Assembly: GCA_964227855.1 (NCBI GenBank)
Contig: CAXQWT010000116.1
Location: 1 to 55,010 of the forward strand
DNA length: 55,010 nt
Origin: Salipiger bermudensis
GTDB taxonomy: Archaea > Thermoplasmatota > Poseidoniia > Poseidoniales > Poseidoniaceae
Direction of reading: 5' to 3'
The translations under genes were made by a program, and so were the position numbers. The notes under the pieces are model-generated. The model saw nothing but the letters and a program-made list of their open reading frames with translations. It had not been told where the DNA came from and did not search any database. This document shows, one piece after another, positions 1 to 55,010 of the stretch. How positions within the stretch are numbered: the first letter of the stretch is position 1; the number at the start of each line of letters is the position of its first letter.

Positions 1-1025
1 CCAATGAACAGGAAGCTCTCGCCAAAGACATTATTTTGGGGCAACTTCGTTTGACTGTCGCAAGTTTGACCATCGAACAAATCAACCAAGACCGAGATTC
101 ATTCCTTGAGCTCATTCGTGACAACGTTGGTGCGGAACTCCACAAGCTGGGACTCTATCTCATCAACGTCAACATCATCGATATTACTGACGAATCGAAC
201 TACATCGAAAGCATCGGTAAGAAGGCCGCTGCAGGTGCAGTCAACAAGGCTCTCGTCGACGTAGCCAATGCTGAGCGAGACGGTGCAATCGGTAAGGCAA
301 ACGCTGACCGAGAGCGTGAAGTTCAGGTTGCTCAAAACGTTGCTGAATCCGAGAAAGGAAAGAAGTCCGCAGAAGTCGACCGACGTGTTTTCGTTCAGCA
401 ACAAGAAGCAACTGGTGTACAGGGTGAGAACTTGTCTCGTGCTGAAATTGCTTCGTATCAAGCAGACCTCGAAGAGAAGGAAGCTGAGGCAATGCAACGT
501 GCGGAAGTTGCTCGACGTACTGCCGAGATGGAAGTCCAAAAGGCGCAATATATGCTTGAACAAGAGCGACTTCGTGCTGAAGAAATTGTCCGTGAGGAAA
601 TTTCCAAGACACAAATTGAGATCGCTGCAGAAGCAGAAGCCGAGCGCCAACGCCGAATCGCCCAAGGTGAGGCGGATGCTGTTCTTGCTCGTTACAATGC
701 TGAAGCCGAAGGTACCAAGGCGGTTCTTGAAGCAAAGGCGAACGGTTACAAGCAACTCGTTGCAAGTGCTGGTGGCGATGTCAAAGCCGCTGCTACGCTC
801 TTGATGGTTGAGAAGATTGAGGAGATTGTTGCTCGACAAACCGAGGCTATTTCCAACCTCCAAATCGACAAGATCACTGTTTGGGATTCAGGCAATGGTG
901 GCGAGGGTGGAAGCACTGCGAACTTCGTATCTTCCTTGATTCGTTCACTCCCTCCTGTTCATGACGTAGCCAAGATGGCTGGTGTAGACCTACCGGACTA
1001 TCTCGGTTCAATGAAGGAAGAGTGA
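1..1025 (+). CDS. Flotillin / SPFH (band 7) family protein, C-terminal part; the 5' end lies outside the window
   Basis: ORF 36..1025 stays open back to base 3 in the same frame, so the gene is cut by the window edge. The translation shows an SPFH-domain tail (LTIEQINQDRDSFLELIRDNV...LYLINVNIIDITDE). A long Ala/Glu/Arg-rich coiled coil (EAEAERQRRIAQGEADAVLARYNAEAEG) follows, as in flotillin/YqiK-like proteins. Confidence 0.8.
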   Translation, partial: NEQEALAKDIILGQLRLTVASLTIEQINQDRDSFLELIRDNVGAELHKLGLYLINVNIIDITDESNYIESIGKKAAAGAVNKALVDVANAERDGAIGKANADREREVQVAQNVAESEKGKKSAEVDRRVFVQQQEATGVQGENLSRAEIASYQADLEEKEAEAMQRAEVARRTAEMEVQKAQYMLEQERLRAEEIVREEISKTQIEIAAEAEAERQRRIAQGEADAVLARYNAEAEGTKAVLEAKANGYKQLVASAGGDVKAAATLLMVEKIEEIVARQTEAISNLQIDKITVWDSGNGGEGGSTANFVSSLIRSLPPVHDVAKMAGVDLPDYLGSMKEE

Positions 1026-1060
1026 ATCCGTTAGATTGAAACTCATCGTAAAACGATGGG

Positions 1061-1087
1061 TCAACCCAGAATACAGGGGTTGATTTG
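1061..1087 (+). terminator. Candidate hairpin terminator after the flotillin gene
   Basis: A 7-bp stem (tcaaccc 1061-1067 / gggttga 1077-1083) has a 9-nt loop and is followed by tttg. It lies 36 nt after the stop at 1025. Confidence 0.3.
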
Positions 1088-1095
1088 ATAGCCGA

Positions 1096-2829
1096 ATGGA
1101 CATGCAGGTGTTCATGGCAAGTGATTTGGAGATTGCTCGTGCAGCCCAACTGGAACCTATTGAGACCATTGCATGGAAATTAGGTATTCCTTCAGGAGAA
1201 CTAATTCCGCATGGCCAATACATGGCAAAACTCAGTTGGGAAGGGATGAAACAACGATTCGATACAGCGAAAGGAAACCTTATTCTCGTCACATCGGTTA
1301 ATCCTACTCCGTTTGGGGAAGGGAAAACTGTAACCACGATTGGATTGACGCAAGCCTTGTGCAAAATTGGAAAGAATGCAACGTGTGTCATACGTGAGCC
1401 TTCGATGGGTCCTGTCTTTGGTATTAAGGGAGGGGCTGCCGGCGGAGGTCAGTCACAAGTTCTCCCAATGGAAGAAATCAATCTCCATTTTACGGGTGAT
1501 CTACATGCAGTAACCTCTGCACACAATCTCCTATCTTCTCTCATCGACAACCACATCAAGCACGGAAATGCGTGCAACATTGATGCAAACCGAGTCTTTT
1601 GGCCGCGCGTGGTTGATCTGAACGACCGCTCACTGCGAGAGGTTGTGATTGGGCTCGGAGGCCCAGCAAATGGAAACGTTCGACAAGATCGATTCGACAT
1701 TACAGCTGCTTCTGAAATCATGGCTATTCTTGTTCTTGCCAAAGATTACGCCGATCTACGAAAGCGCCTTGGAGAAATCGTCATCGCTGAATCGATGGAA
1801 GGACATCCAGTTAAATCAGAGCACATTGAAGCAGCCGGAGCAATGGCATTGCTTCTTCGAAATGCCTTTCTTCCGAATCTTGTTCAAACGCTGGAAGGCA
1901 ATCCTGCTTTCATTCACGGCGGTCCATTCGCAAACATTGCTCATGGGAATTCATCCATCGTTGCAGATCGTATTGCACTTTCATGTGCAGACTATGTCGT
2001 TACAGAGGCTGGGTTTGGTAGTGACATGGGGGCTGAAAAATTCATGCACATCAAGGCGAATACATCTGGTAAGGCTCCAGATTGTGTCGTTATGAACGTC
2101 ACAGTTCGCTCCATGAAGTTGCATGGAAAGGCGTTTGGAGAACGAGGTGGATATCGTCCCTCGAAGGAGGAATTGGAAACCGAAAATGTCCAGGCAGTCA
2201 TCGCTGGAGCGACCTCCAATCTTGATCGTCATATCAGCAACATGGCCCGGTTCGGAGTTCCTGTTGTTGTTTCCATCAACCAATTCACAAGCGATACTGA
2301 AGCAGAACTTGAGGCAATCGAAACTGCGGCTCGTTCAAGCGGTGCTGCTCGAGTTTGTCGAACCGAGGTCCATGCCAAGGGCGGTGAAGGTGGAGCAGCA
2401 CTTGCTAACGCAGTTGTAGAAGCCATTCACGATCACGTTGCTGCAGGACGTCCATTCCTCCCACTTGTTGCACCTAGTGATTCTGTTGAAGACAAGGTAA
2501 ACGCTATTGCAACTCGCATGTATGGAGCAGCGAGTGTTCAAATCGAAACAGCCGCAAAGCGACAGTTGAAGAAAATCCAAGATTGGGGGTACGGAAATTT
2601 GCCGGTTTGCATGGCAAAGACACAGTACTCGTTTTCCCATGATGCGGGTATGCTTGGGGCTCCGAGTGGGTTTGACTTACCTGTACGTGAATTCCGTTTG
2701 AATGCAGGAGCAGGTTTTGTTGTTGCTGTTCTTGGCTCGATGATGACCATGCCTGGCCTTCCAAAACGACCTGCTGCCAACGATATGGATATGGATGAGG
2801 ACGGACACCTCAAGGGTGTCTTCGGGTGA
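1096..2829 (+). CDS. fhs: Formate--tetrahydrofolate ligase (formyl-THF synthetase)
   Basis: This is a 577-aa ORF with the family pattern SDLEIARAAQLEPI...VTSVNPTPFGEGKTVTTIGL...GGPFANIAHGNSS...PVCMAKTQYSFSHD. The true start may be the ATG at 1114 (MASDLEIA), which is preceded by AGGTG. Confidence 0.93.
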   Translation: MDMQVFMASDLEIARAAQLEPIETIAWKLGIPSGELIPHGQYMAKLSWEGMKQRFDTAKGNLILVTSVNPTPFGEGKTVTTIGLTQALCKIGKNATCVIREPSMGPVFGIKGGAAGGGQSQVLPMEEINLHFTGDLHAVTSAHNLLSSLIDNHIKHGNACNIDANRVFWPRVVDLNDRSLREVVIGLGGPANGNVRQDRFDITAASEIMAILVLAKDYADLRKRLGEIVIAESMEGHPVKSEHIEAAGAMALLLRNAFLPNLVQTLEGNPAFIHGGPFANIAHGNSSIVADRIALSCADYVVTEAGFGSDMGAEKFMHIKANTSGKAPDCVVMNVTVRSMKLHGKAFGERGGYRPSKEELETENVQAVIAGATSNLDRHISNMARFGVPVVVSINQFTSDTEAELEAIETAARSSGAARVCRTEVHAKGGEGGAALANAVVEAIHDHVAAGRPFLPLVAPSDSVEDKVNAIATRMYGAASVQIETAAKRQLKKIQDWGYGNLPVCMAKTQYSFSHDAGMLGAPSGFDLPVREFRLNAGAGFVVAVLGSMMTMPGLPKRPAANDMDMDEDGHLKGVFG

Positions 2830-2835
2830 ACATCG

Positions 2836-3900
2836 ATGCATATTCTCAATCAGAGCGAAAATCATTGGAAGCTTCGGATTGAATCTGAGGACGATTTGTG
2901 GGTTCTTGCACGACTTGCCTCCAAGGGCCGTCATCTTGCTATGCTTGGCGAACGAAGAGACACTACTACAGCGGAATCTGGGTCAAGAGCAAAGGCCGCT
3001 GAACGGAAAAAGATGTGGATTGAATTGAGAATCCTCACAACTGAATATCAATCGTATTCGAATCTGCTTCGTGTTCATGGAACCATCGAGCAGGCACCAT
3101 TGGACATTGGATCGCATCATACACACCTGATTGAAGTTGGAGATGATATTGAACTGATTTCAAATGAACCGTATCCAGATTTCGATATTGCTCTTCTCAA
3201 AGATGCTGTTGATTCAAGCAACAGAAGCAACATTTCAGTCGTTGTCGTTGAGAATGATGAAATCGTCTTGTTTGAAATTACATCAAGAGGACTTCGTGAG
3301 GGAGCAACCTGGACAATGCGTGGTGGAGGAAAGCGAGGTGATGTCCGGACCAGTGAAGCAGTTGCACAATCCTTCCAGAAACAGGTTGCCAAAGAAATCC
3401 TTGCTGCAACCAATTCAGAATTGCCGATGATTCTGTGCGGACCCGGTCATGCGCGAGAAAAGCTCAAAACGGTCATTCTTGACGCTGAACCCGAACGAAA
3501 TCTACGGTTGATTGCTACATCAATGGCAGGCCGTTCCGGTGCAAATGAGGTCCTACGAGACGGATTGGCGAATGAATTTCTTGAAGACCATGCCATCAAT
3601 AAAGAAATGCAATTGCTTGAAGAGGTGTGGAGTCGAATTAGTTCCAACGGAGCCGTAGCCTATGGCCATCAAGACCTTGCTCGAGCCATGAGCGAAGGGG
3701 CGATTGAAACTCTCCTCGTTGCAGTAGATCTCCTTCGAGATGAAGAAACACAGATTGATGGTCAGTTAGTGAGTATATGGATTCGTGGCCTCGATGACAT
3801 TGGAGGGACGCTCGTTCAATGTTCGACGGATCATGATTCAGGAGAGCAACTCTTGGGCTTGGGCGGTATCGTTGCATTACTGCGTTACAAGATGGTGTAG
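2836..3900 (+). CDS. pelA: Pelota / Dom34-type mRNA surveillance (ribosome rescue) protein
   Basis: The 354-aa ORF has an N-terminus (HWKLRIESEDDLWVLARL) and overall length typical of archaeal Pelota. A GGTGA motif lies 6 nt upstream of the ATG. Confidence 0.85.
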   Translation: MHILNQSENHWKLRIESEDDLWVLARLASKGRHLAMLGERRDTTTAESGSRAKAAERKKMWIELRILTTEYQSYSNLLRVHGTIEQAPLDIGSHHTHLIEVGDDIELISNEPYPDFDIALLKDAVDSSNRSNISVVVVENDEIVLFEITSRGLREGATWTMRGGGKRGDVRTSEAVAQSFQKQVAKEILAATNSELPMILCGPGHAREKLKTVILDAEPERNLRLIATSMAGRSGANEVLRDGLANEFLEDHAINKEMQLLEEVWSRISSNGAVAYGHQDLARAMSEGAIETLLVAVDLLRDEETQIDGQLVSIWIRGLDDIGGTLVQCSTDHDSGEQLLGLGGIVALLRYKMV

Positions 3901-3903
3901 AAG

Positions 3904-4209
3904 ATGAAAATCGTCCACTTTTCTGAACTCGTTACCGATGTTCGGGATTCCATGAAAGGAGCACGGTGGATTCTTCTCGAACAGGACGACATCAAGAATG
4001 CACTTCCAGCACTCATGTTCGCTGAATTGGATGGCGTATTGGTTGCTGTCGACCACAGAAAGTCAACGCCTGATGATGGTTTGTGGCAACGCGCAGTTCA
4101 CCTACTTCTTGTATCGAGTAGTGAAGATGCAGATCAAATCCGATTGAAGAGTGGAATTACCAAGGTGATTTCCAGCGATAACGCAACGTTAGAAGACCAT
4201 CTATGGTAA
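3904..4209 (+). CDS. Hypothetical 101-aa protein, probably co-translated with pelota (3-nt gap)
   Basis: The ORF has a GGTG motif just upstream. I recognised no family motif. Its stop codon abuts the 3' end of the tRNA-Val on the opposite strand. Confidence 0.5.
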   Translation: MKIVHFSELVTDVRDSMKGARWILLEQDDIKNALPALMFAELDGVLVAVDHRKSTPDDGLWQRAVHLLLVSSSEDADQIRLKSGITKVISSDNATLEDHLW

Positions 4210-4283
4210 TGGGTCCGGAGGGAATTGAACCCTCGATCTTCGCCTTGTAAGGGCGACGTCATAAACCCCTAGACCACAGACCC
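4210..4283 (-). tRNA. tRNA-Val (anticodon UAC)
   Basis: The reverse complement reads GGGTCTGTGGTCTAGGGGTTTATGACGTCGCCCTTACAAGGCGAAGATCGAGGGTTCAATTCCCTCCGGACCCA. It has a 7-bp acceptor stem and a GGTTCAATTCC T-arm. The anticodon stem is TCGCC/GGCGA and the loop is CTTACAA. It is 74 nt, with no intron and no encoded CCA. Confidence 0.9.
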
Positions 4284-4342
4284 AACCATCCGTCGTCGGT
4301 GTCGTATTTGAAACGCTTGGCAATGCAATAACCTCAAAACGG

Positions 4343-5065
4343 ATGCATTGTCACGGTTGGGCAATGGACGAAGAGGCTCAAGCCGCTGCGGCCCGATTGG
4401 TTCGCCGTCTGAAAGATGGTTACACCATTACCATCGCTGAATCTTGTACTGGCGGTTTACTGGCAAGTACTCTTACGGACATTGCAGGCGCAAGCAAGTG
4501 GTTCAATCAATCATGGGTTACGTACTCCTATGATGCTAAAATTCGTGAACTGAATGTTGACCCAAAGACTCTCGAAAAACGAGGAGCAGTATCTGCTGAA
4601 GTTGCGATTCAAATGGCGCAAGGGGCCTTAGCAAGGGCAAATGCAGACATTGCAATCTCCATTACAGGTATTGCTGGGCCAAGTAACGATGGTACCAACA
4701 AAAAGGTCGGTTACGTCTATGTCGGAATCGCATCACGTACATGGGCGATTTCTGAAGCAACACAAATTGGAGGAAGTCGACAGGAGAATAAGGAAGGATT
4801 CGTGCATTTCGCTCTTCTTACAGCCATACGACATTGGGATCAGGCAATGGAACTTGCAGAGCAAAGCCTACAAAATGAGATTAAACAACGTGAAGAAGAA
4901 GCTCGTATCAAAGCACTTGATGAGATTGCTAGGAATCAACGAGCGGCCGCGGCCGCAAAATCGGCAGAATGGCAGTCACAATCATGGTCTGGAAAATCCA
5001 ATGGAGATTCTGATGGAAATCTTGGTACGGACGTTGAATGGTCCGGAGATTCAGCAAACGAATGA
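4343..5065 (+). CDS. CinA C-terminal domain / PncC-like nicotinamide-nucleotide amidohydrolase with a charged C-terminal extension
   Basis: The signature ITIAESCTGGLLASTLTDIAGAS...ISITGIAGP is present. The ATG at 4364 (MDEEAQ) is an alternative start. The last ~80 aa form a charged, coiled-coil-like tail rich in Trp and Ser. Confidence 0.8.
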   Translation: MHCHGWAMDEEAQAAAARLVRRLKDGYTITIAESCTGGLLASTLTDIAGASKWFNQSWVTYSYDAKIRELNVDPKTLEKRGAVSAEVAIQMAQGALARANADIAISITGIAGPSNDGTNKKVGYVYVGIASRTWAISEATQIGGSRQENKEGFVHFALLTAIRHWDQAMELAEQSLQNEIKQREEEARIKALDEIARNQRAAAAAKSAEWQSQSWSGKSNGDSDGNLGTDVEWSGDSANE

Positions 5066-5104
5066 ACATGAAGCCTTTTGGAGGGTCGCCTCCCATTGAC
5101 ATTC

Positions 5105-6685
5105 ATGACTGCGGAATGGGGGTTGATTTCGCAGGAGTTGATGAAACGCGGAATTCTCGTAACCACGGGTGTGAAGGAGAAATTACTGTCCTTAGATGAC
5201 CCATTAAGCGTACTCAACCAAGCATCATCGGTAGGATTTCAACGCGGGATGCTATCGGTCGAAATGCTTGATCAAATGATCGATGCGTCATCTTCGACGC
5301 AGGTACCTGAAGTGGGAGCTCTGAGCGTGCCGATTGGGAGAACAATTGCACCAATAAAAGAGCCTGAACCAGTTCAAATCCAGTATCGAAACAATCTTCC
5401 AGATTGGAGCGAAAAGAATTTCTCAGGCATTGCAACTGATGTTGACAATGACATATTTGTTCATTATGACATCACTGGGAACAGTACAACAGAGGGGAAA
5501 ATGGGGCATATCCAAGCATGCTTTAACGACAGATTGGAAAGTATCCGTAAAATGATTGTCAAGAACTCCAGACTGCCAAGAAAGCCTCAGGAAATAGGGC
5601 GTTTGAATACAGAATATCGCCGATATCAAGGCTATGAAAATCTTGCAGTGGCGATTGGACTGGTCAACGATCCAAGGCACACGAAAAATGGTCATCTTAT
5701 GTTTGGCCTTGAGGATGAAACTGGAGAAATGAATTGTTTGCTGACCATTCGTCAAGGTGATGATCGAGATAGGATGCATGAACAAGTTGTCGAAGCTGGA
5801 TTGATGCCTGATGATGTTCTTGGTGTGAGTGGTTCATTTTCACAAACAGGGGACATCTTCTACGTCGATGATTTGTTTTTCCCGATGAAAGATCAACACC
5901 AGAAAAAGAGTTCAGATATTGGAGTCAGCGTGGCATTCTTGTCTGACATTCACGTAGGTTCGAAGACTTTCCTCGAAGCGCAATGGCATAAGATGGTTCG
6001 ATGGTTCCACACAGACCCACTTGCAAAGACCATCAAATATCTGATTTTGAGCGGTGATTGTGTCGATGGTGTAGGTATTTATCCAGGCCAAGATAAAGAA
6101 CTAGCAATCCCAGATTTGTTTGGCCAATACAGTGAATTTGCAAGGCTGTTGGAGCTTCTTCCAGATTGGGTTGAATGCGTTATGCTCCCTGGCAACCATG
6201 ATGCAGTTCGCCCAGCAGAACCACAACCGACATTCGAGAAAGATATTCAGCAAGATTACAACAAAACGACTTTCGTTGGTAATCCTTGTGACTTTTCATT
6301 GCATGGTGTTCGGTTGCTATCGTACCACGGAAAGTCAATCGACGATTTCGTGGCTGGCTTGCGGACAGTCACCTATTCAGAACCTGTGGAAGCAATGCGA
6401 CAGATGCTAAGACGGCGACATTTAGCACCTCAATGGGGGGGTAAGACGCCGTTATCTCCAGAACTTGAAGACGGCCTCGTCATACGAGAAGTTCCTGATA
6501 TATTTGTGACAGGCCACGTACATGGCCATGCATGCTTAGATTTCAGAGGAACAACGCTCGTATGTTCCTCTACATGGCAAGATCAAACCTCATATCAGAA
6601 GATGCTCGGGTTCCAACCTAAACCATGCATGCTCACAATCGTGAACTTACAATCACACAAGTCAACATCAATTCCCTTCGCTTGA
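5105..6685 (+). CDS. DNA polymerase II (PolD) small subunit DP1
   Basis: The ORF has an OB-fold-like middle region and a calcineurin-like phosphoesterase C-terminus (FLSDIHVGS...LILSGDCVDG...LPGNHDA...VTGHVHG), with length typical of archaeal DP1. The ORF track begins at a TTG at 5078. I prefer the ATG at 5105 (MTAEWGLISQEL). Confidence 0.88.
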   Translation: MTAEWGLISQELMKRGILVTTGVKEKLLSLDDPLSVLNQASSVGFQRGMLSVEMLDQMIDASSSTQVPEVGALSVPIGRTIAPIKEPEPVQIQYRNNLPDWSEKNFSGIATDVDNDIFVHYDITGNSTTEGKMGHIQACFNDRLESIRKMIVKNSRLPRKPQEIGRLNTEYRRYQGYENLAVAIGLVNDPRHTKNGHLMFGLEDETGEMNCLLTIRQGDDRDRMHEQVVEAGLMPDDVLGVSGSFSQTGDIFYVDDLFFPMKDQHQKKSSDIGVSVAFLSDIHVGSKTFLEAQWHKMVRWFHTDPLAKTIKYLILSGDCVDGVGIYPGQDKELAIPDLFGQYSEFARLLELLPDWVECVMLPGNHDAVRPAEPQPTFEKDIQQDYNKTTFVGNPCDFSLHGVRLLSYHGKSIDDFVAGLRTVTYSEPVEAMRQMLRRRHLAPQWGGKTPLSPELEDGLVIREVPDIFVTGHVHGHACLDFRGTTLVCSSTWQDQTSYQKMLGFQPKPCMLTIVNLQSHKSTSIPFA

Positions 6686-7348
6686 TGTAAGATTGATGTG
6701 CTCGAGAATCTTAGAGAGATTCTTTTCTGTAACAATTGGAACATTTGCTTCAACAAAAGCATTGAGTGACGATTCACGACTTGGATTGAAGCCGATGAAA
6801 TGACTACCTGGAATCATCATTGAGAGATCCATCTCTGAATCACCGACGGATACGATTTCATCAGCTGAAAAACCATGCATCTTCATCAATCGATGAATAA
6901 CATCGCCTTTTCCACTTGCATGAAGTCGGCATACGCCGTCATCTGAAAGATAACCTTCATCATCAAATTCGAAGCCATTGGCAATCCAATCATCAACTTT
7001 GAGCATAGCAGCAATACTGCTTACGAACAAATCAACTCCTGCACTGACAATAGCAACGTAAATCCCTGCATCCTGCAATTCCTGTACGGTTTCACGGGCA
7101 CCCTTCATCAGAGCGATACCAGAATACAATCGGAAAAGCTCGTCTTTGTGAATTGGATCTTGAATGGCCTTCCACATTGCAATATCGGAACGCATGAACT
7201 CAACATCGGTTAGTTCACCAGCAATAAATCGTGAGAGGTTCTTGCTGTTGTCTGTTCCAAATCCATCGTGCAGTGTTTTCCATGAACTCACAGAGTCCAC
7301 GAGGACTCCATCACAATCAAAAACGACACACCGACAAGGGATGACCAT
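6668..7348 (-). CDS. HAD-superfamily hydrolase, phosphoserine-phosphatase-like (HAD-IB)
   Basis: HAD motif I (VVFDCDGVLVDS) and motif IV (VGDSEMDLSM) are present. The 3' end overlaps the convergent DP1 gene by 18 nt. Confidence 0.7.
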   Translation of the reverse strand: MVIPCRCVVFDCDGVLVDSVSSWKTLHDGFGTDNSKNLSRFIAGELTDVEFMRSDIAMWKAIQDPIHKDELFRLYSGIALMKGARETVQELQDAGIYVAIVSAGVDLFVSSIAAMLKVDDWIANGFEFDDEGYLSDDGVCRLHASGKGDVIHRLMKMHGFSADEIVSVGDSEMDLSMMIPGSHFIGFNPSRESSLNAFVEANVPIVTEKNLSKILEHINLTSSEGN

Positions 7349-7401
7349 ATGCCAACCCTAGAGTTGCTTGCTTGAAAGCATTCGCATGGTTCCAGAAGAT
7401 T

Positions 7402-7429
7402 GGGCCGGTGGCAGCAAGGCCACCGGCCC
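7402..7429 (-). terminator. Perfect 11-bp GC-rich hairpin downstream of the giant ORF
   Basis: The arms gggccggtggc (7402-7412) and gccaccggccc (7419-7429) enclose a 6-nt loop, 29 nt after the stop at 7458. No clear U-run follows, so terminator function is uncertain. Confidence 0.35.
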
Positions 7430-7457
7430 ATCAACTGTTCTCAGTCGTTCCTGAACT

Positions 7458-7991
7458 TCAGACGATCTTGTTGAACTCGAGCTCTTGGTACGTCTTGATG
7501 ACGGACCCTTCACCTGGACCTGGTTGGTAGGTGATACGGATGGTAGCATCCGTAAGCGCCTGACCATCAGGAGCGTGAGTTCGTACGAAGATTTGGTCTC
7601 CGATTCCGAAGGTAGATTCCTTGAAACTGCCTTGGTTCTCGACCTTGTCAACGAATGTCACAAACGCATCGCTGTTCGATGGATTGAATCCATAGACGTT
7701 GCTTGTGTTTGAGAGCAGTGTTGCGTAGGAGGTTCGAACACCATCTGAGTTGGTGTACAGGACTGTTACAGTAACAGCTGCTGTAGCCAATTCAGCTTCG
7801 GTTTGATCAACTGTGATTGCCCAGTATCCATCTGCAGTACCAAGTTCCTTGTTCTCGATGTCGAAGGTGACTCGAGGAACACCCAACTTTCCAGTCTCAG
7901 CGAGAGAAGATGCCCACACGTAGATTACACCAGAAAGGACGACAGTGATTGCAACCATAAGGATGGTAGCGATAACTGGGCTGACAGCCAT
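7458..7991 (-). other. Archaeal type IV pilin-like module (class III signal-peptide-type N-terminus plus ~150-aa domain), encoded in frame at the 3' end of the giant ORF
   Basis: The codons from the ATG at 7991 read MAVSPVIATILMVAITVVLSGVIYVWASSL..., the hallmark N-terminus of archaeal pilin-like (Pilin_N/DUF1628-type) proteins. It is preceded in frame by a TM helix (8055-8111) and an acidic linker (7992-8054). A GAGGA motif lies 4 nt upstream of this ATG. Confidence 0.6.
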
Positions 7992-10900
7992 TTCGTCCTC
8001 GACGATGCGTCGAGTGTCTTCTTCTTCTTCGTCTTCTTCTTCACGGCGGCTTGACATTGCAAGAGCGGTGACGAAGAAGCCAGCAAGGGCTACGACGACG
8101 AGGCTTGGTGCGAACGATGGAACGGATCCAATACCGCCACCGAGTTGAACTACGGATGGCAACTTGTCACCACTGCTGAGGAAGTCCTCAGAAGGCTTGT
8201 TCGCATGGTTGCAGGTTGTTGGGATTCCAGCGTCACTACCAACAGCGGATGCGTTGGAGAACATGACGTTGTTACACCAGTCACTGTCTTGGAGAAGTGG
8301 TCGGCGTTGCGACTCCTTCAATCCATCGTCACCGTATGCACCAGGCTTGGACCATTGGTCACCAACAACACCGCCACCATAGTTGATGTGGGATGTTGGA
8401 TCATCGGTCTGGAACCGTTGTGCTGGAGACTTTGACATGTCACACTCTGCGTCGAGACAGGTGAGGACATCCATCTCAACCCAGATGTATGGTGTGTCAC
8501 CGTTGCCGTTGTCGACAATGTAGACATATTCACTGACTGTGATGGTCTCGCCCCATTCTGGAGGTGTGATGTACATGACGTTCTCTGCTTCACCGTGACC
8601 TCCACTGGTGTGGAAGGTTACAGCCAACATGTGATCGTAGGTGTATGGTCCTTGATCTCCGCCAGCACCGACGTTGACTTCAACAGGTACGTAGGTACCA
8701 GTGAGGACGTTGTTGATGCCTAGGAAGTCAAATCCGACGACGTCATCGAAGTAGTAGTCTGCGACGAGTTCTCGAACGTTCTCAACACGGACACCAATCT
8801 CTTGCGTTGCAACACCTTGTTGGTAGCTTGCAATAGGCATGACTGCTGGGTCGTAGTTTGGCACATAACTTGGTGCAGTAGCAGTATCCTTGAGGACAAG
8901 GCGGATTTGACAGAAGTCAGATCCACTTGGTCCGATTTGGTGGATACCGTTGTTGTTCAAGTAATCGATTTCCCAAGCGTTAGCAGTGGTTGTTGCATCT
9001 GGAACGAGTGTAAAGACGAGGTTGTCTCCAACAATTTCAGTGCTGAAGTAGTTCTCGTACGTACACTGGTCTGTCGATTCAACAGTCCATGTTAAGTCAG
9101 CAGCGTTGTGGTCAATGTCGTACTTGACTGCAGACAGGTCGTAGGTCAAGTTGTTGGCATTGGTGTCATCTTCCATGAGGCTGATGGACCAAGGAGCAAC
9201 CGGAGTAGATCCGTTTGCTGCGGTAACAACTGCGCCTGTAGCAACATCCCAGTCGAGGACGACTGGAGCGTCGTTCACTGGGCTGACTGAGAAGTCAACA
9301 GTGTATTCATCTGCATCTTGGTTCTCTGCACCATCATCACTGAGTGTGAGTGTTACAGTACAGGTACCACCAAGTTCGTTACCGGTGTTCTCTGTAATGG
9401 TCAACTCGTTTGCAGTGACGGTTACACCGAATGCGATACATTCGGTTGGTACGGATGCACCCCAAGTGTAGACTTGGCGAACAGGGCTCTGCTCGTTGTC
9501 CATGTCACGGATGTACGACTTGCTTGCATTGGAGATGTCTCCAAGGAACTTGGAGACGCTACCGAATCCTTCAGGAACGATGTTCGTGTAAGCTCCGTCG
9601 TCGACGAAGACTGGCATACAATCAGGGCGTTCTGCATTACAGATTACTGGCTTGTCGTTGATGTTGTTGACTGTCAAGGTCATGTTCTTGGTGTCGGTCA
9701 AGCCGTGGCTGTCCGTAACAATGAACTCGAACTCGACAGTACCGAACTGATCGTCGAGAGGTGTGATGGTTACGGTGTGACCGTTCTTGTTCCAATCGAC
9801 CAAGACGTTGCTGTGGGCAACGGTTGTTCCCTCAGTGACGGTCCATGTGAGAGTTGCCTCATCATCTTGGACATCGTCTGCAAGGTTGGTCAAGGAGAAG
9901 GTGTATGCACCACTGTCCTCATCAACTGCATCATCTGCTAGAGTTGCTTGGATTTCAGGACATGCACGCTTGATGTCAACGGTGAGCTCTTGGTTGGTCG
10001 CCATCGAAACAGCGTCAACAGTTGCCCAGTCGTAAGCACAGTCAGCCTTTGTCTTGATCATCACATCGTAGTCCTTTGCAGGTCCTGCTGTTGTGGTACC
10101 CTTGTATGTACGGTAGACAAGAACTTCGTCGCTGATGGTTCCACTTTCAAGATCGTCATGAGTTGTCTCAATGGAGATGTACTCGCCAAGTGTTTGAACA
10201 CCTGTGGTAACGGTCTGAGTTGGGTGGACAGTCTGAATGTTCGCTGAACTGTCTTGGACGACAGCGACGATGTTCACTGCATCAGGAGTTCCACCAATTC
10301 GGCTGAATGGGATTGCAATTTCGAAGAAACCTGCAGTTGTTGTTCCCAAGTCAGCGTCAACAGCATCTGTGGACAAGGAGCTTGCACCCCAGCCAAGGAA
10401 TCCATTGGAGTAGAGATCCATGTTGGAGTCGCTTGTTGCCCAGAAGAGGTAGTCTGCTTGAACCGGTAGTGTGTGAGCACCGTTGAGGTTGTAACCAGTG
10501 TTTGAACCGCCAGCAACGACATCGAGGTAAATCAAGAGGTCGTTGTTGGTGAGGTCTTCACCAGTCATACCGATGTAGATTGCATCACCCTCACTGTATG
10601 TGACATAGAAGTCATTGGTTCCGTCTCCAGAGACCATACCAGGCATAGCATCGTCGGATGGGTTCAATGGCGTGTTACCAATCCAATCCGAGTCATCACC
10701 GTCAACAGCCATGATGTCTGGCTGGAAGGATGGTGAAACGTATGCAGCACGGGTTCCGTCAGTGGATACCAATGTCATACCAACCGCAGTTGCAGCACCT
10801 GTGAGGTGAGTTGCATCTAGGCTGAAGAGGTTCGCTTCGTCAATGGTTGCAGAGGATACAATGCTGATCTTCTGGTTGTCGAGCGTGTTACCGATACTGG

Positions 10901-13900
10901 TAACGTAGGCGTTCGAGCCAGCGTTGATTTGCGTTGTCGCTGCAGACCAGGTCAAGTTCTCAACCGATCCAACCGACTCGACAGCGTGGATAGCTGTTGT
11001 CGCTGTTGAGGTGCCGCCGTCCCATCGGAACTCGGTGTTCTCAGCATAGACACCAACGTCACCTGCTGCATCGAGTGGATAAATCCACGAATAGTCACCG
11101 TCAACCATGTAGAGGCCGGTACCGGTTGTTCCACCGTCAACGGATGCGCCAATTGCAGTGACTGTTGCACTGTCTGCGTAGACACCAGCAGTTGTTCCTG
11201 CGATGTCTGCATCTCCTGTGAGTAGGAGCGTTGCAGAGTCAACAGATACACCGTAAGCGTATCCTGCGACGGAGGTTCCATCGAGTGTGAGATCGTCTCC
11301 CGAGTTGAGGGATGAGATACCAATTGTGGAGGAAGCGCCTGTTCCAACGAAGGTTGAATCAACATCGCTTACATCACAACCATCGGTAACCATAGCGTTG
11401 TCACCGAGTGTAACTGCGTTCTCTCTGCTCTGGATGGTTACCTTATCACAGTCGTTGAAATCAAGTCCAACAGCGTTCGGTGCTGTTCGTCCAGCACTGA
11501 TACCGATGGTGTTGTTCTCAACAACAGGTCCTGAGTATCCACCAGCAGAGGTTCCGTAGTAGACAGCAATGTTCGCTCCACCGTCGCCCCATGTGTCAGT
11601 TACCTTGAGGCTGTACTGACCGGATGTGGTGTAAGAGGTAAGTCGTGCATAGAGGGTGTTCGAGTTGAACGACCCTGCTGCCCAGTTGTCCTTGGTTCCA
11701 TCAGGCTTGGTAATTTCAAGACCGATTTCACCGCCCCAACTGTCTGATTCAAGATCAACGTAGACTGTCACACCTGATGGGACCGTAAAGGTACATGTGC
11801 TCGATGTACGGTATGCATTGGATGCAATGGTACACAACGAGGTCGTTGGTGCAGGTGGGCTTGTAGCGTCTTCCATGTAGATTCCGCCGTCAGCGTCGAG
11901 CAACGAGTTGTTGGAAACAACACCGTATCCTGCATCGACTTCAATACCAGCTTCACCGTCTTCTGCGGTTCCGATGATTTCGTTGTTATCGATCTTGTAC
12001 GCTTGTACACCGTACATCTGGATAGCAGTCTGAGGACCGTTGAAGTAGTTGTCTTCAACTGTGATTCGCTTGTTTTGGCCACTGTAAGCCTGGAATCCTT
12101 CTTCAGATGATGTGCTGTTGAACCAGTTGCCGGTAACGAGTAGGTCATCAGCGTATCCATTCGATCCAACCCAAATGTCTCCGATTTCTCCACCGTCAAG
12201 GAATTCGTTTCCTTCGATGGTGAAGTTGTCAGCACCAAACTCGTTGGCGTTGTGGGTGTATGCGTATGGGCTTCGGACCAAGTAAACACCAACACCACAG
12301 TCGTTGAAGGTGCTGTCCTTGATGTACGAACCATCCGTACCCGTAATGTAGGTACAAACGTCAGTACTCTGGATAGCATTGTTCAATGGGGTGTATCCCT
12401 TGAAGTGGGTGACCGTTACGTTCTCCATCTGGAAGAAGTGAGACTCGTGGTCGTAATTGTTCCAAGAGGATTTGTATGCCATACCGCTAGCGATGGTAGC
12501 AACTGGATTCAGAGTTGTATCCTTGATCGAAATTGCCATTGCGTCGTAGACGTATCCAAGTTCGAGACCAGTTTGTTGACCGGTGTCAGGGTTCGTACCT
12601 ACTCCGTAAACTTCCGAATTGTGCATGTACAATTCTGGAGCGTTGCTACCGCTTGCAGCATACCAACGCTGTGTGTCGGAGAACGTGTATGAACCAGTGA
12701 CAAGAACCAATGTGTTGTTCCAGTTGTGCTCATCGTTGTCATCGAAGTAGAAGAACGGAATGTCCATCATGATCGTCTTACCTGACATGTCACCAGGTGT
12801 CGCAGCGTAGTATCCGTACTCCTTGTAAGTTCCACCGTTACCATCAGAGAGGTCACGGCTACCGCCTGTGCTGAGATATCCGGCACAGTTGGAAACCATT
12901 TCGTAGGATGTGCTGCTCCAGCTGTAACAGACACGAGCATCGATTCGATCGGTCAGTGTAATGCTTCCAGTGTTTCCACTCGCATCGTTTAATGAGAGGG
13001 TTTGGAAGGCATAGCGGAAGTCACCCTTGGTCGAAGTGTAATCAATCTTAGCGACTGTTACAGCTTCGTAACCAGCGAGGTCATCGTTGGTAGTTCCAGT
13101 TGAGTCAACACGGATTGTTCGGAACAGGATGCCTTCTGCATCACCGTTCGAATCGGTTGTGCTTGCTCCAGTGATCTTCTTGTTAACGTTCATCAAAACG
13201 ACGTTGGTGTCGGCCACTGCGTTGGAATCTGCCTGTAGGTTAATGGTGAGTTCTCGCATGCGCTCAAATCCACCAGTTCCCGTGACATCGACCTTGGTCG
13301 GATCAACGGTACCTTCGATGAAATCGACTTCGCTTGTTCCGGTAATCTTCACATCACTCAATGTGTTTGCGAAGGTGGAATCACTAACAGTGATGTCACC
13401 AGAACCTGCAGTCTCAATTCCTACATTGTTACCCGAGACGGTCACGCTGTTGAAGGAGACATCCTTTACAGTTTGAGGACCGTACTTGTACGCTGCACCG
13501 GCACTGTTTGTGATGGTTCCAGAGAGATCGCCTCCAAAGTCCTTCACGTAGTAGATACCAGCGTTGTTCTGACCGTCAAAGTCGATGTTGGTCATGTCCA
13601 TTTGTCCAGAACCTGAACTTGAGACAAGCATACCATAATCTCCGCCATCAACTGCAACATCGTTCATGGAAGCAGCTGTAGCACCAACGACTTCGATACC
13701 TTGATCGGTCGGCGAGGTGATGTCGATTCCGTCAAAGTTTCCGGAAGCGAAGTTACCGCCGATTGCGATACCGGTTTCTGCGCCAGTGATGGCACCGTTC
13801 TCAAAGGAAGCAGTACCACTGTCACGTAGGTAGTCACCAAGAGAACTTGGGTCGTTACCAACACGGGCAACGAGATCAAGTCGGTCTTGGTAGTTGTCTG

Positions 13901-16900
13901 CACGGTTGTGTAGAACGTCAACGTACATTGTTACTCCAGTGATCGATGAATCAGAGATGTCAACGATAGGGAAGGTCATACGAGCTCCCTGTCCTGGGTT
14001 CATGTAGTAGCTGTAAGCGTAATCCAAACAGATGTTGTAGTAACCACCGTATCCGACGTAGCCTTCAGGTGGCTTGTAGACACCTTGACCACCGTGGTAG
14101 GAGTTGTAGTAGTAACCCCAGTAGTGGTATGGGTAGGATCCGTAGGATGGGTTCGTGTCTTCACTGATTTCGCCCCAGCGGAATCCGAACTGGTCTGGGT
14201 AGTAGTAGTAACCTGGGTAGGAAACGTACTGTTGTGGACCTTGTGACCAGTATCTCCAGATGTAGTATAGGTAACCGTCAAAGGAACCGGTGTAGCCTGG
14301 ACCCCAACTGTAACCGTAGTCGTTGCAGTGCCATGATGCGACACCACCTTCACCACCAGCATAGGTAGCAGCTCCGTTTCCTGACTTAGGATCGCTTGAA
14401 CTGTATGGGTAGTAACCCAACTTGTCAGGTGTCGAGATGTTTTCTGAAACTTCTCCAGATCCATCATCGTAGGTGATTTCGATGTTCCATCGGTCGGTCA
14501 ACATGTAGTACTTGCTTGAAGCATAGTTGTATGTTGGGTGAGCGTTACCTCCACCGTAGATGGAGTTGGCTCCAACTTGTAGGTAGTCTCCTGAACCTAG
14601 GAATGCAGTGAGATCAACTGCATAGGTATGCCATCCAGTCGATTGTCCCGAGAGGGATGTCGAACGGTAGATGGTTGGTAGGCTCATACCTCCGTAGACG
14701 TCAACACCAACGGTGTTGTCTGTCGAGGTAAATCCATCGATTTGAGGAGCACCGTTGTAGGATTGGATACCAACAGCAGCGTTTGATACAGCGATGTTGC
14801 TGTATGCACCACTTGCTTGCTCGACCCAGAGGGCGGTACCTGTGTTTCCGACGTTGATAATGCTCGATGAATCGATGTTCGCAGAGCCGCCATCGATTTT
14901 GACCGTTGCCATTTCATCCGAAGTAGCAGAGGAACCATAGATGGTACCTGAGTTCTTCATGACGAGTGTAGCACCGTCACCGATGTAGAGTGCAGCACCT
15001 GTGGTAGAGTCTTGAGCGACGTCACGGACGGTACCGCCATCAACTTCGAGTATTCCATCTTGGACATCGATGTGAAGTGGGTATGTCGAGGATACAGCCT
15101 GGAGTGCACCAGTTGCAACGCTTGACTTACCGACGAGCAACTTTCCGCCGTTTGAGAGTGTCAAAACAGGCGTGCTTGTTGCTGTGGACTTCACTTTGAG
15201 AACAGCACCCATCAACTTGATGACACAACCGTTGAGGTTGAGATCTTCCGTCAATGTCATTGGCGTTCCGTCAAATTCGTAGATGGTGTGTCCAGCAGGT
15301 GTTGTACCGTTGGTTGGTAGACCGGCGCCAGTATCAGCGTCGACCCAGTTAGCCAACCAAGTACAATCCATGTTGGTTCCGTTGAAGTCAACAGGGGCAG
15401 GTTCGAGCAACATTGCAAACGAACTGCTAATGGTGAATCCACTGGTAGGATACCAAGCATCGACTGTTGTTGTTTCGTTCTGTCCAGCAGGACCGAACGC
15501 ACGGAGGTTGTGGTCGGAGTATGTGTTGCCGTTGCTGTCACCGGTGATGACCCAAACGTCAGCTTCTCCTGCTCCATCAGTGATGTGCGATCCAACCTCA
15601 AAGAGTTCGGAACCAGCGCTGTTAACGACGCTTGCACTGACGACGTGGCCGCTCTTGTTGACTTCCCAAATCTCTGTGACGCCGTTAACGTTGACGGCCT
15701 CGAGTCGGTAAGCACGGAGTTCCGCAAGTCCACCGAAGTAGGTCACTGCAGAACCAGAGTTGTAAACGTCACAGTCTCCAGTGTCTCCGTTGGAATCAGC
15801 ACAGTCGTTTCCGTTTTGGTCGACCTCAATCAGGCGGATGTCCGCGTTTGAACTACCGTATGCGAGGTAGACACCGTTTCCAGCGTTGGAACTCGTGATG
15901 CCGATGTTACCAAGGGTCATCTTGGAGTTACGAGCGTAGACGGCGTGGTCTGTGCTTGATGTGTGTGTCAACGAACCGCCATCGAAAATCATGGTGTTTG
16001 GAGCAGCACTGCTTGAACAGCTGCTGTACAAACGGTCTGAATCGATGGTTGTAGCATCAATGATCCATCCACAACCAGCGACACCGAATCGTCCGGAGTC
16101 AAGGTTGGTGACAACCATTGCATCAGTGGTGATTGCGTTACCAGAGAAGTCAATGTGACCTGCAGTAACATCAGCAAAGATCGATGGTTGCATGCGGTAG
16201 ATGAGCATGTCACCGGTGGTGACGTCGTTCATGATAGCATGGTCACCTGATGGACCGTTCGCCGTGCTTGAAGAGCCACCTGGAGCGATGGTCAAATCAG
16301 CACTTCCCCAATCCACTTCAGTCATGTTGATGTGACCAAGTGCGTTGATCGATGCGCTTGAGTAATCGTCAGCGTCGAAATTGAACAACTTGACTTCACT
16401 CGATACACCAAAGTCCGACGAGAAGACTGTACCGGATTGTGCAGTTCCCGATGTGACGGTAGCGGTAACGTTTGACACGGTGACATGTTGGAGATCGGTG
16501 TCAATCAAATTGACGTACGCGTTCTCAATGGTCACGTTCTCAACGTGGAGCATACCACCTGTTGAACCAGGGTAGTTGACAATCGCACCAGCCCATGATT
16601 CACCATCTGTGTTACAGTTGGTCATGGTACCTTCCTTGAACATTGCATTTGCGCTCGAAGGGAGGTTAATACATGCCTTGTCAGCACCGGAGATGCTGAA
16701 ATCGTTCATGGTAATGCCTGTTCCTTGACCGCTACCGTGACGGATTGCCGTCTCGACGTTGGTAAAGGTGACGTGGCTGAGCGTGAAGTTTCCAACGTTG
16801 CTGTTGGAGTAGCACGGTCGAGTACCACCAGAGCTGTCAGCACAGTATGCGTTGTAATCGCCATGGCGTGAACCAGCGGAGATCGCTGCTGTGCTTGTGT

Positions 16901-19900
16901 TGTTGAAGTCAACGTAGCTGAAGACGTGTCGGTTATCGGTACCGCCTGTAGTGGTACAGTCGTCCGTGAAGGACAGACCCTTCCACTCAGCGCCATTTTG
17001 TCCCTCGAAAAGGATGTGATGGCTTGCGTTTCCGGATGCCGTGACTGAATCACAAGAACCGTCAACAGAGATACCTTTGCCTTGTGCCACTTGGATGACA
17101 GTACCTGGCTCAATGGTCAGGTCGCCGCCAGTGACGGACAGGAAGTCGCCGTTCGGGCTGATTCGGTATGGTGAACCTTCGTTGTCCCAGATACACTCAA
17201 TGTTGTTTCCTGAACAATCGAGGTCACTGTCAATATCAGTTCCCTTTCCTTCGAATGGCATTGCACGGACATAAACACCACAATCGGTGTTGGTGTTATC
17301 GTAACAGTAGTAACTACCGTAGTAACTCCACCATGGTGCAATGGTTCCCGGTCGAGCAGCAGAGTTGCTCGAGTATGGCAATGCAGGCATGTTGGTTCCC
17401 CATGTTGTGATACCTCGCTCAAGAGCAGTTGAACCGCTGTCGATCATGTAGAGGTAACCGAGACGACCAATTCGAAGTCGGTCGTTGCTGTCATCACCAT
17501 CAAAGGACTTCTGGAAGTAATCGAACTTGAAACCTGATGGCAAATCGATGTTTGCGTTACATCCGGTCTTGTATTGGTTCCAGTAGTAGCTGTATGCACA
17601 GTAGTAACCTGTTGGACGTCCGTTGGATGTACCTGAGATAACTTCTGCAGCGTTGGTTACGGACTTGATTCCTGTTGAGAAGGTCTCGTATCCGTGGTCG
17701 TTACCGTCCGTAGAGATACGGAAGTTCGTGGTGTGAGGGTTGTTACCAGCCATGTATCCGCCACCAGGGTTTCGCATGGTGTCACCCTTGGTACGGGTGT
17801 GGTCCATGTATCCTACAGTAGCATAGTCGTAGTATGCGTTACATGAGGAATCATACTTGAACTCAATCTCATTGGTAACGTCATAGAAGATGACTTGGTA
17901 GTCACACAGGTATTGTGTGTTGTATCCCATGTCTCGCCATTCGACGATAAGCATCATGTTTGGATCACCGACTTCGAAGCTGTTCGCCGTCGTTGTCTTG
18001 GCGTTGGTTCCACTAGATGCTGTTGATGTGTCAACAGATGTTGCGTAGTATGTGATGTAATCGCCACGCTCAAAGTTGGAGAGTTCGACTGACCAGTCAC
18101 ACTCTGCGTCAACACAATCGGTCCGTTGTTTGTTACCGGCTGGATTGAGTTTCACAGCGGTGTACGAACCGTTGTTCACGCTGTAATAGAGCGTAGGACC
18201 TTCACCGATGGTGTTGTTCACGTTCAATCCTGATGGTGGATCACCAGCATCGGAAATTGTGTAGGTGAACGTACGAGACTTGCTGTGCGAATCTCGCATT
18301 TGTCCGTGGTCCATGGTTGGAGCGCTGGTATCCGGTGTTGGAGCAACATTTCCTACCTTGTAGGTTGTTGAACCAGAGGAAGCCATGCGTCCGTAGTAAC
18401 CTGCGCTAAGAGCGAATCCACTCCATCGGTAGGATGTGGAGTATGCGTAATAGTATCCGGAGGAACATCGTGCATTGGTGCTTGTAGAGCGGTAGAAGTA
18501 GTAGAAACCGTTTGTTCCTGCGCAGAGCCAGTTGGCCTTGGAGGTACTGTAGGTTCCGTTCCAATCAAACTTACCGAAGGTTCCTGTGATGTCAAGACCT
18601 GCTAGCGGGATGTTGTATGCAGCGGTGTAACCGTAAGTGCTTACTTGAGTAGCAGTGCTACCACCAGCGAGCTTGCCGGTTTCGATTTCTGGTGTTGAGT
18701 CACCAATACCGACCATACCCCAATTGTTGCCAGTGGAATCGTAGTGGTAAATGAGGTTCATCTGAGGACCGTTCTTTGCACTGATTGCAAGGAAACCGCC
18801 GTCACCTTGGTGCATCTCCATCATACCTGATCGAGTTCCACCGTAGCCGTTGTATCCACTGCTAGGGCTGGTTGTCCACTGCATCTTCCACTGTGAGTAG
18901 AAGTAGTACGAGGACGAGTAGAAACAGGAGTAACTACCTGTTCCACAGTTGGAGACATCCCACTCGAAGAGATACTCATCGCTGTGGTCGTAATAGGTCA
19001 TTTGTCGGTCGTGGTAACCTTGAGGGTTGTAGTAACTACCAGAGTGTACGTCCGTTTGTAGGACGGTGAACTTCTTGGCAGTTCCAGCGTTTGTTACATC
19101 GTCAACAAAGAACCAGTTGGCGTTTCCGGCAGTTTGAACCCATGTGGTTGGGTTGGTTGCAGATGCAGGCGGGGTTGGGTCGTAACCAACGTTCGCACCG
19201 CTTCCGCCAGTGTTCAAGTCTTGGAACTTCCAGTAGTACTCAACGTAGTCGCCTGCGCTGATGTCTGGTGTTGTCGCCTTGAAACGGCAATCGGTAGATG
19301 TCGTGCTGCAAGATTGAACCGTTGTCGCACTGACAGAGGTCCAGGTTGCGTTGTTGATGCTGTAGAACAACTTGACACCGTTTGTTGAGGTTGTATCAAT
19401 TCCAGAGAGGTCAGTCAACTTGGTGAAGAAGGTGCGCTCACCTTCGACGTAGGAAGTGAGACCTGAGTACGGTACGTGACTAGAAGTTGGGGCGTCCGTG
19501 TCAGATCCACCAGAGTAGATGACTTCGAGGTAGCTGTTGGAACCACCGCTGTTGTACGAGCGAGTGTAGATGTAGATGCTCGAGGTCATTCGAGCACCCA
19601 TTCCGACAGTACCGGAGTTCGATTGTGCGTTGATAATGTAGTTGTGAGAACCTGTGGAAGAAGAACATGCAGTTCCTTGTGCGTTGTTGTTGTCACAAAT
19701 TTCAGCAGTCTTCCAACCTGTACCTTGGGAGTAGGTACCTGCAGCAGCCGAGTTACCGATTGAGGAAATCAACTTACGCTCGTTGGTGTTCGAGTTCGAA
19801 CCAGACAACAAGTTCGCAGAGATTGCTCCGGAACAGGATGCAGAGGAAATACCGTAGTTGTATCGTGCGTCAGTACCACACGCTTCAAGAACTGTAGCGG

Positions 19901-21119
19901 TGATCGCTGTCGACGAAGAACTACCGTATCCGTAGTTAACGTATTGCTTCCAGTTGACTTCTTCAACGGTAGCACCGCTTGGTAGAGCAGACGAACTAGT
20001 GAACGTATACTTGTGCCAAGGGATGTAATAGTACGAGCCGTAGTAACGGTAGAGGTAAGCGTAGGTGTTGTTGTAACAGTAACCCCAGTAGATGTAACAG
20101 TATCCACGGTTCCCGCTGGTGACCTTGATGGTTGGGTCGAGAGCGAGCGGGAATGCTCGGTCTTCGGACATCAACCAATCCGAATCAACGGCGGTTGTGA
20201 GGAGGACCATTGGGCCGTAAACTTGGATAAAGTACGTTCCGATGTATGGTTCCATTCCACCGTCTTCGAGAACAACTGGCTCAGGGATGGTGGCCAGGAG
20301 TTCACCGGATTCGATATGGCGGATTTCAAGTTCGCCTTGTGTCGTGGTGATTTCTTCTCCGAGAGCTACACCGTCGAGGAATAGGCCGTAATCCATTGGA
20401 AGACGGATGGTCTCTGTCATACCGAAGTACGCTGAGATTTCGTCGAGAACTGGGCGCTCTTGGATGAGAAGGTTCTGCTTGACTTGAGTCGTGTCGACGG
20501 AGTAGTCGAGAGCAAAGCCTTCTGCGAGTGGGTAACGAATCACGTTTCCACCGACTTCAACGTCACCAGTTGCTGGAGCAGCATTGTATGGCATTGGAGC
20601 GGTTCCTGTGATATCGATGGTTACGAGCATTGGATTCAATCCAGTGACGATAGGATCGACGTACTGGTTTGGTTGGATGCTCACACCGTTGGCAACTTCT
20701 GCGCCGAATGTGGTCGTGAAGACGTTCTCGTTCACTTCCCACCCTTCTGGCGTTGCCATGATGTTGAGGTTGATGTCCTCAAAGGCCCCACTGTCAGCAA
20801 GGTAGTGCATTGGCTCATCACTTGTGAGCTGTGCAATCTTGCCATCCTCAGTGAGGAATCCCTTTGTGTTCGCCTGCCTCATACCCAGGAGTTCCTGAGT
20901 GGCATCGTACTCATAGGTTGTTTGTTCGATGGTCGCTGGCAACTTGAAGAAATCGTCAACTTCTGTGACGATCTCTGCATTGCTGACAGTATCGGTTGCT
21001 GTGTTGTCTACTAGGCTTGTCATTGGCATGAAGGCCATCAAAGCACATAGTAGAACGGCAATTCCGATTCCACCCATTGCGGTTTTCTTTTTCTTATTCT
21101 TGTTTCCCAACATAGTCAT
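7458..21119 (-). CDS. Giant (4,553 aa) secreted/anchored adhesin-like surface protein
   Basis: A single uninterrupted 13,662-nt ORF. The N-terminus is Lys-rich followed by a hydrophobic signal/anchor (NKNKKKKTAMGGIGIAVLLCALMAF). The sequence is rich in Thr/Ser/Gly/Asn/Asp/Tyr with many N-x-S/T sequons. It contains parallel beta-helix-like stretches (for example ITVEDNYFNG...IDNNEIIG...VSNNSLLDADGGIYME). A P-domain/PPC-like module carries DTWGDGG. Cadherin/VCBS-like junctions are present (VNDAPVV, NINDKPVI). A GGGGTGA SD lies just upstream, so the second ATG at 21113 may be the true start. Confidence 0.85.
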   Translation of the reverse strand: MTMLGNKNKKKKTAMGGIGIAVLLCALMAFMPMTSLVDNTATDTVSNAEIVTEVDDFFKLPATIEQTTYEYDATQELLGMRQANTKGFLTEDGKIAQLTSDEPMHYLADSGAFEDINLNIMATPEGWEVNENVFTTTFGAEVANGVSIQPNQYVDPIVTGLNPMLVTIDITGTAPMPYNAAPATGDVEVGGNVIRYPLAEGFALDYSVDTTQVKQNLLIQERPVLDEISAYFGMTETIRLPMDYGLFLDGVALGEEITTTQGELEIRHIESGELLATIPEPVVLEDGGMEPYIGTYFIQVYGPMVLLTTAVDSDWLMSEDRAFPLALDPTIKVTSGNRGYCYIYWGYCYNNTYAYLYRYYGSYYYIPWHKYTFTSSSALPSGATVEEVNWKQYVNYGYGSSSSTAITATVLEACGTDARYNYGISSASCSGAISANLLSGSNSNTNERKLISSIGNSAAAGTYSQGTGWKTAEICDNNNAQGTACSSSTGSHNYIINAQSNSGTVGMGARMTSSIYIYTRSYNSGGSNSYLEVIYSGGSDTDAPTSSHVPYSGLTSYVEGERTFFTKLTDLSGIDTTSTNGVKLFYSINNATWTSVSATTVQSCSTTSTDCRFKATTPDISAGDYVEYYWKFQDLNTGGSGANVGYDPTPPASATNPTTWVQTAGNANWFFVDDVTNAGTAKKFTVLQTDVHSGSYYNPQGYHDRQMTYYDHSDEYLFEWDVSNCGTGSYSCFYSSSYYFYSQWKMQWTTSPSSGYNGYGGTRSGMMEMHQGDGGFLAISAKNGPQMNLIYHYDSTGNNWGMVGIGDSTPEIETGKLAGGSTATQVSTYGYTAAYNIPLAGLDITGTFGKFDWNGTYSTSKANWLCAGTNGFYYFYRSTSTNARCSSGYYYAYSTSYRWSGFALSAGYYGRMASSGSTTYKVGNVAPTPDTSAPTMDHGQMRDSHSKSRTFTYTISDAGDPPSGLNVNNTIGEGPTLYYSVNNGSYTAVKLNPAGNKQRTDCVDAECDWSVELSNFERGDYITYYATSVDTSTASSGTNAKTTTANSFEVGDPNMMLIVEWRDMGYNTQYLCDYQVIFYDVTNEIEFKYDSSCNAYYDYATVGYMDHTRTKGDTMRNPGGGYMAGNNPHTTNFRISTDGNDHGYETFSTGIKSVTNAAEVISGTSNGRPTGYYCAYSYYWNQYKTGCNANIDLPSGFKFDYFQKSFDGDDSNDRLRIGRLGYLYMIDSGSTALERGITTWGTNMPALPYSSNSAARPGTIAPWWSYYGSYYCYDNTNTDCGVYVRAMPFEGKGTDIDSDLDCSGNNIECIWDNEGSPYRISPNGDFLSVTGGDLTIEPGTVIQVAQGKGISVDGSCDSVTASGNASHHILFEGQNGAEWKGLSFTDDCTTTGGTDNRHVFSYVDFNNTSTAAISAGSRHGDYNAYCADSSGGTRPCYSNSNVGNFTLSHVTFTNVETAIRHGSGQGTGITMNDFSISGADKACINLPSSANAMFKEGTMTNCNTDGESWAGAIVNYPGSTGGMLHVENVTIENAYVNLIDTDLQHVTVSNVTATVTSGTAQSGTVFSSDFGVSSEVKLFNFDADDYSSASINALGHINMTEVDWGSADLTIAPGGSSSTANGPSGDHAIMNDVTTGDMLIYRMQPSIFADVTAGHIDFSGNAITTDAMVVTNLDSGRFGVAGCGWIIDATTIDSDRLYSSCSSSAAPNTMIFDGGSLTHTSSTDHAVYARNSKMTLGNIGITSSNAGNGVYLAYGSSNADIRLIEVDQNGNDCADSNGDTGDCDVYNSGSAVTYFGGLAELRAYRLEAVNVNGVTEIWEVNKSGHVVSASVVNSAGSELFEVGSHITDGAGEADVWVITGDSNGNTYSDHNLRAFGPAGQNETTTVDAWYPTSGFTISSSFAMLLEPAPVDFNGTNMDCTWLANWVDADTGAGLPTNGTTPAGHTIYEFDGTPMTLTEDLNLNGCVIKLMGAVLKVKSTATSTPVLTLSNGGKLLVGKSSVATGALQAVSSTYPLHIDVQDGILEVDGGTVRDVAQDSTTGAALYIGDGATLVMKNSGTIYGSSATSDEMATVKIDGGSANIDSSSIINVGNTGTALWVEQASGAYSNIAVSNAAVGIQSYNGAPQIDGFTSTDNTVGVDVYGGMSLPTIYRSTSLSGQSTGWHTYAVDLTAFLGSGDYLQVGANSIYGGGNAHPTYNYASSKYYMLTDRWNIEITYDDGSGEVSENISTPDKLGYYPYSSSDPKSGNGAATYAGGEGGVASWHCNDYGYSWGPGYTGSFDGYLYYIWRYWSQGPQQYVSYPGYYYYPDQFGFRWGEISEDTNPSYGSYPYHYWGYYYNSYHGGQGVYKPPEGYVGYGGYYNICLDYAYSYYMNPGQGARMTFPIVDISDSSITGVTMYVDVLHNRADNYQDRLDLVARVGNDPSSLGDYLRDSGTASFENGAITGAETGIAIGGNFASGNFDGIDITSPTDQGIEVVGATAASMNDVAVDGGDYGMLVSSSGSGQMDMTNIDFDGQNNAGIYYVKDFGGDLSGTITNSAGAAYKYGPQTVKDVSFNSVTVSGNNVGIETAGSGDITVSDSTFANTLSDVKITGTSEVDFIEGTVDPTKVDVTGTGGFERMRELTINLQADSNAVADTNVVLMNVNKKITGASTTDSNGDAEGILFRTIRVDSTGTTNDDLAGYEAVTVAKIDYTSTKGDFRYAFQTLSLNDASGNTGSITLTDRIDARVCYSWSSTSYEMVSNCAGYLSTGGSRDLSDGNGGTYKEYGYYAATPGDMSGKTIMMDIPFFYFDDNDEHNWNNTLVLVTGSYTFSDTQRWYAASGSNAPELYMHNSEVYGVGTNPDTGQQTGLELGYVYDAMAISIKDTTLNPVATIASGMAYKSSWNNYDHESHFFQMENVTVTHFKGYTPLNNAIQSTDVCTYITGTDGSYIKDSTFNDCGVGVYLVRSPYAYTHNANEFGADNFTIEGNEFLDGGEIGDIWVGSNGYADDLLVTGNWFNSTSSEEGFQAYSGQNKRITVEDNYFNGPQTAIQMYGVQAYKIDNNEIIGTAEDGEAGIEVDAGYGVVSNNSLLDADGGIYMEDATSPPAPTTSLCTIASNAYRTSSTCTFTVPSGVTVYVDLESDSWGGEIGLEITKPDGTKDNWAAGSFNSNTLYARLTSYTTSGQYSLKVTDTWGDGGANIAVYYGTSAGGYSGPVVENNTIGISAGRTAPNAVGLDFNDCDKVTIQSRENAVTLGDNAMVTDGCDVSDVDSTFVGTGASSTIGISSLNSGDDLTLDGTSVAGYAYGVSVDSATLLLTGDADIAGTTAGVYADSATVTAIGASVDGGTTGTGLYMVDGDYSWIYPLDAAGDVGVYAENTEFRWDGGTSTATTAIHAVESVGSVENLTWSAATTQINAGSNAYVTSIGNTLDNQKISIVSSATIDEANLFSLDATHLTGAATAVGMTLVSTDGTRAAYVSPSFQPDIMAVDGDDSDWIGNTPLNPSDDAMPGMVSGDGTNDFYVTYSEGDAIYIGMTGEDLTNNDLLIYLDVVAGGSNTGYNLNGAHTLPVQADYLFWATSDSNMDLYSNGFLGWGASSLSTDAVDADLGTTTAGFFEIAIPFSRIGGTPDAVNIVAVVQDSSANIQTVHPTQTVTTGVQTLGEYISIETTHDDLESGTISDEVLVYRTYKGTTTAGPAKDYDVMIKTKADCAYDWATVDAVSMATNQELTVDIKRACPEIQATLADDAVDEDSGAYTFSLTNLADDVQDDEATLTWTVTEGTTVAHSNVLVDWNKNGHTVTITPLDDQFGTVEFEFIVTDSHGLTDTKNMTLTVNNINDKPVICNAERPDCMPVFVDDGAYTNIVPEGFGSVSKFLGDISNASKSYIRDMDNEQSPVRQVYTWGASVPTECIAFGVTVTANELTITENTGNELGGTCTVTLTLSDDGAENQDADEYTVDFSVSPVNDAPVVLDWDVATGAVVTAANGSTPVAPWSISLMEDDTNANNLTYDLSAVKYDIDHNAADLTWTVESTDQCTYENYFSTEIVGDNLVFTLVPDATTTANAWEIDYLNNNGIHQIGPSGSDFCQIRLVLKDTATAPSYVPNYDPAVMPIASYQQGVATQEIGVRVENVRELVADYYFDDVVGFDFLGINNVLTGTYVPVEVNVGAGGDQGPYTYDHMLAVTFHTSGGHGEAENVMYITPPEWGETITVSEYVYIVDNGNGDTPYIWVEMDVLTCLDAECDMSKSPAQRFQTDDPTSHINYGGGVVGDQWSKPGAYGDDGLKESQRRPLLQDSDWCNNVMFSNASAVGSDAGIPTTCNHANKPSEDFLSSGDKLPSVVQLGGGIGSVPSFAPSLVVVALAGFFVTALAMSSRREEEDEEEEDTRRIVEDEMAVSPVIATILMVAITVVLSGVIYVWASSLAETGKLGVPRVTFDIENKELGTADGYWAITVDQTEAELATAAVTVTVLYTNSDGVRTSYATLLSNTSNVYGFNPSNSDAFVTFVDKVENQGSFKESTFGIGDQIFVRTHAPDGQALTDATIRITYQPGPGEGSVIKTYQELEFNKIV

Positions 21120-21164
21120 TCACCCCATACGGACTGTATGCAAGTGCAACCACGTCCTCCACCA

Positions 21165-21170
21165 CTTATA
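21165..21170 (-). promoter_or_regulatory. Possible TATA box for the giant gene
   Basis: The minus strand reads ctccTATAAGtgg about 50 nt upstream of the start. This would give a ~25-nt leader containing the GGGGTGA SD. It is a weak call based on spacing only. Confidence 0.25.
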
Positions 21171-21356
21171 GGAGTTGGGGTGCAAAATCTTTGAATTCCG
21201 ATTTTCACAAAGGAAATGAAACGTTATACTGAGAGCGATTTTTCTATCTCAATGGTACAAACAATTTGTAAAATGAACATTTATTTTTATTTATGAAATT
21301 GAATAAACCTATTCACCAACGATCGAGAATTCTGATGGCTCGAACATGAAAGTAAT

Positions 21357-21420
21357 AAAAAAGGCCAGAGAGGGCGCCGGAACGCCCTCTCTGGCGGCTC
21401 CTGTACGTTCAAACGTACAG
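21357..21420 (-). terminator. Tandem hairpins plus U6 tract: intrinsic-terminator-like element after the 1,049-aa surface protein gene
   Basis: In the minus-strand transcript an 8-bp hairpin comes first (21401-21408/21413-21420). A perfect 13-bp GC-rich hairpin follows (21364-21376/21383-21395, 6-nt loop). One nt later comes UUUUUU (21357-21362). Confidence 0.5.
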
Positions 21421-21449
21421 ATTACGACAATTCAGTCGTTACTGGGAAA

Positions 21450-24400
21450 TCAGTAATCCCAGTCCTTGTCTTCGCCGTCGCCACCGCCTCGTGAGAGGAT
21501 GAAGGCTCCAGCGATGAAGGCTACAACGACTACGCCACCAATGGCGCCCCAGGTCCAACCTGGAAGTTCGCCACTCGCAGCATCGTCGCCGTCGGTATTG
21601 TCGTCGATGATCTCTCCGCCCTCGTTAGCCTTGTAGAAGGCTGCGTCAGCACCAGCATCGCCGGAAGACGATGCAGTTCCTGTGTTGCCAAGAGCATCCA
21701 CCGGTACAACAGCGAAGTACACAGTGTATTGTCCTGGAGCGGTACTCATCATGACATCAGCTGTCATTGTATCAGCGCTACCTGTGTTGACACAGGTTGT
21801 TGGCATGTTTGCTTCAGTGAAGGCTTCACGGTTCTTGTAGCAGACGTTCCATGAGGCGACGTCCGTAGCGCTTGCATCGCTTGAACTCCATGTCAGAGTC
21901 CACTTGTCGCCTGCTTCCGTAACGGAGACACCTGTTGCGGATGCCCCTTCAACTTCCTTATCGGCAACAACAGTTGCAGTGCCGACAGGCGTGCTGCAAA
22001 GTCCATCGTTGTTGCAGACTGCAACCTCGATGTCATAGGATGCACCGTGCGTGGTTGAGGAACCGCTGTAGGTGTATGTAACAACAGAACGATCCAAGTC
22101 GACTTCAAAGGCTACATCGTTCTCGTCAGTAATGCTGACAGAGATCTTGTCACCTGCGAGTGGCGTTCCCGAAAGTCCCCAGTTCATGGTGATGTCACCG
22201 CCCATACCAGCAGCAGCGTTGAAGCTGCCAATGTATGCGGATGGTGGATCCATTGCTTGGAGTGGCGCGTCAATGAGCAAGAATTTACCTGCAGGCAGTA
22301 CTGCACCATTGAGAACGGCAGAGAGAACGGACTTTGTTGAATCATCTTCACTGTTGGTTGCACCGTCAGCAAGAAGTTGTGTCAACAATGGGCTGTCACA
22401 GTTTGTAGTAAACCAAAGCGAAGAAGCACCGAGTCCAGAATCAAAGATCATGTCAATGCTCTGTTCAAGGACGTCGTTTGCTGCGTAGGTCGTTACAGGA
22501 GTGTATTCAACAATCGCAACTGGGCTGTATTCTCCGGAGAGCTCGCCGCCAGCGCCGTCAGGTAGTGTGATGCCTGAGCAGTCATCAGCAGCACCATCGT
22601 CAACGCTGATTGTGAACGCAGCCTTGCTGAAGTATGTCAAGGAATAATCCATCGTAATTCCACTGGTGGTTGAGTCGGATGCGACTCCGTCGTTCCAGAT
22701 TTCGATGATGATTTCTTCACTGACTTCACCGCCATGAGCATCGGTGATGGTCACAACAACCGGGAAGGTTGTTACGAAGTCTTGAATGACTGGTGTTGTG
22801 CATGTTCGTGCGACACCACCCATTCCGCCGCAACCTGCGAGTGGGACGCTTTCAGCGCCTCCAACCCAAGTGTAGGTGAGGCCATCGCCAGTAACGTCAT
22901 CTGCATCGAAGACTGAAACTTCGAACTCGAGCATGTTTTCCATACCGAGTTTGAGGTCGCCTTGAGTAACAAGGTCAAGTGAGGAGATAACAGGGAGGTT
23001 GTTGCGTACGTCCTTCTCCATGGATACGACGTTGTTACTTGGCTTCTGATCGGTGGTCTTTCCGCCCATGATCAATTCTGCTTCAATGGTATATGTTCCA
23101 ACATCGAATTCGACCATTGTACATGCGTGACCTTGGTCGAACGCCATTGGTCCCGTACCAAGCAGTGCGTAGTTGTAGGATGGCTCGACTCCTTGAAGAC
23201 ATTCGTTTTCAAGAGCTGTTGTAACCTCACCAGTATCTGTGTTGGTGATTGTAAAGGAGACGTTCCAATCGTACAACTCAGTTGCTGAAGAACCGCGGTG
23301 TTCAACGGATGCGTCAATGTAAGAGGTACCGACAGAAAGGTCGCCTGGTTCACCTGCACCGACGGTGAAGGTTGCGATTCCTGTACCATCGCTGTTGTAT
23401 CCTTGGTTAACAGTCAACATCGAAATGCGGATGTCGTGGAACGTGCTGAGTGTTCCAGTGATCTCGTCTGCGTTGTTACTTGTAATATCGTCCTTGTTGA
23501 AGGATTCTTCACAGAAATTCGCATAAATTTCTTCTGTCGTTGTTGGATTTCCTTCTTCGTCCGTCGAGTTGACGACAACGGTGTCAATACAGGATTCGAA
23601 TTGACCGTAAAGGGAGTAACCGCCAATGGCTACGTCGACGCTGTAAGCAGCCTCTGTGTTGCTTGTGTCAGGTAGGACTGAACCGGAGTAAGTCCATACA
23701 CCGTTGCTGATGTCATCGGACATAATCGTTCGAATTTCAGTAATGTTGTCGGTTGGATCCGATTCGTTCTGGTAGACCATAACAACTTGGTCAGTTCCAA
23801 CGTTGACGGAGTGAACGAGGGAGCCTGCTGAAGCAGCGAGAAGATCAGTACCGTCGTTCGCAGTTGCCTGGGAGACATCGCCGTTGACGTCAAGTTCCAT
23901 GGTCAAGTTGTGTGTGATGAAATCGGACGAACCGTTCAATGTAACACTGACTGTGAAGGCCTTTGCACCTTCGCCTGTTGCGACAACAGAGCCGTCATCC
24001 CAAGCGATGTCGATTTCGATGTCGAGGTAGTCGACGACTTCGACGTACACTTGTTGAACGTCGTTACCTGGATCAACGTCTTGGTCAGAGTAGGTCTCGA
24101 TTTGAATGACGTAGATACCTGCTGAAGGCGTCCATGTAGCATCGCCACCACCATACTGAATGGTCGTCTTGCCACCCTTGAACACTGCGCCTGCAGCGAG
24201 AGTTTGATCGTCACATACGCTCGCGTCATCACAGATAACGTCAGGGTTGTTGAATTCAAGGTCTGCACCGGAACTGTCCTTTGCAAGCATCAACGGGTTT
24301 CCGTTACCGTCAGCAATCCAAACTTGGGCTTTGTAGCCGAGTTCAGTGATTGGCTGATCTCCGGAGTTCTGAATGAAGACTTCGAAGGTCGTATCTTGAC

Positions 24401-24599
24401 CAACGAAGAGTTCGTTACGGCACTCTGGGTTGCACTGGGTTTCTTTCGGTGAAGTAATAGCAACAAGTTCTGCATCAGCACCGTTACGGGCACCAGCGTC
24501 CTCAATTACTTCGGTTGTTTCTAATTGTGTGATGTCGATGTTCGCCATTAGGCTAGCTACCAACAACAGCACGAGCATTACAGGGGTAATTTTTCTCAT
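21450..24599 (-). CDS. Large (1,049 aa) surface protein with Sec-type signal peptide, Ig-like/CARDB-like/PKD-like repeats and a C-terminal TM anchor
   Basis: The N-terminus (MRKITPVMLVLLLVASLMAN) looks like a signal peptide. A CARDB-like motif (FEVFIQNSGDQPITEL) and a PKD-like motif (VSVFDADDVTGDGLTYTWVGG, nt ~22861-22915) are present. The C-terminal anchor is WGAIGGVVVVAFIAGAFILSRGGG followed by a short acidic tail. Confidence 0.85.
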   Translation of the reverse strand: MRKITPVMLVLLLVASLMANIDITQLETTEVIEDAGARNGADAELVAITSPKETQCNPECRNELFVGQDTTFEVFIQNSGDQPITELGYKAQVWIADGNGNPLMLAKDSSGADLEFNNPDVICDDASVCDDQTLAAGAVFKGGKTTIQYGGGDATWTPSAGIYVIQIETYSDQDVDPGNDVQQVYVEVVDYLDIEIDIAWDDGSVVATGEGAKAFTVSVTLNGSSDFITHNLTMELDVNGDVSQATANDGTDLLAASAGSLVHSVNVGTDQVVMVYQNESDPTDNITEIRTIMSDDISNGVWTYSGSVLPDTSNTEAAYSVDVAIGGYSLYGQFESCIDTVVVNSTDEEGNPTTTEEIYANFCEESFNKDDITSNNADEITGTLSTFHDIRISMLTVNQGYNSDGTGIATFTVGAGEPGDLSVGTSYIDASVEHRGSSATELYDWNVSFTITNTDTGEVTTALENECLQGVEPSYNYALLGTGPMAFDQGHACTMVEFDVGTYTIEAELIMGGKTTDQKPSNNVVSMEKDVRNNLPVISSLDLVTQGDLKLGMENMLEFEVSVFDADDVTGDGLTYTWVGGAESVPLAGCGGMGGVARTCTTPVIQDFVTTFPVVVTITDAHGGEVSEEIIIEIWNDGVASDSTTSGITMDYSLTYFSKAAFTISVDDGAADDCSGITLPDGAGGELSGEYSPVAIVEYTPVTTYAANDVLEQSIDMIFDSGLGASSLWFTTNCDSPLLTQLLADGATNSEDDSTKSVLSAVLNGAVLPAGKFLLIDAPLQAMDPPSAYIGSFNAAAGMGGDITMNWGLSGTPLAGDKISVSITDENDVAFEVDLDRSVVTYTYSGSSTTHGASYDIEVAVCNNDGLCSTPVGTATVVADKEVEGASATGVSVTEAGDKWTLTWSSSDASATDVASWNVCYKNREAFTEANMPTTCVNTGSADTMTADVMMSTAPGQYTVYFAVVPVDALGNTGTASSSGDAGADAAFYKANEGGEIIDDNTDGDDAASGELPGWTWGAIGGVVVVAFIAGAFILSRGGGDGEDKDWDY

Positions 24600-24605
24600 G
24601 TCATA

Positions 24606-24654
24606 TCCTCCAATAAGGGCGGTATCTCGCCCTACGCAAAATGACGTATATATA
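24606..24654 (-). promoter_or_regulatory. SD (GGAGGA) and TATA-like box (TATATATA) upstream of the 1,049-aa gene
   Basis: The minus strand carries GGAGGA at 24606-24611, 6 nt before the ATG at 24599. TATATATA lies at 24647-24654, about 50 nt upstream of the ATG, in the 134-nt gap after the permease gene. Confidence 0.4.
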
Positions 24655-24733
24655 CTATGGGTGCGAATATTATTGAAATCCCGTATAAAATTAAGAATCT
24701 ACGGAAACATTGTACTGCAAGCCCTGCCCCGTA

Positions 24734-27700
24734 TCAATTTGCAGATCGCAATGCCTCAGAAGGTTCGATTTTGGATGCCGCTCGAACGGGAGACAAGGTG
24801 GCAAGGTAGACCAAGAAAGCACCTCCAATCAATACCCAAAATACTGTACCCCACGGGAGAACAAGCGACGCACCCTCCTCTTCCCATATTGCTGAGTGAA
24901 GCCCTATGTGGAACATTAAGGCAACAATGACCCCATTCAAGATACCGAGTAAGGATACCCACCCAATCTCGATGAGATGAACGCGCATCACCATGCCCTT
25001 GGTGAACCCAAGCGCACGCAGCATTCCAATGTGCTTTCTGCGTTCGGAAACCGAACGGTACGTGACAACACCGATTCCTGCAATACCAATAATCAATCCA
25101 ATGGCAAGATAGCCCTCAAAGAGTGCAAGAATCGAGAGAACCAGCGATTGAATCAAAGCAACATCTTCTGCGATCAACGACACATCGACACCTTGTTTTT
25201 CCAAATCCAAACGGAGATCTTCAGCAAGTTCGGTTGCAGCCTCGCGTTCAGAAGCAGATTTCCCAGCAGCTGAAAAATAACGGACTTCACTCGAATCAAA
25301 CGACTCCGAGGCAACACTTTCCTCGGAGACTGATACATAGACTCGAGTCAACGAACCGTCGTATTGCTCTGTAACGGATTCCGAGGGCATCCAAACTCCA
25401 GCTGAAAAAAGATACGAGGATTGCTCGAGAATTCCACCAACCATCATCTCTCGCCGATGGCTTGGTTGTTGAGCATCAATGATTGTGATGTTCTCGCCAA
25501 CCTTGACAGAAAACACGCCCACGCTGGTTCCATCAAGCGAAGATTCCAGCCCGAACGATGCGTCGACGAAGACAACATCACCCCTGGCATGCATGGTAGA
25601 CCATGCTTCTTCTGAAGAACCCCCAAGCGAAGAGTCCCAGAGATGGAGTGGAAGGCCCCCGTGCTCAGCAAAGCCATCATCAACACCCCGGAGGATGTAC
25701 GGCGAACGTTCTTGTTCTTGATTTTCAATGAAGGCTTGAGCACGATACACACGCCCTACAGCATCGATGTTTTCCACGTTTGTGTTCTCAAGACCCCATT
25801 CATCCAATGGACCCTCGAGCTGCAGGGGCCGGGATCTGGATGCGGCAAGCATCAATTCAAATTCGCCCTCGGATTCTTCAACAAATGAACTTGAATAGTT
25901 CTCGAATTGGAGAGTGTACCCGCTCAGTACAATCACTGAAAACACCGTAATGGAGAACATGCCCATCACCACGGCTGTCCGGAGTGGCTTGTGCAATGGA
26001 TACGAGAGCGCAACAGGAACAACCGGCCCACTTCGGAATGAGGCGAGACGAAGAAAACTCCGAATCATGAGAGGGGCTAATGAAGAAAGGACGAGTACGC
26101 CTGCAAAAACTTGAACCAAGCCGATGACAATAAAGGAAAACTCGTTCGGTATCAAATCCGCACGAACAGGATCAAGTGAAGCAGGTAATGCAGTCCAAAA
26201 GAGAAGAAAGACGCCTATGAAACCGATGGTTCTCCGAGGTGCTTCACGGAAGGTCGGAAGCGAACCATCAGGTCTTCGCTTTGCTCGAAGTACGGGAATG
26301 ATCCAAAATAAAATCGGGCAAAGGAACAGCACAAGCGAGCACCCGAGGACAATCCATACGCTGTGTGCGAATGGGCCACTACCCAGGACAAACAGGCCAG
26401 AGGCGAGAAGCGTCATGGCAAATGCCCCGATAACGAAAAGATACAGGCCCCAAGGGACATGTTTTGGAACCCTTTGAGGGACGTTCTTCAGAGCATGAAC
26501 AATGATCATTCTTGAAGACCAAAGGGCAGAACCGTACAACGTTACCATTGCAATATGGAATCCCCAAAACCATCCAGAAAGAATCGATGAAGCATCGACA
26601 TGGAATGAAAAAACATCAGCCCCAGCAGAAGCGAATACACTTGAGAAGCCGATTCCAATCATCCATGCGAGACCAACTCCAAGGAGCGAGCCTATCGAGC
26701 AGCCGATAAGAGCTGCAATGGAGCCTTCGATCATTGCCACGTACCTCAGGTCCGAACGCGTCATCCCAAGTGCACGAACCGTGGCATACTCTTTTTGTCG
26801 CACATCGACAAGCATGGTGATGATGGTGATCACAAGCAGGATACCGGCTGCAATCGTAAATGAACCAAAGACAAGGAACATTGCAGAGAGCACTCCAGAC
26901 GAAGCATCGGCTTGCTCGAGAGCGTCCAATTTAACAGCCTGAACAGAAAGAAACAATTCATCAACGCCCACCAAGGAATCAAGATGATTTTCCAGAACGA
27001 TGAAATTATCCGAGGAGATGTTGCTTAGGACCAGCATTGAGCGTTCGTGTTCATCAGCAGCAGCCAAAAACTCTGCATCAGTCATGTTGATCAATCCGAG
27101 AATGACTGGGTCCAAATCAGAGAGCGATGACAATCGCTCATCATCAACAAACGAACCATTGATGGTCAAGTTGAGCGACTCATCAGAACCAAACGCATAC
27201 TGAAACAATCCCGAGACCGTCATGTTCCCTTGCTCAATATTTGAAAGGGGTTGGAGGCGCTCACCGATGCGAACTTCTCCTTGCCCAACAAAGAGGTTTG
27301 ATGCATCTCCACCAAGTGCGAAAAACATCTGTGGGAGGGTCCCGAAACCACCAGCATCCGAAAGAATAGGCAGACGCATCGTGTGTATTGTACCATCATC
27401 CATTGAACGAAGAACCATTCCCGAACCCTCAATGCACCAAGCGTGTGTGGCATTCGCATCAACTCCAGGACCGGAACAAATCGCAGGATATTGAGACGAA
27501 GCAGAAGGCCATTCGACTGCCCCGATTTCGATGAATGGTTCTTGCAGATTCGTTAGCGATTGCTTGTAAAACGATTCACTAAGAAGCCCTTCAACTCGGA
27601 GATAGAGGTTGGATTCATCCTTTTCCAGTTCCCAATCCAAAACAGTTGATGGAAGGTCAAGTTCAAGCTGGAATTCATTGACCTGCTCATCGCTGAGGTG

Positions 27701-29242
27701 ACCTTGCCAAACGGTTGGTACCGAACCTCCTTCAATCGCAAACCAACTGTCCGATTCAGTAACAACTGCAACGATGTCTTTGTCTTCAAGGAGGAACATC
27801 GTCTCGTCATCGTCCGACGTATTACCGGCGACCAAACCGCCATCATAGGCTGCGAAACCAAATTTTCCATCAATGGAGACATCATTGATGATTTTTCCAC
27901 TTGGCACACGCCAGACCCAGGAGGTATTGTTGGTCTCGAAACCAAATCCTGCAGGACCCCAGTGCCATAATGTTCCATCTTCAATGAGGACGCCGTTCAA
28001 GTCACCATCGGCGAGTGTGAGGAGATTGGATGCTCCAGAATCGAGTCCAACGAGTGGAACCTGTAACACTTCCATCACCGCTGCATTTGGTGCCAGAGAG
28101 GTCCTGTTTTCGACTAAACTCTCAACGATTCGTGGCGAAAGTCGACCCAACCCATTGGTCGATGCAATGGTGACTGCATTGCTTTCAGTCAAGAGTTGCA
28201 AACCGGATTCATCCGCACCGATGCTTTGGTTGAGCGTTTCGGTGAGCGCATCCATGATCGGTTCGACGGCAGAACGCTTCTCGTCCACGCCATCCAGTGA
28301 AATTCGAATTGAAGTCACGTTCCCTTCAGACTGCTGCCATTCCTGAGCGGTAAGCAGATCGGTGAACATGGCTGGCGTAGTCGTTCCTGCAAGTTGGCCT
28401 TGGCCTGCCATGGTGACCACTTGATGGATTGAAAAATTCTCTTCAATCCTCTCAATTCCATTTTGGTTACGAACATACCAACCCAACTGAATCTCATCTC
28501 CTGCCTTCACCTCCAGTTCATCAGCGAACACTTGATTGACCACAACCTGAGGAGTTGAAGAGAAACGATTTATCTCCTCCAATTCAAACCACGTCAAACC
28601 ATTCTCTTTCGAACCGATACGGACGTTATTGTGATGTTCAAGAGCGAACCATGCTACACTAGGATCAGCACGATCATCTGGTGTAACGACCGATGCAGAG
28701 AGTACTCTTCCGGCTTGTACGTATTCCACGCCATCCAATTCCGCCTCACGAATCTCCGTAACAATGGATTGAGGGATTTCAGTCACTTGACCTGCAGTTG
28801 TATCAAAACCAGAAATCAAAACATCGGTTTCACCCCATGCGGCATCGACTTCTTCACGGACGGTTTGATCCAAAGAATCCCCAACAATCAACGATGACGA
28901 GATAATGGCAGAACCGATCATCAAGCCTGCCATAAGGAGTGCTGCTTGCCGTTTCTTCCGAATGATTTGTTGCCACGCCAATCGAAAAGCAAGCAGTCGC
29001 CGAGGTGAAACAATGGCTTGAATTCCAAACAAACTCACCATCCCGAACATCAGACCGCCAACGAATCCATTCATCGGTGTGAATCCTAGCCAAATGAGAA
29101 GGAAGTACGATAGTAGTCCGTCGACAATTGGAGTGAGCAGAATCAGGAACTGGACTCCAAGGGAGCATTCTTTTCTCAACCCATAAACTGCCACGAACGC
29201 ACCTGCAGAAAGAAGGAGCGCAAGAAGCAAGAGAAGCAGCAC
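24734..29242 (-). CDS. ABC transporter permease, duplicated FtsX/MacB-type, 1,502 aa with very large extracytoplasmic domains
   Basis: There are two FtsX-type modules (VDVRQKEYATVRALGMTRSDLRYVAMIEGS... and YRSVSERRKHIGMLRALGFTKGMVMRVHLIE...). Each is preceded by a soluble domain of ~660 aa (nt ~26894-28882) or ~250 aa (nt ~25160-25905). About three extra N-terminal TM helices are present. The GTG start at 29242 is preceded by GAGGAGGAG, which overlaps the ATPase stop. Confidence 0.85.
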   Translation of the reverse strand: MLLLLLLALLLSAGAFVAVYGLRKECSLGVQFLILLTPIVDGLLSYFLLIWLGFTPMNGFVGGLMFGMVSLFGIQAIVSPRRLLAFRLAWQQIIRKKRQAALLMAGLMIGSAIISSSLIVGDSLDQTVREEVDAAWGETDVLISGFDTTAGQVTEIPQSIVTEIREAELDGVEYVQAGRVLSASVVTPDDRADPSVAWFALEHHNNVRIGSKENGLTWFELEEINRFSSTPQVVVNQVFADELEVKAGDEIQLGWYVRNQNGIERIEENFSIHQVVTMAGQGQLAGTTTPAMFTDLLTAQEWQQSEGNVTSIRISLDGVDEKRSAVEPIMDALTETLNQSIGADESGLQLLTESNAVTIASTNGLGRLSPRIVESLVENRTSLAPNAAVMEVLQVPLVGLDSGASNLLTLADGDLNGVLIEDGTLWHWGPAGFGFETNNTSWVWRVPSGKIINDVSIDGKFGFAAYDGGLVAGNTSDDDETMFLLEDKDIVAVVTESDSWFAIEGGSVPTVWQGHLSDEQVNEFQLELDLPSTVLDWELEKDESNLYLRVEGLLSESFYKQSLTNLQEPFIEIGAVEWPSASSQYPAICSGPGVDANATHAWCIEGSGMVLRSMDDGTIHTMRLPILSDAGGFGTLPQMFFALGGDASNLFVGQGEVRIGERLQPLSNIEQGNMTVSGLFQYAFGSDESLNLTINGSFVDDERLSSLSDLDPVILGLINMTDAEFLAAADEHERSMLVLSNISSDNFIVLENHLDSLVGVDELFLSVQAVKLDALEQADASSGVLSAMFLVFGSFTIAAGILLVITIITMLVDVRQKEYATVRALGMTRSDLRYVAMIEGSIAALIGCSIGSLLGVGLAWMIGIGFSSVFASAGADVFSFHVDASSILSGWFWGFHIAMVTLYGSALWSSRMIIVHALKNVPQRVPKHVPWGLYLFVIGAFAMTLLASGLFVLGSGPFAHSVWIVLGCSLVLFLCPILFWIIPVLRAKRRPDGSLPTFREAPRRTIGFIGVFLLFWTALPASLDPVRADLIPNEFSFIVIGLVQVFAGVLVLSSLAPLMIRSFLRLASFRSGPVVPVALSYPLHKPLRTAVVMGMFSITVFSVIVLSGYTLQFENYSSSFVEESEGEFELMLAASRSRPLQLEGPLDEWGLENTNVENIDAVGRVYRAQAFIENQEQERSPYILRGVDDGFAEHGGLPLHLWDSSLGGSSEEAWSTMHARGDVVFVDASFGLESSLDGTSVGVFSVKVGENITIIDAQQPSHRREMMVGGILEQSSYLFSAGVWMPSESVTEQYDGSLTRVYVSVSEESVASESFDSSEVRYFSAAGKSASEREAATELAEDLRLDLEKQGVDVSLIAEDVALIQSLVLSILALFEGYLAIGLIIGIAGIGVVTYRSVSERRKHIGMLRALGFTKGMVMRVHLIEIGWVSLLGILNGVIVALMFHIGLHSAIWEEEGASLVLPWGTVFWVLIGGAFLVYLATLSPVRAASKIEPSEALRSAN

Positions 29243-29244
29243 GT

Positions 29245-29937
29245 CTACTCCTCCTCGAGAGATTCCTCAAGAAAACGACCATCCGTCATTCGGCGGATGG
29301 AGTCGCACTGTTGTGCAATTGACTCATCGTGTGTGACGATGAGGAATGTCGTGTTTCCAACACGGCACAGCGTCTGAAGAAGCTGAATTATTGAAGCCGA
29401 CGTTTCAGCATCCAAGTTTCCTGTTGGCTCATCGCATAGAACGATGGTTGGACGATGGACTACTGCACGCGCAATGGCAACACGCTGCTGTTGTCCACCC
29501 GAGAGTTCAGCAGGACGATGCTCTAAACGCTCACCCAGTCCAACCGCAGTAAGTGCCTTTGTTGCTTCTTGGCGCGCTTCATTTGCCGGTTTGCCTTGAA
29601 TGAGCAACGGCAACTCGACGTTTTCCAGAGCAGTCATAACAGGAAGAAGGTTGAATTCCTGGAAGATAAATCCCATGTTCTTTCCACGCACTCGTGTCCG
29701 ATCATCATCACTTGATCCGTACAAGTTCTCACCGTTGATCATAACCGTGCCTGAGTTGGGCTCGTCGATTCCTGATAAGACGTTCAGGAGAGTGGTTTTT
29801 CCACAGCCGGAAGGACCCATGATCGCCACCATTGAACCTTGCTTGACAGAAAGTGAAACATCCTGAACGGCTTGTATCACGGACTCGCCGGACTCGTACA
29901 ATTTCCATAACCCTTCAGCACGGAGTGCGAACGCCAT
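29245..29937 (-). CDS. ABC transporter ATP-binding protein, MacB/LolD-type
   Basis: Walker A ([16 protein letters not shown]), the [11 protein letters not shown]-loop region, the signature [14 protein letters not shown] and Walker B ([12 protein letters not shown]) are all present. Only a 2-nt gap separates it from the permease gene. Confidence 0.93.
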
Positions 29938-29981
29938 GGAGAACCATACGGCTACGTATTGATAAACTGCCGCATCAACCT

Positions 29982-30230
29982 ATGTCCATGTCAGCAGGAT
30001 ATGTGCGCATCCTTGCTTTCGGACCAATTGCCGAGGCGATAGGTTCTCGCACATCCAAGGTCGAATGGCGAGAAAATCTCAGCATTGAGGACATCGTGCT
30101 TGAACTGGAAATGGGGCACTGGCTTGGACAAGGTCTGGCTGTAGCTTTGAATGGAGAACGTTGTCCTATCGACGTCCATTGTCAACGAGGTGACGAAGTT
30201 GCTCTTTTGCCACCTGTATCCGGTGGTTGA
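29982..30230 (+). CDS. MoaD/ThiS-family ubiquitin-like small protein (SAMP-like) ending in Gly-Gly
   Basis: The 82-aa product MSMSAGYVRILAFGPIAEAIG...GDEVALLPPVSGG has the beta-grasp MoaD pattern and a C-terminal GG. The longer ORF-track start at 29853 would overlap the divergent ABC ATPase gene, so I rejected it. Confidence 0.75.
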   Translation: MSMSAGYVRILAFGPIAEAIGSRTSKVEWRENLSIEDIVLELEMGHWLGQGLAVALNGERCPIDVHCQRGDEVALLPPVSGG

Positions 30231-30301
30231 AACGGTCCTCTTCACCCTCGACAATGGCAAGTCTTGAAAGCCTCAACCGTTAGGGCCAGTTGGGGAACTG
30301 C

Positions 30302-30604
30302 ATGGCATTCAGTCCGGGACCGCTCGAAATCATCATCCTTCTTGGTATCTTTTTCATCCTCTTTGGTGCAGAACGACTGCCAAAGATGGCGAATGCCCTA
30401 GGGCGTTCCAAAGGTGAGTTCCAAAAAGGGTTGTCTGAAGCAACAACTGCAGCGACAATCACGGACTTAGAAGCAGGTGGGAAAACCCCTGATCAGGTTC
30501 TTATGGATCGTGCAAAGGCCGTTGGAATCGATCCAACAGGCATGGCTGCTGATGAACTTGAAAAGAAGGTCTCAGCCCTCGAATCGTTGAGTGATGAAGA
30601 GTGA
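30302..30604 (+). CDS. tatA: Twin-arginine translocase subunit TatA/E
   Basis: The sequence MAFSPGPLEIIILLGIFFILFGAERLPKMANALGRSKGEFQKG shows the classic TatA TM and amphipathic helix. The ATG at 30302 is preferred over the TTG at 30290. Confidence 0.85.
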   Translation: MAFSPGPLEIIILLGIFFILFGAERLPKMANALGRSKGEFQKGLSEATTAATITDLEAGGKTPDQVLMDRAKAVGIDPTGMAADELEKKVSALESLSDEE

Positions 30605-31093
30605 TTAGGCTCGTTTGAGTTTCATCGGAGAACCGCAACGGTCACAGACCTTTACATCGTCTTTTTTTGAGCGATGTGCTTTCGAAGAGACTTCTTCGGT
30701 TTGACGGCATCCGATGCAACGTAGTATCCAGTTCCATTGCTTTTTTCCGCCGGTAGTCATGACACCTTCAACCTCAATGCCAGCTTCTCTTGCCACGTTT
30801 TTCATACGATAGTCATCCGTGACTAAATTTGTATTGTTGGCGATTGCGATGGCAATAAGATCGATATCAACATCAGAGAGACGAGGTAAGTCTCCGGTCT
30901 TTGCAGCCACTTCAAGCACAACTTGTCGCTCCTCGAGGCTAGCTGTTCGCCAATCCAAATCAAGCGATTCAATTAACATCCAACGTTGTTCATCGACTCG
31001 AGACAACTCCGTTTGCTGAAGAATTGAGACCATTTGACCTTGACATCTCTCAATTGGCCAGTTGAGCAAAGCACTGGTATCGAGAACGGCCAT
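30605..31093 (-). CDS. Nob1-like endonuclease (PIN domain plus C-terminal zinc ribbon)
   Basis: The PIN-type N-terminus is MAVLDTSALLNWP. The C-terminus has CIGCRQ...CDRCGSPMKLK. The start at 31093 avoids an overlap with the divergent DedA gene. Confidence 0.7.
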   Translation of the reverse strand: MAVLDTSALLNWPIERCQGQMVSILQQTELSRVDEQRWMLIESLDLDWRTASLEERQVVLEVAAKTGDLPRLSDVDIDLIAIAIANNTNLVTDDYRMKNVAREAGIEVEGVMTTGGKKQWNWILRCIGCRQTEEVSSKAHRSKKDDVKVCDRCGSPMKLKRA

Positions 31094-31171
31094 GGGCAAA
31101 GGGTGGCGAATGCATGTAAAGAAGACGTCGATAACCCATAGCCTCAAGAAGCCGAATGAGCACCTTGATGC

Positions 31172-31771
31172 ATGATTGGAGAGGAGTTCATTCTGGATTT
31201 CTTCAATCAGTTTGGGCCATTTGCACTGGCCTTGCTCTCCTTCACCGAGGCAATCATTCAACCGATACCACCAGATGTCATGTTTTTGCCGATGGCCTAT
31301 GATGAACGTGGCAGTCCGAGTGTTCTGTTGTGGCTGTGGTTCATTGTTACCTCTGCATCAGTACTCGGAGCAGTCGTTGGGCATGCAATTGGTAGGCGAT
31401 ATGGAACAAAACTTCTCGACCGCTTTGGTAAACCTCATCACCGTGAGCGGCTCGAAGCATTGTTCGAGCGTTATGGAACATGGGGGATGTTCATTGCTGC
31501 AATATCGCCATTACCGTACAAAGTGTTTGGATGGATTGCAGGTGCAAGTGATATGAAACTCCAACCCTTCATCTTTGCAGGGGTCATTGGCAGAGGACTC
31601 CGCTTTGGCTTAGAAGCTGCACTGATTTATTTCTACGGCGATAAAGCAATGGATGCTGCTCAATGGTTGCTCGACCATGAGATATTCATGGCAATTGTAC
31701 TTCTCGCAGGGTTTGGAGCGTTCTTTTGGTGGTTTTATGGAAGAAAAACCATTGATTCAGAGACAGTTTAG
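31172..31771 (+). CDS. DedA/YqaA-family (SNARE-associated) membrane protein
   Basis: The motif LLSFTEAIIQPIPPDVMFLPMA and a multi-TM profile are typical of the YqaA/DedA family. Confidence 0.75.
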   Translation: MIGEEFILDFFNQFGPFALALLSFTEAIIQPIPPDVMFLPMAYDERGSPSVLLWLWFIVTSASVLGAVVGHAIGRRYGTKLLDRFGKPHHRERLEALFERYGTWGMFIAAISPLPYKVFGWIAGASDMKLQPFIFAGVIGRGLRFGLEAALIYFYGDKAMDAAQWLLDHEIFMAIVLLAGFGAFFWWFYGRKTIDSETV

Positions 31772-31782
31772 GTGTTGATACA

Positions 31783-32394
31783 TTGGCCATTGAAACTGAA
31801 GCAATTTTTGGCCTCCTGACAATACTAGCGGTTGGAATTTTTACGCCCGGACCGAACAACATCACTGCGATTTCACATTCTGCCGTCCACGGTGCCCGAA
31901 GCAATGTCTCCTTACTGGTTGGAATGGTCATCGGTTTCGTTATGGTCCATCTCACCATTGGGCTGACCGTTGATCAAATCGATAAAGAATCAATGTTCTT
32001 TTCATTCCTTGAGTGGTTTGGATTACTGTTCTTTGTGTTGCTCGGAGTGGTTATTCTTAACCTCCCTATTGAGCGATTAGCCGTGAATCAAGACATACAA
32101 CGGATTGACTTTCGCCATGGCATTTTGTTGCAATTCATTAACGGCAAGGAATGGGTATTTGTCTCGGTAATCATGATTGAATTCTTGGAAGGGTTTGGAG
32201 GAGGAATGGCTGGAATCCTTCTTATCACATCGATAACAACAACTGCAGGTCTTCTGTCAATGATTTTGTGGACCATGACCGGACACAAACTTATGGACAC
32301 GCTTCGACATGAACGTCGGGGCAAGGTAATGATTCGATGTCTTGCAGGAGCAATTTTCATGTTCGCTGGAATTGGCGTAGTGCAACTATTCTGA
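31783..32394 (+). CDS. LysE/RhtB-family amino-acid exporter
   Basis: The N-terminus (GIFTPGPNNITAISHSAVHGARS) and a ~200-aa six-TM profile fit the family. The TTG start has AGGTG 9 nt upstream. Confidence 0.75.
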   Translation: MAIETEAIFGLLTILAVGIFTPGPNNITAISHSAVHGARSNVSLLVGMVIGFVMVHLTIGLTVDQIDKESMFFSFLEWFGLLFFVLLGVVILNLPIERLAVNQDIQRIDFRHGILLQFINGKEWVFVSVIMIEFLEGFGGGMAGILLITSITTTAGLLSMILWTMTGHKLMDTLRHERRGKVMIRCLAGAIFMFAGIGVVQLF

Positions 32395-33039
32395 ATTCCG
32401 AGATTGTTCGTACCAAGCCTTGAGAATGTTCCCTTCAGCAAGGAGAAGGTGTTCTGCAATGGTCCCTTGTTTCCGGTCCATCTGCAAGGCAATGTCATGT
32501 TGCTTGCATTGACGCGGATGATCATAATAGCCCATGTGAATTGCTGTTTCCAGGACTTGCTTGCGGCGCGGGGACATGTTGGGAGCGGTCAGCCACTCTC
32601 CTTGATATGCTTTGTTCACTGTTAAACTAAATCGTGAACCGATCAGTTGTTTGACATTATTCAAAAAATTGGAAAGTCCATCAGGAGTACCTTGCATCGA
32701 GAGCACCAGTTGTTTCTTTTCAATGAGAATTGGAGCTATGGGCCATGCGTCTTTTCCCATGATGATTAAACGAGCAACTGGGCCACTCATTCGAGCAGAG
32801 AACAAAACTTCACAGCCATCTAAATGGAGCACATCTCTTAACTCCATAGCAGGTATGTGATTGACATCTTCGATGGCTCGGTTTTTCATTAAGGTTCCAC
32901 TAAAGAGCATAACAGGGGCGTCGTTTAAAATTTCTACAATTCGTATGAACGAGAGTTTCTCGAACAAATTCACAACTACTCCCGAAGGCAACTCCATTGC
33001 ATCTTCGTACTGAATGTTGAGTTGCATTTGAGAAAGCAC
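32386..33039 (-). CDS. Transcriptional regulator with C-terminal HTH_10 (bacterio-opsin-activator-type) DNA-binding domain
   Basis: The C-terminus RRKQVLETAIHMGYYDHPRQCKQHDIALQMDRKQGTIAEHLLLAEGNILK matches the archaeal HTH_10 pattern. Confidence 0.7.
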   Translation of the reverse strand: MLSQMQLNIQYEDAMELPSGVVVNLFEKLSFIRIVEILNDAPVMLFSGTLMKNRAIEDVNHIPAMELRDVLHLDGCEVLFSARMSGPVARLIIMGKDAWPIAPILIEKKQLVLSMQGTPDGLSNFLNNVKQLIGSRFSLTVNKAYQGEWLTAPNMSPRRKQVLETAIHMGYYDHPRQCKQHDIALQMDRKQGTIAEHLLLAEGNILKAWYEQSRNSE

Positions 33040-33117
33040 GTGATTACCCCTTTATGATAGGGTGCTGGAGGAAGTATCTATACATGACGTTACTGAAACA
33101 AGAGACGAAGTTCCAGG

Positions 33118-33192
33118 TGCTCGTGCCGGGATTCGAACCCGGGTCAGCGGGATGAAAACCCGCGATGATGGACCTGGCTACACCACACGAGC
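33118..33192 (-). tRNA. tRNA-Glu (anticodon UUC)
   Basis: The reverse complement reads GCTCGTGTGGTGTAGCCAGGTCCATCATCGCGGGTTTTCATCCCGCTGACCCGGGTTCGAATCCCGGCACGAGCA. The acceptor stem is GCTCGTG/CACGAGC and the anticodon stem is GCGGG/CCCGC with loop TTTTCAT. The T-arm is GGTTCGAATCC. It is 75 nt with no intron. Confidence 0.9.
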
Positions 33193-33263
33193 CAATGACC
33201 ACCCGTGTTACCTCTTGTTCATAACCGTTGGCCATCCAAATCTTAGGCAAGTGGTCTGTTTTG

Positions 33264-33764
33264 TTATTGCAAAACTCGACTTACGAGATCGTCCATCGTT
33301 TCCTTAGAGAAGGATTTGGATTTGTTCAGGTTCATTGTCCGTCCGATGACATTGCTTCCGAGGAATGAAAATTGATGTCGCATAGCCATGAGGCAATGTG
33401 AGCCTCCTCCTCCACTGTGAGATGCGAGCAAGACCGTTCGGTTGTTGAAGAGGCGTCGAAAGTCGTCTGACTGTACGGAGAGCCAAGCGATGGTGTTGTT
33501 GAGTGCTGGCGGCATAACACCGTTGTATTCAGGTGCACAAACGACTAACGCCTCCGAATTGAGAATAAGGTTGGAGAGCTCTGACGTGTCGGGTGCCTTC
33601 TCAGAATCACCATCTAATGCAGGAATGTACACAGGCCATTGAAGTGTGGTTAAATCAACAATCTTGGCATTCATGCCTTCCTTCTCAAAGGATTCACAAA
33701 AGAGATGTGCAAGTTGAAGGTTCTTTCCGGAGGAGGCTGCAAGAACCAATACATACGAATCCAT
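33264..33764 (-). CDS. NAD(P)H-dependent FMN reductase / flavodoxin-like fold oxidoreductase
   Basis: The motif VVCAPEYNGVMPPALNNTIAWLS and the ~165-aa length are typical of the FMN_red family. Confidence 0.75.
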   Translation of the reverse strand: MDSYVLVLAASSGKNLQLAHLFCESFEKEGMNAKIVDLTTLQWPVYIPALDGDSEKAPDTSELSNLILNSEALVVCAPEYNGVMPPALNNTIAWLSVQSDDFRRLFNNRTVLLASHSGGGGSHCLMAMRHQFSFLGSNVIGRTMNLNKSKSFSKETMDDLVSRVLQ

Positions 33765-33851
33765 GTTAATGGTCTTGCCCTATTCTATTTCAACAGTTGG
33801 TTTCAATGAAAATACCATGATTTGAAATACGTCCCGTGCTTGGAACAGAAC

Positions 33852-34121
33852 ATGTTTACAGAACTTCTTGAACAACACCAAGGAACGTTCCTTGTCTTTA
33901 CCGGTCGCTTTTGCGGATATTGCACTGCAGCAAAGCGATTGCTTACTCAGAAGCAATTACCATTTGTTGAAATTTCATTCGACGAGAACCCTCCCGAACT
34001 TCGTGATGAAGTTGTTGAAGCGACCATGCATCGAACCGTACCTGTGATTTTTGACATACGTGGAGAGGATCGTATTTTCATTGGAGGATTCGATGAATTG
34101 AGTAAATATCCACTCAATTGA
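33852..34121 (+). CDS. Glutaredoxin
   Basis: The active site is CGYC (FTGRFCGYCTAAKRLL), and the downstream TVPVIF...IGGFDEL motif is present. The ATG at 33852 is preferred over the TTG at 33822. Confidence 0.75.
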   Translation: MFTELLEQHQGTFLVFTGRFCGYCTAAKRLLTQKQLPFVEISFDENPPELRDEVVEATMHRTVPVIFDIRGEDRIFIGGFDELSKYPLN

Positions 34122-34725
34122 TGAACTCATCCAGCCAATCCTTGAGCACATCATGGTGTTCTGTCGGTATCATGTGTCCTTTTTGATGCTCGACCAATTC
34201 TACACTCCAACCAGCTGCTTCAAACAGATGAGCCACGGCCCATCCATCTTCGATGGGTACACGAACATCTCGAATTCCATGCATCCAGAACATCTTCTTT
34301 TCATCCAGTTCCTCCAGTCGGAGACGAAGTTCCATTGGCCGAACCAGACGCGTACCTAATGCAACGATACCGACGATTCGGTCCGCAAGAGGCAATTGGA
34401 GCATCTCCTGTGCCATCGCCCCACCTTGAGAAAACCCACCAACCACGAGAGGACCCATTGGTGCTTCTTCGGCGATTAACTTCTCAAGTTGTGAAAGAGA
34501 GGAATCAACATCCATCAACTCTCGTCGTGAGAGTTGAAGTCTACGCGTCACATCAGGATCCTCGTCCTCATACCTCCACCACGTCTTTCCACGCCGAGGA
34601 TGATTGAACCGAGCATCTGGTACGAGCAAGGTCCATCCCTCTGGTAGTATCTTTTCAGCAAAGGGTCGCATCATCTCTGCCGTGCCGGTCATGCCATGCA
34701 TCATAATGAGAGTCGGCATTGGCAT
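34114..34725 (-). CDS. Alpha/beta hydrolase, phospholipase/carboxylesterase family
   Basis: A nucleophile elbow (GFSQGGAMA) and a C-terminal His motif (HQKGHMIP) are present. The start is uncertain among 34752 (TTG), 34725 and 34719 (ATG). A GAGGT motif lies at 34727-34731. Confidence 0.75.
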   Translation of the reverse strand: MPMPTLIMMHGMTGTAEMMRPFAEKILPEGWTLLVPDARFNHPRRGKTWWRYEDEDPDVTRRLQLSRRELMDVDSSLSQLEKLIAEEAPMGPLVVGGFSQGGAMAQEMLQLPLADRIVGIVALGTRLVRPMELRLRLEELDEKKMFWMHGIRDVRVPIEDGWAVAHLFEAAGWSVELVEHQKGHMIPTEHHDVLKDWLDEFIN

Positions 34726-34729
34726 TACC

Positions 34730-35698
34730 TCACAAGGTCCATTGGAACACAAGTGCTCCAGCGACTTTGAGATGAATAAATGAGGACGGACCCCGAACAG
34801 TTACTGTGAGTGAATAATCTCCTGAATTCGAAGGGATTGTTCCAATCGCTCCCTTTTCCGTCGCCCCAGAACCCCATGCTCGTGTCAATGGAGAAGCACC
34901 TGCGTGATCTTTCATTGTCAATGAACCTGAGGCGGGTCCATTGGAAGCGATTTCCACATCGAGATACCAAACGAGAGTGTCCCAATCGCCTTCTGAAGGA
35001 TGGCCAGAATCAAAAAATGAGTCGTAAATCTCCTGGTCGTTTTCCTCGTACATCCGATCTATGAGGTCACGTGCTCGATAAAAGAAAACATCACCTTCGT
35101 AGTTTGAACGTGCAATGTTCAAGTCCATTCGAAGTTGGATGCTTCCATCACCATCTCTCCAAACGAGGCGTTCAAGGAACCCTTTGCTTCCACTAAATGT
35201 GTAGGATAGTTCGTGGCCTTCAGCCGATTCCGCTTCGACTCGAGCATTTCCATTATCGAGTGATGTTGTTGTTGCATCCCATTCTTGGTCGAGGAGCGTA
35301 AACGACCAGGAATCACCTACAGTCCACGGGAACGAGAACACCTGTTGCGGCTCTCCATTTTCGTAAACAGCTAGTTGATCAATGGTCATTCGGCCAAGGA
35401 ATGGATTGTGATTGATGACGGCATGACGTTGGGCTTCACGCTCTGAGGAGATTCCGAGTACATATTCTCCAGAGCTGTTGTCGATTTCAGCAACAACGAG
35501 TCGTGCACTGTCCTCACCGAACTGAGGCGTAATGAAGGTGTAGAGCCAATTTTGTCCAATACCCCATTCAGGAAGTTGTTTCTCTTCCTCAGTCATGCTG
35601 TTGGTTGAACCCGATGAGTCGTCGTTACTGGTACAACCAGCGAGGCTCATGCAAAGTAACAAAGCAACCAAAAATAGGCTACGATGCAGTGCTTGCAT
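34730..35698 (-). CDS. Hypothetical secreted lipoprotein
   Basis: The signal peptide has a lipobox-like LAGC (MQALHRSLFLVALLLCMSLAGCTSND). The remainder has no motif I recognise. Confidence 0.6.
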   Translation of the reverse strand: MQALHRSLFLVALLLCMSLAGCTSNDDSSGSTNSMTEEEKQLPEWGIGQNWLYTFITPQFGEDSARLVVAEIDNSSGEYVLGISSEREAQRHAVINHNPFLGRMTIDQLAVYENGEPQQVFSFPWTVGDSWSFTLLDQEWDATTTSLDNGNARVEAESAEGHELSYTFSGSKGFLERLVWRDGDGSIQLRMDLNIARSNYEGDVFFYRARDLIDRMYEENDQEIYDSFFDSGHPSEGDWDTLVWYLDVEIASNGPASGSLTMKDHAGASPLTRAWGSGATEKGAIGTIPSNSGDYSLTVTVRGPSSFIHLKVAGALVFQWTL

Positions 35699-35744
35699 GG
35701 ATTAGCCTATCGACCCTTCTTCAAGAGGGTAACGCTTGACCGTC

Positions 35745-37832
35745 TCAAAGGAGTCCATTGTCGGTGAGCTTACCAGTACCTGCAAGAACAACTGCAACAA
35801 TGGACATCAACTTGATGAGAATGTTGAGTGATGGGCCTGAGGTGTCCTTGAATGGGTCACCGATGGTGTCGCCGATAACAGCAGCATCGTGAGCGTCGTC
35901 ACCCTTCTTTGCACCAGGGATGTGATCTTGTTCAATCGCTTTCTTGGCGTTGTCCCAAGCACCACCAGCGTTGGCCATGAAGAGAGCCATCAAGACACCC
36001 GTAACGAGTGCTCCGGCGAGCATTCCACCAAGTGCGGCGGTACCAAGTCCGAATCCAATGACGACTGGAGCAACCACTGCGACAACACCAGGTCCAACCA
36101 TCTCACGAAGAGCAGCCTTTGTCGAGATGTCAACACAGGTTTGAGAGTCTGGCTTGACGCCTTCTTTTCCTTCGAGGAGTCCTGGGATTTCCTTGAACTG
36201 TCGTCGAATCTCGACAACCATGTCACCTGCAGCCTTTCCGACTGAGGTCATCGTCATAGCAGCCACGACGAATGGTAGTCCACCACCAATGAGAAGACCA
36301 ATGACGACCATTGGCTCGGTCAAATCGAGGTTGACACCGCCAACGGAAGTTGTGTAAGCGGCCAAGAGAGCGAGAGCGGTCAATGCAGCAGATCCAATGG
36401 CGAATCCTTTGCCGACTGCAGCAGTCGTGTTACCAATTGAGTCAAGTTCGTCAGTGATAGCACGAACATCGTCGCCAAGTCCGCTCATCTCTGCGATTCC
36501 ACCTGCGTTATCAGCAACTGGTCCGTAAGCATCGACAGTCATCGTGACACCGACAGTAGCGAGCATGCCCATAGCAGCCATAGCAATGCAGTAGAGACCG
36601 TAGGTTTCTCCACCGAATTCATTGGCTCCAAGGATACCGAGCGCGATGAGAACAACAGGCACGAAGGTAGACATCATTCCGACAGAGAGACCTGCAATTG
36701 CGTTGGTTGCAGGACCGGTCTTCGACATCTCACCGATGTGAGGAATAGCCTTGGTTTTGATTCCGAAAACAGGCTCAATACCGGTGTAGTATTCTGTCAC
36801 GAGTCCAATCAGGATTCCGACAACACTGCCTAGAACGACAGAGTGCATGACTCCATACTTCACCTCAATCAGGCCTTGATGGATGGCAAGATAGCCACCT
36901 GCCCAGAAGAGAACTGCGGCGATAAACGTCGTGTTTCGAAGAGCTGCAGCTGGATCGCTCCCGTTCTTGAGAAAAGACATTGAGAAGACACCGATGATGG
37001 AAGCAGCGTATCCGATGAACCCTAGAAGAATAGGGAGAAGGACGTAATCTGCAGCGGTATCTGTAGAGAAGTCGTTTGCAATAATCATGGAAGCGATGAT
37101 TGAACCTACGAACGATTCGAAGATGTCTGCACCCATTCCGGCGACGTCACCAACGTTGTCACCAACGTTGTCTGCGATAACACCAGGGTTTCGCGGATCG
37201 TCTTCAGGGATACCGGCTTCGACCTTACCGACGAGATCGGCTCCAACGTCCGCAGCCTTGGTGTAAATTCCTCCACCGACACGAGCGAAGAGTGCGATGG
37301 ATGATGCACCCATACCAAATCCTGCGGCTGCACTAACGGGGTTCATTGTACCGTCGCTCGCAGTCTCTCCAGCGCTTAACCAGAAGGCAATAAGCGAGAT
37401 ACCGAGGAGGCCAAGACCACCAACAGACAATCCCATAACGGCTCCACCGTTGTACGATACTGCGAGTGCCCCTGCTTGACCGTCGTTCTTTGCGGCCATT
37501 GCAGTTCGGCCGTTTGCAGAGGTTGCAGAACGCATTCCAGAGAATCCTGCAAGAACAGAAGCCACTGCACCTGCAAAGAAGGCAATCGCTGTGTCAATGT
37601 CATTGAGATAGGCCAGAACAGCACCTACAACAATCACGAAGACCGAGAGAATCCGGTATTCTGCGAAAAGGAACGCCATAGCACCCTTCTGGATTTCGTC
37701 TGTAATATCTGCGACAACTTCGTTGTCAATCTTTACTTTTGTTACTTGTTTGTAGAGGTAGAAGGCAATCAAAAGTCCTACGGCTCCCGCGCCTGCTGCA
37801 ATCAACGGTATGTTGTCCATCATAATGTACAC
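35745..37832 (-). CDS. hppA: Membrane-bound H+ (or Na+)-translocating pyrophosphatase
   Basis: A 695-aa polytopic protein carrying the diagnostic motifs [28 protein letters not shown] and [23 protein letters not shown]. Confidence 0.95.
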
Positions 37833-37973
37833 CTGTGCTTCGCCCGACCTAGGAACCCCTCATAAGAGATTCCCTGCAATTACCGGCTTGAAAGGCTAGT
37901 TTTTGGCCCCTATTCTTTACGCCGATGCCCGTTGCATCCAATCGTTGAAAGAGGGGGAGTTCGTCGGAACAGC

Positions 37974-38291
37974 ATGGGCATCAGTGCAGAGGAGATCTTG
38001 GCAGAGATTGGCCCGGTTCAAGAAATACTTGATGCACACGATGGCGTGGTAACCGTCCTCGACACCAGTGACGGCAACATCATGCTTTCACTGGACGGAG
38101 GTTGCAATGGCTGTTCGTCAACACCAATGACAGCAATGCAGATTTATTATTCCTTGAAAAAACTCGAAGCAGTAAACGATGTTATTTTCGTCAATGGAGA
38201 ACTTCCGGAGTACATGCGCACATTCATCAACCAAAAAATGGAGAAGGAAGCCGCTGAGTCATCCGAAGAAGGACCCGGCGAGATCGTTTGA
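37974..38291 (+). CDS. NifU-like (Nfu-type) Fe-S cluster scaffold domain protein
   Basis: The CxxC motif sits in the context LDGGCNGCSSTPMTAMQIYYSLKK, typical of the NifU C-terminal domain. The ATG at 37974 is preferred over the TTG at 37932. Confidence 0.7.
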   Translation: MGISAEEILAEIGPVQEILDAHDGVVTVLDTSDGNIMLSLDGGCNGCSSTPMTAMQIYYSLKKLEAVNDVIFVNGELPEYMRTFINQKMEKEAAESSEEGPGEIV

Positions 38292-38621
38292 TTACTCTTC
38301 TTCAACAGCACGGCCAATACTGTGTGGATTTGCTCCGAACGAGACATTCTCTCCTTTGATGTTCATTCTGGCAGCGATTGCCAAGACAATGCAAACGATT
38401 GAGACTGGGCGTGGAAGATAGTTCGACCCCCACAACGACCCTCCTGCGAGAGAAAGCCACCAAAGTGAAGCAGCAGCCAGAAGAAGCGTCGTGAAAATGA
38501 CGTTTTGCACAATCAGTTCAGCCTTCTCGGAGCGTGAAAAAGTCGCAATGAACATGAACAGTATGGCAGAAATCCCACAGAAGGTTTGGACGAGTATGGA
38601 AATGAACTCAACTTCGACCAT
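38292..38621 (-). CDS. Hypothetical small membrane protein (about 3 TM)
   Basis: The hydrophobic profile runs FISILVQTFCGISAILFMFIATF...TLLLAAASLWWLSLAGG...VSIVCIVLAIAA. The longer ORF-track version up to 38786 is antisense to the PolX start and was not accepted. Confidence 0.45.
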   Translation of the reverse strand: MVEVEFISILVQTFCGISAILFMFIATFSRSEKAELIVQNVIFTTLLLAAASLWWLSLAGGSLWGSNYLPRPVSIVCIVLAIAARMNIKGENVSFGANPHSIGRAVEEE

Positions 38622-38696
38622 GATTCGACCAGACGGAGGGGGTTTTTGAAACAACCACTTGCCATCCTTTTTGAGGCGTGGGCAACAGAAGTTACC

Positions 38697-40640
38697 ATGG
38701 CAGGCAGTGCGTTCAAACTTCCAAAGGCTCGGGCAAGCGGCGCACCGTATTTTTCTCGCAACCAAGTGGCTGCAGTGCTGCATCAAGTTGCAGTCCTACT
38801 CGAATTGCAAGGTGCGAACGTGTTCCGAGTACGGTCGTATCAAAACGGTAGTCGGCTGATTGGAACAATCACTGAGGACCTGCATGAATTGGTAGTTACA
38901 GGTCGCCTTTTCGAAATGAAAGGCATCGGGAAAGGTCTTGGCTCCGCCCTTTCGCAAGCCATACTGGAAGGTAGGTGGCCAGACGATTGGGTACGCTTGC
39001 ATGAGGATACGCCGCAAGGTATGATTGAGATGCTCGGCATTCCTGGACTCGGTCCAAAACGAATCAAATTGATGCATGAAGAATTGGGTGTTGATTCTAT
39101 TGCAAGTCTCAAGGAAGCTGCCGAGCAAGGTCGAATCGCCCCCATGAAAGGTTTCGGGAAAAAATCAGAACAACGAATGCTCGATGGAATTGAGTTGCTC
39201 TCTCGGTTCCGTGCACGACGGCGTCTGGACATTGGACTGAAATATGGAACGGCGTTTGAACAGAGAATCAAGGCCATTGATGGAGTTGAACGTGTGCAAC
39301 TCGCAGGAAGTGCACGCCGCCGTAAAGAAACAATTGGTGATTTGGATATCGTAGTCGGTGTCAAAAAAGAAAATCATGACAACGTTGCTAACGCAATCCT
39401 AGCATTGCAAGGTATTGCTGATGTAAAGGGCGCAGGCGACTCGAAGATTAGCCTCATTCTAGAGGCGAGCATCTTCGAGGACGGGTTTTCTGTTGGACAT
39501 ATCGATGCGAACGTGATGGAGGCGATTGGTGGTGATGATTACGAACAATTGGAGAGCGCTGGAACAATCGATGCGCAGGTTCGATTGGTACCTCCTGAAA
39601 TGTTTGCCTTCACCCTTGCCTACTTTACTGGAAGCAAAGAGCACAACATTGCGATGCGCCAACGAGCAATCGATCGTGGTCTTCGTCTGAATGAGTTTGG
39701 CCTCATCCCTGAAGCGAAGGCTGGTGATCTCAAAGGAATTGAAGCCGCACAATATTCCCTCTCCGCTATGGATGAACAAGAAATCTATTCGCATCTCGAT
39801 TTGCAATGGGTTCCACCTGAACTACGCGAAGATACTGGAGAAATTCAATCTGGAAGCGAACAGAACCTTCCACATTTACTGGAACTTGATGCCATCCAAG
39901 GAGCTCTTCACAATCACACCGTAGTATCTGATGGTGAAGCAACACTCGAACAAATGGCAGATGCTGCTCAATCACTGGGATGGACATGGCTTGGAATTGC
40001 CGACCATTCACCAACCCTGAAAATCGCAAATGGAGCTCCTGCCGACCGATTGTTGGAACAAGGACAAAAAATCCGAAAATACAACCAAAACTGGCAGAAT
40101 GAGGGGGTAAATTTCAGATTGTTTCATGGAGTTGAGTCCGACATCCTAGCTGGTGGGAAATTGGACCACCCTGATGAAGTCCTCAATGAGTTGGATTATG
40201 TTGTCGCATCCGTACATGCAATGACCAAATGGCGTGGCAGAGATGAAAGTGAGAATACTGAGGAATTACTCAAGGTTCTCGAACATCCTGCAACGAAAGT
40301 TCTCGGACATCCAACAGGTAGAATTTTACAGGGGCGAGAAGGGTACGAAGTCGATGTTCATCGACTGATTGATGCTATGGCGGAACATATCGAAGAAGGA
40401 CGGTTCAAATCGATTGAACTCAATGCAAGCCCGTATCGCCTGGATATTGATTACCGCCTTTGCAAGTATGCAAAACTCATGGGAGTACCTGTTGCGATCA
40501 GCCCAGATGCACACTCAATACGCGGTCTTGCAGACATCCAATACGGGGTTATGACTGCACGCAAAGGATGGCTCGAGCAAGGCGACGTGATCAACTCGAT
40601 GAGTGCTGATGCTTTGGCAAAACAACTCGCACTTCAGTGA
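38697..40640 (+). CDS. polX: Family X DNA polymerase with C-terminal PHP (histidinol-phosphatase-like) domain (PolX)
   Basis: The N-terminus shows 8-kDa/HhH motifs (LLELQGANVFRVRSYQNG, IPGLGPKRIKLM). The palm has GSARRRKETIGDLDIVV. The PHP domain has ALHNHTVVSDG...IADHSP...HGVESDI...ASVHA...LGHPTGR. The start was chosen at the ATG at 38697. Confidence 0.88.
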   Translation: MAGSAFKLPKARASGAPYFSRNQVAAVLHQVAVLLELQGANVFRVRSYQNGSRLIGTITEDLHELVVTGRLFEMKGIGKGLGSALSQAILEGRWPDDWVRLHEDTPQGMIEMLGIPGLGPKRIKLMHEELGVDSIASLKEAAEQGRIAPMKGFGKKSEQRMLDGIELLSRFRARRRLDIGLKYGTAFEQRIKAIDGVERVQLAGSARRRKETIGDLDIVVGVKKENHDNVANAILALQGIADVKGAGDSKISLILEASIFEDGFSVGHIDANVMEAIGGDDYEQLESAGTIDAQVRLVPPEMFAFTLAYFTGSKEHNIAMRQRAIDRGLRLNEFGLIPEAKAGDLKGIEAAQYSLSAMDEQEIYSHLDLQWVPPELREDTGEIQSGSEQNLPHLLELDAIQGALHNHTVVSDGEATLEQMADAAQSLGWTWLGIADHSPTLKIANGAPADRLLEQGQKIRKYNQNWQNEGVNFRLFHGVESDILAGGKLDHPDEVLNELDYVVASVHAMTKWRGRDESENTEELLKVLEHPATKVLGHPTGRILQGREGYEVDVHRLIDAMAEHIEEGRFKSIELNASPYRLDIDYRLCKYAKLMGVPVAISPDAHSIRGLADIQYGVMTARKGWLEQGDVINSMSADALAKQLALQ

Positions 40641-40677
40641 AGCAACAGTTCTTGAATGAGAGGAGGGTGGTTGAGCC

Positions 40678-40884
40678 ATGCGACTAACACGGACTCTCAT
40701 CATGGGAGCATTGATGGTGATTCCAGGTCTTTTCCTTGGCTTACTTCTATGGATTCTTGTAGGGCAACCACAAGATGGCGAGTCTCCACTTGTGGAAGCA
40801 CTTGTCTGTAATGCAATTCCATTAGCGAGCATCTTCTCTGGTTTGTTCTTTGGATGGGTCACTGGCTCGGAATATGCAGAATAG
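40678..40884 (+). CDS. Hypothetical small membrane protein (68 aa, 2 TM)
   Basis: There are two hydrophobic segments. Its stop overlaps the AGGTGAT SD of the downstream nth gene. No family was recognised. Confidence 0.4.
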   Translation: MRLTRTLIMGALMVIPGLFLGLLLWILVGQPQDGESPLVEALVCNAIPLASIFSGLFFGWVTGSEYAE

Positions 40885-40892
40885 GTGATGCA

Positions 40893-41564
40893 ATGAAGCG
40901 CAAGGAGAAGGCCGAGCGCATTCAGAAGATGCTTGAAGAGTTGTACCCTGAAACACCTGTTCCACTTGATCATGAAACGCCATTTCAACTCCTTATTGCA
41001 GTATTGATGAGTGCGCAGACAACCGATTTGAAAGTTAATCAAGTTACACCAGAATTGTTCAAGCAAGGGCCGACTCCTGAGAAAATGGCTGCTTTGGAAG
41101 TCTCTCAGATTCAATCAATGATTCGAGAGGTAGGCCTCGCACCAACCAAAGCCAAGAACATTAAGCGCTTGTCTGAATTACTTCTTGAACGTCATCAAGG
41201 AAACATTCCAGACACATTCCAGGAACTTGAGGCACTTCCCGGCGTAGGGCACAAAACCGCTGGAGTCGTTCTCGCTCAAGCATTTGGTACTCCTGCCTTT
41301 CCAATTGACACGCACATTCATCGCCTAGCAGCTCGATGGGGCCTTTCCAACGGAAGAAACGTCGACCAAACTGAGAAAGATCTCAAGGCTGTATTTCCAA
41401 AAGCGGCTTGGAATGACCTACACTTGCAAATCATTTTCTTTGGCAGAGAATACTGTCCTGCAAGGTACCATGATTTATCAGAGTGCCCCATCTGCTCATG
41501 GGCTGCAACCAAGAAGCGAATTTCAGAAGAAGCAAAGATGAACAGGACGAAAAAATCAAAGTGA
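40893..41564 (+). CDS. nth: Endonuclease III (DNA glycosylase/AP lyase)
   Basis: The HhH-GPD pattern is present: LIAVLMSAQTTDLKVN...LPGVGHKTAGVVL...PIDTHIHRLAARWGL, plus a C-terminal Cys cluster. An AGGTGAT SD lies 3 nt upstream of the ATG at 40893. Confidence 0.92.
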   Translation: MKRKEKAERIQKMLEELYPETPVPLDHETPFQLLIAVLMSAQTTDLKVNQVTPELFKQGPTPEKMAALEVSQIQSMIREVGLAPTKAKNIKRLSELLLERHQGNIPDTFQELEALPGVGHKTAGVVLAQAFGTPAFPIDTHIHRLAARWGLSNGRNVDQTEKDLKAVFPKAAWNDLHLQIIFFGREYCPARYHDLSECPICSWAATKKRISEEAKMNRTKKSK

Positions 41565-42017
41565 AATGCTTAGATTGAATCCAGAACCAAGCATTTGCAA
41601 CAACATAACTGTCCCAAGAATCAGCAATGTGATTCGAAGCGCAGGTGTTGTTGTATCTTCATCGTATGCTTCACGAACGAACGCATAGCCGATGAGACCA
41701 ACACCAACCATTGCGATAATAGTGGCAAAGGTATCCATCAGTCGCTCAAAATCATTGTACGATTCGGTATCTTCTGCAATTTTGGTGGCGACATCATCGG
41801 TTGAATCGTAATCAACTACTGCTGGTGGCCCCGAGAAATCGGGAAGAACGCTCACCAATCCCGCAATGAGGATAAGAATGACACCAATCATCAGGAACTT
41901 GTGTAGAGAGAACAAACCCCCTCCCATCATCGCCTGCTGAGGAGGATGATACATGTTCGTTGGAGCCGGGCTTACTTGCTGTGAGGGCGGTTGCATGAAA
42001 CGAGCATCGACAAACAA
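41556..42017 (-). CDS. Hypothetical membrane protein with Pro/Gln-rich N-terminus, directly downstream of arlJ
   Basis: The N-terminus QPPSQQVSPAPTNMYHPPQQAMM is followed by three hydrophobic helices. The position 42017 is a TTG, and the ATG at 41996 is an alternative start. The gap to the arlJ stop is 15 nt. Confidence 0.55.
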   Translation of the reverse strand: MFVDARFMQPPSQQVSPAPTNMYHPPQQAMMGGGLFSLHKFLMIGVILILIAGLVSVLPDFSGPPAVVDYDSTDDVATKIAEDTESYNDFERLMDTFATIIAMVGVGLIGYAFVREAYDEDTTTPALRITLLILGTVMLLQMLGSGFNLSISL

Positions 42018-42032
42018 GCATATACTCTTTTT

Positions 42033-43835
42033 CTAGACTCCAAAGACGGAAGAGGCTCCCTCAAGCAGAACTGCAGTAACCCACGATGTTATTCCCGCAA
42101 TCCAGAGCAACGTAATCGCTTGTCCTGCTGCGCTCGTTTTTCCACCACCACGAAGACGAGTTGCAATGGCCGAGACAGCAATGATCTGTCCTAGAACGAG
42201 GATTGAAACGATAACCTTGAACATACGGATGTTGTCTTCAACAGAGGAGGCATCCTCCATAACGGGGAGTGCAATACCACTTCCAAAGTCTTGCAATGAA
42301 CCTACATCGGTTGATGCAAGTCCGGTAGCTACACCTGCAATTGCTTCACCCAACTGCAAAACAATCGAAATGGTCACGTTGAGAGATGTTACACTCGCAA
42401 TAAGAAGGCCAAGGGCTACTCCCCACATTGTGTTCGCTGAGAGGGCTCGGCGTCTCCTCAGGGAGAGAAGGTTACCTACAGAACGTGAGACCATCTCAGC
42501 GGTCTCTGCTGGTTTACCCGAAGATTGAGACCCTTCGATGTAGATTCGAGTGTAGCGTGAGATAACAGCAGAGTTCGTATCCGCATTGAAGTAATCCCAT
42601 GCACGGTCGGAATCAATGCGTGTTGCAAGTCGGCGTTCAAGTCGATCGATGGAAGCGTCGAGCATTCCGAAATCAACACCGCGAAGCGCTTTGATTGTGG
42701 CAGAAGGTTCTGCACTTCGGGCCTGAGCTGTACCTCCTAAGGCTCGGATAAAATCGGGATAAGCCCCATCACGACGTTGCACATTCCCCTCCTCGCGACT
42801 GATCAACCATGCTGGAATCAGTAGAGGTGAGAGTGGAGCTGCAAGGAGAATGAGTCCGTATCGATCCCATTGTGAACTGATTTCCTCCCAAGTTGAGACA
42901 ACAACAAATGTTGTAACGAGCAAGAGAATCAAAGACACTGCTCCAGCCGAGAGAATCGACCGTGTGAAATTGATTCGGAACGGTGTATCCAATTCATCTC
43001 GAGCGAAGATAAGATCGCGCGGAATGGTTGCTCGAAACGCCATCATAGCACCTACTTGGATGACGATAAACAACATCGATGCAAGCAAGAGGAATCGCAA
43101 CCGAGAAGCGACTTCAATCGGTGTATCATTTTCACTACCGACTTCAAAGAGAACAAGGTGGATTCCTGCAATCACCAATCCGAAGAGTCCTGCAGTGACC
43201 AATGAGACGTAGATTTCCTGCATTGTATCGACACTTTCCAAACGTGTGTCGTACAGCGTGTTGTATTGTTCTGCAACCGTTTCTTGTTCAGATCGCATGA
43301 ATTCATCGATGGGTTGACCTGCTTCGATGGAAAACGCCATTCGGTCAAGGAAATCTGTCCAAAGTGGACTTGGACTTTGTTGGGCAACAATTCGTGCTGC
43401 CTCCGGGAGAGATGTGTGCCATTTGTCGACAAGTGTTTCAATGCGTTGAACTTCAGAAGCCAATTCACCATAATCTCTCATTTGTTTGAGAATATCGAAG
43501 ATAGTTTGTGCACCAACTTCCCCCAAGGAGAGAATACCCATACGAGTGATGAACATGTGCATTTCTCGTTCTATGAGATTTGCTGAACGAGTGACTTCAA
43601 GCAAAGGGAAGGCCATCGCAGCTCCTGCTGCGATAATTGGAAGCAAGAACAACAGGAGGATTCCTGATAACCCGCCGAAGAGGGCGCCTTCAGCAAAGCC
43701 TCCAGTGAGGAAGATCAACAGAAGCGATGCAAGGAGACCGCCTGCGAATGCTCCACCAACGTAGACGGCGATGAATCTGCCCACCGGCATCTCAAGCCGA
43801 CGAATGGCTATTTGCCACATCGGCATTCGTTCCAA
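42033..43835 (-). CDS. arlJ: Archaellum assembly platform membrane protein ArlJ (FlaJ)
   Basis: A 600-aa polytopic protein with two cytoplasmic T2SS-F-like regions. It occupies the last position of the arl operon, immediately after arlI. A GGAGGGGA SD lies 6 nt before the TTG at 43835. Confidence 0.85.
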   Translation of the reverse strand: MERMPMWQIAIRRLEMPVGRFIAVYVGGAFAGGLLASLLLIFLTGGFAEGALFGGLSGILLLFLLPIIAAGAAMAFPLLEVTRSANLIEREMHMFITRMGILSLGEVGAQTIFDILKQMRDYGELASEVQRIETLVDKWHTSLPEAARIVAQQSPSPLWTDFLDRMAFSIEAGQPIDEFMRSEQETVAEQYNTLYDTRLESVDTMQEIYVSLVTAGLFGLVIAGIHLVLFEVGSENDTPIEVASRLRFLLLASMLFIVIQVGAMMAFRATIPRDLIFARDELDTPFRINFTRSILSAGAVSLILLLVTTFVVVSTWEEISSQWDRYGLILLAAPLSPLLIPAWLISREEGNVQRRDGAYPDFIRALGGTAQARSAEPSATIKALRGVDFGMLDASIDRLERRLATRIDSDRAWDYFNADTNSAVISRYTRIYIEGSQSSGKPAETAEMVSRSVGNLLSLRRRRALSANTMWGVALGLLIASVTSLNVTISIVLQLGEAIAGVATGLASTDVGSLQDFGSGIALPVMEDASSVEDNIRMFKVIVSILVLGQIIAVSAIATRLRGGGKTSAAGQAITLLWIAGITSWVTAVLLEGASSVFGV

Positions 43836-43849
43836 CGTTCATCCCCTCC

Positions 43850-45568
43850 TCACTTGTGATTGACGCCAACCCATGAATCGACGGCGCTGTCAAAATATTC
43901 CCAACCACTGTTGTAGTAAATATTGAGCAAATCAAAGACGTCGTCGTAGTGGGTTAGGTCACGGTCTGCCATTCGCTCAATGGCAGCAGCACGTCGTAGC
44001 ATTTCGTCGTAAATGTCACGTTTGTTGGAAAAACCTGCCATGGCCGCAATCTTGTTTTCTAAAAGGTGAGATTGAAACATACCACGGAAGTAATGCTTGT
44101 CTTTGACAGGGTCCCACTCAAACATACCTCTTGTAAGGACACCATCACTGTGTTTGTTGTAACCAATGACTTCGTCAATTCCCGTAACACGACGAGCAAT
44201 CCCACCACCTGGTGCTTCAACAACTTCTTGGAAAATTGCAAAATTGAGGTTGTCAAAGAAACGAATAGGAACGTTGATTGGATCACCTGTGAAACGTTGA
44301 ATCATTTTCACAATCGATGAGGCGTGGAAGGTTGCGATAACAGGGTGACCTGTTTGCATCGCTTGGAATGCAGTTGCACCCTCAACACCACGAATTTCAC
44401 CAATGATGATGTAACGCGGTCGAGAACGCAGAGCAGCCTTGAGAAGGTCAAACATTTCGACACGTGAGTCTTCGTTCTTTGAGTCACGTGTAACAAGGCG
44501 TTGCCAAATCTTGTGACGAACCTTAACTTCAGGGGTGTCTTCTGCAGAGTAGATTTTGACATTGTGATCGATGAATGGAAGGATAGCGTTGAGCGTCGTA
44601 GTCTTACCTGACGCTGTTTCTCCGGATACCAAGACGGACATCCCATACTCAAGGCAAATCCAGATGTAAGCTGCTTGTTGGGCACTCATGGTACCCCACT
44701 TAATGAGTTGAATAACGGAAATGGTTTCCTCAGCAAATTTACGAATGGTGAACGATGGACCCAACATCGATACGTCGTCTGAGAAAATGATGTTGATACG
44801 TGAACCGTCAAGAAGGGCACCGTCGATGATTGGTTTGTTATCCGATACCGGGCGACCAATACGTTCGGACATGGCACGTAGGTATCGAGAGAGAATCTCA
44901 CGTTCTCTGAAACGGATGTTGGATGTGACCATTCCAAACACTTTGTGATCCATATGGATATGTTTCAGTCCTACAGAGTGGATATCTTCCAGCATCTCGT
45001 CAGAGAGGAGAGTTTCGAGTGGCCCGTTTCGAATCAGGTCACGGATGACGATGTAACGCAAACGTTCTCGCTGTGTTTCAGAAACGACGATACGTTTGTC
45101 GTCAAGTCCAACAAGTTCCCAAATTCGGCCACGTCGGCGTGAAACAATGCTTGCTTCAGCCTCAGAAATCGTGTATCGATCAATCATTTGGCCAAGAATT
45201 GTTTCAAACTCTGAATCTGTGGTAAACGACGGTGCTGAGGGCGCTTCTTGCAACAAGGTTTCAACCAAGTCACGGCGAATGTTCTCTTCTTCTTCGTTGA
45301 GTTGAGGTTCCAAACCAAACCAGAGGACTTGTCCACCTCCCTCCTCATCGCTTGGAGGTTCATAGATGTGTACGAATACAGGTTCCTTTGTGATGTAGAT
45401 GAGATTCAGCGGTCGTTGCTTTTTCGCATCTCTATCGAGAGGACCGTAGTAAATAGGGCGGGTACCGTACCTCTTCTCGAAATCTCGGACCCAATCCGCA
45501 ACGTGGCTGTGAGCAGCCATGACAGAGGCGAGATCGCCTCGTTGAAATTTGAGTTCTTCATCAGCCAT
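43850..45568 (-). CDS. arlI: Archaellum motor/assembly ATPase ArlI (FlaI), type II/IV secretion ATPase family
   Basis: Walker A is SGETASGKTTTLNA. Asp/His-box regions are present (PRYIIIGEIRGVEG...MQTGHPVIATFHA). A GAGGTGA SD lies 4 nt upstream. Confidence 0.93.
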   Translation of the reverse strand: MADEELKFQRGDLASVMAAHSHVADWVRDFEKRYGTRPIYYGPLDRDAKKQRPLNLIYITKEPVFVHIYEPPSDEEGGGQVLWFGLEPQLNEEEENIRRDLVETLLQEAPSAPSFTTDSEFETILGQMIDRYTISEAEASIVSRRRGRIWELVGLDDKRIVVSETQRERLRYIVIRDLIRNGPLETLLSDEMLEDIHSVGLKHIHMDHKVFGMVTSNIRFREREILSRYLRAMSERIGRPVSDNKPIIDGALLDGSRINIIFSDDVSMLGPSFTIRKFAEETISVIQLIKWGTMSAQQAAYIWICLEYGMSVLVSGETASGKTTTLNAILPFIDHNVKIYSAEDTPEVKVRHKIWQRLVTRDSKNEDSRVEMFDLLKAALRSRPRYIIIGEIRGVEGATAFQAMQTGHPVIATFHASSIVKMIQRFTGDPINVPIRFFDNLNFAIFQEVVEAPGGGIARRVTGIDEVIGYNKHSDGVLTRGMFEWDPVKDKHYFRGMFQSHLLENKIAAMAGFSNKRDIYDEMLRRAAAIERMADRDLTHYDDVFDLLNIYYNSGWEYFDSAVDSWVGVNHK

Positions 45569-45577
45569 GATCTCACC

Positions 45578-46303
45578 TCAGCTTACCGCTGTAATATCGA
45601 CAATGAAGCCCATTCCTGGTTCAACTCTCCAGCCAATGGAGGATTGAACAGGACCTGCTGCACGAAGATAACGTGTGACAAGGAGGGTCCGCTTCAAATC
45701 GCCCCCGATCAAATTCGTCGAGAGATCCAGAACAACTTCAGCGCTTGCACGAAGTGAATGCAGTAGTTTAGCATCCATCTCATCTCGGTCGACCATGAGC
45801 ATGAGGCTTCGCCCTGTCGAGGCAATCTTTCTCAAGCGTTGAATCATATCGAAGCGTGCATGATCATTCATGCCATCAGGCATCAATGAACTTGCAGAGT
45901 CAATTACAACAATATCTGCTTCATCAATCGCATCACTGTTGAGAACTTCATCAAGACCGACGTTGGGAATGGGTTCTGCTACGGTACCAAAGCGAGAGAA
46001 AATCATCAGGTTACCATTGGTCAAAGCATCAGTAACACCATAACCAATCGATTCCATTTGTTCAATCCAACCACGTGTTGTCAGTTCTGTCGTAATCACA
46101 AGGACCTTGACTTCATTATGAAGGAGGCCGTGAACAAATCGTTGGCTTACCAGCGATTTACCGGACCCCACTTCTCCTTGAAGCATGATAAGGCTACGAT
46201 TTGGCAACCGTAGACCAAGTGAATCAGCCAAACTGTCCGTTTCAACGTCGTATGGGAAACCATCTTCCACTGGTTTCGGCATTTCATTAAGTCGTTCAAC
46301 CAT
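45578..46303 (-). CDS. arlH: Archaellum KaiC/RecA-like ATP-binding protein ArlH (FlaH)
   Basis: Walker A is LQGEVGSGKSLVSQRF. The ~240-aa length and the position between arlG and arlI support the call. It overlaps the arlG 3' end by 8 nt. Confidence 0.85.
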   Translation of the reverse strand: MVERLNEMPKPVEDGFPYDVETDSLADSLGLRLPNRSLIMLQGEVGSGKSLVSQRFVHGLLHNEVKVLVITTELTTRGWIEQMESIGYGVTDALTNGNLMIFSRFGTVAEPIPNVGLDEVLNSDAIDEADIVVIDSASSLMPDGMNDHARFDMIQRLRKIASTGRSLMLMVDRDEMDAKLLHSLRASAEVVLDLSTNLIGGDLKRTLLVTRYLRAAGPVQSSIGWRVEPGMGFIVDITAVS

Positions 46304-46784
46304 GCAATCGCACCTCCAAGGACATAGAATCCGATCCTCGGTACCCGTTGGTGATTTCAGACGATACTACAACAGTAATCGAAACGTCATCACCCGATTG
46401 ATAGGTCCAACCGGGACTGTTCACGGTGATTTGGAGGAGATGATCTTCATCCCAATCTCCCGTCGAAGGCACCAGGGTAGCGTTGATTGTAGAGGTGACG
46501 GTTTGCCCATCAACAAGAACGACCAATGTTGATGAATCCAACAGAGTCGTTCCAGTATTTTGCACATAGAATGTGATTTCGTTCAGTGTTGTATTCAACG
46601 AGACCATCATCGGATCCCCCGCAAAATCAACACTTGTGGCTTCTTGAACTTCAAGTGCAGCAGTCTCCTCAGCAGTAATTTGAGCCATTCCGCCCCATTG
46701 GTTGATGAGTACAACGCTTACCAATCCAGAAACCAACAATGCTGTTGTCAGGAAGATAAACGATGATGCGCCGCCGTCTGCCAT
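46296..46784 (-). CDS. arlG: Archaellum stator/accessory protein ArlG (FlaG)-like
   Basis: It has an N-terminal hydrophobic helix (ASSFIFLTTALLVSGLVSVVLI) and a beta-rich domain. It occupies the second F/G slot of the operon order B-(C/D/E)-F-G-H-I-J. Confidence 0.65.
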   Translation of the reverse strand: MADGGASSFIFLTTALLVSGLVSVVLINQWGGMAQITAEETAALEVQEATSVDFAGDPMMVSLNTTLNEITFYVQNTGTTLLDSSTLVVLVDGQTVTSTINATLVPSTGDWDEDHLLQITVNSPGWTYQSGDDVSITVVVSSEITNGYRGSDSMSLEVRLHG

Positions 46785-46793
46785 TGAATCCCC

Positions 46794-47453
46794 TCATGCG
46801 AGTGTGTGAGCCCATGTTAGCCCACCTGCGGTAAGTGAAATTCGATCGTATGTCGAAGGACCATCTTCGGACCAGTCGAGGAAGATCGTTTCACCAGGAT
46901 ACCAGTTTGTGCTGTTGTACGAAGGCGTATATGCCGTACCCAAATTCGTCGGCGTCTGCGTCGTTCCTCCATCGAGGAAGAGCCAAACTTCTCGAAGCGG
47001 TAGTGTAACCGAGCCTGTGTTGGTTAGATTGCCGTAAATGTGATTTCCTGTATCGGAACTCAACGAGGCAGTACCGCTGGCACCTGATTGTCCGGAAGGG
47101 TCGACAGAAATAGCGGGAGGGGACGAGTAATTGCCGCGACTGGTGATTGTCACGCTTTCTATTCCTCCTGCTGAATCGACCGTAAATGTTCCAGAGAATC
47201 CGCTACCGGTACCTGTTGCAACCAACGAACCGTTCACATATCCACTTCCATTGTTGTTGATGCTAATGCTCAGCACTGCACCTTCCCACAGAGTTGCGTC
47301 ATCAATTTGGAAGGATGGTAAAGGGTCTCCAGCATCATCGATGATCTCGAGACTGGTATCCAATCGGTTATCGAGCGTTTGCACTGCAAGTGCAAACACC
47401 AACAACAACGAGGTACCAACTACGAGAGCACCAACACCTACTGAAGCGCCCAT
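46794..47453 (-). CDS. arlF: Archaellum stator/accessory protein ArlF (FlaF)-like, enlarged (219 aa)
   Basis: It has an N-terminal hydrophobic helix (VGVGALVVGTSLLLVFALAV) and a beta-rich domain. It occupies the first F/G slot. A GGAGGA SD lies 7 nt upstream. It contains a Gly/Ser-rich insertion. Confidence 0.6.
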   Translation of the reverse strand: MGASVGVGALVVGTSLLLVFALAVQTLDNRLDTSLEIIDDAGDPLPSFQIDDATLWEGAVLSISINNNGSGYVNGSLVATGTGSGFSGTFTVDSAGGIESVTITSRGNYSSPPAISVDPSGQSGASGTASLSSDTGNHIYGNLTNTGSVTLPLREVWLFLDGGTTQTPTNLGTAYTPSYNSTNWYPGETIFLDWSEDGPSTYDRISLTAGGLTWAHTLA

Positions 47454-47456
47454 GCA

Positions 47457-48302
47457 TCATTCCTCCGACTTCGATGTTTGTGAACGCCAAGATTCAACAA
47501 TCGCCGAAAAGGTAAGCAGTTTACGATGTGAGAGATGGTCGTTCAATGCTGATTCCGCTTCTCCAGGTGCAGCCAACTGAACGATGGCGAGGACAGATCG
47601 TCCTTCGTCTTCGCTCAGCATTCCGCTTTGAACGGCTTTCTGAGCAAAGCTCACAGCCGCCATACCAGAGAGATTGTCCAGCAACAATGCAGCAACCATT
47701 GCCGCACCAACGCCATCGTTCGCAGCATGCTCGTAGGAACCCTTTGCTAGGAAAGGATTCGCTGCAAGAGCCTGTGCTTCGTACAACTCAACAAGTCGTG
47801 CTTCGTCAGATTGTCGCAGACGATCTACGCCGCCACCTACAGGGAGAACGTCTCCATCTGCAGTGACAATTGTGTCGCCCTCTGCTCCACTAACCGAAAC
47901 ATCATCGCCTTCTCCACCCGCCTCTGAGGATTCTTCATCCTCTGGAGCAGGTGCAAGATTTGCTTGTTCCATCTTGTGTGAAATCAGTCCAAGCACGTCT
48001 TCGACCATGTCGAGACGGCTACTGATCATACGTTCGAGACCGGATGTATCCACCTGCGCATTAACTGGCGCTGCCGGTTGAGGGGCAAGCGTTGCCGCTA
48101 CAGATGGAACGGATCCAATACTGTTCAATCGTGCTCGAGTCGGACCGGGAGATATGGTCCATGCATCCTCTTCACTCAACTCTCCTTGTTCAGGGAGTGG
48201 CACTTGTTCAATGGCCACATTGGCCATAATCTTCAAGCGCTCTTCTGCGAGTTCAGCGTCTGCGTCCCGGTCGTTCCCTGCACTGCCAAATGGCCATGCC
48301 AT
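47457..48302 (-). CDS. Acidic soluble protein in the ArlC/D/E position of the archaellum operon (assignment tentative)
   Basis: A 281-aa protein with no TM helix, rich in Asp/Glu/Ala. It lies between arlB and arlF. A GGAGGT SD lies 6 nt upstream. The C-terminal region (AMVAALLLDNLSGMAAVSFAQKAVQSGMLSEDEGRSVL) only loosely resembles FlaD/E-type domains. Confidence 0.45.
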   Translation of the reverse strand: MAWPFGSAGNDRDADAELAEERLKIMANVAIEQVPLPEQGELSEEDAWTISPGPTRARLNSIGSVPSVAATLAPQPAAPVNAQVDTSGLERMISSRLDMVEDVLGLISHKMEQANLAPAPEDEESSEAGGEGDDVSVSGAEGDTIVTADGDVLPVGGGVDRLRQSDEARLVELYEAQALAANPFLAKGSYEHAANDGVGAAMVAALLLDNLSGMAAVSFAQKAVQSGMLSEDEGRSVLAIVQLAAPGEAESALNDHLSHRKLLTFSAIVESWRSQTSKSEE

Positions 48303-48355
48303 GGTACAACCTCCTGTGCTTGACCTGCAAGAAGCAAGTCATTGCACAGGCAGAC

Positions 48356-49012
48356 TCAGACCACCACTGCTCCGCGAGAATCGTCGTTGACCTTGAGAAC
48401 GTCGTACGTTGAGCCACCACCAACAACGTGGATATACAAGGAAGCCTTGATGTTCTCGTCGAAGAGGTGAGACGGACTGCAATCCTGGTTGGTGGCAGCA
48501 GTGGCGTCATTGTCGTGAACATCCAAACTTACTCGATATGCAATACCTGCCTCGGCTGTATCAACTTCGACTGCAGGGTCCGTAGCATCATCAAGTGGGA
48601 TAATAATTCCGTTTGGTGGGTTAGCACCATCTGTGAAGTCACCTGCGAGTCGGTCGGTTACCGGACTGCCGCCAGCAGCACCTGTCGTGCCGTCAGGGTC
48701 TTCACAGAAGACTTGCCATAGAATGTCCACTGCTGCAGTATCATCGGAACCAGCAGCGAGGCGGAAGTACAGGATGAATGATTCATCAGGATCGTCAACA
48801 AAGACGTTGAGGATCTGTACCTTTCCGGACATTTCATCCGTGGTATCATCACCTGTGGATTGAGCGTTCTGTTGAAGCTTTTCTGCAGTTTGAATAATGA
48901 CCGCAGCAGCAACAGCAGCAACGAGAATCAGAGCAATGAAGACAATCATTGCACCAATACCGATTGCAGCTAAGTTATCGTTTTCTATTTTCTTTTCTTG
49001 TGTATTCTTCAT
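48356..49012 (-). CDS. arlB: Archaellin (second copy)
   Basis: The sequence MKNTQEKKIENDNLAAIGIGAMIVFIALILVAAVAAAVIIQTAEKLQ shows an archaellin class III signal and hydrophobic N-terminus. A perfect SD (GAGGTGAT, 49017-49024) lies 4 nt before the ATG at 49012. The ORF-track start at 49030 was therefore rejected. Confidence 0.9.
   Translation of the reverse strand: MKNTQEKKIENDNLAAIGIGAMIVFIALILVAAVAAAVIIQTAEKLQQNAQSTGDDTTDEMSGKVQILNVFVDDPDESFILYFRLAAGSDDTAAVDILWQVFCEDPDGTTGAAGGSPVTDRLAGDFTDGANPPNGIIIPLDDATDPAVEVDTAEAGIAYRVSLDVHDNDATAATNQDCSPSHLFDENIKASLYIHVVGGGSTYDVLKVNDDSRGAVVV
48862..48970 (-). repeat. Conserved archaellin N-terminal coding block, copy in the second arlB
   Basis: It aligns with 49553-49661 at roughly 85 percent nucleotide identity by eye. 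This includes a 38-nt identical run (48933-48970 = 49624-49661). Confidence 0.8.
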
Positions 49013-49022
49013 GTTAATCACC

Positions 49023-49697
49023 TCAAACAACGACGTCTCCTACTGCTGGAGAACTACCGTACTGGAGTTCTTCGTATGTGCTACCGCCTGCCTCGACTGT
49101 GAAGAGCATCACGTGATCTGTGTTTGCCGCAGGTGCACATTCTGTAATGTCCATGACAACAACATATGTTGTTCCTGGGTTTAGTGTGAGTGCGACTGGA
49201 GTTGCTGGAATTCCACCATTGGTAGTGTCGCCCGATCTGCCGTCATCGGTATGGACGGTTGCACCAATCAAATCACCTTGAGCGAACACAGTGGAGTCGG
49301 CGTTAGCCCCGGTACCACCAACGGCATTGTCGTCTCCGAGATCCGCACAAATCACCGTGTATCCGATGTCTTCGTTTTCTGTCGGTTCAGAACCTGGTGC
49401 TAGCTCAAAAGTCGCAAACAACTCGTATGTGTCTGCGTTAGCTGCAGTGCCACCAACGGCATTGTCGGCTCCGAGATCAATCGTCTCAATGACGACGTTG
49501 ATCAATGTCAACTTGGTTGACATCTGCTCTTGGGTGTCGTCACCGCTGGCTTGTGCGTTCTGTTGCAGTTTCTCTGCGGTCTGGATAATGACCGCAGCTG
49601 CTACTGCCGCAACAAGAATCAACGCAATGAAGACAATCATTGCACCAATACCGATTGCAGCAAGTTCGTCTTGCTTCGTTTCTTTTTCGGTTTTCAT
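49023..49697 (-). CDS. arlB: Archaellin (first copy)
   Basis: The sequence MKTEKETKQDELAAIGIGAMIVFIALILVAAVAAAVIIQTAEKLQ has an N-terminal 38 aa identical to the second copy after the leader. An AGGTGA SD (49703-49708) lies 5-6 nt before the ATG at 49697. The ORF-track GTG at 49706 lies inside that SD. Confidence 0.9.
   Translation of the reverse strand: MKTEKETKQDELAAIGIGAMIVFIALILVAAVAAAVIIQTAEKLQQNAQASGDDTQEQMSTKLTLINVVIETIDLGADNAVGGTAANADTYELFATFELAPGSEPTENEDIGYTVICADLGDDNAVGGTGANADSTVFAQGDLIGATVHTDDGRSGDTTNGGIPATPVALTLNPGTTYVVVMDITECAPAANTDHVMLFTVEAGGSTYEELQYGSSPAVGDVVV
49553..49661 (-). repeat. Conserved archaellin N-terminal coding block, copy in the first arlB
   Basis: This is the partner of 48862-48970. 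The tandem paralogues have a conserved N-terminus and divergent C-terminal domains. Confidence 0.8.
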
Positions 49698-49753
49698 TTT
49701 TTTCACCTTTTTTTACTCGTCCTCCCTCATCCGAGGGTGGAATGGGATGTGGG

Positions 49754-50746
49754 TCAAAGAGCACCTCCATGACCCAAGTCAATACGAAGTGGAATCCGAA
49801 TGATAGCCACTTCATCAGGCGTTAGCCTACTAACGAATGGCACCTTATCGGCAGTAAAGCCAGGTGGCATCCATGGTTGAATGAGTACATCGGCGAGCGG
49901 TTCCATTGAACGGTTTTGTGCACGAACTGTTACTGTCACGTTACCATTCCTCATTTCATACCCGGTCGCAATTGAAAGTTTTCTTGAAAGTGGGATTTCA
50001 TCAGCCCCGTGACGTCGGTCAGCATGAATCTCGAAGCGAACCGGCAAATTACCTCCAGGTCCAATCACCGGTACGTCAATGAAAGAAGGCTTGGCAGTCC
50101 ATCCTTCTGGAACAGGAGGAGCAAGTCGCATCATTGGAAGAGGGAGATCACCATCGTTGATGATACGAACCAGAAGGATACCGGTTTCTCCACCAGCAGG
50201 CCATCGAGTATCGACAGAGAGCCAGAAATGGCGGAAGAGGAATGGATTGAGTGTCGATGAGTTGCCTCCGATAAGATCGTCAACGAGGTACTCAACTTCG
50301 GTAGCAGCATAACCGACATCACCGATTTCTGCAGCACCAGTAGCATTACGGAGTCGGCGCAGGACGTTTTCAACCTCTTCTTCTGCAAGTGCCTTTTCTC
50401 GCAACAATCGATGCAACATGGCAATACTTCTTCGCAGGTAAAGAACATCCTCTTCGAGGACGTTCAGTGCCTTTTCAGCACGACGTACACTCTTTCGGGC
50501 TCGACGAAGTCGATGGGTTTCTAGGAACGTCTTGGCTTGGAGCAGGTCGAGTTCGGTTGTGGCGAGTGAGTTCACTTCGTCACTAACAACATTCTGAACC
50601 AGTGATTCCAGTTCTCGACTAGCTTGCATCAAGCGTTCCGCACTTTCATTGGATGCAACAATCGCTGCCTGTGCATCAGTAAGGTCTCCCTCGTCCAACT
50701 CTGAGTCCATGATGTAGTCATCTTGTTCAGACTTGCTCTTCGCCAT
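49754..50746 (-). CDS. Hypothetical cytoplasmic protein: acidic N-terminus, coiled coil, then beta-sandwich (CARDB/NEW3-like) domains
   Basis: A 330-aa protein with no TM helix. A heptad-like region runs LLQAKTFLETHRLRRARKSVRRAEKALNVLEEDVLYLRRSIAMLHRLLREKALAEEEVENVLRRL. The C-terminal half has LLVRIINDGDLPLP...PVRFEIH-type strands. A perfect SD (GGAGGTGAT, 50752-50760) lies inside the 3' end of the upstream gene, with a 20-nt overlap. Confidence 0.7.
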   Translation of the reverse strand: MAKSKSEQDDYIMDSELDEGDLTDAQAAIVASNESAERLMQASRELESLVQNVVSDEVNSLATTELDLLQAKTFLETHRLRRARKSVRRAEKALNVLEEDVLYLRRSIAMLHRLLREKALAEEEVENVLRRLRNATGAAEIGDVGYAATEVEYLVDDLIGGNSSTLNPFLFRHFWLSVDTRWPAGGETGILLVRIINDGDLPLPMMRLAPPVPEGWTAKPSFIDVPVIGPGGNLPVRFEIHADRRHGADEIPLSRKLSIATGYEMRNGNVTVTVRAQNRSMEPLADVLIQPWMPPGFTADKVPFVSRLTPDEVAIIRIPLRIDLGHGGAL

Positions 50747-53700
50747 TTGACATCACCTCCTCGTTTGAATCCGATCCGTTTTGGTTATCTGAGATGGCCA
50801 CGGATTGTGGTGTATCAAGAATCGCAGAGAGGTCCAATCCATCCATTGCAAGATCGTTGAGCAGGCGCGCAGGATCGCCCAGGTCACGTTCGATGCGTGT
50901 GGCCTTAACCTCAATGTCTGTGAGTTTCCCGTACAGTGAACCGTAGAGTTTGTTTGCACGTCGTAACACGAACCAAACAACCATGGTCGAAACCACGATG
51001 TAACCTACAAGGGAAACCAGATTTATTTCATCAGGCGTCATTTGTGGAGGCATACCTAACACTACACCAACAAAACCAAGCAGTGGCAGGCTGAGGATGA
51101 TCGTAAGTTGTCTGCGTGAATCGGTTAGGGCTTGGAAGTGATCAGCATAAATTGTTGAAATACCTTTACGAGCACGTTGATAATCTTCGTGGATGTATCG
51201 GAATTCCTCACTGCTGTGCCAAGCCATTCGCCACACCCAAAAGGAGGCAAGTACAATTGTAGCAGGCCCCCACCACGTTGCATCATAGAGATGGAAAAGG
51301 AAACCAAGCATGATGACACCGGAGTAGACAGCGCCTAGACGATACTTTTCATTCTGGTTGGTCAATCCAAGCAGACCTATTGTAACGATCAATGCGATAC
51401 CAAATCCTGCGAAGGAAGTCAGTGTTGAAGGTGCGCTTGAATCCACTTCTTGGACAAAATTCAACACATCGTTTTCAACGACGTTATTCAGAGCATAAGA
51501 TGATTGAATGCTCACAGTACAATCTGCATTCTTGCTTTGCTCCCACCAATCCAAAGTCTCACCAGTGATCTTCCAACGCAGTGTTGCAACTTCTCCTTCT
51601 GCGAGGAATGGGACAAATCCGGGCGCTTCCTCGATAACAAGACCATCACAGACGAGTTGTGAACCAATTCCTACAGCAAGTGCAGTACCCTCATTCTTGA
51701 TATCGAATTCAATGTACGCCGTTTGGCCTTCCATGATGAATTCAAGTTCCTCTCCCTCGACATCGACGATTCGCTGAGAATCTGGATCAATCATTGGATC
51801 AGCGTACACATTTAGGGCAAATCGGAAGGTCTCTTCGGTTACAGGTTCGCTTGGATCCGGATGGTGAAGCCTCATCGTGATGTCGTATCCGTCACCAGGC
51901 AGAATGTTGGGGCGGTCCGGTACTTTGACGTTGAAGATAAGGTTTGGAGAGAGAACGTAGGCAGGTCGCTCGGGGAGTTGTATCAATTCACTTCCTGGGA
52001 TGCAAGGGGCTGACAGATTGATGTAGTGAACGCTCTCTTCGCCTTCAAGATTAATGAGAGAGATGTTCCAGACATAGTCTTCTTCATTAAGCCCAAGGGC
52101 AGGGATGTCGAGTATTCGCTCAATGCCACAGAACTCAATCGAATATGCAACTGGGGCGTTGTTGAGGTAAGGAATGTGCGAGTATTCAATCGGAACTGTA
52201 ACTGGATCATCGTTTGCAGGGGCTTGCAATTTGTCTGCATACCCCGTGTCGAAAAGTCGCTTCATCTTGAGGGCGGTCATCAATTCCCCACTTCCATCGA
52301 CATCTACGTCGGTTGGAACGATTGTGACACGAAGATCCGCGGCAGTTGATAACGTGGTACTGCTGCTGCCCGCTGCGTTCTTATCGACGCTTACGGTCAA
52401 CTGAACTGGGACGTTTCGAGGAAGGAACAGTTGGTCCGGCGAAGCGGTATTGACAATCCAGTCATCGCTTGGCGTTGTCAAGCCTGGCGCCCGGACTTCG
52501 TATCCCAAGTCGACATACACGTCTTTGTTCCCTGTGTTTGTGATGGTTGCAGTCCAAATCCTGTTGTCACCCTCGTGGAAGAAATATTCATTCCCCCACC
52601 CTTCGATTGTGTATGTAAAAACGGGCGCTACGAGTAACTGAACCTTCTTGAGGACGTATACATCGTCCGTCGCGGGATTGTATACTGTCAAATTTGCATC
52701 GTGCACAGCTCCATCAAGGAGATTATCGGTTCCATCGAGGGCAGGGATATCGATGTCAAAGGAACCGCTCGATTCTCCATCGATTGGGACGGTAAACGAT
52801 TGGACCGTTGGCGTAGTACCCCATCCTCCGTCAACGGTGATGTTGATGTTGACGGTTTCGACAAGATTCCCAGTATTGAAGAGGCTGAATGGCAGTGTCA
52901 GAACAGTGCCAGGAACGGCTGCAAGCGTGTCAGGTGCGGTAAGTTGAACATCGTGGACCTCTGAAACATTGGCAACGATGTTGGCCTTAAGCTCTACAAG
53001 GTCACCCACCTCATTGATCATGGAAACGGTCAACTCAGCCATGTAAAACTCATCTGCACTCGCATCGAGTGAAGGGATAATATTGACTCGAACCGAGGAT
53101 TCGTAGCCAGCAGCGATGATGATGCTTGTTGAAGAATCGAGTTCGAACAAGACATCGTCGTATCCTCCATCGTCAAGTTCGATCGTGAATGTCGTTGGCG
53201 CATTTCCTGTATTTTCGATGTTAACGAATGCAGAGAGTTGTTCGAAGGGCGTTATGTCGATGGACTGATTGGTTGGAGTCAGAGAGGCGTTGATGGTTTC
53301 ACCAACACGTATGTCCATCGTTTGTTGACCAATGTAAGCGCCTGTGTCAAGATCGTAGTACCGAACGGTCAACGGCTGAAGGAGGCCTGATGGAGCAAGT
53401 GGATTGGTCTTGACTGTGAGTGTGACCAGAGAGAGGTGTCCTCCGCTTGTGGCTGGATAGTCCTCAAAATCACTGGCTAGGTCAAGAATTGTGCTGCTTG
53501 GTCCCGTCGTTGTCAAATTGGCGTACCATCCGCTTGGAAGGTTTTCAACTATTTCGAGACGATATGAGGATCGGTCGTTTCCTGTGTTTCCAAAGGTGAA
53601 CATGAAATCAGTGTCGACACCAACATCCGCATCGAGAGGGCCTGTTTCAGTGATCTCGCCATTAACCACTTTTGGAACGACGATTGAGAGGTTTTGTTGA

Positions 53701-55010
53701 AGAACGGGTGCGTAAACGGCGGAGGAGGTGTGGACGCTACCAAGTGTAGGCGTTGTTGTTACCGGTATTCTCACGGTTCCTGCCAGAGGAAGTTGTCCAG
53801 ATTGGCTTTGGATACCAAGTGAGGCAGGGAACGACTCCCCGAGAGTGAGTCCAGTTGCCTCGCCAGGACTGACCGTTGCATTCCATCGGTCCGCTTCGTT
53901 AAATCCACCTGATGTGAGTGCTTCGAAAGTAATCTCACCAACCGTTATGTTGGCATCAATTGTCTCAGCCAAGTCGGAAACGAGGTTGTGGCGAACCTGA
54001 ACTTCTAGCGCAAGAATCTCATTGACGCCTATCGTGGAACCAGCACTCATAACGTCGCTTTCTGAAAGGACGATAGTGTCGACTGGAAGCCCGGGGTCGA
54101 CAACGATTGCAGGACGTACCTCAACCTGGCCTGCATCAGTGCTTGGTATGCTACCTGCTTCTGCCTGAGCGATGATGAATACATTGAGACTGTCGCCTGC
54201 AGCGTTGTGTTCAGCATCGACCAAAGGAAGTTGAATCGGCGGAATTTCTATGTGAATGAATCCTGATACCGATTCTCCAACCATGAGTTCACCTGTGTTC
54301 TCAATGGAAAGATTGTACTCCCAGTTGAGTGCATTCAAGGAGAGTCCTGCGATAAGATTGAAGTTTCCATTTGCGTTTCCTGTGTTTGTGACATTGAAAG
54401 CGATGGTATCCGTCTTTCCGGGAAGAACATAGGTCGTATCGTTTGTGATATCGACTGTTGCCTCGAAATATTCTCCTGCCATCACACGCGAAGTGTGCGT
54501 AAGACTGTATCCGCTTCCTGAAGATGTTATTGAGAGGGTTATGATGTCCACATCTGAATAGCCCGCATTTTGTGGTACGTTGACCACAACGGACAAGGTC
54601 ATCGTTTGTCCAGCAGTCAAGGGATCTGTCGAGGCTCCATTCAACGTGGTGATATCTGCCCAACCAAAGGGTCCGCTACTCACACTGATGTCAAAAATGT
54701 CGGTTGTCGATCCAACGTTCGATATGATGTAAGTGAGGGTCGTTTGGTCTCCTGGAGCAGTAGTGCGATCTGCAGGACCAATCATCTCTGAGATATAGTC
54801 GCTGAACACCGCATCGAATTGTTGGTGCGTATACATGTTGTTCCCAATCGAGCTGTTCACCCAATACACTGCAGAAATATTCCACAAGCCAGTCAACGAA
54901 GATGCTGAGAAACCAGCATTGAGGGAGACTTGTCCGGAAGGAGAAAAGATAGAACCTGGCTGGAGTGTTTCAGTGTTCGATGCCTGCCAATATTCATTGG
55001 TCGTACCCGT
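50727..55010 (-). CDS. Very large (more than 1,427 aa; 5' end outside the window) protein: tandem CARDB/NEW3-like beta-sandwich repeats plus a C-terminal ~5-TM domain and cytoplasmic tail
   Basis: The frame stays open from 54896 to the window end (no stop in 54897-55010). Recurrent [IV]xNTGN motifs are present (ISNVGSTTDIFDI, VTNTGNANGNFNL, FGNTGNDRSSYRL, IENTGNAPTTFTI, LFNTGNLVETVNI, ITNTGNKDVYVDL, IKNEGTALAVGI). C-terminal hydrophobic helices follow (FGIALIVTIGLLGL, VIMLGFLFHLY, ATIVLASFWVW, ILSLPLLGFVGVVLG, LVGYIVVSTMVVWFVL). Confidence 0.8.
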   Translation of the reverse strand, partial: TGTTNEYWQASNTETLQPGSIFSPSGQVSLNAGFSASSLTGLWNISAVYWVNSSIGNNMYTHQQFDAVFSDYISEMIGPADRTTAPGDQTTLTYIISNVGSTTDIFDISVSSGPFGWADITTLNGASTDPLTAGQTMTLSVVVNVPQNAGYSDVDIITLSITSSGSGYSLTHTSRVMAGEYFEATVDITNDTTYVLPGKTDTIAFNVTNTGNANGNFNLIAGLSLNALNWEYNLSIENTGELMVGESVSGFIHIEIPPIQLPLVDAEHNAAGDSLNVFIIAQAEAGSIPSTDAGQVEVRPAIVVDPGLPVDTIVLSESDVMSAGSTIGVNEILALEVQVRHNLVSDLAETIDANITVGEITFEALTSGGFNEADRWNATVSPGEATGLTLGESFPASLGIQSQSGQLPLAGTVRIPVTTTPTLGSVHTSSAVYAPVLQQNLSIVVPKVVNGEITETGPLDADVGVDTDFMFTFGNTGNDRSSYRLEIVENLPSGWYANLTTTGPSSTILDLASDFEDYPATSGGHLSLVTLTVKTNPLAPSGLLQPLTVRYYDLDTGAYIGQQTMDIRVGETINASLTPTNQSIDITPFEQLSAFVNIENTGNAPTTFTIELDDGGYDDVLFELDSSTSIIIAAGYESSVRVNIIPSLDASADEFYMAELTVSMINEVGDLVELKANIVANVSEVHDVQLTAPDTLAAVPGTVLTLPFSLFNTGNLVETVNINITVDGGWGTTPTVQSFTVPIDGESSGSFDIDIPALDGTDNLLDGAVHDANLTVYNPATDDVYVLKKVQLLVAPVFTYTIEGWGNEYFFHEGDNRIWTATITNTGNKDVYVDLGYEVRAPGLTTPSDDWIVNTASPDQLFLPRNVPVQLTVSVDKNAAGSSSTTLSTAADLRVTIVPTDVDVDGSGELMTALKMKRLFDTGYADKLQAPANDDPVTVPIEYSHIPYLNNAPVAYSIEFCGIERILDIPALGLNEEDYVWNISLINLEGEESVHYINLSAPCIPGSELIQLPERPAYVLSPNLIFNVKVPDRPNILPGDGYDITMRLHHPDPSEPVTEETFRFALNVYADPMIDPDSQRIVDVEGEELEFIMEGQTAYIEFDIKNEGTALAVGIGSQLVCDGLVIEEAPGFVPFLAEGEVATLRWKITGETLDWWEQSKNADCTVSIQSSYALNNVVENDVLNFVQEVDSSAPSTLTSFAGFGIALIVTIGLLGLTNQNEKYRLGAVYSGVIMLGFLFHLYDATWWGPATIVLASFWVWRMAWHSSEEFRYIHEDYQRARKGISTIYADHFQALTDSRRQLTIILSLPLLGFVGVVLGMPPQMTPDEINLVSLVGYIVVSTMVVWFVLRRANKLYGSLYGKLTDIEVKATRIERDLGDPARLLNDLAMDGLDLSAILDTPQSVAISDNQNGSDSNEEVMSNGEEQV

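Follow-up and report, generated by a model that had tools for sequence, protein, structure and literature searches.

A giant adhesin-like protein conserved in the Poseidoniales carries a type IV pilin-like module and a class III cleavage-type motif far from its N-terminus

Results and Discussion

The giant ORF and its genomic context

The window (a stretch of 55,010 nt from contig CAXQWT010000116.1) contained a giant ORF for a candidate surface adhesin with a pilin-like module at its C-terminus, located 21 kb from an archaellum operon (Table 1). A Kyte-Doolittle (KD) scan of the entire protein displayed only three hydrophobic segments at residues 18-36, 4336-4354, and 4382-4400, of which the first is probably a Sec signal or signal anchor; similar N-termini were identified in the relatives P0176, P0225, and P0199. 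The Ig-like/cadherin-like domain was the only ectodomain module recognized by Pfam (Cadherin_5 reached 23 bits, below its cutoff), and alignments of relatives revealed invariant W/N/N and Cys positions in the membrane-proximal region. A hydrophobic N-terminal segment, a Big_9 match above cutoff, and the first C-terminal transmembrane helix (TM1) are together consistent with a giant surface adhesin whose adhesive function is predicted. The inverted repeat downstream of the gene possibly marks the transcript end or stabilizes the transcript of the whole unit.

All C-terminal elements described in an earlier note on this DNA were recovered from the ORF list and translation, in the order GGGIGSVPSF, TM1, the 21-aa acidic linker, and MAVSPVIATILMVAITVVLSGVIYVWASSL from the ATG at 7991, followed by approximately 150 residues up to the TGA at 7458-7460. 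The frame was free of stop codons through the hydrophobic helix, the linker, and the Pilin_N/class III module.

The archaellum operon was the only type IV filament machinery seen in the window, and Pfam scans of 30 ORFs detected no prepilin (A24) peptidase there; the operon itself suggests that the cell possesses one. Sequence kinship of the module with FlaF/FlaG was considered and rejected based on hhalign probabilities of 0.2-2% against the ArlF/ArlG-like ORFs of the window and on the distance from the operon. Stand-alone pilins of Marine Group II archaea (MGII; P0110 and P0112) were flanked by glycosyltransferases and housekeeping genes, with neither a dedicated pilus locus nor a peptidase in their genomic context.

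Table 1. Features of the giant ORF and of the archaellum operon in the window
Feature	Coordinates	Strand	Description	Basis
Whole ORF	7458..21119	(-)	4553 aa, ATG start; predicted giant exported adhesin-like surface protein with C-terminal TM-linker-pilin module	ORF list, translation, relatives with same ends
N-terminal hydrophobic segment	21012..21068	(-)	Residues 18-36, preceded by Lys-rich start	KD scan
Ig-like/cadherin-like domain	9666..9959	(-)	Residues 3721-3818	Big_9, 28.8 bits (cutoff 23.6)
Membrane-proximal ectodomain region	8112..8600	(-)	Residues 4174-4336, conserved	Alignments; AF2 pLDDT 75-89
VPSFAPS motif	8103..8123	(-)	Outer edge of TM1	S-F-A-P invariant or nearly so across relatives
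TM1 stop-transfer helix	8055..8111	(-)	APSLVVVALAGFFVTALAM, residues 4337-4355	Translation, KD scan, helix in both AF2 models
Acidic linker	7992..8054	(-)	SSRREEEDEEEEDTRRIVEDE, begins RR; predicted cytoplasmic	Junction comparison
Class III cleavage-type motif	7986..7997	(-)	D-E-M-A, residues 4375-4378; predicted scissile bond A4378/V4379, nt 7986/7985	
Pilin H-domain helix	7899..7985	(-)	VSPVIATILMVAITVVLSGVIYVWASSLA, residues 4379-4407	Pilin_N and TIGR02537 matches
Beta-sandwich globular domain of pilin module	7479..7871	(-)	Residues 4417-4547	AF2 pLDDT >90
Inverted repeat	7401..7430	.	Perfect, 12 bp, 28 nt past ORF stop codon	
Archaellum operon	42033..49706	(-)	Context of window	
ArlJ/T2SSF	42033-43835	(-)		
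ArlI/T2SSE	43850-45568	(-)		
ArlH	45578-46303	(-)		
Arch_flagellin-family protein	46296-46784	(-)	162 aa, without archaellin leader; probably ArlG/ArlF-type	
ArlF-like	46794-47453	(-)		
Two archaellins	48356-49030, 49023-49706	(-)	Class III signals with D-E-x-A-type site like that of the giant ORF	

Identity and fold of the pilin-like module

The module matched Pilin_N (PF07790; E=1.5e-8, 35.8 bits, gathering cutoff 25.2) and the NCBIfam model TIGR02537 arch_flag_Nterm (35.5 bits, cutoff 20). Among all PDB sequences, its top match was PilA2, a pilus subunit of Haloferax volcanii (8fj5, E=2.9e-5), and the leading sequence matches were filament-forming pilins (8fj5, 8gi2, and 9myg), while comparison with the stand-alone MGII pilin P0110 gave an hhalign probability of 99%. 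Structure prediction of the C-terminus yielded a helix plus a beta-sandwich for which the best Foldseek matches were the Cuniculiplasma filament 8rey, the archaellins 9eq7/7ofq/9i5h, and FlaF (4p94, E 5.6e-4); the top hits 8rey, 9eq7, 7ofq, and 4p94 had probabilities of ~1 but modest TM-scores of 0.38-0.47. These data support the claim of the earlier note that a giant exported protein contains, after some 4,376 residues, a genuine archaeal type IV pilin/class III signal module, and relate the C-terminal block to pilins by both sequence and fold rather than to an unrelated anchor domain.

One gene conserved across the Poseidoniales

The junction frame was open in all 82 related Poseidoniales loci (most of which ran off the 10-kb flank), a recurrence far beyond chance, and the orthologue alignment displayed neither a stop codon nor a separate gene at the junction in any orthologue. 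Homologues aligned at 40-75% identity were fused in 15 of 15 cases, and full-length relatives of 4539-5559 aa had N-terminal signal peptides and the same ends as the giant ORF. In the family clusters P0001-P0109, the acidic linker lay directly upstream of the helix in 107 of 109, the exceptions being P0017, whose upstream sequence is unrelated, and P0062, which is truncated ahead of TM1, and the SFAP motif was also present in 97 clusters, with nine beginning inside TM1 and P0083 garbled there. A stand-alone copy of the globular domain was absent from these clusters. Relatives of 400-650 aa on long contigs were evaluated as short versions of the protein and discarded, as they derived from nanopore assemblies in which neighboring genes were also broken by frameshifts. 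The fusion is one gene conserved across the MGII archaea (Poseidoniales) and neither an assembly error nor the product of a lost stop.

A further reading, raised in part by the earlier note, is two adjacent genes, in which the pilin would be translated alone from the ATG at 7991 and the frame would be continuous because a stop was lost, the assembly or the sequencing was faulty, or a triplet tract had an indel. The ATG is indeed preceded by GAGGA 4 nt upstream, Met occupied position -2 (relative to the predicted cleavage site) in 25 of the 62 distinct junctions, and in a metatranscriptome from the Red Sea an MG-II DUF1628 gene, which may or may not be this module, ranked among those with the strongest transcription start sites (PMC5069720). 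Against this, the 82 open frames came from independent loci in many assemblies, the start codon was missing in most lineages, and the globular domain never stood alone. Since Met was not conserved and 13/62 junctions had a linker with no Met at all, separate translation was rejected as a conserved feature; other Met residues of the linker are accounted for by position -7, a conserved hydrophobic position (I/M/L/F). The GAGGA, read in frame, is simply the Glu-Asp codons of a conserved acidic motif, and the G+C-rich 150 nt upstream had no TATA-like A/T-rich stretch visible by eye. The linker also contains a period-3 GAA-type triplet tract (8017-8042) that can change length in frame only. Two adjacent genes are consequently considered extremely improbable, and occasional extra internal initiation may occur in Met-bearing lineages.

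Transmembrane helix, SFAP motif, and acidic linker

TM1 had conserved G/F/V/L positions in the alignments, and the linker spanned 18-22 aa from RR to the -1 Ala with a net charge of -5 to -9 in the relatives, its in-frame length variation being attributable to the triplet tract. The S-F-A-P residues were invariant in the family at the outer membrane boundary and were followed by ~20 hydrophobic residues and RR, loosely resembling a tripartite CTERM signal. On this basis, (V/A)(P/A)SFAP plus helix plus RR might represent an archaeosortase signal resembling PGF-CTERM, or else a site of rhomboid type, through which the ectodomain is released or lipid-anchored, alone or alongside prepilin cleavage. 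The resemblance to PGF-CTERM signals raised in the earlier note received no support, as no NCBIfam CTERM model matched the TM1 segment (residues 4307-4376) at E<=1 and the segment is not C-terminal, with 198 residues following TM1. Other proteins in the window and the loci had no copy of the motif, no archaeosortase was seen in the window, and a neighboring 1049-aa surface protein ended in a plain TM helix and acidic tail with no SFAP motif. Sorting-signal processing at TM1 is consequently judged unlikely. Neither SFAP nor an AVSPV-type helix was found elsewhere in the window and 87 loci beyond the giant family and the stand-alone pilins that were fetched deliberately; two further SFAP matches were out-of-frame noise.

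A class III cleavage-type site at residue 4378

The linker-to-helix junction of the giant ORF reads ...IVEDEMAVSPVIATI... and conforms to the motif D-[ED]-x-A/VSPVIATILMVAITVVLSGVIYVWASSLA (slashes in motifs denote the cleavage position), which was invariant as protein while its synonymous codons were free to vary. Position -1 was Ala in 62/62 distinct junctions, -3 was E/D/N, and -4 was D in 56/62, while -2 was M, A, T, L, V, G, Q, or S across relatives. The helix retained ~30 invariant residues across 81 distinct nucleotide sequences with two to five synonymous codons per residue, a constraint much stronger than that on TM1 and suggestive of a shared partner rather than plain anchoring.

The same type of site was identified in other class III proteins of the lineage, with A/G/S at -1 and E/D at -3 in 125 stand-alone representatives carrying the same helix, and DNLA/AIGIG and DELA/AIGIG in the archaellins of the window, which means that the local enzyme has to tolerate an uncharged residue at -2. 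Residues 1-18 of Natrinema PilA1/2 (DEERA/VSPVIG) are absent from the assembled pilus in cryo-EM (PMC12426801), which locates the haloarchaeal cut at A/VSP, and G/A/S at -1 is a general need for cleavage, with a single peptidase usually handling all substrates (PMC4371748). By these measures the junction, with Ala directly before the H-domain and a site like those of same-lineage substrates, resembles a class III signal. It departs from one in position: instead of following a short charged leader at the very N-terminus, the site is residue 4378 of 4553 and comes after an ectodomain, a TM helix, and a loop of net acidic charge.

Processing or anchoring

Two of the three explanations in the earlier note survived, namely cleavage of a polyprotein, favored by the evidence at the site, and a two-helix hairpin anchor, while the separate gene did not. 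The predicted topology is out/TM/cytoplasmic loop/TM/out. Sec would export the 4,336-residue ectodomain until TM1 halts transfer, leaving ~20 acidic residues in the cytoplasm, and the pilin helix would re-insert N-in/C-out and carry the ~150-aa beta-sandwich outside. Under the first explanation, the prepilin/prearchaellin peptidase of the cell would then most likely cleave the A4378/V4379 bond on the cytoplasmic face. Two products would result, a giant adhesin that is type-I-anchored and has an acidic tail of 23 residues, and a mature, 175-residue pilin-like subunit made 1:1 with the adhesin and in the same place. The invariant H-domain matches the other class III proteins of the cell, such that the mature subunit could join the same type IV-filament-like assembly. 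We give this processing of a precursor by prepilin peptidase an even chance.

Several observations weigh against cleavage. The linker is strongly acidic, unlike textbook class III signals with their short basic leader; one of the best fold matches is FlaF, a membrane-anchored envelope binder and not a filament subunit; and the window has no peptidase gene, nor do the stand-alone MGII pilins have a pilus locus beside them. To our knowledge, no prepilin peptidase cuts a site behind another TM helix, which could hinder its access, and the literature on internal class III signals yielded no precedent for an internal prepilin cut.

The main rival is an uncut hairpin, in which the pilin-like helix is a mere second span and the beta-sandwich binds the S-layer envelope or the membrane-proximal domain of the adhesin, reinforcing anchoring against pulling forces. 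FlaF binds the S-layer and is anchored in the membrane by a retained pilin-like helix at its N-terminus, and its soluble domain was a top structural match. The conserved TM1 positions could reflect packing on the second helix, pilus machinery is encoded neither near this gene nor near the stand-alone pilins, and the missing precedent for an internal cut also fits a hairpin. A hairpin, however, leaves unexplained the Ala at -1 in every junction together with D/E at -3 and -4, as well as a helix near-identical to that of 125 N-terminal class III proteins with free synonymous variation; moreover, the module lacks sequence kinship to the ArlF/ArlG-like proteins of the window and its closest sequence relatives are processed, filament-forming pilins. 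We consider the hairpin anchor a credible though somewhat improbable alternative.

Returning to cleavage, the broader proposal is that prepilin peptidases can act on a site inside a polytopic precursor and that MGII archaea thereby make an anchored giant adhesin plus a pilin-like subunit that joins other class III proteins in a type IV-filament-like envelope structure, for which our confidence falls just short of an even chance. Particle adhesion would then be coupled physically and stoichiometrically to the type IV filament machinery, and the class III signal pathway would have its first polyprotein substrate.

Significance for the Poseidoniales

The Poseidoniales are the most abundant planktonic archaea of surface oceans, and adhesion to particles is considered a factor that shapes their niche (PMC6461757, PMC4511931). 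Through this gene, the largest of their adhesin-like proteins is linked to the pilin/archaellum pathway. Literature on the giant adhesin-pilin fusion, internal class III signals, and MGII pilins yielded no published description of the fusion; the sources covered included Rinke (2018), Makarova (2016), and a preprint from 2026 that deals with archaeal type IV filament systems. Under FlaFind-type rules, a class III signal peptide is N-terminal both by definition and in prediction, and such signals were thought to be confined to protein starts, such that a family-wide internal signal with all cleavage determinants indicates either broader substrate rules for prepilin peptidases or reuse of the pilin helix as a hairpin anchor. 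In NCBI and JGI, fragments of the gene on short contigs carry the label "type IV pilin" or "flagellin-like protein" and consequently, counts of pilins and flagellins in MGII metagenomes and metatranscriptomes may partly reflect the tail of the giant adhesin.

Comparison with known systems

Bacterial modular pilins (Streptococcus sanguinis PilB/PilC type) and autotransporters likewise join an adhesive module and an envelope- or filament-embedding module in one polypeptide. In autotransporters the passenger is N-terminal to the anchoring domain, a beta-barrel in the outer membrane, and a cut may occur between them; in modular pilins the pilin part comes first and no extra TM helix is needed. Neither uses an internal prepilin-type signal, in contrast to the giant ORF. 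The archaellum stators FlaF/ArlF and FlaG/ArlG employ a helix and beta-sandwich of pilin/archaellin origin for membrane-anchored binding of the envelope and resemble the module in fold, whereas the giant ORF module keeps the canonical A/VSP site and lies outside the archaellum operon.

The haloarchaeal Pilin_N (DUF1628) adhesion pilins, H. volcanii PilA1-6 (8fj5) and Natrinema PilA1/PilA2 (8gi2, 9myg), are near-identical at the junction and H-domain, D-[ED]-x-A/VSPVI[AG].ILMVAITV[VI]L, and also combine a helix with a beta-rich globular domain. Both haloarchaea and MGII have several proteins per genome with an almost invariant H-domain, and the haloarchaeal pilin genes are unlinked to assembly genes (PMC4371748) as in MGII. 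They differ in being 145-165 aa long with the signal at the extreme N-terminus, compared to 4,376 residues ahead of it in the giant ORF including an ectodomain and a TM helix, and the globular domains are unalignable past the first strands.

The stand-alone MGII class III proteins, among them the small pilin P0110 and P0112/P0113, whose PstS-like solute-binding domain recalls the bindosome subunits of Sulfolobus, share the helix AVSPVIATILMVAITVVL[SA]GV[IL]YVWASSLAE and the acidic x-A/ site with the giant family. Their signal lies at residues ~10-40 after a leader such as MKNENRNEEA and any extra domains are C-terminal to the helix; among 150 representatives, only the giant family carries this helix far from the N-terminus.

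C-terminal architecture of the giant gene

The giant adhesin-like gene is an ORF of 4553 codons and the last of four same-strand genes that may form one operon, the other three encoding an ABC ATPase, a MacB/FtsX-type permease, and a 1049-aa surface protein. Translation of its 3' end agreed exactly with the order given in the earlier note (motif, helix, linker, pilin-like block, and stop), and both the GAGGA and the triplet tract it had placed near 8018-8042 were present. A hydropathy scan of the whole protein returned three hydrophobic segments only, i.e., the export signal, the first C-terminal helix (TM1), and the pilin helix.

Features of the giant gene and its surroundings (all positions on the forward strand; residues are those of the giant protein)
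Feature	Position	Strand	Basis
Giant ORF	7458..21119	-	ORF list
Hydrophobic stretch APSLVVVALAGFFVTALAM, following motif ...GGGIGSVPSF	8055-8111	-	translation
Linker SSRREEEDEEEEDTRRIVEDE	7992-8054	-	translation
MAVSPVIATILMVAITVVLSGVIYVWASSL	starts at ATG 7991	-	translation
~150 residues after MAVSPVIATILMVAITVVLSGVIYVWASSL	stop at 7458	-	translation
Export signal	residues 18-36	-	hydropathy scan
TM1	residues 4336-4354	-	hydropathy scan
Pilin helix	residues 4382-4400	-	hydropathy scan
GAGGA	4 nt upstream of ATG 7991
Period-3 tract	8017-8042
(V/A)(P/A)SFAP motif	8103-8123	-
12-bp inverted repeat	7401-7430
ABC ATPase	29245-29937	-
MacB/FtsX-type permease, 1502 aa, large extracytoplasmic domains	24734-29242	-
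Surface protein, 1049 aa, plain C-terminal TM + acidic tail	21450-24599	-
Archaellum operon (ArlJ, ArlI, ArlH, ArlF-like, 162-aa Arch_flagellin-family protein, two archaellins)	42033-49706
Archaellins	48356-49030, 49023-49706	-
330-aa coiled-coil/NEW3-like protein	49754-50746
1389-aa protein	50727-54896	-

Profile searches bore out an archaeal type IV pilin-like module, with matches to Pfam Pilin_N (PF07790; 35.8 bits, E=1.5e-8, gathering cutoff 25.2) and NCBIfam TIGR02537 (archaellin/type IV pilin N-terminal domain; 35.5 bits vs cutoff 20). The top matches among all PDB sequences were the filament-forming pilins Haloferax volcanii PilA2 (8fj5; PMC10334743) and Natrinema PilA2/PilA1 (8gi2, 9myg), and IVEDEMA|VSPVIATILMVAITVVL aligned opposite DEERA|VSPVIGVILMVAITVIL. 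The Natrinema pilins lack residues 1-18 in the assembled pilus (PMC12426801), which places their cleavage at A18|V19, an A|VSP bond as in the module. AlphaFold2 models from 101- and 59-sequence alignments (mean pLDDT 80.5 and 81.6) predicted TM1 and the pilin helix as long helices, two in all, together with a beta-sandwich at pLDDT >90. The top Foldseek matches in the PDB were the Cuniculiplasma divulgatum filament (8rey), archaellins (9eq7, 7ofq, 9i5h), and the FlaF soluble domain (4p94), at a probability of ~1.0, E 3e-4 to 1e-3, and modest TM-scores.

The (V/A)(P/A)SFAP motif that borders TM1 on its outer side was invariant across the giant family and matched no known sorting-signal model; it is possibly a protease or sortase-like recognition site, or a structural cap. 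A PGF-CTERM/archaeosortase signal at TM1, raised in the earlier note, was unsupported by the NCBIfam search. A perfect G+C-rich inverted repeat (TGGGCCGGTGGC / GCCACCGGCCCA, 6-nt loop) lies 28 nt past the giant-ORF stop and is followed by a HAD hydrolase gene of the same orientation.

Conservation of the fusion in Marine Group II

With the last 380 residues as query, 243 proteins were retrieved, dozens of them spanning the junction at 94-100% query coverage and 40-75% identity, and the fusion was in frame in 15/15 aligned homologues. The relatives come from MAGs of Candidatus Poseidoniaceae, Poseidonia, and Thalassarchaeaceae, i.e., Marine Group II (MGII). A scan of GTDB species representatives identified 535 stretches encoding a relative, and the best 80 of 535 were fetched as loci. 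In all 80, and in two long-read-assembly loci (82/82), TM1, linker, and helix lay in one uninterrupted frame, which ran past the start of the fetched sequence in ~75 of these loci, with >3,500 residues preceding the helix in ~50 loci with a full 10-kb flank. Full-length representatives (4539, 4572, 4595, 4640, and 5559 aa) carried Lys-rich N-terminal signal peptides resembling that of the window.

Among 109 clusters of related proteins (P0001-P0109), no stand-alone pilin was found; the acidic linker immediately preceded the helix in 107, 97 of which also had the SFAP motif; nine begin within TM1, and in P0083 this stretch is garbled. The two linker exceptions were P0062, truncated before TM1, and P0017, whose unrelated upstream sequence is probably a frameshift or chimera. 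Versions of 400-650 aa on long contigs came from nanopore assemblies in which adjacent genes were also frameshift-split, identifying these "pilin" gene calls as assembly artefacts. In two such nanopore/pilon loci (L001, L002), the giant gene and its housekeeping neighbours (PolD small subunit, Pelota) were frameshifted into several ORFs. The MAG Poseidonia sp. JJ.4 held two copies of the 3' part of the giant gene (L056 and L057; 84% nucleotide identity over 7.6 kb), either paralogues or two co-binned strains.

The earlier note had also considered an independently translated pilin gene whose predecessor lacks or has lost its stop. Across 62 distinct junctions, the residue at -2 from the predicted cut A4378|V4379, encoded in the window by ATG 7991, was M in 25, A in 17, T in 10, and otherwise L, V, G, Q, or S. 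The other common linker Met lies at -7, where hydrophobicity is conserved (I/M/L/F), and 13/62 linkers lack any Met. GAGGA encodes Glu-Asp within the conserved acidic motif, and the triplet tract can change length only in frame, which fits linkers of 18-22 residues. A separate gene, lost stop, or assembly error was therefore rejected as a general explanation; occasional additional internal initiation in Met-bearing lineages is possible.

Predicted cleavage site and candidate processing

The junction consensus began with RR and an acidic run, reached a hydrophobic residue at -7, and continued x, [DE], D, [ED], x, A into VSPVIATILMVAITVVLSGVIYVWASSLA, with Ala at -1 in 62/62, Asp at -4 in 56/62, and E/D/N at -3. 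Some 30 helix residues were invariant in 81 distinct nucleotide sequences using 2-5 synonymous codons per residue, indicating protein-level purifying selection rather than recent ancestry or gene conversion. Searching the full library with the helix (31 residues) as query returned 167 representatives, 142 of them new. The helix lay at residues ~10-40 in 125/142, behind leaders such as MKNENRNEEA|VSPV (-1: A 99, G 19, S 7; -3: E/D in 109), and was internal in 14, all giant-family members, with 173-194 residues from the pre-helix Ala to the C-terminus (11/14 with intact C-terminus).

Class III substrates generally require G/A/S at -1, a single peptidase usually handles all of them, and the H-domain is essential to assembly (PMC4371748). 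The window archaellin leaders end ...ENDNLA|AIGIG and ...KQDELA|AIGIG, i.e., Ala at -1, uncharged -2, and acidic -3/-4, in contrast to the textbook K/R-G. Judging from their homology with canonical G|ASGIGTLIVFIA sites, D-[EN]-x-A with -2 uncharged must be acceptable to the local peptidase, and the module site, D-E-M-A, follows this pattern. The archaellin leaders suggest a lineage-specific recognition motif of the MGII class III peptidase. Pfam scans of 30 ORFs of the window detected no A24 peptidase gene. The 162-aa Arch_flagellin-family protein of the archaellum operon, without an archaellin leader, is probably ArlG/ArlF-type. Directly upstream of this operon, the 1389-aa protein (NPCBM-associated/NEW3 Ig-like domains, several C-terminal TM segments) is accompanied by the 330-aa protein, and both may be archaellum-associated envelope proteins.

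The best-supported reading, to which we give an even chance, is the peptidase-cut precursor proposed earlier, for which the cleavage determinants proved fully conserved. The ectodomain would be exported via Sec until TM1 halts transfer, the acidic loop would remain cytoplasmic, and the pilin helix would re-insert with export of the beta-sandwich. A prepilin/prearchaellin peptidase would then cleave A4378|V4379, so that the adhesin, left anchored, and the mature pilin-like subunit would be produced 1:1 and in one place. By its invariant helix, the subunit could join whatever structure is formed by other MGII class III proteins, among them small pilins and PstS-like binding proteins.

The main rival, corresponding to the two-pass hairpin anchor of the earlier note, is tenable but somewhat doubtful: the uncut module would be a second membrane span with a FlaF-like envelope-binding domain reinforcing anchoring. 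The Foldseek match to the FlaF fold speaks for it, as do the lack of a known precedent for an internal prepilin cut and of any pilus locus seen near stand-alone MGII pilins. However, cleavage determinants conserved throughout argue against an uncut anchor, as does the lack of any sequence relation found between the module and the window's ArlF/ArlG-like proteins.

The linker resembles a C-terminal cytoplasmic tail, such as ...SRGGGDGEDKDWDY of the 1049-aa neighbour, joined to a prepilin leader without a start codon, which suggests an old gene fusion that retained its processing site.

Comparison with known systems

Two other MGII proteins (P0112 and P0113; loci L086 and L087) join this class III signal to a PstS-like domain for phosphate/solute binding and in this recall bindosome subunits of Sulfolobus; no assembly genes lie near them in these loci. 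In a Red Sea metatranscriptome, an MG-II DUF1628 gene (a stand-alone pilin or the giant-gene module) had the seventh most abundant TSS on euryarchaeal contigs (PMC5069720). No description of this architecture was found in the searchable literature. The sources covered included the principal comparative-genomics study of MGII (PMC6461757), the archaeal type IV pilus census (PMC4858521), and a preprint from 2026 about type IV filament systems in archaea. Databases label pieces of the giant gene either "type IV pilin" or "flagellin-like protein". The pilin/class III signal is already known; the novelty lies in its being conserved at an internal position, preceded by a giant passenger and a TM helix.
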